A stretch of DNA of 55,660 bases, taken from positions 1 through 55,660 of the IMG/VR virus record IMGVR_UViG_3300028794_000001. One strand, written 5' to 3'. Of the stretch, positions 1-55,660 are shown piece by piece. The translations under genes were made by a program, and so were the position numbers. This DNA comes from a virus. Each line of letters begins with the position of its first letter. Within the stretch, counting starts at the first letter, position 1. The notes under the pieces are model-generated. The model was not told the DNA's origin. It ran no database searches and saw only the letters and a program-made list of their open reading frames with translations.

Positions 1-127
1 GGCTTCCTTCCCCTTGATCTCCAGCGCTCCGCCCGGTCCCTTGTTCTCGGGGGCGTTCGGATCCGGTTGACGGGGCGCCCCGCTCATCATCGGATCTGGT
101 TGAAGCCCGTTGGGCATTTCCGCGGGC
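1..127. repeat. Terminal direct repeat, identical copy at 55534..55660 (circular-contig overlap)
   Basis: The first 127 nt (GGCTTCCTTCCCCTTGATCTCC...CATTTCCGCGGGC) recur exactly as the last 127 nt. The repeat lies inside one continuous reading frame (portal). Confidence 0.9.
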
Positions 128-825
128 TTGCCAGCCGGGTTGTCCCCGCCCGCGCCCAAGGGCTTGTGCATCTGGTCGGGCGCATGGGGGTTGGCCGCGG
201 TCCGGTCGTCTGGGTTCTTGACCGGCTCGCCGGCCTTGGGGGCAGCAACCGCGGGGTCGCCCTCGGGCTTGGGCGCGGACGGATCACCCGGCTTGACGGT
301 TGGGTCTTTCGCCTGCGCCGCGGGGTCGTCGGGCGGCGGGTCAGTAGCGGGGTCCGCGCCGGGCTCGGCGGGGGGTTTGGCGTAGCGCCCTTCCTCGCCC
401 GGCTTCGGGGCTTCGCCCTCGCCCGGCGCGCCCTCAGGTCCGCCCTCGGGGTCAAGCCCGACCATCTCCGGCTTCAGCTTGTCGGCGTCGTCCGCGCACA
501 GCTCGAAGCCCTCGCGCGTCTCCTCATATGGGATCAGCTCAATGATCCGCGCCGCCATGTCGTCCGCGCGCCACATCACCTCCGCCGTGATCCAGTCGAT
601 CACATTCAGAGAGGGCTCGGCGGTAAGCCGCTTGTCCACGCCGAAGATTCCGAGCCCGCTGACGATGTTGTCCCATGAGTCCCCGCGGATGGGGCTGTCC
701 ACCCGGACGACTTCACCGGTTCGGGGGGTGACATTGCGTCGCAGTAGCGCAGTGGACTTGCCGGCCTCTGGCGCGGAAGCTGCTTTACTGTTAATCAATT
801 TGGCTTGGATGTTCTTGATCCCCAT
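1..825 (-). CDS. Portal protein, N-terminal part. Full gene = 825..128 joined to 55660..54034, about 774 aa
   Basis: The minus frame is open from ATG 825-823 to base 1 (275 codons) and is in phase with ORF 54034..55650 through the 127-nt overlap. The product MGIKNIQ...GDSWDNIVSGLGIFGVDKR...RIIELIPYEETREGFEL looks like a DUF1073-type portal N-terminus. The ORF is absent from the track because it runs off the window edge. Start 825 versus TTG 798 is unresolved. Confidence 0.8.
   Translation of the reverse strand, partial: MGIKNIQAKLINSKAASAPEAGKSTALLRRNVTPRTGEVVRVDSPIRGDSWDNIVSGLGIFGVDKRLTAEPSLNVIDWITAEVMWRADDMAARIIELIPYEETREGFELCADDADKLKPEMVGLDPEGGPEGAPGEGEAPKPGEEGRYAKPPAEPGADPATDPPPDDPAAQAKDPTVKPGDPSAPKPEGDPAVAAPKAGEPVKNPDDRTAANPHAPDQMHKPLGAGGDNPAGKPAEMPNGLQPDPMMSGAPRQPDPNAPENKGPGGALEIKGKEA
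784..794 (+). promoter_or_regulatory. Weak copy of the class I motif (cTTTACTGTTAA)
   Basis: It is one T short of the TTTTACTGT core shared by six intergenic copies. It lies inside the minus-strand portal ORF, about 180 nt upstream of ATG 973. Confidence 0.3.
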
Positions 826-851
826 GAGGCGAAAGGTACACCATCGGGGAA

Positions 852-873
852 TGGACTGGACGCGCGCACTCCA
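852..873. promoter_or_regulatory. Class II upstream element, copy a (TGGAC TGGAC GCGCGCACTCCA)
   Basis: The 17-mer TGGACGCGCGCACTCCA (857-873, arms TGGA/TCCA) recurs identically at 25283-25299 and 52155-52171. Confidence 0.6.
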
Positions 874-943
874 CATGCCCTGGAATCGGACGGTCTTGGC
901 GGTTTGCTTCGACGTAAAGGTCCTGAACTAGGTGAGGGACGGT

Positions 944-959
944 TGGCCCCTGTCCTGCA
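944..959 (+). promoter_or_regulatory. Sigma54-type -24/-12 element TGGCCC-CTGTC-CTGCA
   Basis: The GG and GC dinucleotides are spaced as in the consensus TGGCAC-N5-TTGCW. The block TGCAATAGATACCGAAC-ATG parallels the copies at 25201-25215 and 52064-52078. Confidence 0.5.
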
Positions 960-972
960 ATAGATACCGAAC

Positions 973-1101
973 ATGAACCCGACCATCCGGAACCTCGAAG
1001 CGCAAATCGCCGCGACCCCGGTCAGGGATCAAGCGTCCCTGCGCGCCCTCTACACCAAGCTGTCCCACGTCTACGCGGAGCTGCTCCGCCCTACCAGGTG
1101 A
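973..1101 (+). CDS. Small hypothetical protein (42 aa)
   Basis: ATG 973, TGA 1099-1101, GC-rich third positions. Product: MNPTIRNLEAQIAATPVRDQASLRALYTKLSHVYAELLRPTR. It is below the ORF-track size cutoff. Confidence 0.5.
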   Translation: MNPTIRNLEAQIAATPVRDQASLRALYTKLSHVYAELLRPTR

Positions 1102-1104
1102 CTT

Positions 1105-1371
1105 GTGCCCACGAAAAACGACTGGTTTATCAAGCAGGTAGCTACTGGTTCGCAAGGAACATTCGTGCGTCTGGTCACCCCGAGCACGAACGGACCTGGG
1201 TGGATGAGCGAAGCGGATGGCAAGCTCGCCGCGCAGGCGCCCGCGATGGCGAGGCTACTACTCGAGGCAACCGGCTATGACGGCGATTGCTGCATCTGCA
1301 GGTTGATCGGCAGGCACACGCCCGACTGTGAGCTAGCAGCGGTCCTCCGCGCGGCGGGGGCGCTCCCTTGA
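1105..1371 (+). CDS. Hypothetical small protein, paralog of 1368..1655 (Ea22-like C-terminal motif)
   Basis: GTG start. Shares ...AQAPAMARLLLEA...LRAAGALP with the next ORF. Stop overlaps the next start (TTGA). Confidence 0.65.
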   Translation: MPTKNDWFIKQVATGSQGTFVRLVTPSTNGPGWMSEADGKLAAQAPAMARLLLEATGYDGDCCICRLIGRHTPDCELAAVLRAAGALP

Positions 1372-1655
1372 AAGCTTACGAAGAAACGTGGGAGCTGGCT
1401 GGATCCGAAACCAATGAGACCTGCCTCAAGAAAGGGCATGTCCTCGGCATTCAGGTCAAAGGGAAGCCTTTCGACGAGGTGGTCACGACTGACTCGGGGG
1501 TCTATGGACCTACGTTGGAGCGCGCTCGACTGATCGTGCAGGCGCCTGCGATGGCGCGGTTGCTGCTGCGGTTAAGCCGCCAGCACCAAGCGCTCCCTGG
1601 CATCGGCAGCTCTGAAATAAACGACCTGCTGCGCGCGGCGGGGGTGCTGCCTTGA
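1368..1655 (+). CDS. Hypothetical small protein, paralog of 1105..1371
   Basis: TTG start within CCTTGA. Carries ERARLIVQAPAMARLLLRL...LLRAAGVLP, the same C-terminal module as the preceding ORF. Confidence 0.6.
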   Translation: MKAYEETWELAGSETNETCLKKGHVLGIQVKGKPFDEVVTTDSGVYGPTLERARLIVQAPAMARLLLRLSRQHQALPGIGSSEINDLLRAAGVLP

Positions 1656-1855
1656 CCCCCGAGCAAGTGACCCTCGGCGTGTTGGTGCGCGTTCGCGACG
1701 CACAAGACCATAGCCCCGGCGCGATCATCTCACCGCGAATCCTGGACCTGAACGTCTGGCGGCGTGGGGGATACGAAACGATCCCGTGTGTGCTCGTGTC
1801 CCTCCCGGCCAGAACGCAGTGGACTCCGCTCGAATACCTTGACCTCTACCCCTAG
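1652..1855 (+). CDS. Hypothetical protein (67 aa)
   Basis: TTG start overlaps the previous stop (CCTTGA again). The frame has GC-rich third positions. Confidence 0.5.
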   Translation: MTPEQVTLGVLVRVRDAQDHSPGAIISPRILDLNVWRRGGYETIPCVLVSLPARTQWTPLEYLDLYP

Positions 1856-1867
1856 TTTTACTGTAAA
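1839..1867 (+). promoter_or_regulatory. Class I motif: TTGACC-N14-TACTGT within TTTTACTGTAAA
   Basis: Intergenic, 21 nt upstream of the GGAGGA-ATG 1888 start. TTTTACTGT core at 1856-1864. Confidence 0.5.
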
Positions 1868-1887
1868 GTCCCGAACGGAGGAAGCCC

Positions 1888-2535
1888 ATGCCAGGTAAGC
1901 CGAAGAGCGTTACGAACGAAAGCTGTATCAAGATCGCTGAGGAGCGTGACGAGCTGGACAAGCGACTTACCGCTTCTCTGAAAACGGGGCGCGAGATCGC
2001 GGAGGAGCGAAACGAGCTAAAGCAGCTACTCGCAGACATGCACAAAGCGGTCATTCACCTGGAAAAAGGACGAGAAGAACTCGTCGATCAGGAAACAAAT
2101 CTGATGAAGGAGGTCGAGGCGCTCACCAAGCAGCGAGACATTCTGAAGAAGGAACGCGACGCTAAATATGAACTCATTGAAGAGACCACCGAGGAACGCG
2201 ACGAATTGAAGAAGGAACTTGCGGCGGAGCGCGAGTGCATCTTCCGCCTTCAGGAGCAACGCATCGAGCTGCGAAAAACAATCGAAACCCTCAAAGCAGA
2301 TCAGCCGCACAGCTACAAAGCCCACCCCTGGAAGGACATCAACCTGACCTGGAGCGCACTCCTCGCTGCGTCCCTCGACAACTCCCGGTTGGTCGGCGTC
2401 GAGATCGAGCTGGAGGGCGGGCATCGCTACCTCATCGGCGACGTGAACACCGACGGCGGTCAGTTCGGTCAGATGAACATGGCCTTCCACCGCGATGTGA
2501 TCGTGAAGCGGGCGCGTGTGATGGTGCGCCGGTGA
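1888..2535 (+). CDS. Coiled-coil protein with C-terminal globular domain
   Basis: GGAGGA precedes ATG 1888. The sequence is E/K/L-rich with heptad character (ERDELDKRL...EERNELKQLL...) and ends ...GGHRYLIGDVNTDGGQFGQMN. Confidence 0.75.
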   Translation: MPGKPKSVTNESCIKIAEERDELDKRLTASLKTGREIAEERNELKQLLADMHKAVIHLEKGREELVDQETNLMKEVEALTKQRDILKKERDAKYELIEETTEERDELKKELAAERECIFRLQEQRIELRKTIETLKADQPHSYKAHPWKDINLTWSALLAASLDNSRLVGVEIELEGGHRYLIGDVNTDGGQFGQMNMAFHRDVIVKRARVMVRR

Positions 2536-2741
2536 CCGACAAAGAGCAGATCGCGCACCTGCGCAAAGCGCTCGAAGCTGTGTGCGACGTCGGAATCGAC
2601 CGAGTCGACGAGTGCATCAGGTACGCGCAACGGGGATTGGATGGTATCGAAATCGACGATTGTCTCAAGCGCTACGGCAGGCCTTGGGAGCGCTGCACAA
2701 AACCCGTCGGGCATGACGGTGATTGCGGGTATGACGCGTGA
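2532..2741 (+). CDS. Small Cys/His-rich protein (69 aa)
   Basis: GTG 2532 overlaps TGA 2533-2535 (GTGA). Product VTDKEQIAHLRKALEAV...CTKPVGHDGDCGYDA carries a GHDGD motif like the MazG-fusion tail. Confidence 0.55.
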   Translation: MTDKEQIAHLRKALEAVCDVGIDRVDECIRYAQRGLDGIEIDDCLKRYGRPWERCTKPVGHDGDCGYDA

Positions 2742-2875
2742 TCGCCCGCATCCGCTGCTTCTTCGTCGGCCACTCGCCAGTCGACACCCGCGACTGGTAC
2801 CCTAAAATGGAGTACGTCCACCATACGTTCGTGTTCCCCATCGTCTGCTCCTGCTGTGACAAACAACTCAACTGA
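2738..2875 (+). CDS. Small Cys-rich protein (45 aa)
   Basis: GTG 2738 overlaps TGA 2739-2741. Product: VIARIRCFFVGHSPVDTRDWYPKMEYVHHTFVFPIVCSCCDKQLN. Not in the ORF track. Confidence 0.4.
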   Translation: MIARIRCFFVGHSPVDTRDWYPKMEYVHHTFVFPIVCSCCDKQLN

Positions 2876-2884
2876 AAGCCTGTC

Positions 2885-3316
2885 GTGATCCCGTTCCTCA
2901 AAACCCGCTGGTCAAAGCTCTCCCCAGGCATGCGCGTTACCTTCGCGGCCGTCATCTTCATCTGTATGATCCTGCCCGGCGGCTTCGTGCTGCTCGCTGC
3001 AAGGGCTGCGCTCGGACACGCGCGATCCCGGCGAGGCCAGGTAGATGCCCTGGCACTGGGCGCACTCGCGATGCTGGCTGTCGCGGGACTCGCGGTCGTC
3101 GGCTTCGCACAGGCGAACGTCGTCCTCTACGACTTGCGCTACCAAGAGGCGCGAGCCGAGCGCTGCGAAGCTCGCGCCTTGGGCTCAGATTCGGATGAGC
3201 TAGCTCCCCTGGTCCCCCCGCCCGAAGAACAGCCCAAGCCGGAACCCGCGCCCGCCCCGCCGCGCGAGCCCGATCCGCTCGTACCAGATCCACCGAAGCC
3301 CGAGGACAACCCCTAG
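2885..3316 (+). CDS. Membrane protein with Pro-rich tail
   Basis: Two hydrophobic segments (VTFAAVIFICMILPGGFVLLAA, ALGALAMLAVAGLAVVGFA), then PPPEEQPKPEPAPAPP. Its stop overlaps the convergent stop (CTAG). Confidence 0.6.
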   Translation: MIPFLKTRWSKLSPGMRVTFAAVIFICMILPGGFVLLAARAALGHARSRRGQVDALALGALAMLAVAGLAVVGFAQANVVLYDLRYQEARAERCEARALGSDSDELAPLVPPPEEQPKPEPAPAPPREPDPLVPDPPKPEDNP

Positions 3317-4176
3317 CCTCGACGCGCCACCCGGCGCAGCCGCTGCGCCTCGTAGGCGTCGACCCGCGAGGCTTGCGCCGAAGCCCGATGCACAGCGATG
3401 GGGATGACCTGCCCGCTTCCGACCAGCTGCCCTGAGACTCCCAACTGCCCGAGCCCTTCGCACGTCGGGGGCTCAGTGGTGCCGGTGCCCATCAGCGCCG
3501 ATGCAGCGCCTGCGAGCGCGCCCAGTCCGCCAACCGCGGGCGGACCATAGCCCTCGCTCCCGCCCGGAAGCCCTGCGAAGCCTGCCCCCATCTGCTCGAG
3601 CTGCACAAAGCCGCCCGGCGCTGGACTTGCGAGGACGCCCGCCCCAACAGCACCCCGCGCGCCCGAACCAATGAGCGAAGGGTCTGGAGCGCTCAAAGCC
3701 CCCATTCCCGCCGACCCGCGCATTCCCGCGCCCGCGATCCCCGCCGTCCCTGCGAAGCTCCCGGCCCCAGCTGCCCCGCGCGTCCCCGTCCCCGCGAGCG
3801 CTCCGCTTCCGGTCAAGACACTCGACCCCGCAACACCTTGCGCACCTACACCTACTAAGGATCCTTGTCCGGCCATCGAACCGGCGCCCGCCGCCCCGTG
3901 CGCGCCCGCGCCGATGAGCGCGCCTGAAGTGCCCGTAAGAGCACCTCCGCCAGCCTCCCCCCGCGCGCCCGCTCCGGATAGCGCGCCAGCTCCCGCCAAC
4001 GTCCCCGCTCCAGCTGCACCGGATGCTCCCGCCCCAGACAGCGCACTCGAGCCGCTCAATGAGGCCGAAGCGCTGACCCCGTGCGCGCCCACGCCCGCCA
4101 GCGGCGCAGTGCCCACGAGCGCGCCGTCCCCGATCACGGATGAGGCCTCGACCAGCGAGCGAAGCGCGACCAGCAT
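3313..4176 (-). CDS. Gly/Ala-rich protein with about 8 tandem ~20-aa repeats
   Basis: Repeats such as AGASGAAGAGTLAGAGALSG, AGARGEAGGGALTGTSGALIG and AGAHGAAGAGSMAGQGSLVG. ATG 4176 overlaps the upstream TGA by 1 nt. Confidence 0.65.
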   Translation of the reverse strand: MLVALRSLVEASSVIGDGALVGTAPLAGVGAHGVSASASLSGSSALSGAGASGAAGAGTLAGAGALSGAGARGEAGGGALTGTSGALIGAGAHGAAGAGSMAGQGSLVGVGAQGVAGSSVLTGSGALAGTGTRGAAGAGSFAGTAGIAGAGMRGSAGMGALSAPDPSLIGSGARGAVGAGVLASPAPGGFVQLEQMGAGFAGLPGGSEGYGPPAVGGLGALAGAASALMGTGTTEPPTCEGLGQLGVSGQLVGSGQVIPIAVHRASAQASRVDAYEAQRLRRVARRG

Positions 4177-4676
4177 CAGGGGCCCGTGTAGTAGGTGACC
4201 TGGATGCGCACGAGCCCACCCGTCCCGATGGCCGGCGCAACGATGGTGCTCGCGGTGTTGGCGACGGCGCTCTTCAGCGGGTAAGGGAAGGTCAGCGCCG
4301 CGACCCGGTCTTGCGCCGCGGCCGCAAGCAGGTTGCCGCAGTTCCAGGCCAGCCCGTTCAGGTTCGTGGACGTGAAGGCGAGGTTCGTCGCGGCGGCCGC
4401 GATGGCGGTGATCGTCGGGTTCAAGCGGGTGATCTCAATCGAGGTGAGGTAGTGGAACAGCCCCGCGCCCGTGGCGGGGAGCGTCGCAGTCACCGTCGTG
4501 TTGGCCGCGCTGATCGCACTCACCACCAGGGCCGCGACTGTCGGCAAGGCGTTGCCCGCGGAATCAACGGGGACAACCGCCTGCGCCTCGACGAGGTTCG
4601 CGCCGACGGTGTTCTCGAAGGTCTGCACCTTCTTGCCCGTCGAGTCTGGCGCGACCTGCACGATCCCGCTGGCCAT
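4176..4676 (-). CDS. Hypothetical virion-like protein (166 aa)
   Basis: I moved the start to ATG 4676 (MASGIVQVAPDSTGKKVQTFENTVG...), which overlaps the upstream TAA by 1 nt. The long N-terminal extension in the track is Arg-rich and looks like out-of-frame sequence. Confidence 0.7.
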   Translation of the reverse strand: MASGIVQVAPDSTGKKVQTFENTVGANLVEAQAVVPVDSAGNALPTVAALVVSAISAANTTVTATLPATGAGLFHYLTSIEITRLNPTITAIAAAATNLAFTSTNLNGLAWNCGNLLAAAAQDRVAALTFPYPLKSAVANTASTIVAPAIGTGGLVRIQVTYYTGP

Positions 4677-5074
4677 TACGCCCCGCCCTCGACGATCCCC
4701 AAGGAGTTGATCACCACGGGCCCACCCGAAACGATGGAAGTCGTATTCAGGTTTATATCCGCGCCCGACGCCCCGACCGTGCCCTGCGCAACGCAGGTCG
4801 TCCCGTCGGCCTTGTAGATGCGGAAGTGCGACGCCGTCCCGGTCGCGCTCGCGTTCACATTGGCGGGCGGGGTGAAGGCGCTGGTCCCTCCGCTTGCCGC
4901 GGGGGCGAGGGGCGAGCCCATGGTGTGCTGAGAAAGCAACGTCCCGGTCGCAGCTGCCGCACAATCCGCGGGAGGCGCCCCCATGTAAATGCGAAGCAGG
5001 CCCGCGTTTCCCACTGCCGTGGTGATCGCATCCGCGCGGGCGTTCCGGGCAGCTACCGAATATTGAGCAGTCAT
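4676..5074 (-). CDS. Hypothetical virion-like protein (132 aa)
   Basis: I moved the start to ATG 5074, preceded by GGGAG. Product: MTAQYSVAARNARADAITTAVGNAGLLRIYMGAPP... This is a recurrent phage family with no function that I know of. Confidence 0.7.
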   Translation of the reverse strand: MTAQYSVAARNARADAITTAVGNAGLLRIYMGAPPADCAAAATGTLLSQHTMGSPLAPAASGGTSAFTPPANVNASATGTASHFRIYKADGTTCVAQGTVGASGADINLNTTSIVSGGPVVINSLGIVEGGA

Positions 5075-5115
5075 TACAGTCTCCCTGTAACCATCCACCC
5101 TAGCACAGGGACAGC

Positions 5116-6678
5116 TTAGCGCCCGTCCTCCGCGCGCAATGTGCCCATCCGCCGGGCGAAGTCCAAGGCGCTGTTCGTCCAGATGCACTCGAGCTGCGAG
5201 CCGGCGTCGACGTCATCGTCGTGCGTTGCATTCGGGAACTGGGCGAACTCGTCGATCACATCCGACGTCCAAGCGTGGTGCTCGGGCAGGAACCAATGCC
5301 CGCTCTGCACCACCGGCTCCATGACCTCAGCACGCGCTTCCTTGCCGCTGTTCGACACCTCGTTCGGCACAGCGAGCACGCCGTGGTACTCGGCCTCCAG
5401 CGCCTCGATGATCGCGTCGCCGTTCGCCTTCGCCTCGATCCAGATGCGGCGGATCTTCGGCCAGCGCAGCTTGAGCGTCTTGATCCAGTCCACAGTCTTC
5501 ATGTACCCGACCGGCCCACTGAAGCGGTCGAGCACGTAGCGATCCATGCCCTTGCGTCCGACAACCCAGCAGACCGCGCGGTCCGCGTCCTTGCGCTTCT
5601 TGAAGTTCGAGTCGACGCTGAGGACGACCTCGTCGAAGCGGAACTTGTCGAGGTTCAGCACGGCCGAAGGGCTCGCGTCCTTGGTCGCGCAGCCATCCGG
5701 GCGCGCAAAGCCTACGCTCCCATCGGGCCGCCAGAAGCGCCACCACTCACGCTTGAAGCGGTTGCCCTCCGCCGCGCTGGGGCGCTGCTGGTAAAGGCTG
5801 ATCCATACACGCTCGAGCACACTTTTACGGATACGCTTCAGGGCCTCGTTGTCGTAGCGCTCGGGGTGGAGCGCGTCGCCTGCATTGCGCAGCGGGCGTT
5901 GGTCGATGTCCGAGACCTCATCCTTTTCAGCCACCGCGGGAAAGTTCAGCACGCGATAGGTCTCGCCCTCGCCGGTCTTCATGCGCGCGAGGATCTTCCC
6001 CGCGAGATCATTCTCATGCCAGCGCGTGAGGATGATCAGCACGCCCCCGCCGGGCATGAGGCGCGTGTACGCGGTGGAGCTGAACCAGTCCCAGACCTTC
6101 TCCTGGTACACCTCAGAGTTTGCCTGCTCGGCGTCCTTGACCGGGTCGTCGATGATCAGCACGTGCGCGCCCATGCCTGTGATTCCTCCGCCCACGCCCG
6201 CGCTGCGGTACACGCCCCCTAGACGCCTCCCGTCAGCGCCGCAGGTCTCGAAGATGTCGCTGTTCCGCAGCGGCTGCCCGTACGCCACCGTGCGCACGTT
6301 CGAGCCGTTCAAGCAGGTGTTCGGGAAGATCGGCTTGTAGCTGGGCGAGTCGATCACGTTCTGCACGTCGCGGTTCATGCGCGAGGCGAGGTCGTCCCCG
6401 TAGCTCGCGCCGATGAACTGCAGCGAAGGCGTCTTGCCCAGCGCCCACGCGGGGAAGCGCCTCGATACGATCTCGCTCTTGCCGTGGCGCGGGGGTGCAA
6501 AGAGCATGAGCCGCGGGGAGCGCTTGGCGATCACCTCCGCGTGGAACCATTCGAGAGCGCTGCAGACCTCGCGGTGAAACCAATTCGAGGTGTACTCGGG
6601 CATGGTGCGGTGGATGAACTCGAGCAAGTCGCGTCGCGCAAGCTCGCACTCCAAACTTTCAATTGAAGGTTCACGCAC
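5116..6678 (-). CDS. terL: Terminase large subunit
   Basis: Walker A FAPPRHGKSE, Walker B VLIIDDPV, coupling motif TRWHENDL, and a C-terminal nuclease-like region (VLSVDSNFK...HDDDVDA). Confidence 0.92.
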   Translation of the reverse strand: MREPSIESLECELARRDLLEFIHRTMPEYTSNWFHREVCSALEWFHAEVIAKRSPRLMLFAPPRHGKSEIVSRRFPAWALGKTPSLQFIGASYGDDLASRMNRDVQNVIDSPSYKPIFPNTCLNGSNVRTVAYGQPLRNSDIFETCGADGRRLGGVYRSAGVGGGITGMGAHVLIIDDPVKDAEQANSEVYQEKVWDWFSSTAYTRLMPGGGVLIILTRWHENDLAGKILARMKTGEGETYRVLNFPAVAEKDEVSDIDQRPLRNAGDALHPERYDNEALKRIRKSVLERVWISLYQQRPSAAEGNRFKREWWRFWRPDGSVGFARPDGCATKDASPSAVLNLDKFRFDEVVLSVDSNFKKRKDADRAVCWVVGRKGMDRYVLDRFSGPVGYMKTVDWIKTLKLRWPKIRRIWIEAKANGDAIIEALEAEYHGVLAVPNEVSNSGKEARAEVMEPVVQSGHWFLPEHHAWTSDVIDEFAQFPNATHDDDVDAGSQLECIWTNSALDFARRMGTLRAEDGR

Positions 6679-7285
6679 CGGTTGCCTCAGCGTCGATCAC
6701 CTCGGAGCTGGGCTTGGGCTGCTCGGGCGCGGCGACCGTGCGCGGAAGCATCTTGCGACGGAGCGCGAGGTAATCCTTCAGGTCTTGCGTGCTCAATTGC
6801 GTGATGTCCATCGCTTCCTCAGGCGCTGTGCCCTCGCCAAGTTTCTCGCCCGCGGACGTCACGTCGAAGCGCGCGACCTCTTTCCCGAATCCGCGTTCGG
6901 TCAGCCATTTGATCATTTCGAATTTGAGCGCGGCGCTGCACTCGATCTCCTCCCTCCAAAACTCACCGCTCCTGGTCACGCCCGAAACTACGGTCTTCAC
7001 CTCGCCGCGAAGCACGCCAATCGCCCACGCGATCAGCTCGAGCCCGTCGGCCGTTGCCTGGCGAATCATCCAACCCAGCGTAGGTGGGCGCCCTGGTCCT
7101 GCTGGGCAGCCCTTCACGAAGTACCCGCGATCGTCCCTGTAGCGCTTGGGAGGAGGGGCGGCACCCGCCGTGAAGTCGTTGGGCCCATCCGGCAAATCCG
7201 GAATTAAGTCAACCCCATCCACGGTACGAACGAGCGCGGTAGAGACCGGTTTACGCGGTGGGTCAAGAAGGTCAAATGGGTCCAT
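6671..7285 (-). CDS. Putative terminase small subunit
   Basis: Lies immediately upstream of terL and overlaps it by 8 nt. 204 aa with a basic N-terminus (GCPAGPGRPPT) and an acidic C-terminus. Assigned by position only. Confidence 0.5.
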   Translation of the reverse strand: MDPFDLLDPPRKPVSTALVRTVDGVDLIPDLPDGPNDFTAGAAPPPKRYRDDRGYFVKGCPAGPGRPPTLGWMIRQATADGLELIAWAIGVLRGEVKTVVSGVTRSGEFWREEIECSAALKFEMIKWLTERGFGKEVARFDVTSAGEKLGEGTAPEEAMDITQLSTQDLKDYLALRRKMLPRTVAAPEQPKPSSEVIDAEATGA

Positions 7286-7340
7286 AACGCCTCAGGGTAG
7301 GATCTAACCCTGCGAACTTTCAACCCGATGTAAGCAGCGC

Positions 7341-7369
7341 TTGACGCCTTCGAAGTAAGTAGATACTAA
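7341..7369 (+). promoter_or_regulatory. Sigma70-like promoter TTGACG-N17-TACTAA(T)
   Basis: Read in the divergent intergenic region between terS (-) and ORF 7422 (+). Confidence 0.35.
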
Positions 7370-7421
7370 TGCTGGGCCTACTTCCCGGGCGCTTCCCCCA
7401 CATCAAAAGGTGTAAGTCCTT

Positions 7422-7913
7422 ATGAAGAACCCGATCCTGATGCTGAAGCGTGAGTCTTCCCGAGCATTCCGCGTGGTGGTTGTTGGGGATACCTACCAGG
7501 GCCCCAAGCGCGGCATCCACTACCTCCCGAGCCAGCCTAGGAGGGGCCTCAGCAGGGCCAAGGCGCTCGCCCTGGCCTCTGAATGGACTCCGGCTAGGGT
7601 GGTCTCTTTCTGCGCCAAGCGGGAGGGCTCGTATGTCTACCCCTCCGTGCGCCCGCTCTTATCTCCCGTCACGAAGGTGATGAGAGGTGGGTTTAAGTTC
7701 GAGCGCTCGGCTGTTCCTACCATCGACACTAGGAAAAACGAGCGCTTAGCTGCTGTTCCTACTGCCGCTGACCTCATCATGAAGCGTCGCGAGGCTCTCC
7801 GAACGCTCAGCGAAATCGACGCAAAACTCGAAAAAATGCTGGAATTACGTGCGGTTAAGGCCATACAACGGGGGATGGCGGCGCCCTTGAACAACAGCAC
7901 GACACTACAATGA
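7422..7913 (+). CDS. Hypothetical early protein (163 aa)
   Basis: ATG 7422 follows AAAGGTG. Third-position GC falls toward the 3-prime end, and two iteron copies lie inside the ORF (AVPT repeats). Confidence 0.45.
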   Translation: MKNPILMLKRESSRAFRVVVVGDTYQGPKRGIHYLPSQPRRGLSRAKALALASEWTPARVVSFCAKREGSYVYPSVRPLLSPVTKVMRGGFKFERSAVPTIDTRKNERLAAVPTAADLIMKRREALRTLSEIDAKLEKMLELRAVKAIQRGMAAPLNNSTTLQ

Positions 7914-8136
7914 CGCGGCGCGGCTGTTCCTGCTCCTCCTTCATCCGGGCCTTTTCAACATCCTTAGCTTTTAAGTGCGTTAACACTACTCTCCAATGAT
8001 CTTATTTTACTCTATTAGTAGTAGGAACAGTAGGAACACCATAGTTAGCTCAACAAATACAAATGGTTCTACTGTTCCTGGTAGTGTTCCGGCCTGATCC
8101 TGCTCCTACTCACTTGCTTTTGGCGCGTGTTCCTGT
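7711..8136. repeat. Iteron cluster (8 copies of (C/G)TGTTCC(T/G)) around an AT-rich stretch
   Basis: Direct copies near 7712, 7754, 7925, 8073, 8085 (variant) and 8128. Two tandem inverted copies lie at 8023-8040 (TAGGAACAGTAGGAACAC). The AT-rich core is about 7960-8070. Confidence 0.6.
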
Positions 8137-8168
8137 AAAGCTTTAGGTCCTAGAAAAGGGGTTACATC

Positions 8169-8561
8169 GTGCTGATGAGCGTGAGTCTCGACGAAGTGAG
8201 CTACGAAGTGCTGGAGGGGTTCGGAGAGTCATACGACGCCCCGTTAAGCGCGGTCGCGGCCGGTCTGATCCGGGCCGCGCTTCGGGCGGGGCTTCAGCCG
8301 GAGAGCAACCCCCTGCCCATGGGGCGTCCGCGTTGTGACCCTAAGTCGGTCGTGTACCGACAGATCGCCAAGGAGCCTCGCGACTATGCGGAGCTGTGCG
8401 GCGCCACGGATCTTACAGCTGAGGCTACAGCACAGGCCGTGGCCGAGCTGCTCACCGAACAGCGAATCGAGATGGACGCTCAAGGCGTCTGCAGCACCGT
8501 GCCGAAGCTGATCCCCAAGCGGCGGATCTTCGCCCAGTGCAGCTACGTTGATGCAGATTGA
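8169..8561 (+). CDS. Hypothetical, possible DNA-binding protein (130 aa)
   Basis: GTG 8169 (or ATG 8175) follows AAAAGGGG. It is the first gene after the iteron region and precedes the primase-helicase. Function is guessed from position. Confidence 0.55.
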   Translation: MLMSVSLDEVSYEVLEGFGESYDAPLSAVAAGLIRAALRAGLQPESNPLPMGRPRCDPKSVVYRQIAKEPRDYAELCGATDLTAEATAQAVAELLTEQRIEMDAQGVCSTVPKLIPKRRIFAQCSYVDAD

Positions 8562-8638
8562 ACGTTTACAGGACAGGGGGACTAGACGATTGAGCCGCGC
8601 TGGGCGTACCGTCCGCGGACCTTCCCAGGGGACCCGCC

Positions 8639-11251
8639 TTGCGCGTTGCGTTCTACCATTCGAACAGAGACAACGTCCCGAAAAGCGCTGACCTCACATG
8701 GGGGCAGCTCGCAGAGGTTCTAACCCAGCATCAGATGACCCCCTGCGCGCCCTGTGGGGGGCATGACTGCGCGCTCAAGTTCGGCCGCGCATGGTCGCCC
8801 GCGGATCTGGACGTGCGACGTACTGAGCCCAATGTGCGCAGCATCGGCGCGCTGGTGCTGGACTTCGACGGGCTGAGCGAGACCCTCGCGCGTGACGCCT
8901 TGCAGCGCCTCAGCGCCTTCACGAACATCGTCTACACCACCCATTCGCACGCGGTGATGCAGCTCGAGCAGCCGCCGCGCTTCAGCTTCCGTGCAGTCAT
9001 TCAGCTGAGCCGATCCGTAGCGGCGGCGGACTGGCGCGGGTTCCTCGCGCGTGCAGTGACATACCTTGGTGTCGCGGCGTTCCCAGGCATCGCCGAGTGC
9101 GGCGATCTCTCACGCCTCTACTTCTTGCCGACCGCGTCAGTCGGCTCGCGCCCCGTCGCAGCGGCGCACGATGGCGTCGCGATGAACGTCGATGCGATCA
9201 TGGCGTTGCCCGCGCCTCCCATCGCGACCACAGCCCCCCGCGCGGTCGCAGCGGTGAACGTCCCGGGGATCGTCTGGCAGGACCCCGCTACGGTGGACCT
9301 GGAGGCCCTGCGTAAGGCCCTGCGCTCGGTCAGCAATGAGACCTCGAAGCCTTTGGCACAGGCAATCCTGAAGGGCGAGGCGGTGGGCTGGAGCGACGCG
9401 CAGCGCCGCCAGGGCGCGCCGCAGCTGGGCAGGGATCACGGCCTCCAGCGCGCGAGCAGCTTGGTGGCTTGGGCTTGCCCCCTCGGCACCCCGCTGCCCG
9501 CGCTATTCGAGTTGCTTCGCCCCACCTTCAATGGGATGGATCTCGCGCCCGAGGGCCCGGACTACTGGCGCGCGGAGATCGACGACATGCTGCGCCGCGC
9601 GGTGGCGCGCAAGGCTGAGGCCGAAGCTCGTGAGAATCTCGAGCACCAGCGGTTACTAGACGTCACCTTCGGTCCAGGGTTCGGCCCGGACAACAGCTTC
9701 AAGCCGGTGGGCAGTACGCCCAGCGCAGCGGGCGGCACGACGGGAAGCGTGCCTGTACCCGCGTTCGCGCCCCTTGGGGGCGCACCGGCCCTTTCGCCCG
9801 CCCCTGCGCGGGACTTGCTTGATGAGCTGTGCGCTCAGTACGCGGGGGCGGGCCCGCCGGTCCCTACCCCGGCCGTCGCTAGCCTCCCCGCGGCGCCGGT
9901 CGAATCAGAAGGGGACGCCAGCTGGACCAAGGCGCTGCTGTACAAGACCGACAAGAACGGCAATCAGACCGAGCTGCGCGGGTGCCCCGCCAATGCGAGC
10001 ACGATTCTGAGGCACGACACGCACTGGCGCGGGATGGTCCGCCGCAATGAGTTCACCGGAGCGGCGGAGATTTGGGGCGGACCTATCTTCCAGCAACAGC
10101 CTCCCAAGCCCCTGCCGGTGACCGACGAGCACGTGACGAAGATCGCCATGTGGCTGCAGCAACGTCCCGAGATAGCGATGAGGTTCGACATCAGCACCCA
10201 GTCCCTTTACGAGGTGATCAACGCGGTAGCGAGCGACCACAGCTACCACCCGATTCGCGACTATTGCGATGAGGTGGAGTGGGACGGCGCCCCCCGCCTT
10301 GACAGCTGGCTGGAGACCTACCTAGGGGCGAAGCTTTTAGATGCTGCGGGCGAGGACATTACCGCGTACGTGCGCGCCGCCGCCGCGAAATGGCTGATCG
10401 CCGCCGTGGCACGCGTCTACGAGCCTGGCTGCAAGGTCCAGAACGTATTGATCCTGGAAGGTGAGCAGGGGCTTCGTAAGAGCACAGCCTTCGAGGTATT
10501 GGCCTCGCGCCCATTCTTCACGGACCAAACGATGGATATCGGCCACAAGGACACCTCCATTGCCACGACGAAGAACTGGATTGTCGAGCTGGCCGAGCTG
10601 GACGCCTTCCGCAAGAGCGAGCACACCCAAGCCAAGGCATTCTTCACGCGCGATTGGGAGTCCTACCGGCCGCCTTACGGAAGGCACGAGATCAAGCGCC
10701 CGCGCGTCTGCATCTTCGGGGGCACCAGCAACCGCGATGACTACCTGACAGACCCTACAGGCAACAGGCGCTACTGGCCGGTGGTCTGTACGAAGGTCGA
10801 CGTGGCTGCGCTGGAACGCGACCGTGATCAGCTTTGGGCTGAGGCAGTGGCGCGCTACCAGGCGGGCAAGGCGGAGCGCAGCGATTGCCTGTGGTGGCTG
10901 ACGAAGGCGGAGGAGGAGATCGCGTTCCGTGCGGCGGAGGAGCGCGTCGCCCCTGACGATTGGGAGGACAAGATCCTGCGTTGGTGGGCGCAGGTTGCTG
11001 GACGCCCCATGGATGTGCGGATCGGCACGGTGCTGGAAATCGCTTTGGGGTTCACCGCGGACAAGATGCACCATGGGGTAAGCACCCGCGCGGGGGCGTG
11101 CCTGAAGAAGCTGGGCTTCACGCGGAAGCGGAAGCGCGAAGCAGGTCGCCTGTTGTGGTACTACGAGCCCGGGGGGGCGCTGGCAAACGTGCAAACGGCT
11201 ATACCCGCTGGGGTCATGGGGCATCTGTCTATGCTGCCCGGGGGGGCTTGA
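8639..11251 (+). CDS. Primase-polymerase fused to a VirE/D5-type P-loop helicase
   Basis: N-terminus: AEP-like LVLDFDG and YTTHSH. C-terminus: VLILEGEQGLRKST (Walker A) and IFGGTSNRDDYLTDPTGNRRYWPV, typical of the VirE family. TTG start is uncertain. Confidence 0.88.
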   Translation: MRVAFYHSNRDNVPKSADLTWGQLAEVLTQHQMTPCAPCGGHDCALKFGRAWSPADLDVRRTEPNVRSIGALVLDFDGLSETLARDALQRLSAFTNIVYTTHSHAVMQLEQPPRFSFRAVIQLSRSVAAADWRGFLARAVTYLGVAAFPGIAECGDLSRLYFLPTASVGSRPVAAAHDGVAMNVDAIMALPAPPIATTAPRAVAAVNVPGIVWQDPATVDLEALRKALRSVSNETSKPLAQAILKGEAVGWSDAQRRQGAPQLGRDHGLQRASSLVAWACPLGTPLPALFELLRPTFNGMDLAPEGPDYWRAEIDDMLRRAVARKAEAEARENLEHQRLLDVTFGPGFGPDNSFKPVGSTPSAAGGTTGSVPVPAFAPLGGAPALSPAPARDLLDELCAQYAGAGPPVPTPAVASLPAAPVESEGDASWTKALLYKTDKNGNQTELRGCPANASTILRHDTHWRGMVRRNEFTGAAEIWGGPIFQQQPPKPLPVTDEHVTKIAMWLQQRPEIAMRFDISTQSLYEVINAVASDHSYHPIRDYCDEVEWDGAPRLDSWLETYLGAKLLDAAGEDITAYVRAAAAKWLIAAVARVYEPGCKVQNVLILEGEQGLRKSTAFEVLASRPFFTDQTMDIGHKDTSIATTKNWIVELAELDAFRKSEHTQAKAFFTRDWESYRPPYGRHEIKRPRVCIFGGTSNRDDYLTDPTGNRRYWPVVCTKVDVAALERDRDQLWAEAVARYQAGKAERSDCLWWLTKAEEEIAFRAAEERVAPDDWEDKILRWWAQVAGRPMDVRIGTVLEIALGFTADKMHHGVSTRAGACLKKLGFTRKRKREAGRLLWYYEPGGALANVQTAIPAGVMGHLSMLPGGA

Positions 11252-11276
11252 CAGGTTCGGTCGTTTTACTGTTTAG
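11248..11276 (+). promoter_or_regulatory. Class I motif: TTGACA-N13-TACTGT within TTTTACTGTTTAG
   Basis: Intergenic, 32 nt upstream of ATG 11305. The TTGA contains the primase stop codon. Confidence 0.5.
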
Positions 11277-11304
11277 TTAGTCGTCAACTTCCCTGGGGCT
11301 GAAC

Positions 11305-11526
11305 ATGACGCGCAAGACATACGATCCCACCAAGATCAAGCTGACGTTTGCAGGCCAAGAGGTGAAGCCCGTGCGAGAGTTCCGCATCGTCTTCAAGCGC
11401 GGTCAGCCGTTTAACCTTGATAGGCTCGCCCGCTGGACCGTCAATGTGAATCCGTGGTTGTGGTGGGGAGTGACGGTGCTGGTCAGCGTCGGGGCCGGGC
11501 TTCTTTCTGTGCTGGTGCGTGGATGA
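11305..11526 (+). CDS. Small protein with C-terminal TM segment
   Basis: ATG 11305. C-terminus: WLWWGVTVLVSVGAGLLSVLV. Confidence 0.55.
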   Translation: MTRKTYDPTKIKLTFAGQEVKPVREFRIVFKRGQPFNLDRLARWTVNVNPWLWWGVTVLVSVGAGLLSVLVRG

Positions 11527-11819
11527 AATGCAAGACGTGCAAGCGACCGCTTCAGCCTTACTTGAAGGCTTCCTTTTGGAACGCGAAGCCCGGTTACCTC
11601 CCGTGTGCTACCTGCGACGTCCCAAAGGGCGCGACAACCTTTTGCGTGGACAATTCGACCTGGTTCCGGTTGCGCCACTGCGCGCAGCGGTACGAAGGGC
11701 CGGAGCCGGGGAACCCGAACGTGAAACACGTTCCTGGGATGGGATGGGTGGATATCTGGAGGGAGTATGAATTCATGCCATCTCCCGGCAGGTCCTTTAA
11801 GAATCGAGAACCGAGATGA
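11523..11819 (+). CDS. Zinc-ribbon protein (98 aa)
   Basis: I moved the start to ATG 11523, which overlaps TGA 11524-11526. Product: MKCKTCKRPL...LPCATCDVPKG (CxxC...CxxC). Confidence 0.6.
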   Translation: MKCKTCKRPLQPYLKASFWNAKPGYLPCATCDVPKGATTFCVDNSTWFRLRHCAQRYEGPEPGNPNVKHVPGMGWVDIWREYEFMPSPGRSFKNREPR

Positions 11820-12067
11820 GCGAGCGAGTCAAAGTGGTCGAGATTGAGTACCCCCGGAATCCGGGCGCGGAATTCGACACTGTAGAGGTCGGCCTGCTGG
11901 ACGTGCGCGCGGCTGATTCCATCAGGGTGAGTTACGATTTCGAGCGCGACGGCTGGTCTATCCAGCAGGCCCGGTATACCAAAGATGACATGGGCTATAT
12001 TGAGAGGGTGGGATGGGAAGAGGTCTCGTTCCATAAGGCGTGGGCTCTGGAACCGGACGCGGAATGA
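11816..12067 (+). CDS. Hypothetical protein (83 aa)
   Basis: ATGA overlap at both ends. GC-rich third positions. Confidence 0.6.
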   Translation: MSERVKVVEIEYPRNPGAEFDTVEVGLLDVRAADSIRVSYDFERDGWSIQQARYTKDDMGYIERVGWEEVSFHKAWALEPDAE

Positions 12068-12195
12068 AGCCCCCGGGCTGGAGATGGTACGAGTGTCAGC
12101 CTTGGAGCGATCTGCTTTTGCTGGCCGCGGGCTGGCTGTTGTTCGGTGCAATCGGAGCGTGCGCGGCGTTCTGCGCTTGGAGGAGCGGACGATGA
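12064..12195 (+). CDS. Small membrane protein (43 aa)
   Basis: ATG 12064 overlaps TGA 12065-12067. Product: MKPPGWRWYECQPWSDLLLLAAGWLLFGAIGACAAFCAWRSGR. Not in the ORF track. Confidence 0.45.
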   Translation: MKPPGWRWYECQPWSDLLLLAAGWLLFGAIGACAAFCAWRSGR

Positions 12196-12683
12196 GTGAT
12201 CATCTAGGGCTTGGGCGATGCAACGGATGCAAATCCGCGACCGGCTTTTGCGAACGCTGCATGAGTATCAGGGCGAGCGCGAGAGCCGAAGGCACCGCGC
12301 AGGAGCGGACGATGAGCGATCTAGTCAAGCGGCTTCGCCGACGCAACAGCGAGCTTCGTAAGCTGCTGATGAACCATCACGTTATTTACCGACGGGTCGC
12401 CCGGCAACAGGATCTGGACAAGGCCCGCGCTGAAGGAGCCGAGCCTTATGTGAGGGATCTAGCCGACCTGGAACTGCAGCGTCAAAAGGACGTAGCGCGC
12501 ATGCGGGAGGCGTGCGCGGTGTTGGCCGAAGAGACAGGCCACCGAAACTGTGGATGCCCGGACGATATCGCTTTCAGAATTCGAGCTGGGGGCGAAACGC
12601 CGAAGTGCGCAACGTGCGCTGGCTGGTGCGTCCGGGAGAGATGTCCTGGATGGCCAGCTTGTGAAGAAGCGAACCCTCCGTGA
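12192..12683 (+). CDS. Cys-rich hypothetical protein (163 aa) with an in-frame duplicate SD-ATG
   Basis: I moved the start to ATG 12192 (ATGA overlap). AGGAGCGGACGATGAG occurs at 12181 and again, in frame, at 12301. Cys clusters at both ends of the protein. Confidence 0.6.
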   Translation: MSDHLGLGRCNGCKSATGFCERCMSIRASARAEGTAQERTMSDLVKRLRRRNSELRKLLMNHHVIYRRVARQQDLDKARAEGAEPYVRDLADLELQRQKDVARMREACAVLAEETGHRNCGCPDDIAFRIRAGGETPKCATCAGWCVRERCPGWPACEEANPP

Positions 12684-14668
12684 CCGAACTCGACAAGCTT
12701 TTCGGCGACGAGCCCGGACGTGCGCCCTCCGTCGTCGACGGAGTGTGGAAGCAATCCAGCGTGACGCAACTGAAGTCGCTGAGCTTGTGCGTGCTGAAAT
12801 GGTGGCTGGAAAAGGTCAAACGCTACAAGCGCAAGCCAGCCAGCAAGGGGATGTTGGCCGGGCTGAAGGGACACACCGAGCTTGAGCACTACCTGAAGAC
12901 CGGGCAGGACGCGATGGGCCCAGAGGCGCGCGCGGGGAAGCTGTACTTGCCTTTGCCTGCGCGCGTGGAACTGGCCGCGGGGGCCTTCCAGGTGATCCCG
13001 GGATTGCTGATCGAGCACCGTTTCGACGGTCAGGCGAAGGGCGCGCCCTTCAACGCTGCCACCGCGCTGTTGAAGGCGGGAGACGTTCCCCTAGACGGCT
13101 TCATCGACGTCGTGAACGCCCGCTTTCTCGCCGAGGGCGGGGAACTCTACGGGACCGGGAATTGGGTGGATAAAGGGACGTTGGTCCTCAGCGATCACAA
13201 ATTCACGAAGGACGTAGACGCCTACGGGTCCCATGAGCACGAGCTGGTCTCGGTCGACTATGAGCACGGCATCCAGATGATCGGCTATGCGGAGTGGGCG
13301 CGGTTGATGCTCGCGACTGGGCTATTCCCCGCGTTCGAGCGCGTGTTGCTCCAGCACATTACGTATCAGTGGTATGGACGCCACATCGCCCGCCAGGTGT
13401 CGGCTTTGGTAGACCTTGCGCACGTCGAGCGAGAATGGTTTAAAGTAAATTCACTCGCCAGCACGGGAGTAGACGCCGCGAAGGAAACCGATGTTCTTAA
13501 GATCCCGTACAACGAAGGTGCTTGCAGCGCGTACGGGGGCTGTGACTTTCTGGGCGTTTGCCCAAGATCGCCGCTGAACCGCACCTTCAACAACCCAGGA
13601 AAGGAAGAAGACCCGATGAACATTCTCGATCAAATGTTTGGAGGCCCCCCAGGCGCTCCGCCCACCGAAGCGGCTCCCGTCGCGCCCCCGGCCCCACCCG
13701 TACCCGTCGTCCCGCCAGCGCCCCCCGCCCCGGTGCAGTCCCTTCCGCTGCCCGCGGGCTGGATTTACGCCGCGCACGCCCTGCCGGGACAGGTTTACTT
13801 CGTCCAGGCCTACGGCAAGCCGATGCGTTACGTGGGAGCCGATCCTGTTGGCACGCTGCTGTTCGAGACGGGCGATCACCGCGGCAATGTGCCCCTGAAC
13901 GCTGTCACGCACGTATTCCCCATCGCCGCGCCACCGGTCGCGCCGACCGCCACCCCAGGGACCGCCGTCGTCGGTGTGGGCGCGGATGGGCGTCCGCTGC
14001 CCGCGTTGCTGCCCCCGGACGCCCCCGCGTCCAACCCGCTGACCTCCAGCACACCCACGGTTCCGGTACCCCCGGACCCCGCGACCGAAGCGGCGAAGAA
14101 AGCCGAAAAGGAAGCGGTCAAGGCTGCGAAGAAGGCGGCCAAGGCTGCAGCCGCGCCGCAGCAGCTGCCGCCCATCGCCGGGACCGTCAGCTACAGCGCG
14201 CCCGCCGCGCCTCCGGTTCCGACAGTGGGCTTTCAAGCGCCTGCCGGACCGGTCCAGGCGTTCGAGCAGTCCACAGCACAGGCGCTCGACATCCCGACAT
14301 CTGCGCCGACATCCATCCCAGCGCCCGCTGCCCCCGTCGATTTCCTGCGCACGAAGCTTTATCTCGGGTGCCGGCCAGATGCGGGCGCGGTGCGGATCGA
14401 TGACTACGCGAACGGGCTCGTAGAGAAGCTCTGCGCGCGCTACGGCGTCGCTCATCCTCAGATCGTCCCGCGTGATGGGACCGGTGGGCAGGACAAAAAC
14501 CATCCCCTCGCGATGGGAGGATGGAAAGGGCTGCTCAGCGGCGTTGTTCGACTCGCACCGCCCCCGCCCGGTTCCTATTTCGTCGGGAGTTTCAGCGAGA
14601 CCACGGAAGTCATCGCGAACGCTTTGGCGGGACTTTTGCCCGCTGAGAACGTGATTCGCGCAGGGTAA
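12680..14668 (+). CDS. Cas4/RecB-like PD-(D/E)XK exonuclease fused to a P/A-rich linker, a K/A tract and a C-terminal domain
   Basis: GFIDVVN, LSDHKFTK and QMIGYA motifs, plus Cys at LSLCV and CSAYGGCDFLGVC (Fe-S style). Then PPAPPVPVVPPAPP, KKAEKEAVKAAKKAAKAAAA and a globular tail. An in-frame ATG at 13616 follows GGAAAGGAAGAAG. Confidence 0.7.
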   Translation: MTELDKLFGDEPGRAPSVVDGVWKQSSVTQLKSLSLCVLKWWLEKVKRYKRKPASKGMLAGLKGHTELEHYLKTGQDAMGPEARAGKLYLPLPARVELAAGAFQVIPGLLIEHRFDGQAKGAPFNAATALLKAGDVPLDGFIDVVNARFLAEGGELYGTGNWVDKGTLVLSDHKFTKDVDAYGSHEHELVSVDYEHGIQMIGYAEWARLMLATGLFPAFERVLLQHITYQWYGRHIARQVSALVDLAHVEREWFKVNSLASTGVDAAKETDVLKIPYNEGACSAYGGCDFLGVCPRSPLNRTFNNPGKEEDPMNILDQMFGGPPGAPPTEAAPVAPPAPPVPVVPPAPPAPVQSLPLPAGWIYAAHALPGQVYFVQAYGKPMRYVGADPVGTLLFETGDHRGNVPLNAVTHVFPIAAPPVAPTATPGTAVVGVGADGRPLPALLPPDAPASNPLTSSTPTVPVPPDPATEAAKKAEKEAVKAAKKAAKAAAAPQQLPPIAGTVSYSAPAAPPVPTVGFQAPAGPVQAFEQSTAQALDIPTSAPTSIPAPAAPVDFLRTKLYLGCRPDAGAVRIDDYANGLVEKLCARYGVAHPQIVPRDGTGGQDKNHPLAMGGWKGLLSGVVRLAPPPPGSYFVGSFSETTEVIANALAGLLPAENVIRAG

Positions 14669-14686
14669 GCGCGTGGGGACACGCGC
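14669..14686 (+). terminator. GC hairpin directly after the stop codon (no U tract)
   Basis: GCGCGTG-GGGA-CACGCGC: 7-bp stem and 4-nt loop, starting 1 nt after TAA 14666-14668. Confidence 0.3.
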
Positions 14687-14748
14687 CAGCCCCGTCCGCG
14701 CCAGGTGAGAGCGAGCGGGGCGTCTTGTCCGGTCGAAATAGACTGGGT

Positions 14749-14825
14749 GGTGTTCGAATCCCGATTGGTTCGGGAGTATGTCCCTTAGAGGGCAGGAGAC
14801 GCCGGTTCGAATCCGGCCGACATCG
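14749..14825 (+). other. tRNA-like element (perfect T-arm plus acceptor 3-prime half; cloverleaf incomplete)
   Basis: GCCGG-TTCGAAT-CCGGC at 14801-14817. The acceptor pairs 6 of 7 (GGTGTTC/CGACATC). D-like arm TCCCG-ATTGGTT-CGGGA. I found no convincing anticodon stem. A second GTTCGAATCC lies at 14752. Confidence 0.3.
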
Positions 14826-14830
14826 TTCAA

Positions 14831-15043
14831 ATGCAGACGGAGGCAAACGTGAGCAATAAGTTTGGAAGTCGACGCGATTCGAAACCGAAAGCAAAGCAGG
14901 ACTTGTACTTCAACAAGGAGCTGCTCGCGGAGATGGAAGCGGAGAGCAAGCGACTCAATCGCCCCTTGAGCTGGCTCGCTCGTGAATCCTGGAAGCTGGC
15001 GCGCGCCAAGGTCCAGAGCTTTCGCGCTCCCTCGACCATCTAG
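14831..15043 (+). CDS. Ribbon-helix-helix (CopG/Arc-like) protein
   Basis: Sequence ...QDLYFNKELLAEMEAESKRLNRPLSWLARESWKLA fits a beta-strand followed by two helices. The alternative start GTG 14849 has GGAGG 5 nt upstream. Confidence 0.55.
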   Translation: MQTEANVSNKFGSRRDSKPKAKQDLYFNKELLAEMEAESKRLNRPLSWLARESWKLARAKVQSFRAPSTI

Positions 15044-15046
15044 ACC

Positions 15047-17029
15047 ATGGCCGACCTGTTCGACGATCTGGCGGCAAAGGCCGCGCAAGCTTACGGGGGC
15101 GCGATTGACCTCGCGACTGCGGTCAGCTCGCCGACCATCGCGCTCCCGCCGAACAGGATCTTGATGGAAGGGAAGTACGCCGTCAGGGACAGCGAAGACC
15201 TGCGGAGGATCGAAGCGCTTCCAAGGCGCTCTGCGACGGTAGCCCCGGAGTCGAAGCACTGGCTGGAGCAAGTCGTCGAGTACATGACCGCGTCGCTCCG
15301 GATCGACAATCCGGCGTGTCAGTGCGCGGCGCTGGGGGCTGTGAAGAAAGACGGATCCCCGGACTGCATTCTGCGTCTGCTCCCCGTGCAGGCGGCGTAC
15401 CTCTATGAGGCGATGCTGATTGGCGGGATTCTCGGTCCAATCGGTGTAGGGCACGGCAAGACGGGGATCGACATCCTGCTCCCGATGGTCATCCCGGGAT
15501 GCAAGGTTGCGGTGTTGCTGCTCCCACCGCGCCTGGTGCCTCAGCTGAAGCACGATTTCAAGCTCTGGTCCCAGCACTTCAGGACACCGAACCTCGCCGG
15601 ATGCCCTCCCTTTCGCGCGGACGGTCGCCCCGTGCTCGAGCTGTTGCCCTACTCCATGCTGTCGACGAAAAGCGGCGCAGGCAAGCTGCTGGAGCTGCGC
15701 CCCGACGTGCTGATGATGGACGAATGCCACAACGCGAAGAAGCCGAAGCCGGGCGCGCGCCCGTCCGCGCGATGGGCGCGAATCGAGGACTTCAAGCGCG
15801 CCTACCCCGCTTGCCGCCACTACCGCCACAGTGGCACGGTCACCACGAAGAGCGTCTACGACTACCAGCACCATTCGGAGGACTGCTTGGGCGATCGCAG
15901 CATCCTCCCGCGCGACCCCGATGCGATGGCCGAATGGGCTGCGGCCCTAGATCCAGTCGACGACCCGGCACCCATCGGTGCGCTTCGCCGCCTGTGCCAG
16001 ATCGGCGAGAACGCTCGGCAGGGCTTCCGGAGGCGCCTGGTCGAGACCGCGGGGGTGGTGGCGACCGAGGAAAGCGCCATCGGGAATTCGCTGTTTTTCA
16101 CTGAACGCAAGGTATCGATCCCGAAAGTCATCGGTGACTTGATCGCGAAAACCCGTCTGAGCAACGAACGCCCGGACGGTGAGCCCTTTGCCGACGGGCT
16201 GCGCAAGGCGGCGTGCCTGCGCGAGCTGAGCGCCGGCTTCTATTACGTATGGTACTTCCCACCCATTGACGGCGTTCCGCAACGCGCTTCCGTGATCGAT
16301 CTCTGGCTGGAGCGACGCAAGGCTTACAACAAAGAACTGTACGCCCGGTTGCTGGCGCCGCAGCCCGGAATGGATTCGATGCTGCTCTGTTGGGAGGCTG
16401 CGACGCGCTGGCACGAGGGCTACGTTTGGATCGATGTGCACGGTCACCGGCACACTGAGCCTGCATATTCGACGAGGGGGCCTTACCCGGTCTGGGCGTC
16501 ACAGCACTTCGTCGGGTGGCGCGAGGTCAAAGACACGGTCGTAAAGCAGACCGTTCCAAAATGGGTGGACGATTTTCTGGTCGCGGACGCCCTCGTGTGG
16601 GCCCGCGCGGAGCCCGGGATCGTCTGGTTCGATCACCGCGCCTTTGGGCTGCGCATGCGCGAGCTTGCCCCGGACCTCGGTTTCTACGGCGGCGGGGACA
16701 AGGACGACGAGCGCATGATCGAGGAGCGTGCTAAGGTGTCGATCATCTGCTCAATTGATTCGCATGGTGAAGGTAAGAAACTTCAAAAGTTCTATCGGTC
16801 GTTGATGGGAAATTTCCCCAAAAACAAAACGCTTGAGCAGGTGATCGGCCGTACGCATCGGCAGGGGCAGCACGCCGACGAGGTGGAGATCTGCTGGTAC
16901 CGCCACACCGACGAATATTGTAAATTCTTTGACAACGCGTATGAGCAGGCGCGGTATGTCGACGAGACCCAGGCGAAGAGCGTCGGGGCTTCACAGAAAC
17001 TCCTGCTCGGATCGAAGGACTGGCGATGA
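15047..17029 (+). CDS. SNF2/DEAD-like superfamily 2 helicase
   Basis: Motif I GVGHGKTG, motif II LMMDECHN, motif VI QVIGRTHRQGQ. Confidence 0.85.
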   Translation: MADLFDDLAAKAAQAYGGAIDLATAVSSPTIALPPNRILMEGKYAVRDSEDLRRIEALPRRSATVAPESKHWLEQVVEYMTASLRIDNPACQCAALGAVKKDGSPDCILRLLPVQAAYLYEAMLIGGILGPIGVGHGKTGIDILLPMVIPGCKVAVLLLPPRLVPQLKHDFKLWSQHFRTPNLAGCPPFRADGRPVLELLPYSMLSTKSGAGKLLELRPDVLMMDECHNAKKPKPGARPSARWARIEDFKRAYPACRHYRHSGTVTTKSVYDYQHHSEDCLGDRSILPRDPDAMAEWAAALDPVDDPAPIGALRRLCQIGENARQGFRRRLVETAGVVATEESAIGNSLFFTERKVSIPKVIGDLIAKTRLSNERPDGEPFADGLRKAACLRELSAGFYYVWYFPPIDGVPQRASVIDLWLERRKAYNKELYARLLAPQPGMDSMLLCWEAATRWHEGYVWIDVHGHRHTEPAYSTRGPYPVWASQHFVGWREVKDTVVKQTVPKWVDDFLVADALVWARAEPGIVWFDHRAFGLRMRELAPDLGFYGGGDKDDERMIEERAKVSIICSIDSHGEGKKLQKFYRSLMGNFPKNKTLEQVIGRTHRQGQHADEVEICWYRHTDEYCKFFDNAYEQARYVDETQAKSVGASQKLLLGSKDWR

Positions 17030-17349
17030 AGGCACTTCCCGGAATGAGTTTGAAGGCGTACCGCGAGGAAGGCGACCGCGCGTTTCTGGGCGTGGTGCTG
17101 AAGGAGGCGGGCGGGAATATCGCCAAGGCCGCGCGACTGGCGGGGCTTTCGCGCACGGGCTTATACCGGCTGATGAGCAAGTATGGGATCGAAGTCGCTG
17201 AGAAAGGAGCCGAACCCATCGTTCCGGTCCTTGGAGAGCCGATGGTTTGCGAGCACGCAAACGAAGCCTCTGACATCTGCGAATGCGATGAGGAGTGCTA
17301 CTGCCGGAAGGGGCTGTGCTACATGCGCAGCGCTGAGGCGCGCGCGTGA
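17026..17349 (+). CDS. Stand-alone NtrC/Fis-type HTH (HTH_8-like) DNA-binding protein with Cys-rich tail
   Basis: LKEAGGNIAKAARLAGLSRTGLYRLMSKYGIE matches the pattern of the C-terminal HTH of Fis and sigma54 activators (..GN...AA..LG..R.TLYRK...YGI). No AAA+ domain. Tail: CEHANEASDICECDEECYCRKGLC. Confidence 0.75.
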   Translation: MKALPGMSLKAYREEGDRAFLGVVLKEAGGNIAKAARLAGLSRTGLYRLMSKYGIEVAEKGAEPIVPVLGEPMVCEHANEASDICECDEECYCRKGLCYMRSAEARA

Positions 17350-17498
17350 AGGCACTCGCCGGCAAGATTCTGGAGGCGCTGTGCGTGGCTGCGTTCACCA
17401 CTGTCGGCGCAGCTCTGGGAGCGAAGCTGCTGGAACGCGTCGTACCTCCAGAACCTCAGCCCGAACCCGTTCGTAAGGCACGAAGGAAACGCCGATGA
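17346..17498 (+). CDS. Small membrane protein (50 aa)
   Basis: GTG 17346 overlaps TGA 17347-17349. Product: VKALAGKILEALCVAAFTTVGAALGAKLL...RKARRKRR. Not in the ORF track. Confidence 0.45.
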   Translation: MKALAGKILEALCVAAFTTVGAALGAKLLERVVPPEPQPEPVRKARRKRR

Positions 17499-17698
17499 AA
17501 ATCGATTTGACCCCCGAGTGGCGGGCGGTGGGACTGGCCTTGAACGGTGCGGGCGCAGCGGTCGCCATCGGGCGCGCGCCTAATGGGGACGTGATCGGGC
17601 ACTGCTACGTGAACAACGTAGCTGTCGCCACTGTACCGGGAAAAGACGTTGCAATGCTGTTTCGAAACCTAGCTGTGTTGGTGGAGCAGACCAGATGA
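17495..17698 (+). CDS. Hypothetical protein (67 aa)
   Basis: ATGA overlaps at both ends. Confidence 0.5.
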   Translation: MKIDLTPEWRAVGLALNGAGAAVAIGRAPNGDVIGHCYVNNVAVATVPGKDVAMLFRNLAVLVEQTR

Positions 17699-17868
17699 GA
17701 ATCACCTACCCGGACCAAGACGAACGAATCGACCGCGTCGTCGAAATCCTAGAAGACGAGGGCGTCCCTTACATCGCGGCGTACCGTGCCGCTCGTCGAA
17801 TCGTCGAGTTGGGCCCGGTTGCGCGTCCTATGCGCGTCGTTCCTTTAGACCCCGTCGGTGACACGTGA
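17695..17868 (+). CDS. Hypothetical protein (57 aa)
   Basis: ATG 17695 overlaps TGA 17696-17698. Product: MRITYPDQDERIDRVVEILEDEGVPYIAAYRAARRIVELG... Not in the ORF track. Confidence 0.5.
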   Translation: MRITYPDQDERIDRVVEILEDEGVPYIAAYRAARRIVELGPVARPMRVVPLDPVGDT

Positions 17869-18089
17869 ACGACCTGGAACGGAATCGCGCGCTTAGGGAT
17901 GAGATACTGGAGCGGGCCGGGATCAGCTGCGCCGAGCGCGAGCGCCACCAACAGGAGATCCAGTTGCTGGAGTCACGCAACCGCCAGTTGGTCGAGTTGC
18001 TGCACTTCCATTTACGTCAGCAGGCTGAAGAGCCCATCACCTACGAGGACATCAACCGTGTCCTAGAAGCGTTCAATGCGTGTGGGTAG
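17865..18089 (+). CDS. Hypothetical coiled-coil protein (74 aa)
   Basis: GTG 17865 overlaps TGA 17866-17868. Confidence 0.55.
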   Translation: MNDLERNRALRDEILERAGISCAERERHQQEIQLLESRNRQLVELLHFHLRQQAEEPITYEDINRVLEAFNACG

Positions 18090-18200
18090 GTTTGACTATT
18101 ATTTTATTCGGCCTCATCCTCCGTCTCACGTTGATCCAAGTTCTCGCTCTTGGGTTCGCGTTCGTGATCTGCGAGTTCATCCGAATCAGAAAGTGAAATC

Positions 18201-19154
18201 ATGAGTAATCCTTACCCTGGTCAGTTTCCCCCCGCGCCCGCCGGACAACCGGCGGCGCCTCAGTATCCGCCGCAAGCCGGATGGGCGCCTACGCCCCCCG
18301 GTTACCCTCAGGCGCCCGCGCCCCAGGGTTACTACCCTCCCCAGCAGCCCGGGTACGCAGGCCCGCCCGGGTACGCACCCCAGCAGGCGCCGCCGCCCGG
18401 GTATCCCCAAGCACCGAATCCGTTCGGGGCGCCGCCTCAGCAGGGCGGAAGCGTCGTCGACGCGGTGATTCAGGCCGTGCTCGGCGCCGAGTCGTCCGAT
18501 GGTGGGTCGCGCTGGAGGCACGGTCGGTACCTCGTGCTGATCGAGCAACTCGTCTTCAAGCAAGGCAACGAGGGACCACTCTTCGTGCCGGAGTTCCGTG
18601 TCGAGCAGTCGCAGGCGGTCAACATCGTCAACCCCGACACCAACCAGGTGGATGGGCCTTTTGATCCGGGGACGACAATCGGCTTTCCCTGCAAGATGCA
18701 GAAGAAGCCCTCGGCATCGAACGCGCGCGGCTTCGTCCTCGCGATGCTCGAAAAGCCCGAGAACAAGCAGGACCCCGAACTCACCAAGCTGATCGGTGAG
18801 AAGATGGCGCAGTGGTCGCAGCCGGGGCAGCCGCTGCGCGGCTTCGCTGTGCTGATCGAGACGTACAACCACACGATTCGCAGCGGGCCAAACGCGGGCA
18901 AGAACATGATTCGGCTCAAGTTTAAGCGACTGCCGGGGCAGACCGCGGAAAGCGTCACCGCGAACCGGGCGAAGCTTGACCAGTTCGCCCCGCCCGCCGC
19001 GCGAGCTGCGCCGGGTGCTCCCGCGCCGCAGTACCCTCAGGCGCCCGCGCCCCAGGGCTACGCGCCCCCGCCGCTGCCTCCGATGCCCCCCGCTCCGCAG
19101 GCGCCCGGCGCGCCCCCGGCCGCCCCCGGCAATCCGTTTCAAGGTCTGCTGTAG
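18201..19154 (+). CDS. Protein with a globular core flanked by P/Q/Y-rich disordered termini
   Basis: N-terminus: PQYPPQAGWAPTPPGYPQAPAPQGYYPPQQPGY. C-terminus: APAPQYPQAPAPQGYAPPPLPPMPP. A 26-nt direct repeat lies at 18303-18328 and 19032-19057. Confidence 0.7.
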   Translation: MSNPYPGQFPPAPAGQPAAPQYPPQAGWAPTPPGYPQAPAPQGYYPPQQPGYAGPPGYAPQQAPPPGYPQAPNPFGAPPQQGGSVVDAVIQAVLGAESSDGGSRWRHGRYLVLIEQLVFKQGNEGPLFVPEFRVEQSQAVNIVNPDTNQVDGPFDPGTTIGFPCKMQKKPSASNARGFVLAMLEKPENKQDPELTKLIGEKMAQWSQPGQPLRGFAVLIETYNHTIRSGPNAGKNMIRLKFKRLPGQTAESVTANRAKLDQFAPPAARAAPGAPAPQYPQAPAPQGYAPPPLPPMPPAPQAPGAPPAAPGNPFQGLL

Positions 19155-19206
19155 TCCCTCGCGCCGCCCTCGTTCACCGGGGGCGGCGCTTCTTCCCGGA
19201 GTCCCG

Positions 19207-19527
19207 ATGAACACGATGCTCGAGCTTGTCGAAGACGCTTTGCTGAGCGCGCTTGAAGAGGCGGGTCCGAAGCTCCCTAAGGATTTCTCGATTCGGATTC
19301 CTGACAAGGCTTACGCCGCACTCGCGCACGCTGCACCGGCGCCGCATATGATCGCTGGCGGGTACACCATCAGGATCTACCCAGACAGCGCTCTCACATT
19401 GTTCGAAGACATGACGCTTGCCGAATGGATCGAGCACACCACAGCTACGGCGCTGAACGACGCGCCCGAAGACGACTTTCGACGAAGGGCCGCCGCAGCG
19501 CTCCGGAAGGTCAGGACCGGCAAGTGA
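19207..19527 (+). CDS. Hypothetical protein (106 aa)
   Basis: I moved the start to ATG 19207, after GGAG. Product: MNTMLELVEDALLSALEEAG... Confidence 0.6.
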   Translation: MNTMLELVEDALLSALEEAGPKLPKDFSIRIPDKAYAALAHAAPAPHMIAGGYTIRIYPDSALTLFEDMTLAEWIEHTTATALNDAPEDDFRRRAAAALRKVRTGK

Positions 19528-21740
19528 CCCCCGAGCGAAACTACTGGGCATTCGACCTAGAAACCGACCTCATTATGCCCGGGTTGCTGGCGCCCCCGCC
19601 GGTCTGCGCGTCGGTCTCGGACGCCAAGGGGGCTAAGAAGATCCTCGCCGATGCTGAGATCCTTCCATGGGTCGCGCACGAGTTGGACCGATCGATCTGG
19701 ATCGGCGCCAATATCGCCTACGACTTCGGAGTGATCGGCGCCTACTCCCCCTCCCTCGTGCGCTCGATCTTCAAGGCCTACAGGGAAGGCCGGGTCTTCG
19801 ACATTCAGATTGCACAGGCCCTCGATGCCATCGCCAAGGGCACCCTGTTCAAGGACCCGCGCACCGGGGGCGGGCTGAAGGACCCGACGACAGGCAAAAG
19901 CAAAAACCGCTACTCCTTGTCCATCGTGACGGACCTGGTACTTGGGCGAAAGGACGCCAAGGCAAATGACTGGGCGCGCTTGCGCTACTCGCTCTTCCGC
20001 GGCGTACCGCTCGCCGGCTGGACCGAGCATGCGCGGGCGCTCGGCTGCGTTGACCCCGAGGGCGTTACTCAGTACCCGCTGGATGATGCAGGCAATACGA
20101 TGAGCTGTGCGCTCGGGCAGCGCGGACACGAAAACCTTCAGGAAATGGCCGCGCAGTCCTACACCGCTTGGTGCATGCACCTTGGCTCGATGTGGGGTCG
20201 CCGAACGGATCCTGTAGCGGTTGCGAATCTGAAGACGATTATCGAAGCCAAGCACGCAAAGGCTGTGATCGATTTCAAGGCCTCCGGGCTGCTCGACGAG
20301 AACGGCGACGAAGACCAGATCGTCAAGAAGCGGATGGTCGCGACTGCGTACGGCGCAACGGGCATTTGCCCGGCGTGCGTCGGAAGCGGAAAGGTGATCA
20401 GCGAGAAGAGCGGCAACCCGATTCAGTGCAAGGTCTGCAGCGCGACGGGGCTCAACATTGCTTCCGCACCCACGCTCAAGCTGACGGACACCGGGGGCGT
20501 CTGCGCGGATCGCGATGCTCTTTCGGAGTCTGGCGATGATCTGCTAGAGAGCTACGCCGACGTTTCGAACATCAACAAGCTTCGCAACACCTACCTTCCT
20601 TTTCTTGAGCTTGGAACGAAGCAACCGGTCAACGTTCAACCTAATGTGATCGTCGAGAACGGGCGTACCTCGTATGAGGGGCTGATCCAGCTCATCCCGC
20701 GACAGGGAGGGATTCGCGAGTGCTTCCTTCCGCGCGAGGGTTGGCTTTACTGCTCGACCGATTACCCCGCCCTGGAAATGACGACGCTCGCACAGGTCTG
20801 CATGTGGATCGTGGGCTGGTCGCAGCTCCAACAGGCGATTGACGCCAAGCTGGATTTGCACAGCGCCTTCGCGGCGAAGCTGACCGGGAAGAGCTATGAC
20901 GAGTTCTACGCGCTGATCCTCGCGAAGGACAAATGGGCGAAGGGCATTCGCCAAGCCTGCAAGGCCGCTAATTTCGGCTTCCCCGGGTACATGGGCGCAG
21001 CCCGATTCGTTGCCTCCAAGCGCGCGCAGGAGAACTTACGGATCTGCATCTCATTGGGACAAGCCCCGAAGTGCGAGACCTGCCAAGGCGTCGAGGGTAT
21101 CGATTGCAAACGCTGCTACGGGCGCGGATTCCTTTGCGCTCTGGTCAAGGTTACCGAGTGGAACAACCGGAAGACCACCCCGACGTGTAAGCACTGCCTC
21201 GAGCTTGCCGAGGACCTGAAAAAGGGGTGGTTTGCCCAGTGGTCCGAGATGAAGTCCTATTTCGATTTCATCAAAAAGCAATGCGCGAGTCCCCTCGGGG
21301 GGAAGCTGCGTCAGTTCGTCAGCAACCGGTGGCGCGGCAACCTCGACGTCATGAATGGCGCGAACACGCTTTTCTCCGGCCTTGCCGCGGATCTGGCGAA
21401 ATACGCGCTGCGGCTGATCAGCGACGAAGCGTACACCGACGAGAACAGCGCACTTTGGGAGACACGTCCGCTCGAGCTGATCCACGACGAGGTGTTCAGC
21501 GAGATGCCCGAAGCCCGCGCACATGCGGCGGCTTGGCGCCAGGCGGAGCTGTGTGACCAAGCTCTGGCGCGCTATTGCCCCGACGTGAAGCCAAAGAATG
21601 TGGAGCCCGCGTTGATGCGGCGGTGGTCGAAAGACGCCGAGCGGGTCGATGGGCCGGACGGGAAGTTGATCCCCTGGACGCCGAAGCGGAAGCCGGGCGA
21701 GGTGTTCATGTGGGAACCGGGCTACACGGCCGCAGCTTGA
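19524..21740 (+). CDS. Family A DNA polymerase with 3-prime-5-prime exonuclease domain and Zn-finger insertions
   Basis: I moved the start to GTG 19524 (GTGA overlap). Exo I FDLETD, motif B RQACKAANFGFPGYMG, motif C LIHDEVFSE. Insertions: CPACVGSG...CKVCSATG and CETCQG...CKRCYGRG. Confidence 0.92.
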   Translation: MTPERNYWAFDLETDLIMPGLLAPPPVCASVSDAKGAKKILADAEILPWVAHELDRSIWIGANIAYDFGVIGAYSPSLVRSIFKAYREGRVFDIQIAQALDAIAKGTLFKDPRTGGGLKDPTTGKSKNRYSLSIVTDLVLGRKDAKANDWARLRYSLFRGVPLAGWTEHARALGCVDPEGVTQYPLDDAGNTMSCALGQRGHENLQEMAAQSYTAWCMHLGSMWGRRTDPVAVANLKTIIEAKHAKAVIDFKASGLLDENGDEDQIVKKRMVATAYGATGICPACVGSGKVISEKSGNPIQCKVCSATGLNIASAPTLKLTDTGGVCADRDALSESGDDLLESYADVSNINKLRNTYLPFLELGTKQPVNVQPNVIVENGRTSYEGLIQLIPRQGGIRECFLPREGWLYCSTDYPALEMTTLAQVCMWIVGWSQLQQAIDAKLDLHSAFAAKLTGKSYDEFYALILAKDKWAKGIRQACKAANFGFPGYMGAARFVASKRAQENLRICISLGQAPKCETCQGVEGIDCKRCYGRGFLCALVKVTEWNNRKTTPTCKHCLELAEDLKKGWFAQWSEMKSYFDFIKKQCASPLGGKLRQFVSNRWRGNLDVMNGANTLFSGLAADLAKYALRLISDEAYTDENSALWETRPLELIHDEVFSEMPEARAHAAAWRQAELCDQALARYCPDVKPKNVEPALMRRWSKDAERVDGPDGKLIPWTPKRKPGEVFMWEPGYTAAA

Positions 21741-21765
21741 CCGGCGGTTTCATTTTACTGTTAAA
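21737..21765 (+). promoter_or_regulatory. Class I motif: TTGACC-N13-TACTGT within TTTTACTGTTAAA
   Basis: Intergenic, 15 nt before ATG 21777 (with AGGAGG between). The TTGA contains the polymerase stop codon. Confidence 0.5.
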
Positions 21766-21776
21766 TAGGAGGCGTG

Positions 21777-21938
21777 ATGAAAACACTCAACCGCGACGTT
21801 CTTGCGAAAATGACTGCGACCGAGATTCGTTTGCGCCTCGGGCTGCCAGTGGCTGATTTGAGCGCCTGCAGCGTCGACGCCTTGGAGACGACCGTCGCGC
21901 TCGACTGCGCCGCGCTTGCGGCGAAGGCGGGGCGATGA
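21777..21938 (+). CDS. Small hypothetical protein (53 aa)
   Basis: AGGAGG precedes ATG 21777. The stop overlaps ATG 21935. Not in the ORF track. Confidence 0.5.
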   Translation: MKTLNRDVLAKMTATEIRLRLGLPVADLSACSVDALETTVALDCAALAAKAGR

Positions 21939-22579
21939 CCAGGTTCGTCTTCAACGTGGGCGACGGGCGTATCGTCACCCCCATCTCGCTCGGCGGCTAC
22001 CCGGTGATTTACTGGGATCCCCCATGGGGCTACGACGACCCCGGCACCGACGGCGGGGTCGGTCACGAATACCAGACGATGACCTTTGAGCAACTCGCTG
22101 CACTGCCTCTCGACACGCTCGCGGCGCCTACCTGCGCGATGTTCATGTGGGCCACGCGCCCGCGGATGGAAGAGGCGCTTGCATTGATCCGCGCGCACGG
22201 ATTCGAATACGTGAACGAGGCGTTCACCTGGGTCAAGACGAAGGGCACCAACGTTGACGGCTCCGGAAAGCCCTTCCTTGGGCTCGGGAGGATGACCCGC
22301 GGGAATACCGAGCCTTGCCTTTACGCGCGCCGCGGGAAGCCGAAGCGCGCCGACGCCGGGGTGTCTCAGGTCGTCGTGACGAACGAGCTGATTGTCGCCC
22401 CGCTCGGGCAGCACAGCGCGAAGCCCCCAGAAACCCGAGAGTTGATCGCCCGCTTGATGGGCGAGACCCCGCGCGTAGAGCTGTTCGCGCGCGACGCTGT
22501 CCCAGGCTGGGACGGATGGGGGAACCAGTACCCGATGCCGGCGGGACGCCCGGCGCTGACCTTGGAGGAAACAACATGA
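21935..22579 (+). CDS. MT-A70 family DNA N6-adenine methyltransferase
   Basis: VIYWDPPWGY (DPPW catalytic motif), EYQTMTFEQL, GQHSAKPPE. Confidence 0.85.
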   Translation: MTRFVFNVGDGRIVTPISLGGYPVIYWDPPWGYDDPGTDGGVGHEYQTMTFEQLAALPLDTLAAPTCAMFMWATRPRMEEALALIRAHGFEYVNEAFTWVKTKGTNVDGSGKPFLGLGRMTRGNTEPCLYARRGKPKRADAGVSQVVVTNELIVAPLGQHSAKPPETRELIARLMGETPRVELFARDAVPGWDGWGNQYPMPAGRPALTLEETT

Positions 22580-23511
22580 ACGAAATGGTGCAGAAGCTGA
22601 AGCAGGCGATTGACGCGGATCGTGCGCGGTTCAAACTCGACCCGATTTCAAACAACGCGGCTCGAGAGATCCTCGTGCAGATAGGCACCGAGGGGGCGCA
22701 ATGGATCATCAACGGCGGAGGCAACTCCGACAGCGCACATACCGGTCAGCGAATGACCGGGCTGAATCAGTACCAGCAGGAGGTCAAACGCACTTCGAAT
22801 CGCGACCTCAAGGCATATCCGGAATGCCTGCGCGCGGCCGTTGCGGCGATGGTACGCGCGGCCGACGGTATCGTAGGGCCCGATGACCCGTCTAAATTGC
22901 GCCAGCAGGCGCAGGAGCTGTTGAAGATCTGGGATCGGCTCATCTGGGGTTTGGGGTTGGCAGGCGAGGCGGGCGAGGTGACCGACGGGCTCAAGAAAAA
23001 ATACGGACATGGGAAGGCCGTTTCAGACGAATACTTCAAGCTCGAGCTTGGGGACGGCGGATGGTACGGCAATGCGCTGGCCGACAGTTTCGGCTTTACC
23101 GCAGAAGACGTCGCGACGGCGAATTCCGTCAAACTTCGCAAGCGGCACCCCGTGGGGTTCACCGTCGAATCAGCCAACGCGAAGGCCGATGAGGCTCCGC
23201 GTCAATTGACGCAACGCGAGCAGGAAGACGCTGAAGCACTCGCGCAACGTAAGCCTATGTGCTGGGCGACGGCTCCAGTACCCGGTCAATGGATGTGTAA
23301 CCGCGGCACAGGGCATCCGGGCGACCACATAGCGTCCAATGGATATGTAATCTTGGAACGCTGGGCCGCTCCCGCCGTGTTCCACGCATGCGGCGCGCGC
23401 GACCCGAGCCCCGGTCAGTTCCAGTCGAGCTTCCCTTGCAGGTTGACCGACGGTCACGACGGCGACCACATTAGCTCGGACGGGCAGTGGAGCCGGGAGC
23501 GTATCCGGTGA
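22576..23511 (+). CDS. MazG-like nucleotide pyrophosphohydrolase core fused to two C-terminal Cys/His modules
   Basis: I moved the start to ATG 22576 (ATGA overlap). GLAGEAGEVTDGLKKKYGHGK...ELGDGGWY is MazG-like. Tail modules: C..PGQW.C..GTGHPGDHIASNG and C..PGQF...C..TDGHDGDHISSDG. Confidence 0.65.
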   Translation: MNEMVQKLKQAIDADRARFKLDPISNNAAREILVQIGTEGAQWIINGGGNSDSAHTGQRMTGLNQYQQEVKRTSNRDLKAYPECLRAAVAAMVRAADGIVGPDDPSKLRQQAQELLKIWDRLIWGLGLAGEAGEVTDGLKKKYGHGKAVSDEYFKLELGDGGWYGNALADSFGFTAEDVATANSVKLRKRHPVGFTVESANAKADEAPRQLTQREQEDAEALAQRKPMCWATAPVPGQWMCNRGTGHPGDHIASNGYVILERWAAPAVFHACGARDPSPGQFQSSFPCRLTDGHDGDHISSDGQWSRERIR

Positions 23512-24011
23512 GGCTCTACGTCGCCAGCGCTTTCGTAAACAAGTTCGAAGTTCAAAAGGTCCAAAAGGCGCTGCGCAAGGACAGGCACACGATCACCCAC
23601 GACTGGACGAAAGAGAGCGCCGATCACTTGGAAGCCGGTTCGAAGGAATTCTTCGAGTACCTCTACAAGTGCGGCGACGCGGATTTCTTCGGCGTGCTGA
23701 ACGCCGATGCGCTGGTCGTCGTCGCGCATCCAGCTATGAGCGACACCAAAGCAGAGCTGGGGATCGCCCTCGGCGCCGGAATCCCGGTCTACGTGCTCTG
23801 GCCGGAGCGCCGTCAATGCGTCTTCTACGGACGCACGACGCGCTACACCGGCGAGCGCGCGCTGACCAATGTCAGGCGTTCGCTGAAGGTTAGGGAACGA
23901 CAACTGCACATCGGATGGTGCGGCAAACCGGACTATGCCGTACATATGCCTGCGGTTTTCAAGGCTACCGGGAACCGCCCGCCCTTCATCACGGCCGGGA
24001 ATCGGAAGTGA
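23508..24011 (+). CDS. Nucleoside 2-deoxyribosyltransferase-like protein
   Basis: I moved the start to GTG 23508 (GTGA overlap). RLYVASAF..., DADFFGVLNADALVVVAHP..SDTKAELGIALGAGIPVYVL resembles the NDT/Rcl fold pattern. Recalled from memory, not searched. Confidence 0.5.
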   Translation: MRLYVASAFVNKFEVQKVQKALRKDRHTITHDWTKESADHLEAGSKEFFEYLYKCGDADFFGVLNADALVVVAHPAMSDTKAELGIALGAGIPVYVLWPERRQCVFYGRTTRYTGERALTNVRRSLKVRERQLHIGWCGKPDYAVHMPAVFKATGNRPPFITAGNRK

Positions 24012-24310
24012 ACGATCCGATCGGTTCGAATTACGAGCGCGACTGGGGGCAATGCGCGCAGTGCGGTTCGCGTCGACCTGTAAGTAAACTGCAACCGGTT
24101 GCAGTCGACTTTCCAGATGGTCAACAGGCGTGCGCCGATAACTGGTGTGAAAGGTTAAGGGTTCAAAAATGCGTCTCTTCATCGATCCCGGCGCGAACGA
24201 CTTCGGGGCTGCGGTCTTCACCGAAACAGGGGGCGTCTATCGAGCGACGCTCGTTCGGAACGAAGTCGGCCCCGAAGCGTCGGCGCTCGCGCGCGGTGCC
24301 GGCGCGCTGA
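24008..24310 (+). CDS. Possible zinc-ribbon protein; 3-prime end uncertain
   Basis: GTG 24008 overlaps TGA 24009-24011. Product: VNDPIGSNYERDWGQCAQCGS...ACADNWCERL. The frame runs 140 nt into the RuvC-like gene, where the other frame looks coding. Confidence 0.3.
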   Translation: MNDPIGSNYERDWGQCAQCGSRRPVSKLQPVAVDFPDGQQACADNWCERLRVQKCVSSSIPARTTSGLRSSPKQGASIERRSFGTKSAPKRRRSRAVPAR

Positions 24311-24714
24311 ACGGCGTTCTGAACTGGCTGCGGAAGGTAGAGGTTCCCCTTCCGTCGATCATCTCGACGCTCGTGGAAATGCCCTTCGTCTACCCGGGGA
24401 AGAAGACCAAGAACCCGAATAGCGTGATGCTCACCGCGGCCATCGCGGGGGCGTTTGCAGCATTCGGGCTCGACAACCGCAAGGTGACCTCCGTCCTCCC
24501 GCGGGATTGGAAGGGAGGGATGGACGGAGAGGTGTTCATCAGGAAGGTGGTCCAGCCGTCCTGCGAGGACGGCGAGCGTTTGAAGATCGAGCACTGGACT
24601 GCCGCGTTTCCGGCCAGCTACCGGCACAACATCTGGGACGCTGTAGGGCTCGGGTTGTGGCAATTCAAGCGTCTCAAATCCGGGCGTGTTTTCCACGGAG
24701 CTGTTGACGGGTAG
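24169..24714 (+). CDS. RuvC-like Holliday junction resolvase
   Basis: MRLFIDPGANDFGAAVF (Asp), LVEMPFVYPG (Glu), HNIWDAVGLGLW (Asp). Confidence 0.75.
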   Translation: MRLFIDPGANDFGAAVFTETGGVYRATLVRNEVGPEASALARGAGALNGVLNWLRKVEVPLPSIISTLVEMPFVYPGKKTKNPNSVMLTAAIAGAFAAFGLDNRKVTSVLPRDWKGGMDGEVFIRKVVQPSCEDGERLKIEHWTAAFPASYRHNIWDAVGLGLWQFKRLKSGRVFHGAVDG

Positions 24715-24737
24715 CCAGCGACAGTTTTACTGTCAAG
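24704..24737 (+). promoter_or_regulatory. Class I motif: TTGACG-N18-TACTGT within TTTTACTGTCAAG
   Basis: TACTGT ends 6 nt before ATG 24740, which fits a leaderless transcript. Confidence 0.5.
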
Positions 24738-24739
24738 GC

Positions 24740-24979
24740 ATGAAGACCAAGAGCCAAAAGGAGAAACTCACGGAGGCGCTCGAAACGCTTCGCGCGACGC
24801 TTCGGGTGAATGCCCCGAAGCAGTGGACCGCGAAGCAACTTGCCAAGCGGCTGCGCTGCACCCGTGCGACGATCTACAACCGTCTCGAGGCGCTGCACGA
24901 CACGGGGTTCAAGCTGAAATGGGGTGAGAAGCGCGATGGTGCGCGCGGGCCTCTCAGTGCGACGGTCACCGCAGGCTGA
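24740..24979 (+). CDS. Winged-helix DNA-binding protein (79 aa)
   Basis: I moved the start to ATG 24740. WTAKQLAKRLRCTRATIYNRLEALHDTGFKL looks like an HTH_11-type motif. Confidence 0.6.
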   Translation: MKTKSQKEKLTEALETLRATLRVNAPKQWTAKQLAKRLRCTRATIYNRLEALHDTGFKLKWGEKRDGARGPLSATVTAG

Positions 24980-25187
24980 GTTCCAGCGGGTCCCAGATCT
25001 TGCTCGCCATCGCCGCGTCGGCCAACCGCAGCGCCTTCGTTTCAGCAAGCTCCAGGTCGGCGCGCAACGCATCGAACCGGCGCAGGGTGTCTGCAGTCGC
25101 GCGGGTCGAGAAGAGCGCGTGGAGGGCGTCGCGAAGCTCGAACACCTTCGCCTGTGCTGCTTTGGCTTCTGCGTTGATCTCGTTCAT
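24966..25187 (-). CDS. Coiled-coil small protein (73 aa), antisense to the surrounding block
   Basis: I moved the start to ATG 25187 (MNEINAEAKAAQAKVFELRDAL...). It converges on 24740..24979 and overlaps it by 14 bp. Confidence 0.5.
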   Translation of the reverse strand: MNEINAEAKAAQAKVFELRDALHALFSTRATADTLRRFDALRADLELAETKALRLADAAMASKIWDPLELSLR

Positions 25188-25200
25188 GCCCTCTTCTATA

Positions 25201-25215
25201 GCAAAGCCTAGGCCG
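25201..25215 (-). promoter_or_regulatory. Sigma54-type -24/-12 element CGGCCT-AGGCT-TTGC(T)
   Basis: GG-N10-GC register. TTGCTATAGAAGAGGGC-ATG 25187 parallels copies a and c. Confidence 0.5.
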
Positions 25216-25267
25216 TCGTTCAAATCCGCTGAACAATTACCGTGTGAACGCGACACCCACCTAAAGA

Positions 25268-25299
25268 TGGACTGGACTGGACTGGACGCGCGCACTCCA
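25268..25299. promoter_or_regulatory. Class II upstream element, copy b (four TGGAC pentamers + GCGCGCACTCCA)
   Basis: TGGACTGGACTGGACTGGACGCGCGCACTCCA. The identical 17-mer is at 25283-25299. Confidence 0.6.
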
Positions 25300-25335
25300 T
25301 CTGTCCTGATTCAGGACGAAGCGCAGGGGCGCCAG

Positions 25336-25599
25336 ATGAACGAAAGCAAGCAGATGGTCGACGGCACGCCGAGTGCTCGTCTCGCGGACATGAATCCATT
25401 GGTTCGAGCAGCACGCGTGCAGCATCTTCAGGCAGACATGGCGCTTCAGCTTGCGATCCGCAAGGGGCACATCGATGAGGTCGCGCTGCTCGCCCAGCAC
25501 AAAACCGAGTGCATCGATCAGCTGATCGAGATCATGAACGCCGTCGAGCCCGGGTGCTTCGATCTTCCGGAGATGTTCGAGATCGTGGAGGTTCCGTGA
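25336..25599 (+). CDS. Hypothetical protein (87 aa)
   Basis: I moved the start to ATG 25336 (MNESKQMVDGTPSARL...). The stop overlaps GTG 25596. Confidence 0.55.
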   Translation: MNESKQMVDGTPSARLADMNPLVRAARVQHLQADMALQLAIRKGHIDEVALLAQHKTECIDQLIEIMNAVEPGCFDLPEMFEIVEVP

Positions 25600-26303
25600 T
25601 CATCGGGATCGTAGGCAAGAGCGGGAGCGGCAAGGACACAGCGGCGGGCTTCGTACCGGGTGCCAAACGCTTCAGCTTCGCGGACCCGCTGAAGAAGTTC
25701 GCGGGCGAGGTCTTCGACTGGAGCGAGGAGACGCTTTACGGATCCAGTGAGCTGCGCAACGTGCCGGACAAGCGCTATCCGCGCGGACCTTGCACGGCTT
25801 GCTTCGGCGGGCCGCACAGTTACGCCTACGGCCCCTCCGGGAAGTGCAGCCGCTGCGAAGGCGCGGGCATCGAGTACCTCACCCCCCGCTATGCGCTGCA
25901 GACCCTCGGCACCGAGTGGGGGCGCAGCTGCTTCGCGGACACGTGGGCGGTCCTCGGGGTTCGCAAGGCAAAGGAGTGGCGTGAGCAAGTTACGCACGAG
26001 TACGGCTGCCCGCGCGATGGCGAGTGGGTCGAATGGGCTTGCGATCACAGGTGCCCTTCAATTGCGGTTTTCTCGGATTGTCGCTTCGTCAACGAGGCGA
26101 CGGCGATCAGGGCCGCGGGCGGGGTCGTTTGGCGGATCGTTCGTCCGGGCGTTGGTGCAGCGAGTAGCCACCCGTCTGAAACGGAACAGGATTCACCGGA
26201 GATGGAGCGGCTGATCGATTGGACCGTCAAAAATACAGGGTCGCTCGATGTTTTGAAGAGTCGCGTGCTCGAAGCATTCGCAGCCTGTAGGATGACCCCG
26301 TGA
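25596..26303 (+). CDS. Deoxynucleoside monophosphate kinase with Zn-finger insertion
   Basis: I moved the start to GTG 25596. P-loop IIGIVGKSGSGKDT, FADPLKKFA, YALQTLGTEWGR, VFSDCRFVNE. Insertion: CTACFGG...CSRCEGAG. Confidence 0.8.
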   Translation: MIIGIVGKSGSGKDTAAGFVPGAKRFSFADPLKKFAGEVFDWSEETLYGSSELRNVPDKRYPRGPCTACFGGPHSYAYGPSGKCSRCEGAGIEYLTPRYALQTLGTEWGRSCFADTWAVLGVRKAKEWREQVTHEYGCPRDGEWVEWACDHRCPSIAVFSDCRFVNEATAIRAAGGVVWRIVRPGVGAASSHPSETEQDSPEMERLIDWTVKNTGSLDVLKSRVLEAFAACRMTP

Positions 26304-26584
26304 GGCTCAGCGTTGAACGAAACGGTCACGATTTAGAGTATTCTCCGAAATGTACGCATTTGCGATGTACTTCCTGCAATTCTACTTTCCCTCTCTTTCA
26401 AACAGAATTCGCTCGCTGCCCGAACGCTACCCGTCCGGGAATCGCGCCGGTCGCGCGCAAGTCAGCACCGCGCTGCGTTCAGTGCTCGGTCGAGCTTTGC
26501 CCGGGACTCGATGACTACCATGGCCGAGACCTGCGACTCGTCGGCAAGTGCTCCCGCTGTCAGCGGAAGATCGTCAAGGGGTGA
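26300..26584 (+). CDS. Cys-rich hypothetical protein (94 aa)
   Basis: GTG 26300 overlaps TGA 26301-26303. Several CxxC pairs. A locally AT-richer stretch lies at about 26330-26410. Confidence 0.45.
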   Translation: MRLSVERNGHDLEYSPKCTHLRCTSCNSTFPLFQTEFARCPNATRPGIAPVARKSAPRCVQCSVELCPGLDDYHGRDLRLVGKCSRCQRKIVKG

Positions 26585-27203
26585 CTTTGCAGTCCTCAAC
26601 ATCGACGGCCGCGGCGTTCCAGTCCGTGTGCCCGCTCACTTCGCGGATTGCGCGGCGAAGCCCTCGCTTCCCCCAACGGCAGTGACCGCGGTGCCCTTCA
26701 AACACGTAGTCGATGGCGTGCCCCATCTCGTGCATGAGGGTGCTGGAAACCAGGTCTGCTGAAGGGGCGATCTCGAGCGCCTTCGTTTCTAGGTGTGCGT
26801 AGCCCCCGGCACAGAAGGGCTCGCCGTTCTCGAACCTGAACAGCACCCATCCGTTTCCGGTGCAAAGGGCTCGATCCTGGCCAGTGTAGAAGGGATGAAC
26901 GTGAACGCCCCAATCCTTCAGCGCCCGACACATTGCAGGGGCTTTCCAGCCCTTCACGCGTCGCGCGTAGCCTGCCAGTGCGCGATCTTCTACCTCCTGA
27001 AGCTCGGCGCAAGCGAAGTCCGTTGATCGCATGCCGCACCGGGTGATGCATTCAGGGACAGGCGGCGGTGCGACCCAGACCACCTCGAATGCCTGAGGTA
27101 AGGGCGGCTGCGCCGGGGTAGCGCACGCCGAGCAGCCTAGTGCCCACCATCCGAGCGCGAAGCCCGCTACCAGCCATCCGACGCGCTGTGCTCCGGGCGA
27201 CAT
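26574..27203 (-). CDS. Lipoprotein zinc metalloprotease (HExxH)
   Basis: Signal peptide with lipobox (WWALGCSAC), a HEMGH motif and six or more further Cys. ATG 27203 lies 1 nt after the upstream stop. Confidence 0.7.
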   Translation of the reverse strand: MSPGAQRVGWLVAGFALGWWALGCSACATPAQPPLPQAFEVVWVAPPPVPECITRCGMRSTDFACAELQEVEDRALAGYARRVKGWKAPAMCRALKDWGVHVHPFYTGQDRALCTGNGWVLFRFENGEPFCAGGYAHLETKALEIAPSADLVSSTLMHEMGHAIDYVFEGHRGHCRWGKRGLRRAIREVSGHTDWNAAAVDVEDCKVTP

Positions 27204-27204
27204 G

Positions 27205-28455
27205 TCAACGCACGAGGATCCCGCGCGAGCGATCCGGCCCGACCTTCTGCAGGCGCTCGACTTCGAAGTAGCTGCGGAAGGTGACGGAGAAGTCTCTCAT
27301 CGTCCCGTCTTCCGTCAAGCCCCACTGAAGCAGGGTCCCTCCGATGGAGGGGGCGCCGCCCAGCGACTTCGAAAACGCTGATCCGCCGCCCTGGAAGGTG
27401 CCACAAGCCATCGCGTTCACGCCGCGGACCTCGAGCAGCACGCGCGTGTGCCAGTGCCCCGCGAGCAGGATTTGCGGCTTCTCGCCGGGGGCGTACTTCT
27501 CGATTTGCTTCTGAAGCGCGTAGCTCAGCGCGTAGCTCGTGCCGCTGCGCGGGTGCCAGAGGTGAATCTTCGCCCCGAGGATGTCCAGGAAAGCGCCCCG
27601 GTCGCCGTAGAACCGGATGTCATCGCGCCCGCGCTTCGCGAAGTAGCCTTCGATGTAAGCGCCGACGTTGACGCCGCTTTTCTCGGTAAACGTGAAGTCA
27701 TGATTACCGGTGATCGCGTGGTAGCGCAGGCCCTTCTTTTTCGGAAGCACCTCAAACAGATCGCGCGTCTGGTCTTCGAGCCCCATGTGCGACATCTCGA
27801 ATTTGCCATGGCTGTAGTCGCCATCGGTCACGTCGCCGGGGTGAAGCACGTTGCGAACGCCTTGCGCGTACGCCCATTCGATGAAGTCGACGAGTTGCGC
27901 GCGCAGGCAGTATTTGGATCCTAGGTGCGTGTCGGAGATCACCGCCACCCGTTGAACGTCGCCGACGACCGGTGCGATCCCGGTTTGGTGGGTTCGCTCT
28001 TCGATGGTGCTCAAATCGAGCCCGACGTGGTCCCCGTTTACCTGGATGCGCATGCCCTGGCGTCGTGCGCCCTCGATCAGCCCGCGCAGCTTCGCCGGAG
28101 GGACGTCGAGCTTGTCGCAAAGCTGCTCGAAAGGCAGGGGAGACTTGCGCGTCAGGTCAACCAGGCGTTGCAGAAGCGCACCAGGGTCGCCTTCCCCCTT
28201 CGCATGCCTCCCATCCGGGACCTTCTCGCCCTGCGCGCGGCGGGCGCGCCGCTCGCGCACCTGCTTGGCTTTCTCGTTGTCGCAGACGCGACACCAATGG
28301 TTAAGTCCATCGTCACGCGTCTTGTCCCCGGAGAACGCTCCGAGCGCTTGGGGCTTGCCCTTCATCGGACAGGCCCGATTCGCGCAGATTTTGGTGAACC
28401 CGTTGACTTTGGTGCGGCGGGGAGTGGAGAGATCCGAGCTAAGACGACCTGGCAT
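27205..28455 (-). CDS. Zn-ribbon + winged-helix + calcineurin-like metallophosphoesterase
   Basis: CANRACP...WCRVCDN; FEQLCDKLDVPPAKLRGLIEGARRQGMRI; phosphoesterase motifs VISDTHLG, HPGDVTDG, ITGNHDF, HLWH, LAGHWH. Confidence 0.8.
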   Translation of the reverse strand: MPGRLSSDLSTPRRTKVNGFTKICANRACPMKGKPQALGAFSGDKTRDDGLNHWCRVCDNEKAKQVRERRARRAQGEKVPDGRHAKGEGDPGALLQRLVDLTRKSPLPFEQLCDKLDVPPAKLRGLIEGARRQGMRIQVNGDHVGLDLSTIEERTHQTGIAPVVGDVQRVAVISDTHLGSKYCLRAQLVDFIEWAYAQGVRNVLHPGDVTDGDYSHGKFEMSHMGLEDQTRDLFEVLPKKKGLRYHAITGNHDFTFTEKSGVNVGAYIEGYFAKRGRDDIRFYGDRGAFLDILGAKIHLWHPRSGTSYALSYALQKQIEKYAPGEKPQILLAGHWHTRVLLEVRGVNAMACGTFQGGGSAFSKSLGGAPSIGGTLLQWGLTEDGTMRDFSVTFRSYFEVERLQKVGPDRSRGILVR

Positions 28456-28480
28456 TTTTCACCTAGATGAGACGAGCCTT

Positions 28481-28514
28481 TAAACAGTAAAACGACGGGC
28501 TCGACGGGTGTCAA
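28481..28514 (-). promoter_or_regulatory. Class I motif: TTGACA-N19-TACTGT within TTTTACTGTTTA
   Basis: Read on the minus strand in the 63-bp gap upstream of ATG 28455 (28 nt from the motif). Confidence 0.5.
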
Positions 28515-28518
28515 TGCG

Positions 28519-28746
28519 CTAGAACGAGAGCTTTACACCAGCACCGGCCGACCATCCCAGTTTAGAGGAAACCTGGGCGAAACCGAAGCCGGCCAGCTCG
28601 GGGAGGAAGCGGTACTCAGCCTCGACTCTCCCAACAACGCCGGTGTCTTCGGACGCGAACACCAGCGCGGACAGGGTCCCTGTCCGCACCGGGACGTCCG
28701 AAAGCACCTTGTCAAGCCCCGTTCGTAAAGGTGCGAACGGATCCAA
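28519..28746 (-). CDS. Small protein with an outer-membrane beta-barrel-like C-terminus
   Basis: TTG start. Ends ...GFGFAQVSSKLGWSAGAGVKLSF (alternating hydrophobic residues and a terminal Phe). No signal peptide. Confidence 0.4.
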   Translation of the reverse strand: MDPFAPLRTGLDKVLSDVPVRTGTLSALVFASEDTGVVGRVEAEYRFLPELAGFGFAQVSSKLGWSAGAGVKLSF

Positions 28747-28751
28747 CGGGG

Positions 28752-29354
28752 CTACTTGGGGGACGCGGCGGCGGTTGCAGCGGCCTTCGCGGCTGCCGTG
28801 GCAACCACCTTGCCGAGCACGAAGTCGAGCATCGGACCGAAGGCGTCCTTCAGGGCCTCGAGGCCGTGGGCGGCGAGGGCCTTCTTAAGCGCGACGACCG
28901 CGTCCGCCTTCAGATCGGCCAGCTCCTCAGCATCGATCTTCCCATCTGCGGCGTCGGCTTCGATCTCACCCTTCAGCTCCCCGTAGACGTCGGCCCAGAC
29001 AGCCTCAGCGAAGTGCGGAAGGGCCGCAAGCGCCTTGGCCAGCTTGGATTCCCCCGCCTTCTCATCGGCCCAGCTGGAGAGCTTCCTCAGCGCCAGGGTC
29101 GCGACTACGCCGACCGCGGCGAGCACCGTCCCGAGGACCGCCTTGGCAAGCTCCTGCCAAAAGGGCACCGGCGCGGGAGCGGGCTCTTCAGCCTGCGCCA
29201 GGTAGGCAGAAGGCTGGTCGCCGAAGGTGATGACGTTGGACGTCGGGGATGCGAGGGAGGCGGCGCGCTCCGGCGCGCGCAGCTCAAACGTGTTCGGGCC
29301 GGCAAGCGCCGGTACAGCGAGCATCGAAAGCAAAGCGAGAAGTCGAGTCATCAT
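28752..29354 (-). CDS. Exported/membrane helical protein (possible holin-type)
   Basis: Signal peptide MMTRLLALLSMLAVPALAG, an internal TM segment AVLGTVLAAVGVVATLAL, then a helical D/E/K/A-rich region. Confidence 0.55.
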   Translation of the reverse strand: MMTRLLALLSMLAVPALAGPNTFELRAPERAASLASPTSNVITFGDQPSAYLAQAEEPAPAPVPFWQELAKAVLGTVLAAVGVVATLALRKLSSWADEKAGESKLAKALAALPHFAEAVWADVYGELKGEIEADAADGKIDAEELADLKADAVVALKKALAAHGLEALKDAFGPMLDFVLGKVVATAAAKAAATAAASPK

Positions 29355-29384
29355 GTGTGCAGCTCCTTTGGAACCGCGAACCTA

Positions 29385-29969
29385 TCAAGACGGGGTAGAG
29401 GCGTACAACTCAGACCAGGCAGTCTGAACCTGTGCCTTTACAGAAAGTTTTTGGGATCGTGCACGAAGTACAGGGGCACGAAGTATTTCCAGCTCCCGTC
29501 CTGTCACGAAGCCTGGCAACTGAAAATGGGGGCGGTCCTTGCGCGCCCAGCTCCCGCCCCACACGAGATCGTGCCGCTGGCACACATCCCCGAGCAGATC
29601 GTACGCGACGTTGCCCCATTCGGGCTGGAGTCCTGCGCGTGTCATGTCGGCGTCGGCACAGACATCGAAGGCGATCCCGAAGTTGTGCGCGGAGTACCCG
29701 CCGCGCGCGTCGGTGACGATCCGCAGCTGCTGGCCGGCGGCGTCGTAGACGCGGGTGCGCCCCTGCGCGAAGAGAGCGTCTTGCGCCTCCCAACTCCGGA
29801 ATCCGCCGCCGCTGTTCGGCCCGTTGAAGTCGGCGACGACGTAGTAGTTGCGCCCGTAGCGCTGGCATTCCGCGAGTACCGCAAGCGCGCGCTCAAGGAA
29901 CGGTGGGAAGACCAGGTCCAAATCGACCCTGAACTTCCCGGTAGCGTATTGGAGCAAGTCGACCGGCAC
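29385..29969 (-). CDS. Endolysin, peptidase M15 (VanY / L-Ala-D-Glu peptidase type)
   Basis: FRSWEAQDALF, YSAHNFGIAFDV (SxHxxGxAxD), WGGSW...DRPHF. Confidence 0.85.
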   Translation of the reverse strand: MPVDLLQYATGKFRVDLDLVFPPFLERALAVLAECQRYGRNYYVVADFNGPNSGGGFRSWEAQDALFAQGRTRVYDAAGQQLRIVTDARGGYSAHNFGIAFDVCADADMTRAGLQPEWGNVAYDLLGDVCQRHDLVWGGSWARKDRPHFQLPGFVTGRELEILRAPVLRARSQKLSVKAQVQTAWSELYASTPS

Positions 29970-29972
29970 GGC

Positions 29973-30101
29973 TTAGCGCCCCCGCCAAATTCGCCAAAGG
30001 ACCGCGGGCCACCCGTACCACGGGACGCGCACAATGAATACGGAGCCGCCACCCGGTCCGCGCTTGACGTCAACAAGCTTCAAATACCGGGGCAGTCGCA
30101 C
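29973..30101 (-). CDS. Possible small ORF (42 aa) between the membrane protein and the endolysin
   Basis: GTG 30101 overlaps TAG by 1 nt. Product: VRLPRYLKLVDVKRGPGGGSVFIVRVPWYGWPAVLWRIWRGR. Support is weak. Confidence 0.25.
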   Translation of the reverse strand: MRLPRYLKLVDVKRGPGGGSVFIVRVPWYGWPAVLWRIWRGR

Positions 30102-30412
30102 TAGCGCCCCCGCTGCTTAAGGTCCTTCACGTTTTGGCTGATTTCGCCGACCTTTTCGACGACGTACTGAAGCGCCTGCTTCGTCGCCTGCGAGTCCAGC
30201 CGCAGCGCCTCCGCCTCGCGTCGGGAGCGCTCTTCGCGCGCCTCTGCGCGGTCGCGGTCCGTGTCGCGGTCCCGCTCGAGCTTCGCGATCTTCTCACGCT
30301 GCTCTGCGGCTTCTGCGCGAGTAGTCCCGTACCCAATCGCGACCGGGACCGCCGCCACGAAGAACGAAACCACGATGTGCAAAGGAAGCTTCGACTTGGT
30401 GATGTCGGCCAT
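30101..30412 (-). CDS. N-terminally anchored coiled-coil membrane protein (holin or i-spanin-like)
   Basis: TM segment HIVVSFFVAAVPVAIGYG, then a charged helix EQREKIAKLERDRDTDRDRAEAREERSRREAE. Confidence 0.55.
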   Translation of the reverse strand: MADITKSKLPLHIVVSFFVAAVPVAIGYGTTRAEAAEQREKIAKLERDRDTDRDRAEAREERSRREAEALRLDSQATKQALQYVVEKVGEISQNVKDLKQRGR

Positions 30413-30415
30413 AGA

Positions 30416-31387
30416 TCACTGAGCCCCGAAAAACTGGATCGAAAAGGTCACATCCGTAGACGTGGGGTCGATGGTCGCGTCAGCTCCCGCGCCCCCTTCG
30501 GAGCGAAGCTTGAACTCGAAGTAGTCGCACTTGCCGGTGCCGTCATCGTGCCAGGCCCAATTCGTCATCTCGACGCTGGTGTTCTTCGCCGTCTCGAGCA
30601 CGCCATTCAAGAACGGCGCGACCAACAAGTTCGCGAATTTTTGCGTGAAGGTGACCCGAATCACATCGCTTCCGGGGAGCGTCACAGATGCGATGTTGGC
30701 CCCTGCAAGTACGCTCGCCGTCGTGTCGACGGTGACCAGCGCCCATGCCTTTGTGCAGAGCATCGCATTGAGTTCGTTTTGTGCGCCGACCGTGCTCGCC
30801 GGATTCGCCCCTGTGAATTTCAAGGTCCCGTCGGTGTCCAGCCCGACGGTTCCGCTCGAGCTGCCCTTTAGGAAGCGCCCGCCGGGGCCTGTTGCGCTTT
30901 GTCCGCGCGTACCCGCGCCGGTACCTACACCCGTCCCCTCCACGCCGTTGCCATTGCCCGCAGTGGCAAACCCAGCGACGCCGGGGCCGAAGGAAGCGCC
31001 GCCGCGCCCGATGACTCCAGTCGCGGTCCCAGTCCCGCCGTTGCCCTCTACGCCGCTTCCGCCCGCGCCGCCAAAGCCCTCTGCGCCCGGACCGGCGCTG
31101 CCTCCCGTGCCCTTGACCCCCGCATTGCCAGTCCCTGCGCCGATCCCGTGAAGGCCTACGTTGGCTGCGCCCGTGGCGCGCAGACCGATTCCGCTCGGTC
31201 CGCCGCTAAAGTCGCTTGAGATTACATAGTCCCACAGGTCCGACATGACCTCCCAGAACCAATTGAACCATTCAGCCGGAGGCTTGTCGCCGGGCGCGAA
31301 TCCGGCCAGCTTGTCGGCTGCAAGGGGCTCGACGATGAGCGCAGGATCTGTAGGATGCCAGTCGGGCTGATCTGTGGGCTTCGCCAT
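30416..31387 (-). CDS. Tail fibre protein (Gly-rich shaft)
   Basis: N-terminus PPAEWFNWFWEVMSDLWDY is typical of fibre N-termini. Followed by GxG-rich repeats and a C-terminal beta-rich domain. Confidence 0.7.
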   Translation of the reverse strand: MAKPTDQPDWHPTDPALIVEPLAADKLAGFAPGDKPPAEWFNWFWEVMSDLWDYVISSDFSGGPSGIGLRATGAANVGLHGIGAGTGNAGVKGTGGSAGPGAEGFGGAGGSGVEGNGGTGTATGVIGRGGASFGPGVAGFATAGNGNGVEGTGVGTGAGTRGQSATGPGGRFLKGSSSGTVGLDTDGTLKFTGANPASTVGAQNELNAMLCTKAWALVTVDTTASVLAGANIASVTLPGSDVIRVTFTQKFANLLVAPFLNGVLETAKNTSVEMTNWAWHDDGTGKCDYFEFKLRSEGGAGADATIDPTSTDVTFSIQFFGAQ

Positions 31388-31432
31388 GGCGGGGAGCCTA
31401 GCACCGGCCTGCCGCGGCTTGCCAACTGGCTA

Positions 31433-32071
31433 CTAGGGCGAGATCCCGGAGAGCTTACCTCCGATGTCCGCGTCCAGCACGCTCCCGAAGCCGGCACCAT
31501 CCCCGCCGTCGAAGCAGAAGGTTTCAGCCTCCGTCGACGTGATCCAGTGCAGCCCGCCCCAGACCCCCGCCGCGCGGGCTGCGCGCAGGAACCCGAGCAA
31601 CAAGGCAATCCCCGCGGCGCTGAAGCCCGACACCCCCAGGCGCAACCGGAAGCCCGCCGGATAGCGGGGGATGAACTGCAAGGTCGTACCGGCGGGCGTC
31701 ACCAAGCGGAAGATCTCGAGCAGCTCGGGGACGGTTCCGCTCGAGCGATTGAGCTTGACCTTCGCCCGGATGTGCAGCCGGTACTCATCGTCGTCGAAGC
31801 CCTGGCGGGCTTGCCCGACGACGCGCCCGAGCACGTTCAGCTGCTCGCCCACCGCGGATTCTAGCGTGCGCTCGGTGAACAGCCGCCACATCTCGTCCTC
31901 GACGCGCTGGATCCGGTTCGCGTAGGTCCGGATCAGCGAGACGAAGTTCGGCTTGTCGCGGTACTGCTCGATCAACCGGGACACGGCCGCGTCGGCGTGG
32001 TCGGTGATCTTCGAGAGCTGCTCGACCAGCACCTCGCCGAAGACGATGGGGACGTCGTAGGGGAATGGCAT
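31433..32071 (-). CDS. Baseplate/fibre-associated protein (DUF2612-like)
   Basis: LIEQYRDKPNFVSLIRTYANRIQRVEDEMWRL...GEQLNVLGRVVGQAR pattern. Family recalled from memory. Confidence 0.6.
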   Translation of the reverse strand: MPFPYDVPIVFGEVLVEQLSKITDHADAAVSRLIEQYRDKPNFVSLIRTYANRIQRVEDEMWRLFTERTLESAVGEQLNVLGRVVGQARQGFDDDEYRLHIRAKVKLNRSSGTVPELLEIFRLVTPAGTTLQFIPRYPAGFRLRLGVSGFSAAGIALLLGFLRAARAAGVWGGLHWITSTEAETFCFDGGDGAGFGSVLDADIGGKLSGISP

Positions 32072-32073
32072 TT

Positions 32074-34047
32074 TTAGACCCCCAATCGCTTGTGAGCGAC
32101 GGTGAAGGTGATCGACCCCGCGTTGATAGAGGCGATTGTACCGCCTCCAACCGTCAGCTTCACGCGGAGTTCATTCAGGTGATCGGCTTTGCTGACGTAC
32201 CCGGCCTTGGCCTGCAGCTGCGCGCCAAGCTCCGCATCGAGCGCGCCGAACGACGCAATCGCGGACCCGTCGAATTCGTCCACCAGTCCATCGACGTCAA
32301 TGTCGCCGCCACCCGAGCCGAACTTCACGCCCAGGGCAACGAGCGGGGTGGTGATCGCACCTCCCGACAGGCCGACCGTCACCTTGGCCATCGCGTGCTC
32401 TAGCCTCGTTTCATAATTCAACCGACCGATGATGATGTCGTTGGCCCCGGCGGCCGCGAAGACCGAGAACGGGACGCGCACCACGTAGCGCCCCGCGACG
32501 TCAGAGACGACCACCACACCGGAGGTGTTGTTGTCCGTGAGAATCTGGTCGCGAACGTCATCGTAATGCCCTGAGATGGTATCCCGAAGCTTGTTATCCA
32601 GCACGCCGGACACGCCGCCGGTTCCGGAGCTGGCGTTGTTGCGGCACCACACTTTGTTGTTGGCGACCGAGAGTTTCGCGTAGTCGCCGTTCGTCAACAG
32701 GTTGTTGCTGCCGTCGTACACCGGAGCGGTGGCGAGAGAGTTTGCCGTTTGAGTGACGAAACCAACGCCTTCAATCTCGACACCGACCGGGTTCGCCTGG
32801 ATCTTGAACGACTCGGCGCCGACGCGGTAATTGGGGCCCAGTTTGGAGTTGCGCACCTTCAATTGCCCGGCCGCCTTGATGATGTAGTCGTCGGCTGGAG
32901 TGATCGCCGCAGCATAAGCCGCGTCAACCTCCATGAGGCTGTTCGCGTGCGTCGACTCGGCGAGGCGGCAAGAGAAGCCAACGTCGCCACTCTCGAGTCC
33001 GACGCCGGAGATCTTCACGACGTCGGCGCCGCTGACGATGAGCGCGCCCGTCGTGCCTCCCGAGTAGCCGATGTTCGTCCCGAGCACGCCCTGGACGACC
33101 AAGAAGCCTGCGCCCGTCTTGATGCCGCGCAGAAGCTCCAGAAAGTAGCAGCTCCAGACCTCGAAATTCTTACAGTTGCCGTCCTCAAGCGCGAGGATTC
33201 CGTAGCCGCCATTGGCTCCGCCTGAGCCGTGAATGACGCACTCGAAGAACCTGACCTCTGACGTCTGGAAGGTGTTGCCAGCAGTGGCCTGACCGAGCGC
33301 GACGCATGCGCTTGTCGGGTCGGTCGAGTCCGGCTTGTAGACGGTGCAGCGGCGGACGTTGATGTTCTGGCAGGCCGCCAGGAGCGTAACGTCGTTGTTA
33401 CGGTACTCGCGGATGCGCAGCGGGTACTTGGCGAGCTGGTTTCCGTGCAGGAAAAGGTCGCAGATTTCGGAGTTGTTGCACCCGCGCAGGTCCAGCATCG
33501 TCCCGCCGGCCGCGCCCACCCATTTGAACCCGCTGCCCTTGGAGGCGCCGCGCGCCGAACCAACCGCGCCCATGAGCGCCACCGAGTTGGAGGCGTTGCT
33601 GATGAGTTCGCACGTTTCCTCAATCTCAAGCAGCGTTGAGTGCGTCGGGACGAACATTTTTCCGGTTGCCGTTGCGAGGTCCGCGAGAATGTCCTGGACG
33701 GCTCCGGTAGCGTTCACGGTCGTGCCTAGCTCGTAGCTGGTGTTCTCCCCCTCCGAAAGGAACTCTCGGACGTCCCTTACGTCATCGCTGTCAAGCACCC
33801 GCCGCCATCGGGAACTCGAAGGTTCGTAGATCTCGAGTCGGGCACTTCGCGCGCGCTGGCGAATCGAAGCCGCAGCCGCGACCTCGGTATCGCGGTTGCG
33901 AAGTTCACCGTTCAAGTGTGCGTTGCGAAGCTCATCAACGGCACTCACTACACGGTTGAACTCGTCGGCGCTCACCTCTTGCGTAGGCGTGACGACGGGG
34001 CGCTTGTTGCGCTTCGTGCTCGGGAGGATGAAGTCCAAAAAGCCCAT
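32074..34047 (-). CDS. Tailspike, right-handed beta-helix (pectate-lyase-like), paralog 2
   Basis: The N-terminal TKRNKRPVVTPTQEVSADEFN is shared with 34058..35815. The body has beta-helix-like repeats rich in N/G/C. Confidence 0.72.
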   Translation of the reverse strand: MGFLDFILPSTKRNKRPVVTPTQEVSADEFNRVVSAVDELRNAHLNGELRNRDTEVAAAASIRQRARSARLEIYEPSSSRWRRVLDSDDVRDVREFLSEGENTSYELGTTVNATGAVQDILADLATATGKMFVPTHSTLLEIEETCELISNASNSVALMGAVGSARGASKGSGFKWVGAAGGTMLDLRGCNNSEICDLFLHGNQLAKYPLRIREYRNNDVTLLAACQNINVRRCTVYKPDSTDPTSACVALGQATAGNTFQTSEVRFFECVIHGSGGANGGYGILALEDGNCKNFEVWSCYFLELLRGIKTGAGFLVVQGVLGTNIGYSGGTTGALIVSGADVVKISGVGLESGDVGFSCRLAESTHANSLMEVDAAYAAAITPADDYIIKAAGQLKVRNSKLGPNYRVGAESFKIQANPVGVEIEGVGFVTQTANSLATAPVYDGSNNLLTNGDYAKLSVANNKVWCRNNASSGTGGVSGVLDNKLRDTISGHYDDVRDQILTDNNTSGVVVVSDVAGRYVVRVPFSVFAAAGANDIIIGRLNYETRLEHAMAKVTVGLSGGAITTPLVALGVKFGSGGGDIDVDGLVDEFDGSAIASFGALDAELGAQLQAKAGYVSKADHLNELRVKLTVGGGTIASINAGSITFTVAHKRLGV

Positions 34048-34057
34048 GGCCGTTCCT

Positions 34058-35815
34058 TTACGGGAGCTGCTCGGTGATGACCCAGACGCTCACGGTACCC
34101 GCCGAAAGTCCGGACAAATTCCCGCTACTAGACGTGAGCCGAATCCGCGGATTGTACGCTCCGGACGAAACGTAACCCCCCTGCGACGCATCGGTCGTAA
34201 GGGCCGACCCGAGCGACGCCGGCAACCGGCCGTAACGATCTACCGTTTGGGAAACCGCGTCGAGCGTGTCCAACAGGAATTCCTGACCGCCGACGGTGCT
34301 CCCGACCCTGAATTTCAAAGTCCCGGCCGTACCGGTGAACCCGGAGTAGCTGAGGTAAACAGCGCACACCCGTTCGCCATCTCGCGGTTGGCATAGCACG
34401 AAGTCTTTTGTGAGCGCCGCTACTTGAAAGTCGGAGAAAGTGTAGTTGTACCTGGAAGCAGAACGCGTTGGCCGCCCCGTGTAGACCGGCGCTTTGGCGT
34501 GCTGCCTCGACGACAGGATGTCCGTGTCGACGAAAGGACCCACGTTGCGCAGGCGGCCCAAAGCCCCAGCGACGCCCCCGTAATCGAAAAGGCTGTTGAC
34601 CTGGTGCTCGACCTGCGCCGAGAAATCCGACCCGAGCAACTTGTTACCGCTCTGGTCATAGAAAGGCGCGACGTCAGAAGCGAACTGGAAAAAATTCCCG
34701 ACCGAGTGGATGGACCCCGGCCCGGCCGTGCCCGGTGAGGCTTGTGCAGCGCAAGCGATCCTTGGTTCGGAGCTTCCAGTGCGGTCGTTCCTGAAGCTGT
34801 TCCCGGTCAACGACAGAGCACCACCGACCGAGATCACGACATCATCCACATCGGTCTGGACATTCACATCGCATGCGCTGATGTCGTAGGCCGCGCTGTT
34901 GGCTCCGGCGCTACCGGTCAAGAAGCGTCCGAAGGTCTCGACCTCGACGGCATGGATCGAGAAAAAGCCATTGGGCCCGGTCTTGATGGCGTTGTCGCTG
35001 GTGCCTCCGATGAAAATCCCGTGCAACATGTACGAGCCGGACGAAAGTGCGAAATTGAATCCGATCTCAGAATAGGCGCAGCTACCCCCCATGAAGCGGA
35101 AATTCTTGCAGTTGCCGTTGTTGCGCTGCAGCACCGATTGAGTCGAGACACCGAACGCGCCCAGGAAATGGCACGAGTAGAAATCCAGTTCGCTGACCTG
35201 GTACGCGATGCCAGGCTCCCCCAATCCGAGGGGCGCCTTGTCGGCTCCGGTCGGGGAATTGCCGAACATGCAGTTATAGAATCTGTTATAGAAGCAGCCG
35301 CCGCCGTTTACTTGGTCGCTTGCCAGCAGATGCCCGAACCCTGCCAGCTGGTTAGCGTCGAAATAGATGTTCGAGAAGACCGAATTCGTCAACCCGCGCG
35401 ACGTCCACAGAGCCTCGTTGGTGGGGTCTCCTACATACTTAATCCGAACGCCGGTGTGAAGCGCAGCGCTCAAGCCCAAAAAAGCGGCGCCCTTGGTGGG
35501 CGACCCGCGCGCCGTGAGCGGGGTCGTAACGAGAGACACCCCCGGTGGGATTCGAATCAGGTCGGTATCGCCTGCATACACAGCTTCCAGCGCGTCCGTC
35601 CATCCACGCGTGTCATCTGTAGTCCCGTCAAGTTTGATCCCGAAATACTTCGCGTGCTTGCCCTCCCCCAGCAGAATACTCTGACGCAGATCGCGCGAAG
35701 CCTGCATCGCGACGTTGAATTCCTCGGCTGACACCTCGTAAAGAGGAGTGACAACGGCGCGCTTGTTCCTCTTATTGCCCGGAAGATCGGTCTGGTCGAA
35801 TACAAAATGGCTCAT
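34058..35815 (-). CDS. Tailspike, pectate-lyase-3-like beta-helix, paralog 1
   Basis: NKRNKRAVVTPLYEVSAEEFN, then YFGIKLDGTTDDTRGWTDALEAV, as in the N-termini of pectate lyase superfamily proteins. Confidence 0.72.
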   Translation of the reverse strand: MSHFVFDQTDLPGNKRNKRAVVTPLYEVSAEEFNVAMQASRDLRQSILLGEGKHAKYFGIKLDGTTDDTRGWTDALEAVYAGDTDLIRIPPGVSLVTTPLTARGSPTKGAAFLGLSAALHTGVRIKYVGDPTNEALWTSRGLTNSVFSNIYFDANQLAGFGHLLASDQVNGGGCFYNRFYNCMFGNSPTGADKAPLGLGEPGIAYQVSELDFYSCHFLGAFGVSTQSVLQRNNGNCKNFRFMGGSCAYSEIGFNFALSSGSYMLHGIFIGGTSDNAIKTGPNGFFSIHAVEVETFGRFLTGSAGANSAAYDISACDVNVQTDVDDVVISVGGALSLTGNSFRNDRTGSSEPRIACAAQASPGTAGPGSIHSVGNFFQFASDVAPFYDQSGNKLLGSDFSAQVEHQVNSLFDYGGVAGALGRLRNVGPFVDTDILSSRQHAKAPVYTGRPTRSASRYNYTFSDFQVAALTKDFVLCQPRDGERVCAVYLSYSGFTGTAGTLKFRVGSTVGGQEFLLDTLDAVSQTVDRYGRLPASLGSALTTDASQGGYVSSGAYNPRIRLTSSSGNLSGLSAGTVSVWVITEQLP

Positions 35816-35818
35816 GGG

Positions 35819-37162
35819 TTAGGGCGTCCCGGGCGTAGCGTTGACGGTGATCCGCGAGGTGTCGAACACGGCAAGCTGACGCAGGCTGATCGCGATGGTC
35901 GTGCGAAGCGTAGGCGAGGCGGTGATCTTGATCAGGCACTCCGCTTCGAGCACGCCGGGCACCTCGAAGCACGCCGCTTCCAGCCGCGAGGCAACGACGT
36001 TCTTCCCGGTGCGCTGAGCGTCCCCATACGCCACGATTGCTTCCTCTACCTGGGTGTCCCCGTCCAGCGGGTACTCGTTGGCGTTGACGATCAAATTCGC
36101 GGTCACGTAGATCGTGATCTCGGTCGGTCGGGAGAACTGAATCACGTGCGACGTGCCCTCAGCGTCTTCCGCCGCACCTGTCTCGGTCCCGTAGCTGCGA
36201 ATCCCGCCCGCCACGGCCGCCAAGAGCGCGTCATAGATGTCCTGGTCATCCCCGCCCACCACGAGCGCCTCGACCGCGTGCGGAGGGATCCCGTCCCCGT
36301 CGGTCGTGTCGGTGACGTTCTCGAAGACCGTCACCTGGGTGACATCGTCGACCAGCAACACCTTCGCGCGGATGGCGTCCAGCGCGGCGTTCGCGGGCGC
36401 GCGCAGCTCGTCCTCGCGGCGCAGGCGCAGCGTCGCGTCGTTCTCTTCCGAGGCTCCGAGCGTCGCGTCAAGATTGTTGATTACGCCCGCCCACCCGCTG
36501 ATGGGGGTCTCGATCACGGTCAGCGTTCGCGACAGCGCGAGGATCGGGGCGCTTTCCTCTGAAGCCATCTCGACGTCTACCGCCGCGACGCCAGGCCCCA
36601 GGTACTTCCAAACGACGGTGTTGTCGGTGATCGCGTCCCCGGTAGTAGAGGGCCCGCCGCTTCCCGCTGAAGTCCCCGGGGTGACCACCTCGTATACGTT
36701 GCTGCTGTTCTTGTGCCGAGCCCCCGCGGTCGGGTACGAGGTCGCAGCTGTCCATGCTGTCACGGCAACGAGGGTAGCATCAGCCAGGGTCACGAAGCGC
36801 GCGCCGGTATCCACCACGCTGGCCGCGCTGTCCTCAGGGACGACGGTCGCAGCCGTCCCGGTCAACGTCCCTGTCACCTCGGAAGGCCCGCCGCCGTCGC
36901 GCCGAGTGCCCGTCAGCGCCCCGACGTTGTCGAGGCTAGCGCCGGTAGCTGCATCCGGATCGGTCGCGCGGTAGGTCGCCTGCAGCGCCTGCCAGAAAAG
37001 GAACTCGCGCTCAGCGCGGATCACCGCCTCTTGCCCGAACGGACTGGCCGCGGTGAGGTCTACGTTCTCGCCATACGCGGCGCGAAACTCGGCGTAATGC
37101 TCGTCGATCAATTCGTTCAGCGTCGGCATTACGAAGCCGTCGTCGGTCAGTCCGTAAGCCAT
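35819..37162 (-). CDS. Baseplate J-like protein
   Basis: MAYGLTDDGFVMPTLNELIDEHYAEFRAAYGENVDLTAASPFGQ... is typical of the Baseplate_J family. Position lies between wedge and fibre genes. Confidence 0.85.
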   Translation of the reverse strand: MAYGLTDDGFVMPTLNELIDEHYAEFRAAYGENVDLTAASPFGQEAVIRAEREFLFWQALQATYRATDPDAATGASLDNVGALTGTRRDGGGPSEVTGTLTGTAATVVPEDSAASVVDTGARFVTLADATLVAVTAWTAATSYPTAGARHKNSSNVYEVVTPGTSAGSGGPSTTGDAITDNTVVWKYLGPGVAAVDVEMASEESAPILALSRTLTVIETPISGWAGVINNLDATLGASEENDATLRLRREDELRAPANAALDAIRAKVLLVDDVTQVTVFENVTDTTDGDGIPPHAVEALVVGGDDQDIYDALLAAVAGGIRSYGTETGAAEDAEGTSHVIQFSRPTEITIYVTANLIVNANEYPLDGDTQVEEAIVAYGDAQRTGKNVVASRLEAACFEVPGVLEAECLIKITASPTLRTTIAISLRQLAVFDTSRITVNATPGTP

Positions 37163-37165
37163 GGC

Positions 37166-37531
37166 CTAGATCTCCACCGTTTCGCTGATCAGCTTGCCTG
37201 AATCGACCGTCGCTTTGTACGTAACCGAAAGCGCACGCCCGGCGTTGTCGTAGACGAATTGGATCTCGTCGATGGAGACGACGCCGCGTGTGCTCTCAAT
37301 CGCGTTCGTGAACTCAGCCTCGACCGCATTGCGACTGGTGCCCTTCACGTTTACAACGTCGAAGTAGTCGACGCCTTGGGAGACATCGAAAGGCCATTCG
37401 CCTTTAATCAAGCGCAGGTTGTAGCGGATCGATTGCGCGATTGCCTCAGCACCTTCGACGAGCTGAGGGCGACCGGCAACGAACACCAGGTCGCCCGTGT
37501 CCTCGTCGATCTTGTAGGCCCGGATGGTCAT
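37166..37531 (-). CDS. Baseplate wedge protein (gp25/XkdS-like)
   Basis: I moved the start to ATG 37531 (1-nt overlap with the upstream TGA). Product: MTIRAYKIDEDTGDLV...GAEAIAQSIRYNLRLIKGEWPFD. Confidence 0.68.
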   Translation of the reverse strand: MTIRAYKIDEDTGDLVFVAGRPQLVEGAEAIAQSIRYNLRLIKGEWPFDVSQGVDYFDVVNVKGTSRNAVEAEFTNAIESTRGVVSIDEIQFVYDNAGRALSVTYKATVDSGKLISETVEI

Positions 37532-38253
37532 CACTTCACCTTGACGGTCGTCGAGAGCGCGGAGGTGGCGCTGCTGTTGAAAACGCCCAGCGCCGTGGTG
37601 ATCGCGGTCGCGAACGCCGCTGCTTGCGTCCCCGTCACTGGCGTTGGCGTCCCCCCATTCGACATCGTGACCGCCGCCGCGGCGATGGAGGCGACCAGCG
37701 TGTTGAGCGCGGCGTTCAACGATTGGCCCTTGGCCACGCCCTCGGTCGCGGTCCCGTCGCCTAGCTTGATGTCGGTCGACCCGAAATGGATTTGCGGCCC
37801 GCCGTCCTTCCCCGCGGTCATCGCGCTGGTGCTGATCCCGGACCACGGCGCATTGAAGGGGAGCAGCCCGGAGATCGCCACGGCGTCGGACGGATTGAAC
37901 ATCCGGGTATCAGCGGGGTCAACCTCCCCCCCGTAGGACTTCCATTTGTCGAGCGAACGGCGCGCGAATACAAGCAGCACGGTGTCCCCGGCGGCTACCG
38001 GGTACGTGGTGCGGAAGCCCCCGCCGCCCGCCATCACGACAGGCACGCCAGGCACCACGGGGATGGAGACCAGCTGAACGGTCCCGTCTTCCTTGGTCCG
38101 GTAGTCTTTGATCAGCGGCTTCACGTCCGCGCTGCACTTCGAGGCGTCGAAGGATTCGACGCGCCCGGGCAGCGCCGTGAAGACGTTCTCCCGCATCCAC
38201 GCTTCGAGCGCGTCACTCAGCAGTCCAGCAAGGGGCAGTCCGGGTGCGCTCAT
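37531..38253 (-). CDS. Baseplate central spike (Gp138 N-terminal / gpV-like)
   Basis: LPGRVESFDASKCSADVKPLI...IPVVPGVPVVMAGGGGF...AAGDTVLLVFARRSLDKW pattern. Confidence 0.72.
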   Translation of the reverse strand: MSAPGLPLAGLLSDALEAWMRENVFTALPGRVESFDASKCSADVKPLIKDYRTKEDGTVQLVSIPVVPGVPVVMAGGGGFRTTYPVAAGDTVLLVFARRSLDKWKSYGGEVDPADTRMFNPSDAVAISGLLPFNAPWSGISTSAMTAGKDGGPQIHFGSTDIKLGDGTATEGVAKGQSLNAALNTLVASIAAAAVTMSNGGTPTPVTGTQAAAFATAITTALGVFNSSATSALSTTVKVK

Positions 38254-38311
38254 CTCGCTGGATCCTAGACCGAAACGGGCGGGGCGGCTACCTGCGCCCG
38301 CCCGCGCAAGC

Positions 38312-39133
38312 TCATGTGGTCACTGGCAAAGCGTCGACCGTCGTGTACCAATTGCCGCCCGCGGTGTCCCCCTCGTGCTCGACGGTCACAGCCCGGAACG
38401 TCCCCTTGACGGAGATCGAATCGAGCTTGATCTTCCCGCCGGGGCGTATTTGGGGTTGAAGCAGGGACTTGATCTTCAGATAGGAGGGCCCCCCTTTCTT
38501 GTCGGGGGTCCCGAATTCGGGGGAGCCGACCAGCCCGCTCTTCGCGGACAGCACCGTGATGGTGCTCGTGGTGGCGGTCTGTCCCAAGATCTGCAGGCGC
38601 CCGTCCTGCACGGACCACGCGAACCCGCGCCCCTTCAGCAGTCGTTCCAGCTCGGTAGCAGCGCGCCCGTGCGCGACGTACCCGTTCAGGAAGGACTCGC
38701 TGATCGTCACGTCGCGCGAGTTGCCGGGGTCGATTCCGAGCGCCGCGACGACGTCGTTCAGGACGGTACGAACGGGCGTATTTGCGCCGTAGCTCTTCGA
38801 GATCTGCCCGAACAGGTAGGCGCGTTCACCGTCGCCGCAGCGGAGGATGGTGCTCCAGTCGCCTTTGTCGTGCTCGTGAACGTGGGTGATAACCCGGGCG
38901 TCACCCGCGAAGATCTGCGAGACCGTCCCAACGTAGCCCGCCTGCAGCACGACGCGCGCGCCCTTCGCCTTCATCGCCGCTCGCGTCTGCTGGGACAGGT
39001 TGGTGATTGTGATCTCTGCGCTGTTCGGCTCCTTGCGCGAGGTCTTTTTCACCTTGTACTGGACGCGCAGATCCGTCACCAACAGGCCATCAACGGCGAC
39101 GGAAACCCGGCGATCTCGGAGTTGGTTAGCCAC
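38312..39133 (-). CDS. Baseplate hub protein (gpD/XkdQ-like)
   Basis: NSAEITITNLSQQTRAAMKAKGARVVLQAGYVG pattern and its position after the tape measure genes. Confidence 0.68.
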   Translation of the reverse strand: MANQLRDRRVSVAVDGLLVTDLRVQYKVKKTSRKEPNSAEITITNLSQQTRAAMKAKGARVVLQAGYVGTVSQIFAGDARVITHVHEHDKGDWSTILRCGDGERAYLFGQISKSYGANTPVRTVLNDVVAALGIDPGNSRDVTISESFLNGYVAHGRAATELERLLKGRGFAWSVQDGRLQILGQTATTSTITVLSAKSGLVGSPEFGTPDKKGGPSYLKIKSLLQPQIRPGGKIKLDSISVKGTFRAVTVEHEGDTAGGNWYTTVDALPVTT

Positions 39134-39136
39134 AGG

Positions 39137-39472
39137 TCACGACCCCGGGAACTCGGACGATTCGTAGTAGACGAGCTGGATGCGAACGCCGAGATCGTGC
39201 GCGCCGGGTTCCGCGCCGGTGTTGCTGGTGTCCACCGCGAACAGTTGCCCCGGCGGGCGTCGGGCGCTCGCGATGGAGAGGAACAACGGGAAGTCGAGCA
39301 CGAGCTTCACGCCCGCGCGCAGGGTCACACCCTCCCCGTCCAGCAGATCAAAATACCAACTACCCTCGCGGTCGTTCCACCGAAAGACGAAGCCGTAGCT
39401 GACGCCTTCGAGGTCTACCTGAAACCCGTAGTTCGGCAAGTCGGGGCGCATCGGGAGGGTCACGATTGCCAT
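39137..39472 (-). CDS. Tail/baseplate-associated small protein
   Basis: Conserved-looking YGFQVDLEGVSYGFVFRWNDREGSWYFDL. ATG overlaps the upstream stop. Confidence 0.55.
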   Translation of the reverse strand: MAIVTLPMRPDLPNYGFQVDLEGVSYGFVFRWNDREGSWYFDLLDGEGVTLRAGVKLVLDFPLFLSIASARRPPGQLFAVDTSNTGAEPGAHDLGVRIQLVYYESSEFPGS

Positions 39473-40098
39473 TACTTCAACCCCACTGCGTCGAAGAGTC
39501 GACCGCCAACTTGCTCGAGTTTGCCGAGTATGTTCTTCCCAATTTCGGAATCTGCGCCCTTCGCGAGCACCGACTTTTTCCGGGTCGCTTCGTCGGTCGG
39601 CTTGGTGGATTGCTTTCCGAGATCCTTCGTCCCGGGCTTGTAGCTGATGGTTGTGGGTTCCTCAATCGTGAGGTTTTCCACCACGGCCACAGCGCTGAAC
39701 GACGCGCTGAAGTTCAGCACATCCCCGGTGGTAGCATCCCGCGGCGCGGACAGCCGGCGCAGCGTCATATTGGAGTAGACGCGAAGCTCGGTCTCAATCG
39801 TCACCAGTCGACCGACGAGCTTCGCGAGAAAGTCGTAGGCCTCGCGCGGGCGGGCGGCCTGCTTCTCTTGCGTCTCGGCGCGCTGGGCTTCGTTGAGGGG
39901 CGTCGCGGATTGCACCCCCTCAATCGTCAACGTGACGGGCTTCTCGCGGATGTGGTCGGTCGGCGATGCCCCCTGTTCAACCGGGTGTTCGGTCGCGTCG
40001 ATCTCGATCACCGGCTCGTACGCGATCACGGCGTCAATCTCGAAGCCGTCGATCTTCACGCGCTTGGCGGGCGTTCCTCTGTGGATTGAGTCGCTCAT
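39472..40098 (-). CDS. Tail protein distal to the tape measure
   Basis: EHPVEQGASPTDHIREKPVTLTIEG pattern. Overlaps the tape measure stop by 4 nt. Confidence 0.55.
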   Translation of the reverse strand: MSDSIHRGTPAKRVKIDGFEIDAVIAYEPVIEIDATEHPVEQGASPTDHIREKPVTLTIEGVQSATPLNEAQRAETQEKQAARPREAYDFLAKLVGRLVTIETELRVYSNMTLRRLSAPRDATTGDVLNFSASFSAVAVVENLTIEEPTTISYKPGTKDLGKQSTKPTDEATRKKSVLAKGADSEIGKNILGKLEQVGGRLFDAVGLK

Positions 40099-41603
40099 GG
40101 AACCCCCATACCAGCCGCGGCTTCGGTGAAGACGCGCTCGAGCGCCTTCGCGTTTTCGTCGGCGATCATCTTGGAGAAGCGATCAGCGCTGACCCCCATC
40201 GGCGAGGCCTCGACGGTCGTGGTTATGCTCGGGCTAAAGACGAGTCCCGGCCTTTGGCCGCCACTGCTGACCCCCGCCGCCGCAGCGGGGGAGGCCGCGC
40301 CCCCGCCAAACAACCGCCCGACACCCCCGAACATCTCTTGAGCCAGGCCGCGGTTGACGTTCATCACCGTGCCGGCCGCCGATTCGATTTTCGAACCTTT
40401 TTGGAGACCAAGCACGTCCTGGAAGAACTTGTCCGAGGACATCTCTCCCTTGAGGTAACGCCACGAGGATTGGAGATCCCCCATCACGCGCAGGCCGACT
40501 TTCAGCCACGTCAACCAATCAGGATCGGTCGGGTGAGGCTCGGTCAAATCGTCCAGCAGCTTGACCCATTTTTCTCCCCAGCGCTGGGTAAGTGATTCGC
40601 CCCCGGTGAGGAATTGATAGATGTCCTCGACGACCAGCGCCACGATTGCCGCGAGCGCAAACCACGCCAGCCCGATTGCGGTCGAGCTGCTCGCAAGGTT
40701 CTTGAACCCCTTGTACAGCTCGGGCAGCTGGCCGACGATCCCGCCGATTGCGTTCCCGACCTGCGACGCAAGCACAATCGCAAGGGCGATAAGCGCCGCG
40801 CGCAGCACCCAGGTATTGGTGGCCAGGTACTTGACGATCTCGACGAAGGGCTTCGCGAGTTGCCAGAGGTTCTTGAGCGCGCGAGCTACCAGCCCCAGCG
40901 CGGCATGCACGCGCGCGGCGATCAGCTTCCGGTTCACCTTCATCCACTCGATGAAGACGTTCACCGCTTTGGTAAGAGGCTCGAGCAGCGGCTTCGCGAT
41001 GGTGTAGGCCAACCCGCGGAACGATGCGTTCGCGACGTCGATCCGGTCGCCCAGCTCGTCGGTCGCCTTGATCGTGCTCTCGTCCAGCACGAGCCCGAGG
41101 TCATCGAACTCTTGAGCGAGCTGCGCGATCTTCTCGGAGCCTTCGCGCAGGAACGGCACGAGTGCGGCACCGCTGCGCCCGAAGCGCTCCATTGCGAGCT
41201 TCGCCGCTTCAGCGCCCTTCCCCTTTTCGGTGAGCGCCTTGATCTTGTCGGCGACCTTCGAGATCTCAGCGCCGACGTCCTTCACCCCGTTCTTGCGAAC
41301 GGCGAAATTCATCGCCTGCGCCAGCTCTTCGAAGCCCACCCCCGACAGTGACGCCACGTGGCCGAGCTTCTGCAGGTCCGTGGTAGCCGTGCCGGTGCGC
41401 GCGGCGAGATCGTTGATCTTCGACCCGTAATCGACGGTCGATTTGACCATCCCCGCCAGCGCGACGGTCAGCCCTCCCGCCACTGCGCCGATGGCCAGCA
41501 GGCCCGTCTTGAGCCCGCCTATAGCTGCGACGGCATGCCCCAGGCCCGACTCGTCGACGTCGATCCCCAGCTTGGCGAACAGCTCGGTTACTGGCACCGA
41601 CAC
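40095..41603 (-). CDS. Tail tape measure protein (502 aa)
   Basis: GSKINDLAARTGTATTDLQKLGHVASLSGVGFEELAQAMNF core, helical with hydrophobic segments, positioned after the chaperone pair. Confidence 0.85.
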   Translation of the reverse strand: MSVPVTELFAKLGIDVDESGLGHAVAAIGGLKTGLLAIGAVAGGLTVALAGMVKSTVDYGSKINDLAARTGTATTDLQKLGHVASLSGVGFEELAQAMNFAVRKNGVKDVGAEISKVADKIKALTEKGKGAEAAKLAMERFGRSGAALVPFLREGSEKIAQLAQEFDDLGLVLDESTIKATDELGDRIDVANASFRGLAYTIAKPLLEPLTKAVNVFIEWMKVNRKLIAARVHAALGLVARALKNLWQLAKPFVEIVKYLATNTWVLRAALIALAIVLASQVGNAIGGIVGQLPELYKGFKNLASSSTAIGLAWFALAAIVALVVEDIYQFLTGGESLTQRWGEKWVKLLDDLTEPHPTDPDWLTWLKVGLRVMGDLQSSWRYLKGEMSSDKFFQDVLGLQKGSKIESAAGTVMNVNRGLAQEMFGGVGRLFGGGAASPAAAAGVSSGGQRPGLVFSPSITTTVEASPMGVSADRFSKMIADENAKALERVFTEAAAGMGVP

Positions 41604-41607
41604 AGGG

Positions 41608-41886
41608 TCACCTCTCCGGGAGCGAGTCTACCGCCGCGCTCGCCCGCTTGCGAGCGTCGGCCAGGGCGTCAAACGCCTCGTTCATGTTGGCGACATCCTC
41701 CAGGGAGTACCAGGTCTGCACTTCCTGAAGCGTGGCTAGGCGCTCGAGGACGAGTCGGTAGCAGGCCCAGCGCTCTTCAAGCTCTCCGGAAACGCGAACT
41801 TCCGCACCGCCGCTCTCACCAGGTCGCCCACGGCGCTTGGCAAGGCGGCTTCGGAAAAACCGAAGTTGAGCCCCACCGCGGCCCAA
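41608..41886 (-). CDS. Downstream (-1) frame of the tail assembly chaperone (gpT-like part)
   Basis: No plausible own start. It overlaps the last 150 nt of 41736..42275 in the -1 frame. The protein-like part is ELEERWACYRLVLERLATLQEVQTWYSLEDVANMNEAF. Confidence 0.5.
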   Translation of the reverse strand: MGRGGAQLRFFRSRLAKRRGRPGESGGAEVRVSGELEERWACYRLVLERLATLQEVQTWYSLEDVANMNEAFDALADARKRASAAVDSLPER

Positions 41887-42275
41887 AGCACCGGGAAGAT
41901 CGCGAACACGCGACCCGAGAACAGGATGTCGAAGTTCGTGAAGTTCGATCCCTTCATCTTCCCGAGCAGCGCGCCGACCGCTCCCGGTTCGTCGCCCTCC
42001 GCGGCGCGCGTGAAGGTTGACTCGGCCAAGAGCTTCTCGCGCAGCGCGCGGAACTCCGCCGCGGGCAGGTGCTTGAAGAGCTGCTCGAGCGCCTCCGGAA
42101 ACACCTTCAGGTCCAGCTCGTTCCCGTCGTTCTCGAGCGCGCGAATGAACGTCCCGAACGCCGGACCGAGGGCGCTCGACAGGCGGTACATCACATCGCT
42201 CGCTTCGGTGGCGGGAAGCGCCTTGATTGTCACGGTCAAGCGTTCGTCGATCTGCACTTCTTTCGTCTTCAGCAT
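41736..42275 (-). CDS. Tail assembly chaperone (gpG-like)
   Basis: Lies between the tube and tape measure genes. 179 aa. Confidence 0.7.
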   Translation of the reverse strand: MLKTKEVQIDERLTVTIKALPATEASDVMYRLSSALGPAFGTFIRALENDGNELDLKVFPEALEQLFKHLPAAEFRALREKLLAESTFTRAAEGDEPGAVGALLGKMKGSNFTNFDILFSGRVFAIFPVLWAAVGLNFGFSEAALPSAVGDLVRAAVRKFAFPESLKSAGPATDSSSSA

Positions 42276-42286
42276 GAAACCCCCGG

Positions 42287-42341
42287 GTAAAGAAACGCCG
42301 CGTCCCGATTCGGTAGATCGGGACCTCCCGGCTTTACCGGG
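42287..42341 (-). terminator. Tandem hairpins plus T-rich tract after the tube gene
   Basis: Minus strand: CCCGG-TAAAG-CCGGG, then GTCCCGAT-CTACCGA-ATCGGGAC, followed by GCGGCGTTTCTTTACC. Confidence 0.45.
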
Positions 42342-42371
42342 CGCTCTCCTCTGAGCTAACGCGGCACAAAG

Positions 42372-42797
42372 CTACGGCGTCGCACCGCCGTGGAATTCGA
42401 TCCACTCCTCGCCGTCGATCACCCACTCGCGCTCGCCCGCGTCCTTCGCGAAGGCTGCATGTGGGCGGTCGGAAATCCAGGCGTTCTTGGAGCTGAGGAG
42501 GGTTGTCCCGTTCGCGTCCTTGACCATGAAGGGAAGCACGCCGGACCCGGTGAGCTGGTCCGCCGCCGCCACAGCGGAAAGGAAGTCGTTGACCTGGGAC
42601 GACTGCAGGCACGACAGCTTGAACGAGCCGCTGCGGTTGCGCGAGCGCACGCGCACGACCTCGCCGCTGGCGCCGACCTTCTTCGTGAACAGCACGTCGG
42701 CCGGGTCGAACTCGAGGAACGAGTCCTCTCCGAAGCCCGGCGTCAAAGCCAAGCTCCCGAAGGTCACAATCACAGCGCCGGGGTCGTAGGTCTTCAT
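42372..42797 (-). CDS. Tail tube protein (DUF3277-like)
   Basis: MKTYDPGAVIVTFGSLALTPGFGEDSFLEF... and its position immediately after the sheath gene. Confidence 0.8.
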   Translation of the reverse strand: MKTYDPGAVIVTFGSLALTPGFGEDSFLEFDPADVLFTKKVGASGEVVRVRSRNRSGSFKLSCLQSSQVNDFLSAVAAADQLTGSGVLPFMVKDANGTTLLSSKNAWISDRPHAAFAKDAGEREWVIDGEEWIEFHGGATP

Positions 42798-42825
42798 CGG
42801 GTCGGTGTCCTTGAACTGGGTTGAA

Positions 42826-44187
42826 TTACTCGACCAGCGTGCCGCGGATCGTAGTCTGCAGGATCGCGCCGGCCAGCGTCGCGATGAATACGACGTCGTT
42901 CAGGGTGCGCGCCGCCTTGTCTGCGTCGGACACGTCGGCGACGTCCGGCACGTTGACCACGGGCGCCGGACTGGCGGAGAGGAACTTGGACTTGACCGAG
43001 ACCGTGCCGGAGAACAGCTCCCCGCGCACCGCCGATTGGATCGCGCCGATGCCGTCGTTCGTGAAGGCGAGCTTGTCGCTGCCCGAGATCACGTCGTAGG
43101 CCGCCGCCTGGATGTTGGTGATCAGCGCCTCGCTGCCGATGATGATGTCGACCCACTCCCCGCCGGCGGTCTTCCCATTGCGCGTGCGCCCGACGAGTCC
43201 GAGCCGCTCGTAGATCCCGATGTTGCGCGAGGTGAGGTTCGCGCGCTGGGTCGACGTGAGCGAGTAGTAGTCGACGCCCGCCAGGTTCTTGTCGCTCCAA
43301 GTCGCCGAGCCCGGGTCGGTGGGCAGGAGGCGGCCTGCCTCCGCCGCGCCGAAGAACTTGTCGTTCTGAGGGTGGTAGACCAGCCGCGTCTTGGTGTACC
43401 CGTTCGCCTTCAGGTACTCGCCCACGTCGTCGGTCCCGCTGATGGTGTTCTGAGCGTTCAGGCTGTCCTGCGTCTGGCACAGGGCGAGCTTCTTGTTCGC
43501 TTGCGCGTAGACCGCCAGCGCGGTGTTGATCACCTTCGAATGCCAGGGCGCGCAGACCGCGTACCAATCGTTGTCGAACACGGCGATGGCGGCGAGGTCC
43601 GCGGCGAGGCCGGGGTCCGTGGTGTCCTCGAGCACGGCCAGCCGGTCGTACATCACAGGCTCGACCTTCACGGAGAGGAACGTGCCCGCGGCCATGTCAA
43701 GGTCGAGATCCGTCGCGCCGTCGGTCGTGGTGATCCCGGAGATGGACAGGGCAGTGATGTCCGACTCCAGCCCGGTGTTGATCTCCTGCGCGGTCCCGCT
43801 TCCGTCAGAGGTGTAGGCGATGGGGTTGCCGTTCACCTCGAAAGCGTAGTCGGTCGTGTTGCCCGCGACCGGGGTGATCTTGAATGAAGGCGCGGCGCGG
43901 TTCAGGCACTTGCCGACCTTCACCCGATCCGGACAGGGGTTCTGCGCGAAGAAAGCGGTAGCGATCAGGACTTCGGGGCCGGTCGCGCTGAAGCCATCGG
44001 TCACCATGTCGTCGGTGTTCTCGTACTCGCGCACGCGATCCGCGAAGAGCTGGTGCGAGGAAAGGATCAACGGAATCCCATACCCCACGCGCGGGAAGCC
44101 CGCTCCGGAGATCGAGATCGTGACGTCAACGATGCTGGAAATGGGCACGTGCGCGCTCCGTGAGTAAAGACCCCCGGAGCCTAGCAA
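42826..44187 (-). CDS. Tail sheath protein (DUF3383-like)
   Basis: 453 aa. N-terminal ...VPISSIVDVTISISGAG pattern. Precedes the tube gene. Confidence 0.8.
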   Translation of the reverse strand: MLGSGGLYSRSAHVPISSIVDVTISISGAGFPRVGYGIPLILSSHQLFADRVREYENTDDMVTDGFSATGPEVLIATAFFAQNPCPDRVKVGKCLNRAAPSFKITPVAGNTTDYAFEVNGNPIAYTSDGSGTAQEINTGLESDITALSISGITTTDGATDLDLDMAAGTFLSVKVEPVMYDRLAVLEDTTDPGLAADLAAIAVFDNDWYAVCAPWHSKVINTALAVYAQANKKLALCQTQDSLNAQNTISGTDDVGEYLKANGYTKTRLVYHPQNDKFFGAAEAGRLLPTDPGSATWSDKNLAGVDYYSLTSTQRANLTSRNIGIYERLGLVGRTRNGKTAGGEWVDIIIGSEALITNIQAAAYDVISGSDKLAFTNDGIGAIQSAVRGELFSGTVSVKSKFLSASPAPVVNVPDVADVSDADKAARTLNDVVFIATLAGAILQTTIRGTLVE

Positions 44188-44203
44188 GGCCGGGAGCGGT
44201 TGG

Positions 44204-44773
44204 CTAGACGACTACGTCATCGGTGTCGAAGGTCCGGGCGATGTCGATTCCGCCGGGGTTATCCAGGGTTCCGGAACCGGTCACCCGTTCGATGAAGGGG
44301 GTCACCTCAGAGATGGTCTCGGCGACGTAGAAGCCGACGACCAGCAGAGCGCGTCCCTCAAAGTCGGCGTCAAGCACGGTGGACACCTCGCGCACGAGCC
44401 CGCGGTCATAGGGGGAGAGGCCGACCGCGCGCAGCGCCGCGCGCACGGAAGGGAGCGCGAGAGAGGCTTGCACCTGGGAGAGCACCGAGCGCGCAGCGGT
44501 TGAGCCCGTCGTTCCCGTAGTGGACGCCTGGATGCTGAGCGGGAGCGCGCGCTGCCCGACGACCGTTGTGGTGAGGGTGCCGGAGCCGGCGGGGTTGTAC
44601 GCGCGGCGGCGCTCGTCGGTAGCGCCCAACGAAACGAGGTCCCCGAACGCCAGGGTGATGAGCGGGCGCGCGGGCTTCTGCCCGTTCTGCCGCGCCCAGA
44701 TCACGTTGTAGCCTGACGCTTGGGCCTTCACCCAAGCTGCGACCGCGCTCTGGATTGTGGACCAGGCGATCAT
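44204..44773 (-). CDS. Neck / tail terminator-like protein
   Basis: Lies immediately upstream of the sheath gene. Product: MIAWSTIQSAVAAWVKAQ...VIWARQNGQKPARPLITL. Confidence 0.55.
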   Translation of the reverse strand: MIAWSTIQSAVAAWVKAQASGYNVIWARQNGQKPARPLITLAFGDLVSLGATDERRRAYNPAGSGTLTTTVVGQRALPLSIQASTTGTTGSTAARSVLSQVQASLALPSVRAALRAVGLSPYDRGLVREVSTVLDADFEGRALLVVGFYVAETISEVTPFIERVTGSGTLDNPGGIDIARTFDTDDVVV

Positions 44774-45526
44774 CTAGGGGTTGAAGACGCGAGCGCTGAA
44801 GGTCCCGGAAGCAGGGTCGCATGATGTCCCGGCCTGGCAGCAATGCCGAACGCTGACGGTATCGGTGGCCGAGACCCACCCCTGAAACTGCGACCCTGCC
44901 GCCATCGAAGCGTTCGGGACGCCGATAGAGACCTCGGTTCCGGCGGTCGCCCCGGTGGCTGTGATCGTAAGGTCCGCGGAACACGCCCCGACAAGCGCGC
45001 TTGCGAAGTCGAGCGTCCCTGTGCCGCGAATGGACGCGCTGATCAGCGTTCCGGTCAAACCTACTTTTAGTGTTCCGGTCTGAAGCGCCCCGTCACAATC
45101 AGTCCCTGTCGTGTTGCCCACACATACCGCGTCGTCGTCGAATAGACGCAGTTGATATGTGCTGGTGTCGTTGGTGATGTAGTTAAACTGTCCGCGCACA
45201 TACAAAATCCCCGTCGATTCCAGATACGAGGGCACAGTCAACCCGGTGATAGTAGAGCCCGAAGTAGCGACCGTGAGCGAGGTCCCTGTAAGGGTCAACG
45301 TCGTCCCGTTGCTGCTGAAATACTTCGAGCCGGTGGCGCCGTCGAGGTTGAACCGGGCCCCCTGGGTCATCTCAAACGCGCTGGTGCCGGTCCCCGCTTG
45401 GGCAACGTACTTCAGAGCGGTCGCGCTGGTAGACGGGGTGATAGGCGGCGGGTACAGCGCGGCCCCGCCCTCCTGCGCAGCGGCGGGCAGCGCAAGGCAA
45501 AGCAGCGCCAGAGCGAACGCACGCAT
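44774..45526 (-). CDS. Secreted protein (Sec signal peptide), T/G-rich beta protein
   Basis: MRAFALALLCLALPAAAQ-EGG signal peptide. The mature part is rich in T/G/S with 7 Cys. Tightly coupled to its neighbours. Confidence 0.65.
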   Translation of the reverse strand: MRAFALALLCLALPAAAQEGGAALYPPPITPSTSATALKYVAQAGTGTSAFEMTQGARFNLDGATGSKYFSSNGTTLTLTGTSLTVATSGSTITGLTVPSYLESTGILYVRGQFNYITNDTSTYQLRLFDDDAVCVGNTTGTDCDGALQTGTLKVGLTGTLISASIRGTGTLDFASALVGACSADLTITATGATAGTEVSIGVPNASMAAGSQFQGWVSATDTVSVRHCCQAGTSCDPASGTFSARVFNP

Positions 45527-45906
45527 TACGGGACCTCCAACACGCGCGTCGCAGCGCCTGCGTCTTGCCCGGCTGTGAGCGCGGCGCAGAACATCCGTGG
45601 CGCACCGGCGACGTACATCGCGCCGCCCGCGACAATCTCAATCCCGACGGTTGTCGCTCCGCTCCCGCCATCCGCCTGCGCGCCGGTGGTCACCTTCACC
45701 GAGTAGAGCCCGCCGTTCTGAATCAGCGCGCCGCGCCGGGTCGGGTGGCGCACCAGCAGCTCGGTCGAACCCGCGTCCGCGGGGCAGATGAACTCCTCCG
45801 TGAAGTCGCCCGCCGCTGCGCGCGCGGGCTCGGAGGGGAGCGCGAGCAACGCGCACGTCGCCAGCGCGATGAACCCGACCACTCGAACCGTCGTCTTCCA
45901 GCTCAT
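45526..45906 (-). CDS. Secreted small protein (Sec signal peptide)
   Basis: MSWKTTVRVVGFIALATCALLALPSEPARA-AAGD. 1-nt TAATG overlap with the next gene. Confidence 0.6.
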   Translation of the reverse strand: MSWKTTVRVVGFIALATCALLALPSEPARAAAGDFTEEFICPADAGSTELLVRHPTRRGALIQNGGLYSVKVTTGAQADGGSGATTVGIEIVAGGAMYVAGAPRMFCAALTAGQDAGAATRVLEVP

Positions 45907-45907
45907 G

Positions 45908-46264
45908 TCAGCCTCCGACCTTCAGCAAGGTCGCCTTGTAGTAGCTGCCCAGCGTACCCCAAGCCTCGACGTTGGACACCTCCCAGGTGTCCCCATCGGC
46001 GGCGAGCGTGTCGGGCTCCCCGACGTCGCACCGCAACAGCGTGGGCGTAAAGAAGACCCGCGCCTCGCGCGTCCGCATGCCCTCAGGCAGGCGCTGCAGG
46101 TCGCGCCCGCTGGCGGGTTGAAGCGAACCGGTCGCGCTCAGCGTCGAAGTCGTGGGCGCTGTCAGAAGCCCGTCCGTGTCGTAGGCCGAAGCGGTCCGTC
46201 GGGTCACGGTGTACGTGCCCGAGCTGAGCGCCAGCACTACGGAGGACAGGTCCATCAGGCTCAT
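45908..46264 (-). CDS. Head-tail joining protein (head-closure/stopper-like)
   Basis: Position in the connector cluster. Pattern: LQRLPEGMRTREARVFFT...DTWEVSNVEAW. Confidence 0.55.
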   Translation of the reverse strand: MSLMDLSSVVLALSSGTYTVTRRTASAYDTDGLLTAPTTSTLSATGSLQPASGRDLQRLPEGMRTREARVFFTPTLLRCDVGEPDTLAADGDTWEVSNVEAWGTLGSYYKATLLKVGG

Positions 46265-46413
46265 CGAAATCTCGAGGCGGCGCAGTGAATCCAGCCGATT
46301 GAACTCTTCACCTTCAGCACGCCTCGCGCCGCGGTTCGGAACACGTTGTAGATCTCACCCTCGATCAGGTAACCCTCGAACCCCTCGGCATCGACACAGA
46401 TCTTCTCGGTCAT
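46261..46413 (-). CDS. Small hypothetical protein (50 aa)
   Basis: ATGA overlaps at both ends. Product: MTEKICVDAEGFEGYLIEGEIYNVFRTAARGVLKVKSSIGWIHCAASRFR. Not in the ORF track. Confidence 0.45.
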   Translation of the reverse strand: MTEKICVDAEGFEGYLIEGEIYNVFRTAARGVLKVKSSIGWIHCAASRFR

Positions 46414-46922
46414 TCGTCACCTCGTAGCACGACCGCCGAGCTGATGCTGTTCACGAGTTGCCCGGTGTCCACCAACGGGCGGGAGCTTCCCTTGCGGTCA
46501 ATCGTCTCCTGCTTAAGGGGCGGCGGAATCCCGTCGCCCGTGGTGACCCTCCGCTTCATGTCGTTCTCGATCTGCAATCCGATCAGCTTCAGCCCCGCCT
46601 CAATCGTCCCGCGCCCTTCGTACACCCCGCGCACGACGTTGCGCAGCTGGCTCATGTACTTCGGCTTGTTCGCCTCGAAGGTCGCCCGGATGAAGCTGCG
46701 CTCTGGGATGTTCGCCGAGGGCGCGCCGAACTCGTGAATCGCCGCCAGCTGGGTGTTGGTGATCGGCTTCCCGTTCACCTCGCCGTGCTCTTCCTCCGCC
46801 TTCGCGCCGATCACGCCCGCCTTCACGTACGCGCCCTGATCGCGAATCGCCTTCAGCACATGCCCGAGCTTGTCGAAGCCCCGGTCGATCTCGCGAACGC
46901 TAAACTTGACGCGGGTTTTCAC
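46410..46922 (-). CDS. HK97 gp10-like tail completion / neck protein
   Basis: I moved the start to GTG 46922 (GTGA overlap). AAIHEFGAPSANIPERSFIRATF matches the gp10-family HEFG...P.RPF pattern. Confidence 0.7.
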   Translation of the reverse strand: MKTRVKFSVREIDRGFDKLGHVLKAIRDQGAYVKAGVIGAKAEEEHGEVNGKPITNTQLAAIHEFGAPSANIPERSFIRATFEANKPKYMSQLRNVVRGVYEGRGTIEAGLKLIGLQIENDMKRRVTTGDGIPPPLKQETIDRKGSSRPLVDTGQLVNSISSAVVLRGDE

Positions 46923-47284
46923 GGGACCCAGGGCCCCCCGAAGCTCAGCCGCTTCAGACGCAGGTACTCCTTGCCGTACCCGGTGGAGTCGAGTGGGTTC
47001 GAGCCCTGCGCCACGCTGAGCGCGTACATCCGGGAGACGCTCCCGACGGTCTCGCTCTGCACCGGTCCGCGCGCGCCCGCGTTCTGAGCGGACGCCATCG
47101 CACCCAGATGCGCGGCGAGCGCGCGGCGCGCGCGGTCCGCCTTGGCCGTGCTGGGCCAAGTCGCGTCGTGGATCTCCTCGTCGTTGACCTGCGCAAGGAT
47201 GTCGTTCTGCGTCCCGACGGCGAGCGCCGCAAGCGCCGCGTCCCCGGGGTACGCCGTCGTGACTTGAGCCCACGTGATGCTCAT
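46919..47284 (-). CDS. Head-tail connector (gp6/DUF4054-like)
   Basis: First gene after the capsid terminator. Sequence ...STGYGKEYLRLKRL. Family recalled from memory. Confidence 0.6.
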   Translation of the reverse strand: MSITWAQVTTAYPGDAALAALAVGTQNDILAQVNDEEIHDATWPSTAKADRARRALAAHLGAMASAQNAGARGPVQSETVGSVSRMYALSVAQGSNPLDSTGYGKEYLRLKRLSFGGPWVP

Positions 47285-47295
47285 CTAGGACCTCC

Positions 47296-47333
47296 AAAAA
47301 GAAAAACGCCGCGCTCCGGGGGGGACGCGCGGC
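47296..47333 (-). terminator. Rho-independent terminator after the major capsid gene
   Basis: Minus strand: GCCGCGCGTC-CCCCC-GGAGCGCGGC (10-bp stem) followed by GTTTTTCTTTTTGG. Confidence 0.7.
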
Positions 47334-47371
47334 GCCGAGGTGCGGAGCGCGAGCGCCCCCGTCCTCTCCGA

Positions 47372-48307
47372 CTAGGCCGGGGTGATACCATCCCCATAAA
47401 TTACGGACTTGGGATACGGAGCTACCACACCGCCGGTCTTCAGGCGAGCGTTGACCACGTAGACGAAGTTCTTCTGCTGGGGCGCCAGCTGCTCGTACTC
47501 GATGGACATCAGCAGGTGGAGGTTCTGCAGCTTGGGATCGTACGCGACCATCCGACCGTCGCTCGACCCGCCTGCGGCGGAGTTGCGCTCCCACCCGACA
47601 ACCTCGACGTCGGTCCGGGTGCCCTTGAAGAACTCCAGGATCGTGGTGTCGCTGGTCGAGCTGCGCGCGGTGTTGCTGATGTACTGCAGCGCCGCGGTCG
47701 GCAGCACGAGCCGCTTGGGGGACTCGACTTCCTTCGTGTCGGTGATCACCTGGGAGATCATCCCGTTCATGTCCCGGAGGATCTGATCGGGAGTCTTCGT
47801 GGTCCAGAGCTTCGAAGAGCCCGTACCGTCAGCGGGGACCGTGTAGGTCGCCGTGCTGGCGATGTTGAGCAGCCCCTTCAGGCCAAACGTGCTGTCGCCA
47901 GTGGCGCAGACGTCGTCGAGGTACTGCGCCAGACCCTGGCGGGTGGCGTAGGCGCGCTCGCGCTCGAGCGGGCGCCCGCCCTTCATCGCGGCCTGGATCT
48001 CATCGAGGGAGTAGCTGAACGCGAGGCCGAAGCTGCGCAGGGAAAAGCTGAACTCAGTTCCCTTGGTGTTGGCCAGCGGCAGGTCATCCGCCATGTCGAT
48101 CATCGGCGCCGGCTTCGCCCGCCAGTCGTACTGACGGTAAGTGTACGTCTCGGCCCCTGCGGCGAGCTGCTTGGTGGGCAGGAACTTCCGGCCCTTCAGC
48201 TCGGCGTACTTCACATCGAAGGACTCCGCCGCGATCTCCTCCAGCTGGCGCTGGAAAAAGACGTTCTCGGCGGCGTCGAGCGACTCGATCTTTCGGTAAT
48301 GGAACAT
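47372..48307 (-). CDS. Major capsid protein (DUF2184 / encapsulin-like HK97 fold)
   Basis: FFQRQLEEIAAESFDVKYAELKGRKFLP...GAETYTYRQYDWRAKPAPMIDMADDLP is typical of this capsid family. Followed by a strong terminator. Confidence 0.88.
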   Translation of the reverse strand: MFHYRKIESLDAAENVFFQRQLEEIAAESFDVKYAELKGRKFLPTKQLAAGAETYTYRQYDWRAKPAPMIDMADDLPLANTKGTEFSFSLRSFGLAFSYSLDEIQAAMKGGRPLERERAYATRQGLAQYLDDVCATGDSTFGLKGLLNIASTATYTVPADGTGSSKLWTTKTPDQILRDMNGMISQVITDTKEVESPKRLVLPTAALQYISNTARSSTSDTTILEFFKGTRTDVEVVGWERNSAAGGSSDGRMVAYDPKLQNLHLLMSIEYEQLAPQQKNFVYVVNARLKTGGVVAPYPKSVIYGDGITPA

Positions 48308-48346
48308 GGCGTTTCGGGTCCTTGCTGTGAGAGGGGCTGCGAAGGG

Positions 48347-49213
48347 TTACGCGTAGGTCAGCTTGAGGGTAGCGGGCTTCGCCCCGTTGACCTGAACAAC
48401 GACGAGCGTGTCTTCGGCGACGGTGTTGGCGACCGCGACCTGGAACAGCCCGGCCGAGGTGGAAGTCATCCATGCGAAGGTGGGCGCGTTGGTCGCGGCG
48501 GAAGCGCGGTTCAGCGTCCCGTTCCCGCCGTCGGTGAGCGCGCCTTGGCCGGCGGTCACAGGGACGGCCGTGATGAAGACCTCCTTCGTCGCGGACACCG
48601 CCTTGCCCCGCTTGTCGGTGATCACGCCCGAGACGGTGATCGAGTTGGAGGCCTCGGCGGCCGCGGTCAGGGTGACCAGCAGCTCAACCTCATCGGCCTG
48701 CTCGCTCGCCCAGTTGACCGCGGCGTCGAACTCGACCAGCGCAGGCTGAGTGGTGGTCCCGCCGAAGAGCACGCGAGCGCCGGGCACCAGAACGCACTTG
48801 CCCGAGTCGCTGTCATTGCGGATCTTCCCGAGCTGGGTGTTGCTCCCGCCATCGGAAGTGATCCGGCAGTAGACCGAGTCGCCAACGGCCATCGTCTCTT
48901 CGACGGCCATGTAGACCCGGCCCCACTCGGCCACGTTGCAGGCCGCGCCGGACTTGATCGCAGCCTCGCCCGTGAGCGAATCTGGATCGCGCGCGAAGCT
49001 GTTCACCACGATCCCGGCGATAGTGTCGCCAGCGTCCGCGGGGAGATCGCACTTCTTGTACTGCCCGGACTCGGACTTGAAGGCGACGAACACGCCCGAC
49101 GGGATGTCCGCGCCCTGGTCATTGACGTACGTGCCCAGGCGTCTCGGACCGGTATCGCCGAGCTGGCCCGAAAACGCGCCGGAGAAAGAGCGGGAGTAGG
49201 TGGTCTGCGACAT
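48347..49213 (-). CDS. Head decoration protein (DUF2190-like N-terminus) with Ig-like C-terminal domain
   Basis: Lies between the scaffold and capsid genes. IPSGVFVAFKSESGQYKKCDLPADAGDTIAGIVVN pattern, then a T/A/V-rich beta domain. Confidence 0.68.
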   Translation of the reverse strand: MSQTTYSRSFSGAFSGQLGDTGPRRLGTYVNDQGADIPSGVFVAFKSESGQYKKCDLPADAGDTIAGIVVNSFARDPDSLTGEAAIKSGAACNVAEWGRVYMAVEETMAVGDSVYCRITSDGGSNTQLGKIRNDSDSGKCVLVPGARVLFGGTTTQPALVEFDAAVNWASEQADEVELLVTLTAAAEASNSITVSGVITDKRGKAVSATKEVFITAVPVTAGQGALTDGGNGTLNRASAATNAPTFAWMTSTSAGLFQVAVANTVAEDTLVVVQVNGAKPATLKLTYA

Positions 49214-49249
49214 GGTCGGCTGTCCTTGTTCGTGAAAGGCGAGAGTGGG

Positions 49250-50356
49250 TTACTTGGTAGCGAGGGCGGCGTTGTACTTCGCGGTCGCAGCGGCGACCAG
49301 GTTGGTCGGCGAACCGGAACCCGGGGCGGGCGGCGTGGTGGAGTCCGAGCGCGGGTTGGAGGAGGCGACGCGGAGCGCGGCGAGCGCGGGGTTCACGCGA
49401 GCGTGCGCGGCCAGCTCCGCGTCAAAGCGAGCCTCGACGTAGGCGGCGGACTTGCCCTCTGGCATTTCGCCCGCGAGCTTCTCAATCACCGCGAGGCGCA
49501 CGGCGTTGTCGTCCTTCCCATCGAAGCTGGCCTCAGCCCCGACGATCTCCTTCGCCTTGGACTCGAGCGCGGCGCGCGCGGTCGCGGCGGCCAGCGCCTT
49601 CGCGGGCGCCTCCGCCAGCTGCGCGGTCAGGCTGGCGACCTGCTTCTCTGCGGCGTCGGCGCGCGCGCGCTGCGCGTCGCCCTTCGCCTGGGTCTGCTCG
49701 AACAGCACCGCGACCGCCTCGTCAACCTCGATCTCGGTTCCGCTGTCCAGCTTGATCTTGCGCTTCATGGGCTCGGGCTCCAGTGCATCAGGTGGTGAAA
49801 TGGCGGAATCGGACGCTAGCATCGCCGCGTCTTCGGTGTCCATCTTGACCCGGATCTCGGGTCCAGCTCGACCCACGTCGACGATGGCCGCATGATTCCC
49901 GCGGATGTTCCGCTGAATCGCGTCGTATTTCTCACCGTCGGGAGTGACCCCGGAAGTCATCTCGAGATCGCACACGTAGCCGAGGGAGATTTGGGTCTTG
50001 CCCTTTTCGACCGCGGCGATCACCTTTGCGTCGGTGAGCATGATCGACCCGCGCATCTTACTGTCTTCGCGCGCGGGCGCGCCCACGGTTCCGACCTGGA
50101 ATTGATGAGTGTTTCCGGGGGTCAGCAGCCCGACCGGCGGATGGTCATTCGTCACTGGCATCAGGTCGAAGGAAGCGACCGAGTCGGTGTTGAAGACTTC
50201 ATCAGGTGGGCGGTACTCGCGGGTGGTCGCGCCGTCGCGCGTGCGGCGGTAGGTGAACACGCCCGCTCGAGTGAGGTACGCGTCAACGCGCAAATAGCCG
50301 TTGTCCAGTCGGACTGGCTTGCGCAGTTCACCGCGATCAGAACGAAAAACACCCAT
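49250..50356 (-). CDS. Head scaffolding / maturation protein (DUF2213-like)
   Basis: DNGYLRVDAYLTRAGVFTYRRTRDGATTREYRPPDEVF...MPVTNDHP, then an Ala-rich coiled-coil C-terminal half. Confidence 0.75.
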   Translation of the reverse strand: MGVFRSDRGELRKPVRLDNGYLRVDAYLTRAGVFTYRRTRDGATTREYRPPDEVFNTDSVASFDLMPVTNDHPPVGLLTPGNTHQFQVGTVGAPAREDSKMRGSIMLTDAKVIAAVEKGKTQISLGYVCDLEMTSGVTPDGEKYDAIQRNIRGNHAAIVDVGRAGPEIRVKMDTEDAAMLASDSAISPPDALEPEPMKRKIKLDSGTEIEVDEAVAVLFEQTQAKGDAQRARADAAEKQVASLTAQLAEAPAKALAAATARAALESKAKEIVGAEASFDGKDDNAVRLAVIEKLAGEMPEGKSAAYVEARFDAELAAHARVNPALAALRVASSNPRSDSTTPPAPGSGSPTNLVAAATAKYNAALATK

Positions 50357-50400
50357 GAGGTCGAGTTGACCCCATGGGTGGCTGTTACGTCAAGGCGACC

Positions 50401-50610
50401 CTACCGACCGGCGTCCGGCTTCAGCGCAGCACACCCACGAAGGCAAGCATCAACCGCGACCGGATCCGTGTACCGACCGCACACTTCCCGGACGCATGTC
50501 TGGTACCGCTGCTCACGGTCGCTTCCGAAGGCGCACCACGCAAGCGTCATGTGGAGAGCCCCGAAGAACAAAGCGGCGCCCGAAGCTACAGCCAACGTGC
50601 CGCGGTTCAT
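50401..50610 (-). CDS. Small exported Cys-rich protein (69 aa)
   Basis: I moved the start to ATG 50610 (ATGA overlap). Product: MNRGTLAVASGAALFFGALHMTLAWC... with 6 Cys. Confidence 0.5.
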   Translation of the reverse strand: MNRGTLAVASGAALFFGALHMTLAWCAFGSDREQRYQTCVREVCGRYTDPVAVDACLRGCAALKPDAGR

Positions 50611-51200
50611 GGGAGCACCTCGCACGCGCCGATGTGCGGCGCACCGATCCTACAGCCGGGAAGGCACTTCGGTGTTTCGTAACTGAACGGGGCTCCTAGT
50701 GCGCACTCCTTGAACACGAAGTTCCCTTGTTCGTCGGGCGTGAACGGGGCGCCCGTCATGTGTAGCTCATGGAACTGACCGGGGGGTGAGTTCCCAGCTC
50801 CCCCCGGCGGGCTTTCGGCGAAAGAGGCGAGCGCGCGCTCGAGCGGGCTTCCCGGCGGGGCGATTGGAGGCGCCTCGATTCGAAGATCCGCCAGGATCAT
50901 GGTGACGTGATCGATCCTCACATTGAGCGCGCTGTCCTCGAGATCGCTCATGGCGATTGTGGTCGCCTCGATGCACTCGTCGATGGTGTCATTGCGCAAG
51001 TCGGCCAGCGTCCCCCCGTCTGGCGCGAAGCGGGTGTTGACCGTGAGCCACTGCGCGAATTGGCGCTGCGCGTCCCGTCCGCCGTCCAGCTCGAGCGCTG
51101 CGGCGAGGATCAGCAGCGCCTCGCTGCGAATCAGGATTGAGGGGGCGTCTTGCGCGACCAGTCGCAACAGCCGTTCACCGCGATTCTTGAGCTTGTTCAC
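50607..51200 (-). CDS. Hypothetical protein (197 aa)
   Basis: I moved the start to GTG 51200, which overlaps TGA 51197-51199. The longer track ORF would overlap the upstream gene by 37 nt. Confidence 0.55.
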   Translation of the reverse strand: MNKLKNRGERLLRLVAQDAPSILIRSEALLILAAALELDGGRDAQRQFAQWLTVNTRFAPDGGTLADLRNDTIDECIEATTIAMSDLEDSALNVRIDHVTMILADLRIEAPPIAPPGSPLERALASFAESPPGGAGNSPPGQFHELHMTGAPFTPDEQGNFVFKECALGAPFSYETPKCLPGCRIGAPHIGACEVLP

Positions 51201-51559
51201 TTGCCACCCGCCTTGGCGAGGATTGCGCGGCAATCGGTCTCAGCCGCTTCAGCGTACTTCTTAAATTGAGCCGCGGTAGGTCCTTTTGCATTATGTATGT
51301 TATTAAACACCCAGATAGCAGACTCGCACACCCGAAGTGCCTCTCCCAGCAGGTCCGCCTCCGCGCACTCAACGGCGCGCGGGCCGCAGTGCTTGTCGTA
51401 GGAATTCACGGCGGCGACGATTAGATCGCCGTCATTCCCGTCCATGAACGGACGATCGCAGAGCACGGTTGCGCCGTTCGAAGCCGTGAACGCTGGACTG
51501 GACTCCTCACCGTCTGCATTTCTGTCGTACTTCCAAGGCGGCGGCGTGTACTTGCTCAC
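51197..51559 (-). CDS. Hypothetical protein, PPWKY-type (Ea22-like class)
   Basis: GTG start (GTGA overlap). Product: MSKYTPPPWKYDRNADGEE...GDLIVAAVNSYDKH. Confidence 0.6.
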   Translation of the reverse strand: MSKYTPPPWKYDRNADGEESSPAFTASNGATVLCDRPFMDGNDGDLIVAAVNSYDKHCGPRAVECAEADLLGEALRVCESAIWVFNNIHNAKGPTAAQFKKYAEAAETDCRAILAKAGGK

Positions 51560-51795
51560 AGCGCCCTCCCGCCGTCGGTCTTTTGTGGCTCAGCGACCAA
51601 GCAGTCCGGGCCGGAGTTCCGCTGCAGCTTCGCGGTCCCCGCGTCGACCGGGCACACCGACTTGTAGACGATTTTGTACGGGCCGGTCTGCGGCGTTCCG
51701 TCGTCGCAGGGCTCCCCGGTAGCGGGGTCGACGGGGCAACCGCAAGCGGCGACGAGGACCAACGGAAGCAACAGGACGAATCGAAGGGTTCTCAT
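51556..51795 (-). CDS. Small lipoprotein (79 aa)
   Basis: MRTLRFVLLLPLVLVAAC: signal peptide plus lipobox. 5 further Cys. Confidence 0.65.
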   Translation of the reverse strand: MRTLRFVLLLPLVLVAACGCPVDPATGEPCDDGTPQTGPYKIVYKSVCPVDAGTAKLQRNSGPDCLVAEPQKTDGGRAL

Positions 51796-51863
51796 GAAGG
51801 CTCCTTACATTTCAATACTGAACGTTTGTTCAGGTGAGCGACTACTTCCGCCCACCTCGGCTA

Positions 51864-51885
51864 CCGGGCCGCCGAGGCGGCCCGG
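51864..51885. terminator. Perfect 9-bp GC hairpin 6 nt after the stop of 51892..52050
   Basis: CCGGGCCGC-CGAG-GCGGCCCGG. The T-rich tail (TTCGTTTT) is on the plus strand only. Confidence 0.35.
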
Positions 51886-51891
51886 TTCGTT

Positions 51892-52050
51892 TTAGAACCC
51901 CTGTGCCTTCAGCCAGTCGGAAAGGGAGGCGGTCTCACCCTTGGCTTTCGCCGCATACCAGGCCGACACCCGCGCCTGCTGGGCCCGCTCTTCGGTACCG
52001 CGGGGGGCCACGTTCTTCCCGGTGCGCTTCTTCTTCTCGGTCTCAGTCAT
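51892..52050 (-). CDS. Small basic protein (52 aa)
   Basis: ATG 52050, TAA 51892-51894. Product: MTETEKKKRTGKNVAPRGTEERAQQARVSAWYAAKAKGETASLSDWLKAQGF. Not in the ORF track. Confidence 0.5.
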   Translation of the reverse strand: MTETEKKKRTGKNVAPRGTEERAQQARVSAWYAAKAKGETASLSDWLKAQGF

Positions 52051-52063
52051 GCCCGTATCTATA

Positions 52064-52078
52064 GCAACCTCGGGGCCA
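52064..52078 (-). promoter_or_regulatory. Sigma54-type -24/-12 element TGGCCC-CGAGG-TTGC(T)
   Basis: The best match of the three to TGGCAC-N5-TTGCW. 13 nt separate the GC from ATG 52050. Confidence 0.55.
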
Positions 52079-52149
52079 AGTTGAGGCTTCGGCCAACCGC
52101 TCTGAAATCCTCAAGGTAACTTTAAAACCACACGCGGCCAGGGCAAAAT

Positions 52150-52171
52150 TGGATTGGACGCGCGCACTCCA
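52150..52171. promoter_or_regulatory. Class II upstream element, copy c (TGGAT TGGAC GCGCGCACTCCA)
   Basis: The identical 17-mer is at 52155-52171. It lies between the Mu-F-like gene stop (52188) and the sigma54-like element. Confidence 0.6.
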
Positions 52172-52187
52172 CATGTCCGAAGTTCGG

Positions 52188-53168
52188 TCAGTCTTCGCCG
52201 GCCGGCGGCCCCTCCGAAGCCGCGAACAGATCGTCTAGCACCGGGTCGGCGAAGCATCGGCACTGGTAGTCGTCGCCGGGGTGTCCGGTCTCACCGGTGC
52301 GCGAGCTGATCACCGGAGGGTCATCCCAACGCTGCAAGGTTCCATCCAGCTCCGCGTGATCATCACGTACGCGCGAGTCGTTCACGGTGCGCCAGATGTA
52401 CGAGTCGACGCCCAGCGCCTGCTGGCGCGAAGCGTTCAGCTCGCCGTAGAACTTCAGCGTTTGATCTCGGGCGATCAGCTTGGCGCGGGACTCGCTCACC
52501 TCGTACCGGTCCTCTATCTCCGCGACCATCTGCTCGTGGCGCTCGCCCGTGCGGATCCCGTTAATCACCCGCTGCTCGACTTGATCAAAAAACTGCTGAG
52601 GGATCGACTTGATCAGCGCCACGTTCTCGGCCGTGAAGTCCTTGATCCGCTGGGTCAGCCCCGGCTCGGCGATCACCGGGTCGATTCCGAGCTTCGCCTG
52701 GATCTGCTTCCCGAGCTGCTCGCGCTGGAAGGTGGACGTCCGTTCGGCGTACTTGCGCGCGAGCTTGGCAAGATCGCTCGGCGCCCATGCGCGATAGAAC
52801 TGTTCGCTGATCCGGTCGAGCATCTTGTTCACGCGCTTGCCCGGGTCCATTGCGTCGAGCCGGAAGCGCGCGGGGAAGCGAAGGATCGCTTCGTGGTACC
52901 CCATCAGCTCACCGTCGATTCGCACCGAGTCGCCGCGACGCTCCGCCGCGCGCTCGGTCAGCTCCGGCAGAAGGGGGATCAACCGCGCGTTGACCAGCAC
53001 CTTCGCACTGGCGATGACCTCGCGCAGCTCGGCGAAGTAGGCGAGCTGGATCGCGGTGGGCGTGAGCGGCCTGTATTGCCCGCGCGGCGGGCGCAGCCTG
53101 CGCCGCGCCGCTACTTGCTCAGCGAGGCTACGTACTCGACGCGCCATCGAAGGTCTCCAGGAACTCAT
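52188..53168 (-). CDS. Head morphogenesis protein (Mu F / SPP1 gp7-like)
   Basis: YIWRTVNDSRVRDDHAELDGTLQRWDDPP...GHPGDDYQCRCF. The alternative start ATG 53147 would shorten the overlap with the upstream gene. Confidence 0.85.
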   Translation of the reverse strand: MSSWRPSMARRVRSLAEQVAARRRLRPPRGQYRPLTPTAIQLAYFAELREVIASAKVLVNARLIPLLPELTERAAERRGDSVRIDGELMGYHEAILRFPARFRLDAMDPGKRVNKMLDRISEQFYRAWAPSDLAKLARKYAERTSTFQREQLGKQIQAKLGIDPVIAEPGLTQRIKDFTAENVALIKSIPQQFFDQVEQRVINGIRTGERHEQMVAEIEDRYEVSESRAKLIARDQTLKFYGELNASRQQALGVDSYIWRTVNDSRVRDDHAELDGTLQRWDDPPVISSRTGETGHPGDDYQCRCFADPVLDDLFAASEGPPAGED

Positions 53169-53412
53169 TCACGACGCAGGCGACGCATTCAGAATCGCAA
53201 TAGCGCAAGTCATGGTCATGCTCCAGTGACTCAGCCTTACGCCCGAGGTCAAACGCCCAGCCGCAAGCGACGGACGCGATGTGTTCTTGACGGTACTTCC
53301 GAGAACGATGGAGATTCAGCACATGCGTATCAGTGGCTCGTCTGTAATCCCCCCAAAGTCTGCAGGCTGTTCGGTACTCTTCGCGTAGGGCTTCGAAATC
53401 GTCCGACCCCAT
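53128..53412 (-). CDS. Hypothetical protein (94 aa)
   Basis: ATG 53412 overlaps the upstream TGA by 1 nt. Confidence 0.55.
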   Translation of the reverse strand: MGSDDFEALREEYRTACRLWGDYRRATDTHVLNLHRSRKYRQEHIASVACGWAFDLGRKAESLEHDHDLRYCDSECVACVVNEFLETFDGASST

Positions 53413-54008
53413 CAGAGCCCTCCGCCGTCTCCAGGAACCTCGAACGCCTTCAAGTTATGCTTCAACGCCTCGTTGCGCTCGCGCTCTGTCCGGAACTTTT
53501 CCACGTACTCGCGGCGCGAGGCTCGCACGATCTCGAGCGCGTCCTTCAACGACTCGCGCTCAGCCAGCGCTCGGTTGAACTGCAACGACGCCTGCTCGAG
53601 CAGCTCCCGCGCGCGGTCGCGCTCGTACAGAAGCGTCGCGTTCTTCTCGCGGATGTCCTCGCCCGCGCGCTCGGTCTCGAGCAAACGACGGCGCAAATCG
53701 GCGATCTCGTCGCAGCGCTTCGCGTACTCCGCCTGGTTGAACTCGGCGTTCTTCGCGAGGGAGAGCGCGCACCCGAGGGCGGTGCGCGCTTCGTCTCGCT
53801 CCTTCAGAAGCTGTTCAAGGACGGCGTGCGCTTCGTCCAGATTCGCTTGCAGCGCGCTGATGTAGTTATGAACAGGCGTCCCGGGTGCTGTTACGACTCC
53901 CTCGATGACCCCGGTAGGGGCCGGGGTACTCAGAACTTCGGCGATTTTAGTGGCCAACCGTTCCTTCATGGCGTCGCGTTCTTCTTCGTAGGTCATGGCC
54001 AAGTACAT
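53412..54008 (-). CDS. Coiled-coil protein (198 aa)
   Basis: E/R/L/A-rich heptad-like sequence. ATG 54008 abuts the class I motif. An alternative ATG lies at 53996. Confidence 0.6.
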   Translation of the reverse strand: MYLAMTYEEERDAMKERLATKIAEVLSTPAPTGVIEGVVTAPGTPVHNYISALQANLDEAHAVLEQLLKERDEARTALGCALSLAKNAEFNQAEYAKRCDEIADLRRRLLETERAGEDIREKNATLLYERDRARELLEQASLQFNRALAERESLKDALEIVRASRREYVEKFRTERERNEALKHNLKAFEVPGDGGGL

Positions 54009-54033
54009 TAAACAGTAAAACGGCCGGGGTCAA
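54008..54033 (-). promoter_or_regulatory. Class I motif: TTGACC-N10-TACTGT within TTTTACTGTTTAA
   Basis: Read on the minus strand in the 25-bp gap between the portal stop (54034) and ATG 54008. Confidence 0.5.
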
Positions 54034-55660
54034 CTACTTTCCGAAGCCCCCGGGCTTTTTCCCGAATCCGCCTCCTCCGGATGGAGGCTTACCTTTCGCG
54101 ACCGGCTTCCCGCCGAACCCTCCTGGCTTGCCCCCGCTCTTGGGCGGGAAGCCTCCGCCGCCCGGCGCGCCACCCGCCTTGGCTGCCTCCAGGTTCATCT
54201 GAGCGGCCTCGTCGTCCGCGGCCTTGCGCTCGGCCGCCATCGCCGAACGGTCGGAGGTCGCCAGCTTGATCTCCGCACTGAAGGTGTCACCGCCCCACAG
54301 GGACACCGCCCCCTCCTCAGGGGTGATCATCTGGTTGGTAATCGCGAGTGCCACCATCTCGACCACAGCCTTCCGACGCTGCGCTTCTTGCAACTCGTCG
54401 AGTTGCCACAGCGGCTTCCATTTGATCGACCATTTCTCGGGCAGCTTCAGGCCCATCGCTTGCGCCTTCAGCTCGCAGACCTTGCGCACGATCTTGGAGA
54501 GATCTCTGACCTGCCCGGCCTTCACGTCGTCGTAGAACCAGCGGATATTGGCGTCGCCCGTCGCGTTCAGCCCCGCGGGGGATTCGCCCATGAGCTTCGA
54601 CACAGGGATGCGCGCGGCTGCGGCGAGCCTCGTAGCGAAGCGGTCGAGCAAGTCCGGCAGGCCTGTAACCGTGGTGGTCTTGCGCTCGAAGTCTTCGCCG
54701 TCCGCGTCGAGCATCACGGAGTTCAGCACCGAGCGCGAGTAGTCCGCCGCGCGCACGCGGTTGCGGAAGCGCTGCGCGTCCTCGGGATCCTCGCTGGCGA
54801 CGAGGTCAGCCAGACCTTTCATCTTGAAGATCGTCTGGGAAAAGTCCTGCATCAGCACGCCGGTCGCGGCCCAGCTGGATTGGAAGTCCCGGACAATCTC
54901 CCAGCAACGGGTGAGCGTCGAATCCCCCCACCCATTGACCGACTCCCGCCGATGGCGCTTCGACACCACCACCCCGTCGAACCGGACGATCCGGGACTCG
55001 TGGACGATTTGCGTTCCGACCAATCGCCCGAGTCCATCCATATTGTCCGGGGTCAGGTAGTAGGTCTCGATCTCGCCGTACTTCGGCGCACCGGGATCGC
55101 CATACCAGGTGGCAGGGGAAAGCTCGCGCGGATGCAAGACGTTGATCCACTCGAATGCCCTCACGCGCTTCGGGTCCAGAGGCTTGCTCATGTCCCGCTG
55201 TCCGTCGTCGGCGCCGAGCAGCCACGCCCCTCCCCCATACGCGCGCGCGTAGGTGCGCGCCTCGTAGATCTTGGAGAGCAGCTCCATCTCGTCCAGTGCG
55301 TGCTCGATTTCCTCGAGCGGGTCGGGCCCCTCGGGCTGCGGCGCGCCGGGGGCGCCCGGGGGCTGGCCCTGCTTCACAAAGGGCGGGGGTTTGGCGGGCT
55401 GCAGCCCGCCCCCCGCGGCGGGGGTTTCCTCGCCCGGGCGCACAGGCTGCGCGTCGGGGTCCTTGGGGGGCGGGGCGCCCTCGCCCGGTTTCGCTTCCGG
55501 ATTGGGCGTCTCCCCGGGCTTCTCGGAGCCTGCGGCTTCCTTCCCCTTGATCTCCAGCGCTCCGCCCGGTCCCTTGTTCTCGGGGGCGTTCGGATCCGGT
55601 TGACGGGGCGCCCCGCTCATCATCGGATCTGGTTGAAGCCCGTTGGGCATTTCCGCGGGC
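54034..55660 (-). CDS. Portal protein, C-terminal part (continues from 128..825 across the circular junction)
   Basis: EARTYARAYGGGAWLLGADDGQ..., a DUF1073-like core and a G/K/P-rich C-terminal tail. The frame has no stop upstream of 55650 and joins the 1..825 frame. Confidence 0.9.
   Translation of the reverse strand, partial: PAEMPNGLQPDPMMSGAPRQPDPNAPENKGPGGALEIKGKEAAGSEKPGETPNPEAKPGEGAPPPKDPDAQPVRPGEETPAAGGGLQPAKPPPFVKQGQPPGAPGAPQPEGPDPLEEIEHALDEMELLSKIYEARTYARAYGGGAWLLGADDGQRDMSKPLDPKRVRAFEWINVLHPRELSPATWYGDPGAPKYGEIETYYLTPDNMDGLGRLVGTQIVHESRIVRFDGVVVSKRHRRESVNGWGDSTLTRCWEIVRDFQSSWAATGVLMQDFSQTIFKMKGLADLVASEDPEDAQRFRNRVRAADYSRSVLNSVMLDADGEDFERKTTTVTGLPDLLDRFATRLAAAARIPVSKLMGESPAGLNATGDANIRWFYDDVKAGQVRDLSKIVRKVCELKAQAMGLKLPEKWSIKWKPLWQLDELQEAQRRKAVVEMVALAITNQMITPEEGAVSLWGGDTFSAEIKLATSDRSAMAAERKAADDEAAQMNLEAAKAGGAPGGGGFPPKSGGKPGGFGGKPVAKGKPPSGGGGFGKKPGGFGK
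55534..55660. repeat. Terminal direct repeat, second copy of 1..127
   Basis: Exact identity to bases 1-127. Confidence 0.9.

Follow-up and report, generated by a model that had tools for sequence, protein, structure and literature searches.

The function of phage metallophosphoesterases (MPEs) has been tied down only recently, to host-chromosome destruction by the A1 protein of phage T5 and by a mycobacteriophage protein, Gp48. T5 A1, a pre-early product encoded in the first-step-transfer region and classed as a 'DNA transfer protein' (PHROG_1745), has as its partner the DNA-binding protein A2. It is a predicted metallophosphatase resembling double-strand-break repair and proofreading nucleases and is both necessary and sufficient for degradation of the host chromosome (bioRxiv 10.64898/2026.04.02.716235). 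Gp48 of mycobacteriophage A10ZJ24 (cluster A) is an early MPE with five motifs and phosphodiesterase activity that disrupts host genomic DNA, thereby silencing defence genes (PMC12287305). At the cell envelope, a secreted phage-derived metzincin and its TIMP-like lipoprotein partner sensitise walls to lysins in Listeria (PMC8235301). Here we describe a phage locus in which an MPE gene is coupled to a gene for an exported protease-like protein. The original prediction knew of no phage system with this pairing; we found none either, and the second gene has neither a database model nor a match among GenBank phages.

The locus lies in a 55,660-nt stretch of viral DNA (IMG/VR record IMGVR_UViG_3300028794_000001; hereafter the window), at the end of the phage's late gene block. 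Gene 1 (27205..28455, minus strand) encodes a 416-aa protein with a zinc ribbon, a winged helix and an MPE domain, and gene 2 (26574..27203, minus strand) encodes a 209-aa, Cys-rich, zincin-like protein predicted to be exported and of putative lipoprotein type. A Shine-Dalgarno-like AGGTG (28460..28464, minus strand) is found 4 nt 5' of the gene 1 ATG, and the junction between the genes reads cgtTGAcATG, that is, a stop codon, 1 nt and an ATG, as had been predicted. GC content by codon position is of the coding type in gene 1 (0.66/0.45/0.80) and in gene 2 (0.68/0.54/0.71), homologs were found for both, and the two are confirmed as real, coupled genes. While the source's own gene call (P0121) covers just the last 90 aa of gene 2, the full 209-aa reading frame is supported by homology spanning residues 8 to 206. 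The predicted position between the early block and the lysis genes was also correct: one flank holds an M15 endolysin (29385-29969), a 200-aa protein and a 75-aa protein whose gene precedes the pair and stops at 28519, and the other holds a converging early/nucleotide block with a dNMP kinase (25509-26303). Nucleotide-metabolism neighbours in the window and its relatives include dNMP kinase, MazG, dGTP_diPhyd_N and HD proteins.

Upstream of gene 1 a class I promoter had been proposed, and TTGACA-N19-TACTGT does lie exactly at 28514-28484. However, a generic sigma-70 consensus scan of this site returned no promoter, and the 19-nt spacing is non-canonical and differs between copies of the motif. 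The element should instead be read as a conserved, partly palindromic putative regulatory or promoter motif of this phage group. In full it is TTGACA-N16-TTTTACTGT followed by TTAA (28484..28514, minus strand; one exact match, at this site), with the core TTTTACTGT at 28484-28492 on the minus strand, 5' of gene 1. The exact core occurs six times in the window, each time just 5' of a gene start; all six copies are 15-45 nt before the start codon and have TTGAC(A/C/G) 7-16 nt further 5'. When one mismatch is allowed there are 11 copies in the window against 2.1 expected, and none of 100 shuffles reached 11. Related loci have an equivalent motif directly 5' of their MPE gene, namely TTTTACTGTTAA in L071, GTTTAACAGTTA in L001 and TAACTGTTA in L073; in all, the motif precedes the MPE in four related phages. 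In the window and in L073 it is also found ahead of replication, methylase and nucleotide genes. Because one copy (54020) falls within the head-gene block, the motif alone is no marker of early expression. The pair does have its own copy of a recurring, promoter-like motif, but there is no terminator-like site between the 75-aa gene and the motif, making read-through from the late operon likely and the label of a self-contained operon unsupported.

Gene 1 has all three of the parts predicted for it. A Cys4 zinc-ribbon-like module (CX4C...CX2C; residues 24-58; 28282..28386, minus strand) contains C24-x4-C29 and C55-x2-C58, is followed by a basic helix, and has Lar-like zinc-ribbon proteins and the N-terminus of endonuclease VII as weak PHROG matches. 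AlphaFold confidence over this module is low because few of the aligned sequences have it. A winged helix-turn-helix (residues 91-146; 28018..28185, minus strand) was modelled with pLDDT >90, compared with 83 for the whole protein, as helices 91-103, 109-116 and 120-132 and a beta-hairpin with strands 137-140 and 143-146. The region is conserved throughout the family, whose profile weakly matches the SelB winged helix. Together, the zinc ribbon and the winged helix suggest nucleic-acid binding. The DP1/Mre11-like calcineurin-type phosphoesterase domain (residues 167-396; 27268..27957, minus strand) holds the complete set of motifs (SDTHLG, GDVTDG, GNHD, HLWH, GHWH) with intact catalytic residues; across 42 homologs there is no variation at D175, H177, D208, N251, H252, H301, H334 or H336. 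Gene 1 belongs to the calcineurin-like metallophosphoesterase superfamily, scoring 34.9 bits with Pfam Metallophos PF00149 (cut-off 21.5; E 2.8e-8) and 33.2 bits with PF12850 (cut-off 27).

We recovered 414 homologs of gene 1 at E <= 1e-3, with about 60% identity over the winged helix and MPE domain, a level seen even between 55-kb phages and megaphages. The family is large and phage-only, with many members in 230-570 kb megaphages, and is essentially absent from cultured phages. Four independent comparisons identified the archaeal 3'-5' proofreading exonuclease PolD DP1 as the closest relative of the MPE domain in both structure and sequence: DP1 was the top Foldseek match in the PDB (E 1e-9, TM-scores about 0.4), the family profile retrieved DP1 from PDB sequences (E 2.5e-4), the PolD small subunit was the best NCBIfam model (E 4e-11), and the matches in BFVD included phage proteins that carry the annotation 'DNA polymerase II small subunit'. 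PHROG matches were to 'DNA repair exonuclease', 'exonuclease' and MPE families. Membership in the DP1 family itself was rejected on a score of 42.4 bits with NF003118 (cut-off 445) and on the TM-scores. No PolD large subunit (DP2) was found among the window ORFs scanned, and the replicative polymerase of this phage is of family A, with its own Exo I/II/III motifs (FDLET, NIAYD, YPLDD). We likewise rejected Mre11/SbcD, for which there was a marginal SbcD-like match (PHROG_100, E 0.011, residues 156-263) and no Mre11 in the top PDB structural matches. The part of the window ORFs that was scanned contained no SbcC/Rad50.

Neither does gene 1 belong to the T5 A1 family. PHROG_1745 was not among its matches at E <= 0.1, the gene 1 family HMM had no match in L069, which holds an A1-type gene, and phmmer found no match between gene 1 and the A1-type proteins of L069, L075 and L077. 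Like T5 A1, gene 1 is a phage-encoded calcineurin-type phosphoesterase, and it stands in a slot that A1 homologs hold in those three loci. Unlike A1, a protein of about 550 aa with an N-terminal domain of roughly 250 aa, it has a winged helix and is 416 aa long, and its partner is an exported protease-like protein rather than a DNA-binding one. The likeness to Gp48, as a phage MPE with five motifs, is one at superfamily level; a zinc ribbon, a winged helix and a protease partner are not reported for Gp48. The original prediction allowed for a routine NinI-type phosphatase. Ser/Thr phosphatases of the PPP type carry the signature GDxHG, GDxVDRG and GNHE, whereas gene 1 has SDTHLG, GDVTDGDY (no Arg-Gly) and GNHD and has no protein phosphatase match in PHROG, and this assignment was discarded. 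Rv0805 and GpdQ were among the lower-ranked Foldseek matches, and, for all its likeness to DP1/Mre11, gene 1 may be a phosphodiesterase with some other substrate.

Substrates of signal peptidase II are recognised by the lipobox [LVI][ASTVI][GAS]C. The N-terminus of gene 2 (residues 1-27; 27123..27203, minus strand) has R7, a 16-residue hydrophobic stretch and two lipobox-like sites, ALG-C24 and CSA-C27; the export signal of the original prediction is thus present, but neither lipobox is fully canonical. A classical lipobox was found in 89 of 149 family members, and the others that we inspected are of the signal-peptidase-I type or N-terminally truncated; unless truncated, the inspected relatives begin with a hydrophobic signal-type segment. 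Export of the gene 2 protein is well supported. The predicted zinc-binding active site, HEMGH...H174 (residues 158-174; 26682..26732, minus strand), is followed by C175-x-W177. Both the HEMGH motif and the richness in cysteine noted earlier are family traits, as H158, E159, H162, H174 and W177 are invariant in the family alignment, C175 is nearly so, and the mature protein has 8 conserved Cys. HExxH is present in 148 of 149 members and HExxH...H[CT]xW in 120. The AlphaFold model (pLDDT 84.6) places strands at 99-145 ahead of the HEMGH-bearing helix (154-169). With an HExxH motif, a third ligand and an N-terminal beta-sheet subdomain in the model, the protein has the predicted make-up of a zincin, and its top Foldseek matches are all zincins.

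Placement in any specific zincin family failed (best Foldseek E 0.14; best PDB profile match E 0.18). SprT-like (PF10263) and MPTase-PolyVal (PF18818) proteins share with gene 2 an HExxH helix and a downstream His, but SprT is cytoplasmic and gene 2 is predicted to be exported and disulfide-rich. Assignment to PF10263 was rejected, as the score of 17.5 bits falls short of the cut-off (25.6) and the match is confined to residues 148-174, and structural support for an active protease is weak. A metzincin was rejected as the third His comes 12 residues after the HExxH motif. An i-spanin has an N-terminal transmembrane segment and a periplasmic coiled coil, and an o-spanin is a short Pro-rich outer-membrane lipoprotein; we rejected a spanin for gene 2, whose globular, enzyme-like alpha/beta domain of 180 aa bears a catalytic motif, and no lipoprotein ORF is embedded within gene 2. 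T5 Llp and Cor are exclusion lipoproteins that are encoded near tail or lysis genes and block receptors, and they are not enzymes. Llp, Cor and the Listeria pair resemble gene 2 as exported phage-encoded envelope proteins, a functional analogy only, with no detectable homology of gene 2 to any of them. An exhaustive search yielded 158 representative homologs of gene 2, for a family of about 150 clusters, no match in 50,697 GenBank phages and none in reference genomes. Pfam, PHROG, NCBIfam and PADLOC hold no model for gene 2 (the Pfam SprT-like match being below cut-off), which by its sequence features represents a family, so far unannotated, of Cys-rich zincins that are exported and have an HExxH...H motif.

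An MPE gene lies immediately 5' of gene 2 in 11 of 12 gene 2 loci, the exception being L070. These MPEs come from four subfamilies. The window and L079 have the gene 1 type; L071/72, L073, L076, L078 and L087 have a PHROG_284 'exonuclease'; L074 has a PHROG_221 protein; and L069, L075 and L077 have true T5 A1 homologs (PHROG_1745 match, E 1e-131; in L069 the protein shares 33% identity with T5 A1 across 88% of its length, E 6e-52). An N-terminal zinc ribbon is common to three of the MPE types, and that of gene 1 is 34-37% identical to those of the PHROG_284-type and A1-type proteins beside gene 2 homologs; the A1 homolog of L075 has a clearly related ribbon and that of L069 a shorter CxxC...CxxC version. 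Three loci have 1 nt between the MPE gene and gene 2, the two genes overlap by 4 nt in two loci, and where the genes are directly adjacent and the start is clear the gap in the other loci does not exceed 19 nt. The gene 2 tree does not track MPE type, which indicates that the MPE was replaced repeatedly while the pairing was kept. The conserved unit is therefore any MPE plus gene 2, rather than the particular MPE of gene 1. The lack of co-occurrence elsewhere that would have told against the original prediction is not what the gene 2 loci show. Co-occurrence seen from the other side is different: gene 2 was missing from all 68 gene-1 loci of the initial survey, although L079, found later, has it. 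The closest relative of gene 1, in L001, has the same synteny without gene 2, and a dGTP_diPhyd_N-like ORF comes next instead. Every gene 2 locus whose flanks are long enough lies at the end of a myovirus late operon. In L073, L069, L070 and L087, gene 2 is accompanied by small lipoproteins rich in Cys or Pro, and in megaphages the gene 1 homologs lie near genes for an Acb5-like protein and for NAPRTase and PRPP-synthetase-like proteins. A search of PADLOC-DB with gene 1, gene 2 and the partner proteins gave no match.

Our best, tentative reading, by analogy with T5 A1 and Gp48, is that a nuclease that degrades host DNA is co-expressed with a protease that acts on the envelope. The pair would make up a host-takeover module of two genes, whose products work in different places, the cytoplasm and the envelope. 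Gene 1 would be a cytoplasmic, DNA-binding, metal-dependent nuclease of the Mre11/DP1-like branch of calcineurin-type phosphoesterases, most likely degrading host (or other non-phage) DNA; loss of host DNA would shut off host expression and defences and feed the adjacent nucleotide-salvage genes (dNMP kinase, MazG). DNA degradation is the better-supported activity for gene 1, given its closeness to DP1/Mre11-like proteins and the T5 A1 homologs in the same slot of sister phages. Translational coupling would ensure that gene 2 is made at the same time. Its product, exported, usually lipid-anchored and held by four predicted disulfides, may be a zinc endopeptidase cutting an envelope protein. 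The likeliest purpose would be to inactivate a receptor or entry component, so that superinfecting phages are excluded or progeny are not trapped on debris; alternatively, it may loosen the envelope. Transcription of the pair would start at its own copy of the motif, which it has in common chiefly with replication and nucleotide genes, and would probably be supplemented by read-through from the late operon. For both proteins the enzymatic activity, what it acts on (host DNA in the case of gene 1) and when the genes are expressed are inferred.

The late-operon position of the pair bears on two other explanations, both of which we consider unlikely. In one, the pair extends the lysis cassette: the nuclease would clear residual host DNA, lower lysate viscosity and free virions, while the zincin would cut envelope proteins, possibly Lpp- or OmpA-type tethers or outer-membrane proteins, and might replace or aid spanins. 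Wherever the flank suffices, the pair forms the distal end of the late operon, directly after an endolysin and two small proteins of membrane or secreted type, and in the window no terminator separates it from them; the lipoproteins beside gene 2 in the four loci named above are reminiscent of o-spanins or protease inhibitors, and the Listeria metzincin and its lipoprotein partner offer a precedent for sensitisation to lysins. However, the MPE always stands between the lysis genes and gene 2, with its own conserved motif that replication-arm genes have too, MPEs of the A1 and Gp48 types are early-acting in the phages studied, and the globular, enzyme-like fold of gene 2 has neither the coiled coil nor the short Pro-rich peptide of known spanins. 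In the other, the genes are independent accessories without a functional link, adjacent by descent at the variable late-operon end of one myovirus group. The adjacency could indeed be synteny inherited within one phage group, since all long-flank gene 2 loci are myovirus late-operon ends and, sharing this synteny, are not independent observations. Such a view is also in keeping with the absence of gene 2 from the 68 gene-1 loci, with L001 and L070, where either partner occurs without the other, and with the different predicted compartments, as there is no obvious mechanistic link between a cytoplasmic nuclease and a periplasmic protease. Yet the MPE has given way to one of another subfamily three times or more with the adjacency intact, the adjacency spans phages that differ in their baseplate and lysis modules (a Mu-like type in L069 and an E217-like one in L073 and L074; M15 versus lysozyme endolysins), and start/stop coupling is tight in almost all loci.

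The relationship of gene 1 to DP1 raises the prospect of a DP1-like proofreading or Mre11-like end-processing nuclease for phage replication or recombination, with gene 2 of the window unrelated to it; where the partner is a cytoplasmic SprT-like, mini-zincin or ClpP-like protein, such a pair might remove protein adducts from DNA. DP1 as the top structural and sequence relative, the peptidase-like gene that directly follows gene 1 homologs in about 10 of 23 gene-1-family lineages, and the very high conservation between 55-kb phages and megaphages are consistent with this role. We nevertheless regard it as quite improbable here, as the family A polymerase has its own exonuclease motifs, no Rad50/SbcC-like partner was present among the ORFs scanned, and gene 1 lies outside the replication block at the end of the late strand; gene 2, being exported, cannot act on DNA-protein adducts. 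An anti-defence phosphodiesterase hydrolysing cyclic oligonucleotides, cNMPs or another phosphodiester defence signal is less probable again, to the point of being far-fetched. The MPE superfamily does include cyclic-nucleotide phosphodiesterases, with Rv0805 and GpdQ among the lower structural matches, and the megaphage neighbours of gene 1 homologs are of anti-defence type. Against this, the top matches are nucleases rather than cNMP phosphodiesterases, a nucleic-acid substrate is suggested by the zinc ribbon and winged helix, T5 A1 homologs occupy the same slot, and there was no PADLOC match and no known anti-CBASS or anti-Pycsar enzyme in the structural and family searches. Destruction of a nucleotide signal had been among the original suggestions; nothing singles it out, and gene 1 is nearest to the DP1/Mre11-like nuclease branch.

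Returning to host-DNA degradation as the preferred reading, gene 1 represents a third, very widespread conserved MPE family in the slot of A1 homologs and is a testable candidate for the same job. That exported, disulfide-rich zincins are almost always encoded right after an MPE of whatever subfamily points to a coordinated, previously undescribed takeover of cytoplasm and envelope. If these links are functional, they provide a handle on how nuclease-wielding phages control or complement host-DNA destruction and on the role of exported phage proteases; if the adjacency is inherited synteny only, the finding shrinks to two new family assignments.

Gene-1-family MPE genes often precede a peptidase-like gene of another kind, namely a 122-aa HExxH, a SprT-like, a 116-aa HExxH or a ClpP-like protein. 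A broader and rather doubtful idea is that phages widely carry a module of a nuclease-type MPE and a small peptidase that work together and are both interchangeable, the peptidase being an exported Cys-rich zincin, a cytoplasmic mini-zincin, or a SprT-like or ClpP-like protein and the MPE being DP1-like, PHROG_284, T5 A1-like or PHROG_221. Were this true, then in the window version, as the nuclease destroys host DNA, the protease would prepare the envelope or protect it; in cytoplasmic versions the task of the protease would be to time or activate the nuclease, to remove it, or to free DNA of protein. The gene 2 family would then be a new exported zincin family of phage receptor-destroying or envelope-remodelling enzymes. 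Gene 2 and the peptidase-like megaphage neighbours of gene 1 homologs gave weak matches to PF10263 and PF18818, all below the cut-offs. In profile comparisons between gene 2 and the 122-aa, 116-aa and 251-aa neighbours, just the active-site strand and helix aligned.

The window is essentially one phage genome (55.7 kb, 64% GC); the ORFs that were scanned included no integrase. On the plus strand is a replication/nucleotide arm with a primase-helicase (8639-11251), a family A polymerase (19425-21740), a DNA methyltransferase (21935-22579), a MazG-like protein (22315-23511) and a dNMP kinase (25509-26303). A myovirus late arm occupies the minus strand and encodes the portal (54034-55650), a head protease, the major head protein, the tail sheath (42826-44187), tape measure and baseplate wedge proteins, an M15 endolysin (29385-29969), a 200-aa secreted/membrane protein and a small 75-aa protein whose end, ...GVKLSF, is of outer-membrane type (28519-28746). 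The two arms converge on a pair of minus-strand ORFs, gene 1 (416 aa, 27205-28455), which encodes a metallophosphoesterase (MPE), and gene 2 (209 aa, 26574-27203). Their junction reads TGA-c-ATG, and both ORFs, their coordinates and the 1-nt gap are as originally predicted. GC by codon position is of the coding type in both genes, and the GC content of the pair (0.60-0.68) is close to that of the genome (0.64), giving no sign of recent foreign acquisition.

Gene 1 belongs to the calcineurin-like superfamily. It has the full set of five phosphoesterase motifs, none of which varies in 42 homologs, and its Pfam Metallophos score is over threshold, in agreement with the calcineurin-type phosphoesterase of the original prediction. 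The predicted winged helix was recovered at residues 91-146 of the AlphaFold model (pLDDT 83), packed ahead of the catalytic domain. Few aligned sequences extend over the N-terminal 53 residues, where most of the CX4C...CX2C ribbon lies, and model confidence there is consequently low; most family members have a helical N-terminal domain in place of the zinc ribbon.

By four methods, the catalytic domain is nearest to DP1, the small subunit of archaeal PolD and a 3'-5' proofreading exonuclease of the Mre11-like branch. Foldseek against the PDB retrieved DP1 with an E value of 1e-9, and matches in BFVD were phage proteins annotated 'DNA polymerase II small subunit'. A phmmer search of PDB sequences with gene 1 returned nothing; the family profile alone reached DP1 (E 2.5e-4). 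The NCBIfam match to the PolD small subunit (E 4e-11) scored 42 bits, far under the 445-bit cut-off, and membership in the DP1 family was rejected on this score. Membership in the A1, Mre11/SbcD and PPP/NinI families was rejected as well, which disposes of the NinI-type phosphatase suggested earlier as a routine match. PHROG matches fell in the 'DNA repair exonuclease' and 'exonuclease' families, and PADLOC gave no match to gene 1.

The gene 1 family comprises 414 matches at E <= 1e-3, with about 60% identity across the winged helix and MPE domain, on IMG/VR contigs of 25-530 kb that include megaphage-sized ones. Homologs in GTDB genomes were on MAG contigs only. A megablast search of the region against GenBank phages found nothing, and tblastn of gene 1 against 50,697 GenBank phages gave a sole match, in Halorubrum virus BLv36 (26% identity). 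From the contigs on which its members occur, this is in practice a phage family.

A word-indexed homolog search for gene 2 returned nothing. This blank was a sensitivity artefact: exhaustive searching with HMMER brought up 158 representative clusters, and a profile run against the indexed database retrieved only 7. The full alignment held no conserved pattern usable for retrieving loci, and sub-alignments yielded few. Sub-alignment patterns found no gene 2 in GTDB reference genomes, tblastn against GenBank phages gave no match, and no Pfam, PHROG, NCBIfam or PADLOC model covers the protein. We therefore regard gene 2 as representing an undescribed family of exported zincin-like proteins.

The export signal, the HExxH motif (HEMGH) and many cysteines noted in the original prediction are family features: members have a signal peptide at the N terminus (a classical lipobox is present in 89 of 149), HExxH in 148 of 149 and eight conserved cysteines in the mature part. 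A third invariant histidine, 12 residues past HExxH, precedes a C-x-W motif. In the AlphaFold model, which is confident (pLDDT 84.6), the topology is that of a zincin. The model's top PDB neighbours were all zincins (PprI/IrrE, anthrax lethal factor, karilysin, PPEP and selecase), at a best E value of 0.14, so that none is significant. By sequence, gene 2 qualifies as a zincin, one that falls in no described family. Identification as a spanin or as a SprT-type DNA-protein-crosslink protease was rejected by the fold, the export signal and the cysteine pattern.

The source gene call for gene 2 covered the last 90 residues only (P0121, alternative start). Homology extends from residue 8 onward, so the 209-aa ORF is the real gene, and the family is probably under-called in metagenome annotations. 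One 304-aa representative, P0191, has an HNH-endonuclease-like N-terminal region ahead of the signal peptide and zincin; the gene caller probably fused two neighbouring genes here. Genes for small lipoproteins, Cys-rich or Pro-rich, are coupled to gene 2 homologs in four loci of related uncultured phages, downstream in L073 (10552-10830), L069 (10585-10800) and L070 (4236-4508) and upstream in L087 (4657-4962); the window is without one. Their products could be o-spanin-like proteins or cognate protease inhibitors.

Whether the two genes co-occur depended on the gene from which loci were retrieved. None of the 68 surveyed gene 1 homolog loci (up to 10 kb of flank each) contained a gene 2 homolog, and the closest gene 1 relative, L001 (58% identity), shares synteny and the upstream motif with the window and lacks gene 2. 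From the gene 2 side, however, an MPE gene lies immediately upstream on the same strand in 11 of 12 core loci, the exception being L070, a 4.5-kb contig. Three loci have 1 nt between the two genes, two have a 4-nt overlap, and elsewhere the gap does not exceed 19 nt where the start is clear; in L087 a 101-aa lipoprotein gene separates them.

The MPE preceding gene 2 is not always of the same type. One other locus, L079, retrieved later through gene 2, has the exact gene 1-type pair of the window. A PHROG_284 'exonuclease' type is found in L071/72, L073, L076, L078 and L087, a T5 A1 type (PHROG_1745) in L069, L075 and L077, and a PHROG_221 type in L074. The L069 protein matches T5 A1 at 33% identity across 88% of its length (E 6e-52). 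Three MPE types have an N-terminal zinc-ribbon module in common (34-37% identity), and the gene 2 tree is not congruent with MPE type. The conserved unit is thus best described as an exported zincin preceded by an MPE that usually has a zinc ribbon, and the adjacency across MPE types indicates that the MPE was displaced non-orthologously several times. As the original prediction had claimed for phage systems, we found no description in the literature of a conserved MPE and exported-zincin pairing, nor of a wider MPE and peptidase adjacency.

Such a wider adjacency is seen within the gene 1 family, where the directly downstream gene is peptidase-like in about 10 of 23 distinct lineages. These genes encode a 122-aa HExxH protein (L002/3/8, L006/7), a 251-aa SprT-like protein (L004/5), a 116-aa HExxH protein (L028), a ClpP-like protein of about 205 aa (L010, L011/15, L019, L082; NCBIfam E 8e-23) or gene 2 itself (window, L079). 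By our rough estimate, well under 1% of random small proteins would contain HExxH, which makes chance an unlikely source of the pattern. The megaphage HExxH neighbours were rejected as gene 2 homologs, as only the active-site strand and helix align; by this alignment they are zincin families distinct from gene 2. The recurrent adjacency of MPE and peptidase genes in megaphage-size and other contigs appears to be undescribed. In L021 and L024/25, the gene following the winged-helix MPE encodes a zinc-ribbon HNH protein of the endonuclease VII type. Megaphage MPE genes in L002/L003 (9668-17141) and L006 (9632-11661) neighbour genes for an Acb5-like/ClpX zinc-finger protein, a Dam-type methylase and RNase HII, along with NAPRTase and PRPP-synthetase-like genes that resemble an NAD+ reconstitution pathway, which suggests an anti-defence neighbourhood.

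The promoter originally predicted before gene 1, TTGACA-N19-TACTGT, is an exact match at 28514-28484. Its informative part is the core TTTTACTGT, with six exact copies in the window and 11 copies at up to one mismatch against 2.1 expected; none of 100 shuffles reached 11. All six exact copies lie 15-45 nt upstream of a start codon, each with TTGAC(A/C/G) 7-16 nt farther upstream. Four are in the replication/nucleotide arm (1856, 11264, 21753 and 24725), one precedes gene 1 and one follows the portal gene (54020). Sites of the motif, which in the window has the form TTTTACTGT(T/A)(T/A)A and stands upstream of many genes in both arms with variable TTGAC spacing, are at 783-791, 1856-1864, 11264-11272, 21753-21761 and 24725-24733, and on the minus strand at 28484-28492 and 54012-54020.

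Equivalent elements directly precede the MPE gene in L071 (TTTTACTGTTAA), L001 (GTTTAACAGTTA) and L073 (TAACTGTTA). Sites in relatives were located at 3573 and 6022 in L001, at 8583, 11616, 14695-14754 and 19880 in L073 and at 13018 in L069. In L001 and L073 the motif also precedes early genes, and its core is a palindrome, TAAC(A/T)GTTA, resembling an operator that overlaps a promoter. No promoter came up at the motif in a generic sigma-70 scan, and we therefore do not call it a sigma-70 promoter; no terminator was found between gene 1 and the preceding late genes. More than a plain sigma-70 promoter, the motif resembles an operator/promoter serving a phage regulator. Thus, of the claim that the pair is self-contained under its own promoter, a conserved regulatory element of its own stands; transcriptional isolation is not implied.

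Two phage MPEs with experimental data act early in infection to break down host DNA. Degradation of the host chromosome requires T5 A1, which also suffices for it, and the authors liken this protein to DSB-repair and proofreading nucleases (bioRxiv 10.64898/2026.04.02.716235). The other, Gp48 of mycobacteriophage A10ZJ24, is an early-expressed protein with phosphodiesterase activity that disrupts the host genome and silences defence genes (PMC12287305). A1 homologs occupy the genomic slot of gene 1 upstream of gene 2. Gene 1 is not an A1 family member, and it may act as A1 or Gp48 does without being a member of either family. We propose a host-DNA nuclease on the basis of catalytic residues that are intact, two modules that putatively bind nucleic acid and a structure like that of DP1, together with the slot shared with A1 homologs, nucleotide-salvage neighbours and a motif shared mostly with replication-arm genes. 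We hold this reading tentatively, at a little short of an even chance. Gene 2 is predicted to be co-translated with gene 1 and exported, and its most economical role would be proteolysis of an envelope protein, leading to receptor inactivation and superinfection exclusion or to envelope weakening; this assignment is less secure than that of gene 1.

Among the alternatives, the pair may reflect mere synteny with no functional link. All informative gene 2 loci are ends of myovirus late operons, so the arrangement may be shared by ancestry. However, the phage backbones differ, with a Mu-like baseplate and lysozyme in L069, E217-like backbones in L073 and L074, and an M15 endolysin in the window, L071 and L075. 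Part of the pairing signal may thus be inherited synteny; the comparative pattern is solid, and it is the function that we infer. A replication or repair role for gene 1 is weakened by the phage polymerase, which has its own Exo I-III motifs and makes proofreading in trans less probable. Other candidate roles are a late release module for the pair and a second-messenger phosphodiesterase for gene 1. If gene 1 is a host-DNA nuclease, it would join the phage MPE host-takeover nucleases, which are of a known kind; the exported-zincin partner is the new, undescribed element.

Several other features of these genomes were observed. Between the lysis genes and the MPE, the window (28519-28746, minus strand) and L001 (3335-3544) encode a small conserved protein of about 70-75 aa; equivalents that lack a gene call are at about 2650-2880 in L075 and about 8250-8560 in L073. 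The C-termini (...GAGVKLSF, ...GAGVRVVW and ...GAGLKLTF) resemble an outer-membrane beta-signal. No family matched the protein, which is left unannotated in some relatives and may be an unusual part of the lysis machinery or outer membrane. A possible origin or control region is the AT-rich intergenic stretch ahead of the replication arm (7960-8080), in which short direct repeats (GTAGGAACAGTAGGAACA) accompany the TTTTACTGT motif, present twice with one mismatch each. The family A polymerase (19425-21740, plus strand) has CxxC-rich insertions at residues ~314-343 and ~560-600 with a weak DnaJ CXXCXGXG-type match; phmmer detected no relative in the PDB, and the protein is an unusually divergent PolA with zinc-finger inserts. 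In most relatives, a gene with the N-terminal domain of dATP/dGTP diphosphohydrolase (dGTP_diPhyd_N) adjoins the MPE/gene 2 slot. It is the opposite-strand neighbour in L069, L073, L074, L075 and L079, and in L001 an uncalled copy (4916-5330, plus strand) directly overlaps the MPE stop. Its presence alongside MazG and HD genes is a hint that this phage group edits the dNTP pool and possibly has modified DNA.

Follow-up and report, generated by a model that had tools for sequence, protein, structure and literature searches.

Canonical enhancer-dependent sigma-54 promoters, such as glnAp2 with its activator NtrC and nifH with NifA, carry a GG at -24 and a GC at -12, exactly 10 nt apart, within the consensus TGGCAC-N5-TTGCW, and respond to an upstream site some 80 to 150 bp away that works in either orientation, can serve divergent promoters, and depends on the face of the helix. 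The late switches of phages Mu, lambda, and T4 (Mor/C, Q, and gp55/gp33/gp45, respectively) rely either on sigma-70 polymerase, assisted by an activator or antiterminator of the phage, or on a phage sigma factor (gp55); their sites lie at about -10 to -55, and none has a -24/-12 element. Experimental proof that a phage uses sigma-54 comes, in the literature found, only from YuA-like phages. For Pseudomonas phage YuA (Yuavirus), PMC10914365, which cites Ceyssens et al. 2008, states a dependence on sigma-54 and reports short transcription units, and another class of conserved YuA promoters is thought to need a phage cofactor (PMC10914365; NC_010116). In the GenBank record of YuA (NC_010116), the fragment 38392-38570 is annotated as an active promoter with a “-24/-12 consensus”; it lies between gp54, a minor head or head morphogenesis protein, and gp55, the scaffold.

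A putative -24/-12 element occupies the same junction, between a minor head gene and the scaffold and capsid genes, in the viral genome analyzed here, a circular molecule of 55.5 kb (IMG/VR record IMGVR_UViG_3300028794_000001; the window is the whole stretch of 55,660 nt that was examined). The features of this locus, in the direction of the predicted leftward transcript, are as follows.

52188 to 53168, minus strand: Mu-F/SPP1 gp7-like head morphogenesis gene, upstream of promoter c
52150 to 52178, minus strand: putative enhancer-like element, reading GGACATGTGGAGTGCGCGCGTCCAATCCA on the minus strand, with the 17-mer at 52155-52171 as its core
52063 to 52078, minus strand: putative -24/-12 promoter element c, TGGCCC-CGAGG-TTGCT, with GG at 52077-52076 and GC at 52065-52064
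52050 to 52052, minus strand: transcription start predicted from canonical sigma-54 spacing
51892 to 52050, minus strand: basic ORF of 52 aa (MTETEKKKRTGKNV...), first gene of the unit, GC3 of 0.83
51863 to 51886, no strand assigned: hairpin with a 10-bp G+C stem, just past the end of the 52-aa ORF (centroid -25 kcal/mol, z = -2.5)
51556 to 51795, minus strand: lipoprotein-like gene of 79 aa
51197 to 51559, minus strand: gene of 120 aa
50607 to 51233, minus strand: gene of 208 aa
50401 to 50609, minus strand: gene of about 69 aa
49250 to 50356, minus strand: head maturation protease or scaffold-type gene (phrog_530, 2e-88; Pa193_gp24 family in relatives)
48347 to 49213, minus strand: decoration (“cement”) protein gene (phrog_563)
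47372 to 48307, minus strand: major capsid protein gene (phrog_264, 6.5e-67)
47296 to 47333, minus strand: intrinsic-terminator-like hairpin with TTTTTCTTTTT, after the capsid gene, read from the sequence

The motif that the preliminary description of this locus had offered as a sigma-54 promoter, TGGCCC-CGAGG-TTGCT on the minus strand from position 52078, is present as placed and spans 52078-52063. It departs from TGGCAC-N5-TTGCW at a single position, an A-to-C change at -22, and not at two as had been claimed. Its standing as the best sigma-54 match is borne out by its score of 12.1 bits, the highest in the whole genome, tied with the b(+) site of cassette b, in a position weight matrix (PWM) that is our own approximation of the published consensus. 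The distance of 98 bp to the 17-mer is accurate when taken from the center of the 17-mer (52163) to the -12 GC (52065-52064), and 76 nt separate the 17-mer from the motif itself. The gap that holds the cassette, from the stop codon of the Mu-F-like gene at 52188 to the next ATG at 52050, is indeed 137 bp, and the Mu-F-like identity of the upstream gene is confirmed by both PF04233 and phrog_324.

As a bare consensus match in one genome, site c is not significantly above chance. One match with at most one mismatch was found against 1.18 expected, at least one such match occurred in 74 of 100 shuffles, and matches with at most two mismatches numbered 14 against 20.5 expected. Because bare matches are not enriched, the argument must rest on context and conservation. 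Intergenic gaps of 60 bp or more number 26, and correctly oriented PWM matches of at least 9 bits occur in only 3 of them, precisely the three that hold an exact copy of the 17-mer, giving four sites in all. Each of the four is followed by an ATG 12 to 13 nt downstream; among the 20 matches of at least 9 bits, an ATG at +12/13 follows these 4 against 0.49 expected, a count that none of 200 simulated genomes reached. The two sister cassettes are organized as follows.

852 to 975, plus strand: cassette a, with the element at 852-880 reversed, the site TGGCCC-CTGTC-CTGCA at 944-959, 13 nt, and the ATG at 973 of a 42-aa ORF
25185 to 25392, no strand assigned: cassette b, with one element at 25268-25306, including (TGGAC)x4, between two divergent sites
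25215 to 25200, minus strand: cassette b(-) site, CGGCCT-AGGCT-TTGCT, leading to the ATG at 25187
25362 to 25377, plus strand: cassette b(+) site, CGGCAC-GCCGA-GTGCT, leading to the ATG at 25390

Since cassettes a and b are of the same type and precede nonstructural small genes, the signal is not specific to late head genes; of the earlier proposal that element c is the late promoter of the head genes, the placement before those genes stands and the reading as a dedicated late head signal does not.

The -24/-12 element recurs at the orthologous position, downstream of a Mu-F homologue whose protein is 55 to 74% identical, in five diverged metagenomic relatives.

L208: TGGTAC-CGGAA-CTGCA
L001/L002: TGGCAC-CGGAG-CTGCA
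L003: TGGCAC-CTGTT-CTGCA
L004/L005: TGGCAA-ATGAA-TTGCT
L220: TGGCAA-GCTGA-GTGCA

The relatives lie closer to the sigma-54 consensus than the window does, and the orthologues score 12 to 16 bits. GG-N10-GC is invariant at this position across the six independent sequences, and it is present at all four sites of the window (a, b(-), b(+), c) as well as at 13 sites of the relatives. In the alignment of the orthologous sites the GG, TGC, and ATG columns do not vary and the spacers do. L220 has kept the promoter despite a leader of about 40 nt with GGAG, so the motif belongs to the promoter rather than to the start codon. In the distant relatives L126, L138, and L140 the sites are very strong, reaching 18.8 bits, and the palindromic elements upstream of them are different ones; the enhancer types distinguished in the clade are GTCCAGTCCA, TTGCAC-N3-GTGCAA, and TATCGG-N5-CCGATA. 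The samples SRR26786846, SRR30224746, and ERZ28594158 contain relatives. No such sites were found in L206 and L207, whose Mu-F proteins are 49 to 53% identical, or in MW202816, the only GenBank relative. A search for close relatives among cultured phages found none, a single-sequence Mu-F scan returned no match, and scans of IMG/VR with enhancer-plus-promoter patterns gave chance matches only.

The 17-mer TGGACGCGCGCACTCCA at 52155-52171 is one of three exact copies in the window (starting at 857, 25283, and 52155), all on the plus strand, and belongs to a 49-nt repeat family. Around it a 29-bp element can be recognized, with the consensus GGACA-N2-TGGAG-YGCGC-N2-GTCCAGTCCA, and the same element lies upstream of the promoter in the relatives. 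Its core of 17 bp, TGGAG-N7-GTCCA, has a geometry like that of NtrC-type dyads, which read TGCAC-N7-GTGCA. At site c the center of the element is about 111 bp upstream of the predicted start; across the window and relatives it lies 64.5 to 96.5 bp from the -24 GG, which puts it some 89 to 121 bp upstream of the predicted start, within the usual sigma-54 enhancer range of -80 to -150. The spacers between element and promoter in the window and relatives cannot be aligned in sequence, and their lengths are nonetheless in helical phase: the seven distances group around one phase (R = 0.92 at 10.5 bp, Monte Carlo p = 0.0007). The element occurs in both orientations, and the copy in cassette b is common to two divergent promoters; this shared divergent use, together with the reversed orientation in cassette a, amounts to enhancer-like behavior. 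Between element and promoter there was no IHF-like site (WATCAANNNNTTR at up to one mismatch), and an A+T-rich tract is present at site c and in L004 only; an IHF site or intrinsic bend in this place is frequent at sigma-54 promoters without being obligatory. The pairing of the 29-bp element with the promoter as a putative sigma-54 enhancer is thus well supported by the comparison of these genomes. A connection of the enhancer with the portal gene's own promoter was also considered and dropped, since L001 does not keep the spacing seen in the window.

Setting the C of the GC to -12 places +1 at 52052 and the A of the start codon (52050) at +3, so the predicted transcript would be leaderless or have a leader of 2 nt. 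An ATG 12 to 13 nt past the 16-mer, with a pyrimidine at -1, is found at 13 of the 14 sites in the window, L001-L005, L208, and L220, and at 3 further sites in L138 and L140. No Shine-Dalgarno sequence was found before the ATG at 52050. The 52-aa ORF that begins there has no family match and no PHROG and is not homologous to the first ORFs in the relatives.

Beyond this ORF, the leftward run does hold the scaffold, decoration, and major capsid genes that had been attributed to it, as judged by the PHROG matches and by identity to Pfam-assigned genes of L003 (64% to the gene bearing PF09979 for the protease or scaffold-type gene, 79% to that bearing PF22758 Phage_cement for the decoration gene, and 70% to that bearing PF09950 for the major capsid gene). 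The terminator-like structure assigned to the capsid gene is also real, a hairpin plus T-run at 47296-47333, which the terminator scan missed because its loop is 12 nt. The statement that no other promoter intervenes agrees with our scans, which found no sigma-70-like promoter in 46800-52600 and no leftward terminator before 47333-47296. An Rfam search of 50200-52400 gave no match. The hairpin at 51863-51886 is followed by a T-run on the plus strand only and therefore lacks the canonical form of a terminator acting on leftward transcripts; attenuation or stabilization of the RNA could be its role, and it might limit the transcription that reaches the head genes. No terminator was found between the Mu-F-like gene and promoter c, so read-through from the portal operon may also supply the head genes, and capsid expression need not be wholly sigma-54-dependent.

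The phage appears to bring no activator of its own. Six-frame translation of the genome has neither a GAFTGA nor a GESGTGKE motif and no canonical Walker A in any frame; the 40 phage proteins scanned against Pfam gave no match to Sigma54_activat; and no phage RNA polymerase, no sigma factor domain in the proteins scanned, and no RpoN box were found. A phage-encoded activator was accordingly rejected, on account of the missing GAFTGA, enhancer-binding-protein-type Walker A, and RpoN box and of the Pfam scans of these 40 proteins. In the family scans of the proteins tested there was likewise no homologue of Mu Mor/C, lambda Q, or T4 gp55/gp33/gp45. Among the 40 proteins, the only candidates for DNA binding are one HTH_8 and one HTH_11 protein.

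17026 to 17349: orphan Fis/NtrC-type HTH_8 protein, a DNA-binding domain without ATPase
24686 to 24979: HTH_11 protein, its gene immediately ahead of cassette b

The HTH_8 protein has a weak likeness to the DNA-binding domains of FleQ and NtrC; it has no detectable homologue and is missing at the syntenic position in L222-L224, which makes it a weak candidate for the activator. Since no AAA+ enhancer-binding protein is found among the phage genes, the hypothetical activator most likely comes from the host and acts through a phage-borne copy of its binding site. Among 185,579 species genomes the enhancer pattern had 9 matches, which is close to chance expectation, and most of these lie in coding DNA. 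The lack of an AAA+ gene concerns the phage only and has no bearing on whether the DNA is a sigma-54 promoter.

The motif, its placement, its repetition, its conservation in relatives, and the helical phasing together point to site c as a genuine enhancer-dependent sigma-54 (RpoN) promoter, one of four in the genome, a reading to which we give a probability of roughly 0.7. The inferred steps would be sigma-54 binding, a start site, the extent of the transcript, and an activator. Host sigma-54 RNA polymerase would bind the -24 GG and -12 GC at 52078-52063 as a closed complex, and an activator on the 29-bp element (52150-52178) would loop the DNA from one helix face to produce the open complex. 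Transcription would begin at the ATG at 52050 or 1 to 2 nt before it, yielding a leaderless or near-leaderless mRNA, and would run leftward through the 52-aa ORF, the small overlapping genes, and the protease/scaffold, decoration, and major capsid genes to the terminator at about 47333-47296.

It is unlikely, though the least so of the alternatives, that the site is conserved or binds sigma-54 while most head-gene mRNA comes from the portal promoter by read-through, the cassette boosting or timing expression or serving the 52-aa ORF only. The terminator-free stretch between the Mu-F-like gene and the cassette agrees with such an arrangement, as does the strong hairpin at 51886-51863, which directly past the 52-aa ORF may end or pause the transcript; a -10-like TANNNT of the portal gene's own stands 7 nt ahead of the portal ATG and is conserved in L001 and L005, and a second sigma-54-like site after the first small gene of L003 suggests short units, such as PMC10914365 reports for YuA. 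The hairpin, however, lacks a leftward T-run, the genes from 51795 to 50401 overlap or abut in an operon-like manner, and only about 750 bp, containing nothing else, separate the promoter of L004 from its protease/scaffold gene. Slightly less probable still is that GG-N10-GC serves other machinery, either sigma-70 redirected by a phage protein on the 29-bp element or an unrecognized phage sigma-like factor, with a TATAGA-type -10. TGC(T/A)ATAGA occurs at three of the four window sites, and L138 and L140 read TTGCTCTATAG; TATAGA, 7 nt, and ATG fit -10 geometry at a leaderless start; the phage encodes HTH proteins and no AAA+ activator; and YuA, too, has the class of conserved promoters, mentioned above, for which a phage cofactor is thought necessary. 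Yet -10-like hexamers are not conserved at these sites, and b(+), L003-2594, L003-2266, L005, and L220 keep GG-N10-GC without one; for this reason a sigma-70 or extended -10 reading of TTGCTATAGA was set aside as the main explanation. Moreover, what is conserved matches the sigma-54 consensus (TGGCAC/TTGCW) exactly, both in its letters and in their spacing, the proteins scanned have no sigma domain, and a phased activator site some 90 to 120 bp upstream does not look like sigma-70 activation, for which sites at about -40 to -60 are typical.

That the promoter resemblance is coincidental, the repeats acting in replication or as sites for a repressor or for a partition or packaging protein, we consider very improbable. 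One single-mismatch match per genome is expected by chance, and the 17-mer is always on the same strand whichever way the neighboring gene points; against these, the four sites lie exclusively beside the three repeats at a fixed spacing to the ATG, six diverged orthologous regions retain the site and match the consensus more closely, and the helical phasing survives changes in spacer length.

Read as sigma-54 promoters, the cassettes share with the canonical bacterial examples the GG and GC at their exact spacing and a distant upstream site with either orientation, divergent use, and, as phasing only, dependence on the face of the helix. They differ in being viral, in that the activator is not encoded beside the targets, in the lack of an IHF-like site, and in a start codon at about +1 to +4, which leaves no 5' untranslated region and no Shine-Dalgarno sequence; we know of no description of such a leaderless arrangement at sigma-54 promoters. 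With the late systems of Mu, lambda, and T4 it shares a repeated cis element that marks coregulated phage promoters, including one before the head genes, and the sliding-clamp “mobile enhancer” of T4 is the nearest conceptual parallel for activation from a distance.

The likeness to YuA goes further. Both are phages without their own RNA polymerase that use, or here are predicted to use, host sigma-54 for the region of particle formation, and no enhancer-binding protein is annotated among the features in 1-50000 of NC_010116. In YuA, rpoN dependence was put to experiment, whereas here it is predicted from sequence. The phages are unrelated: the window has no DNA match to any GenBank phage, its capsid protein is at most 33% identical to that of any GenBank phage, the best match being to unrelated myoviruses, and YuA is a siphovirus, whereas the window phage carries E217/Pa193-type myovirus structural genes. 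By sequence comparison the likeness is one of strategy, not descent, and the window would add a further, unrelated phage lineage to a sigma-54 strategy already known from YuA. The YuA fragments score below 7 bits in the same PWM, with no strong consensus match, whereas the window clade reaches 12 to 16 bits; as the YuA fragments are active, PWM score and function are only loosely linked.

More tentatively, it is possible, though we would not call it likely, that an entire uncultivated clade of E217/Pa193-like myoviruses transcribes several operons, the head genes among them, with the sigma-54 polymerase of the host through its own conserved, phased enhancer, with leaderless mRNAs and either a hijacked host enhancer-binding protein or a noncanonical phage protein (the HTH_8 and HTH_11 proteins being candidates) as the reader. 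If the promoters of this lineage are real, virion production would be tied to host RpoN and to the signal controlling the activator, the outcome of infection would depend on host physiology, and loss of rpoN would be a route to resistance. The cassettes of about 130 bp with their 29-bp enhancer would then offer a clean system for sigma-54 opening by a virus without an AAA+ activator, and synthetic biology would gain portable sigma-54 parts whose starts are near-leaderless. YuA-like phages have weak promoter sequences, with neither an enhancer nor an activator defined, whereas the lineage of the window combines textbook -24/-12 elements with a conserved, phased putative enhancer, and in the window these elements precede the head genes and two other gene blocks.

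The candidate promoter ahead of the head genes (site c) reads TGGCCC-CGAGG-TTGCT at 52078-52063 on the minus strand, where the preliminary description had placed a -24/-12 motif, and it departs from TGGCAC-N5-TTGCW at one position, not at the two counted there. The gap that holds it is 137 bp long, as described, and runs over 52051-52187 from the stop of the Mu-F-like gene (PF04233, phrog_324) to an ATG at 52050. The bare consensus match says little on its own: the window contains one match with at most one mismatch against 1.18 expected, and 14 with at most two against 20.5 expected, which is no enrichment. The 17-mer TGGACGCGCGCACTCCA lies in the same gap (52155-52171) and has three exact copies in the window, each on the plus strand, in three gaps here called cassettes a, b, and c.

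Features of the three cassettes
944-959, plus strand: site a
25215-25200, minus strand: site b(-)
25362-25377, plus strand: site b(+)
52078-52063, minus strand: site c
52150-52178: 29-bp element around the 17-mer in cassette c

A position-weight matrix (PWM) approximating the published consensus for sigma-54 was applied genome-wide. Site c and one cassette b site share the top two scores in the genome (12.1 bits each); the cassette a site ranks 14th and b(-) 18th. Matches of at least 9 bits in the correct orientation are confined to the three 17-mer gaps among the 26 intergenic gaps of at least 60 bp, and cassette b has one such site per strand, pointing outward. An ATG follows 12 to 13 nt after all four sites (a, b(-), b(+), and c), an arrangement that simulated genomes yielded 0.49 times on average and never four times in 200 genomes. 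The occurrence of site c in this context is not due to chance. A further sigma-54-like match, TGGAAAGTCGACTGCA at 24100-24115 on the minus strand (11.3 bits, within the gap 24012-24168), is antisense to both neighboring genes, has no 17-mer nearby, and is probably fortuitous.

Contigs of relatives were found through homologues of the Mu-F protein, and those with 55-74% identity (L208, L001-L005, and L220) carry a -24/-12 site downstream of that gene.

Sites downstream of the Mu-F homologue in metagenomic relatives
L208: TGGTAC-CGGAA-CTGCA
L001 and L002: TGGCAC-CGGAG-CTGCA
L003: TGGCAC-CTGTT-CTGCA
L004 and L005: TGGCAA-ATGAA-TTGCT
L220: TGGCAA-GCTGA-GTGCA

These sites score 12-16 bits, above the window's own. 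Their alignment shows no variation in GG, TGC, or ATG, in contrast to the variable flanks and 5-nt spacer. The first ORFs after the promoter, judged by eye, have no recognizable similarity between these phages, and conservation therefore appears to lie in the signal rather than the coding sequence. In L220 the element is retained, but its ATG follows a GGAG-containing leader of about 40 nt, so that the motif is separable from the start codon. L001 and L005 have further sigma-54-like sites ahead of small genes adjoining the portal gene; within 5230-5700 of L001, two such promoters (5609 and 5273, minus strand) have in common an upstream repeat of another type, ...GAGGA-N-ATCTACCCATC..., and one phage may therefore use more than one enhancer class. 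In more distant relatives, L126 (Mu-F identity, 48%) and L138 and L140 (37%), the sigma-54-like sites are very strong and reach 18.8 bits.

Sigma-54-like sites and upstream palindromes in distant relatives
L126, 6588-6782 and 7760-7925: TTGCAC-N3-GTGCAA (TTGCAC-GGC-GTGCAA)
L138, 7460-8450: TATCGG-N5-CCGATA
L140, 7770-7900: TATCGG-N5-CCGATA

Ordinary leaders with a Shine-Dalgarno sequence are found in L126, and leaderless ATGs after TTGCTCTATAG in L138 and L140. No such sites were found in L206 and L207 (Mu-F identity, 49-53%) or in the GenBank relative MW202816; the trait is patchy among relatives. That the palindromes differ between subclades would be consistent with adaptation to distinct hosts or activators.

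The 29-bp element, with the 17-mer as its core, in promoter orientation reads GGACA-N2-TGGAG-YGCGC-N2-GTCCAGTCCA and is conserved in the window, L208, L001, L003, L004, and L220. Its center lies 64.5-96.5 bp from the GG at -24, or about -89 to -121 relative to the predicted start, across spacers that are unalignable and of unequal length. The seven distances take values of 65, 75, 86, and 96 bp and share a single helix face (R = 0.92 at a 10.5-bp period; Monte Carlo p = 0.0007; n = 7). A single element lies between the two divergent promoters of cassette b, and relative to sites a and b(+) its orientation is reversed. Action at a distance, indifference to orientation, and dependence on phase are hallmarks of sigma-54 enhancers in NtrC/NifA-type systems, and the 29-bp element appears to show all three; its 17-bp core, TGGAG-N7-GTCCA, shares its geometry with NtrC-type dyads. 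The cassette b element is extended by four tandem TGGAC pentamers (25268-25287), against two in cassette a and two in cassette c (TGGATTGGAC).

A precedent is provided by Pseudomonas phage YuA (L221), whose GenBank record annotates three promoter-trap fragments of high activity as "-24/-12 consensus" (38392-38570, 40888-41035, and 47152-47312). The first separates gp54 (minor head/head morphogenesis) from gp55 (scaffold) and precedes the major head gene; this is the gene junction at which site c lies. The sigma-54 dependence of YuA was reportedly confirmed in an rpoN mutant in a study published in 2008. None of the three fragments has a plus-strand site scoring 7 bits or more with our approximate PWM, and these promoters of experimentally shown activity deviate greatly from the sigma-54 consensus. 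Since the YuA fragments have no strong consensus match and the two phages are unrelated, the window is an independent case of a known strategy, and a much clearer one in sequence. The motif is thus as the preliminary description has it, apart from the mismatch count, and comparative evidence and this precedent support its reading of site c as a likely sigma-54 promoter of the head genes.

With the C of GC set at -12, transcription would begin at 52052 and the ATG at +3; in every such site, the base immediately before this A is a pyrimidine. The predicted mRNA would be leaderless or have a leader of 2-3 nt, and no Shine-Dalgarno sequence precedes the ATG at 52050. Such near-leaderless sigma-54 transcripts would be an unusual detail. 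The portal gene likewise lacks a Shine-Dalgarno sequence; in the window, L001, and L005 a conserved TANNNT hexamer stands exactly 7 nt upstream of the portal ATG, which suggests a leaderless sigma-70-type start and a host able to translate leaderless mRNAs.

Hexamers at the portal start
Window, 826-850: TACCTT
L001, 5690-5721: TATGTT
L005, 2075-2103: TAAGGT

Downstream of site c come a 52-amino-acid ORF, a hairpin, four abutting or overlapping small genes, and then the protease/scaffold-type, decoration, and major capsid genes that the preliminary description had listed. Its further statements, that the run has no other obvious promoter and ends at a capsid terminator, agree with a search of 46800-52600 that found no sigma-70-like promoter and with a clear hairpin and T-run at about 47333-47296. 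The 10-bp G+C hairpin after the 52-amino-acid ORF (51863-51886) has its T-run, TTCGTTTT, only on the plus strand and is a canonical terminator solely for rightward (antisense) transcription. A 13-bp hairpin followed by TTTTTCGTT (50350-50380, minus strand) encloses the ATG (50356) of the protease/scaffold gene and could be a terminator, attenuator, or start-codon mask just ahead of the head genes. No terminator for transcription arriving from the Mu-F-like gene was found before site c, and read-through may therefore contribute.

No GAFTGA loop, enhancer-binding-protein-type Walker A motif, or RpoN box occurs in any frame of the window, and Pfam scans of 40 phage proteins were negative for Sigma54_activat, sigma, and RNA polymerase domains. 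Two DNA-binding proteins were found.

Candidate regulators
17026-17349, plus strand: HTH_8 (Fis/NtrC-type) protein, 107 amino acids, Cys-rich tail
24686-24979, plus strand: small HTH_11 winged-helix protein, last replication-arm gene, directly before cassette b

Among solved structures, the HTH_8 protein, which has no ATPase domain, comes closest to the C-terminal DNA-binding domains of FleQ and NtrC (E = 0.04-0.1). It has no homologues among 5.8 billion proteins, and its gene, which overlaps the helicase-gene stop by 4 nt, is not at the syntenic position in L222-L224. A homologue of the HTH_11 gene lies at the end of L223, and late-gene regulators of other phages hold similar positions to this gene. 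Neither protein can supply ATPase activity, and the simplest reading is therefore that a host enhancer-binding protein is recruited; a phased enhancer-like element carried by a virus that does not carry the activator would be unusual.

An exact 127-bp direct repeat (1-127 and 55534-55660) indicates that the phage genome is circular or terminally redundant, with a length of 55,533 bp and a G+C content of about 64%. The plus-strand arm (about 973-24979) encodes small ORFs, a VapE-like primase, an SF2 helicase, a family A DNA polymerase, an MT-A70 methylase, and the HTH proteins; the minus-strand arm, from 826 via the origin down to 26574, encodes portal, Mu-F-like, head, tail, baseplate, and lysis genes. 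The portal ORF spans the contig junction, from 826 down through 1/55533 to 54034. The window contains no tRNA genes. No GenBank phage is closely related to it: megablast gave no matches, and capsid protein identity is 33% at best. The helicase search matched only one uncultured virus; in L223 (3363-6434) the helicase homologue is split by an intein that contains a LAGLIDADG endonuclease (PF14890, PF14528). Genes for the large terminase (Terminase_6N/6C) and what is probably a small subunit lie at 5116-7285 on the minus strand, about 4 kb from the portal gene, flanked by the plus-strand small-ORF block after cassette a and the plus-strand replication genes.
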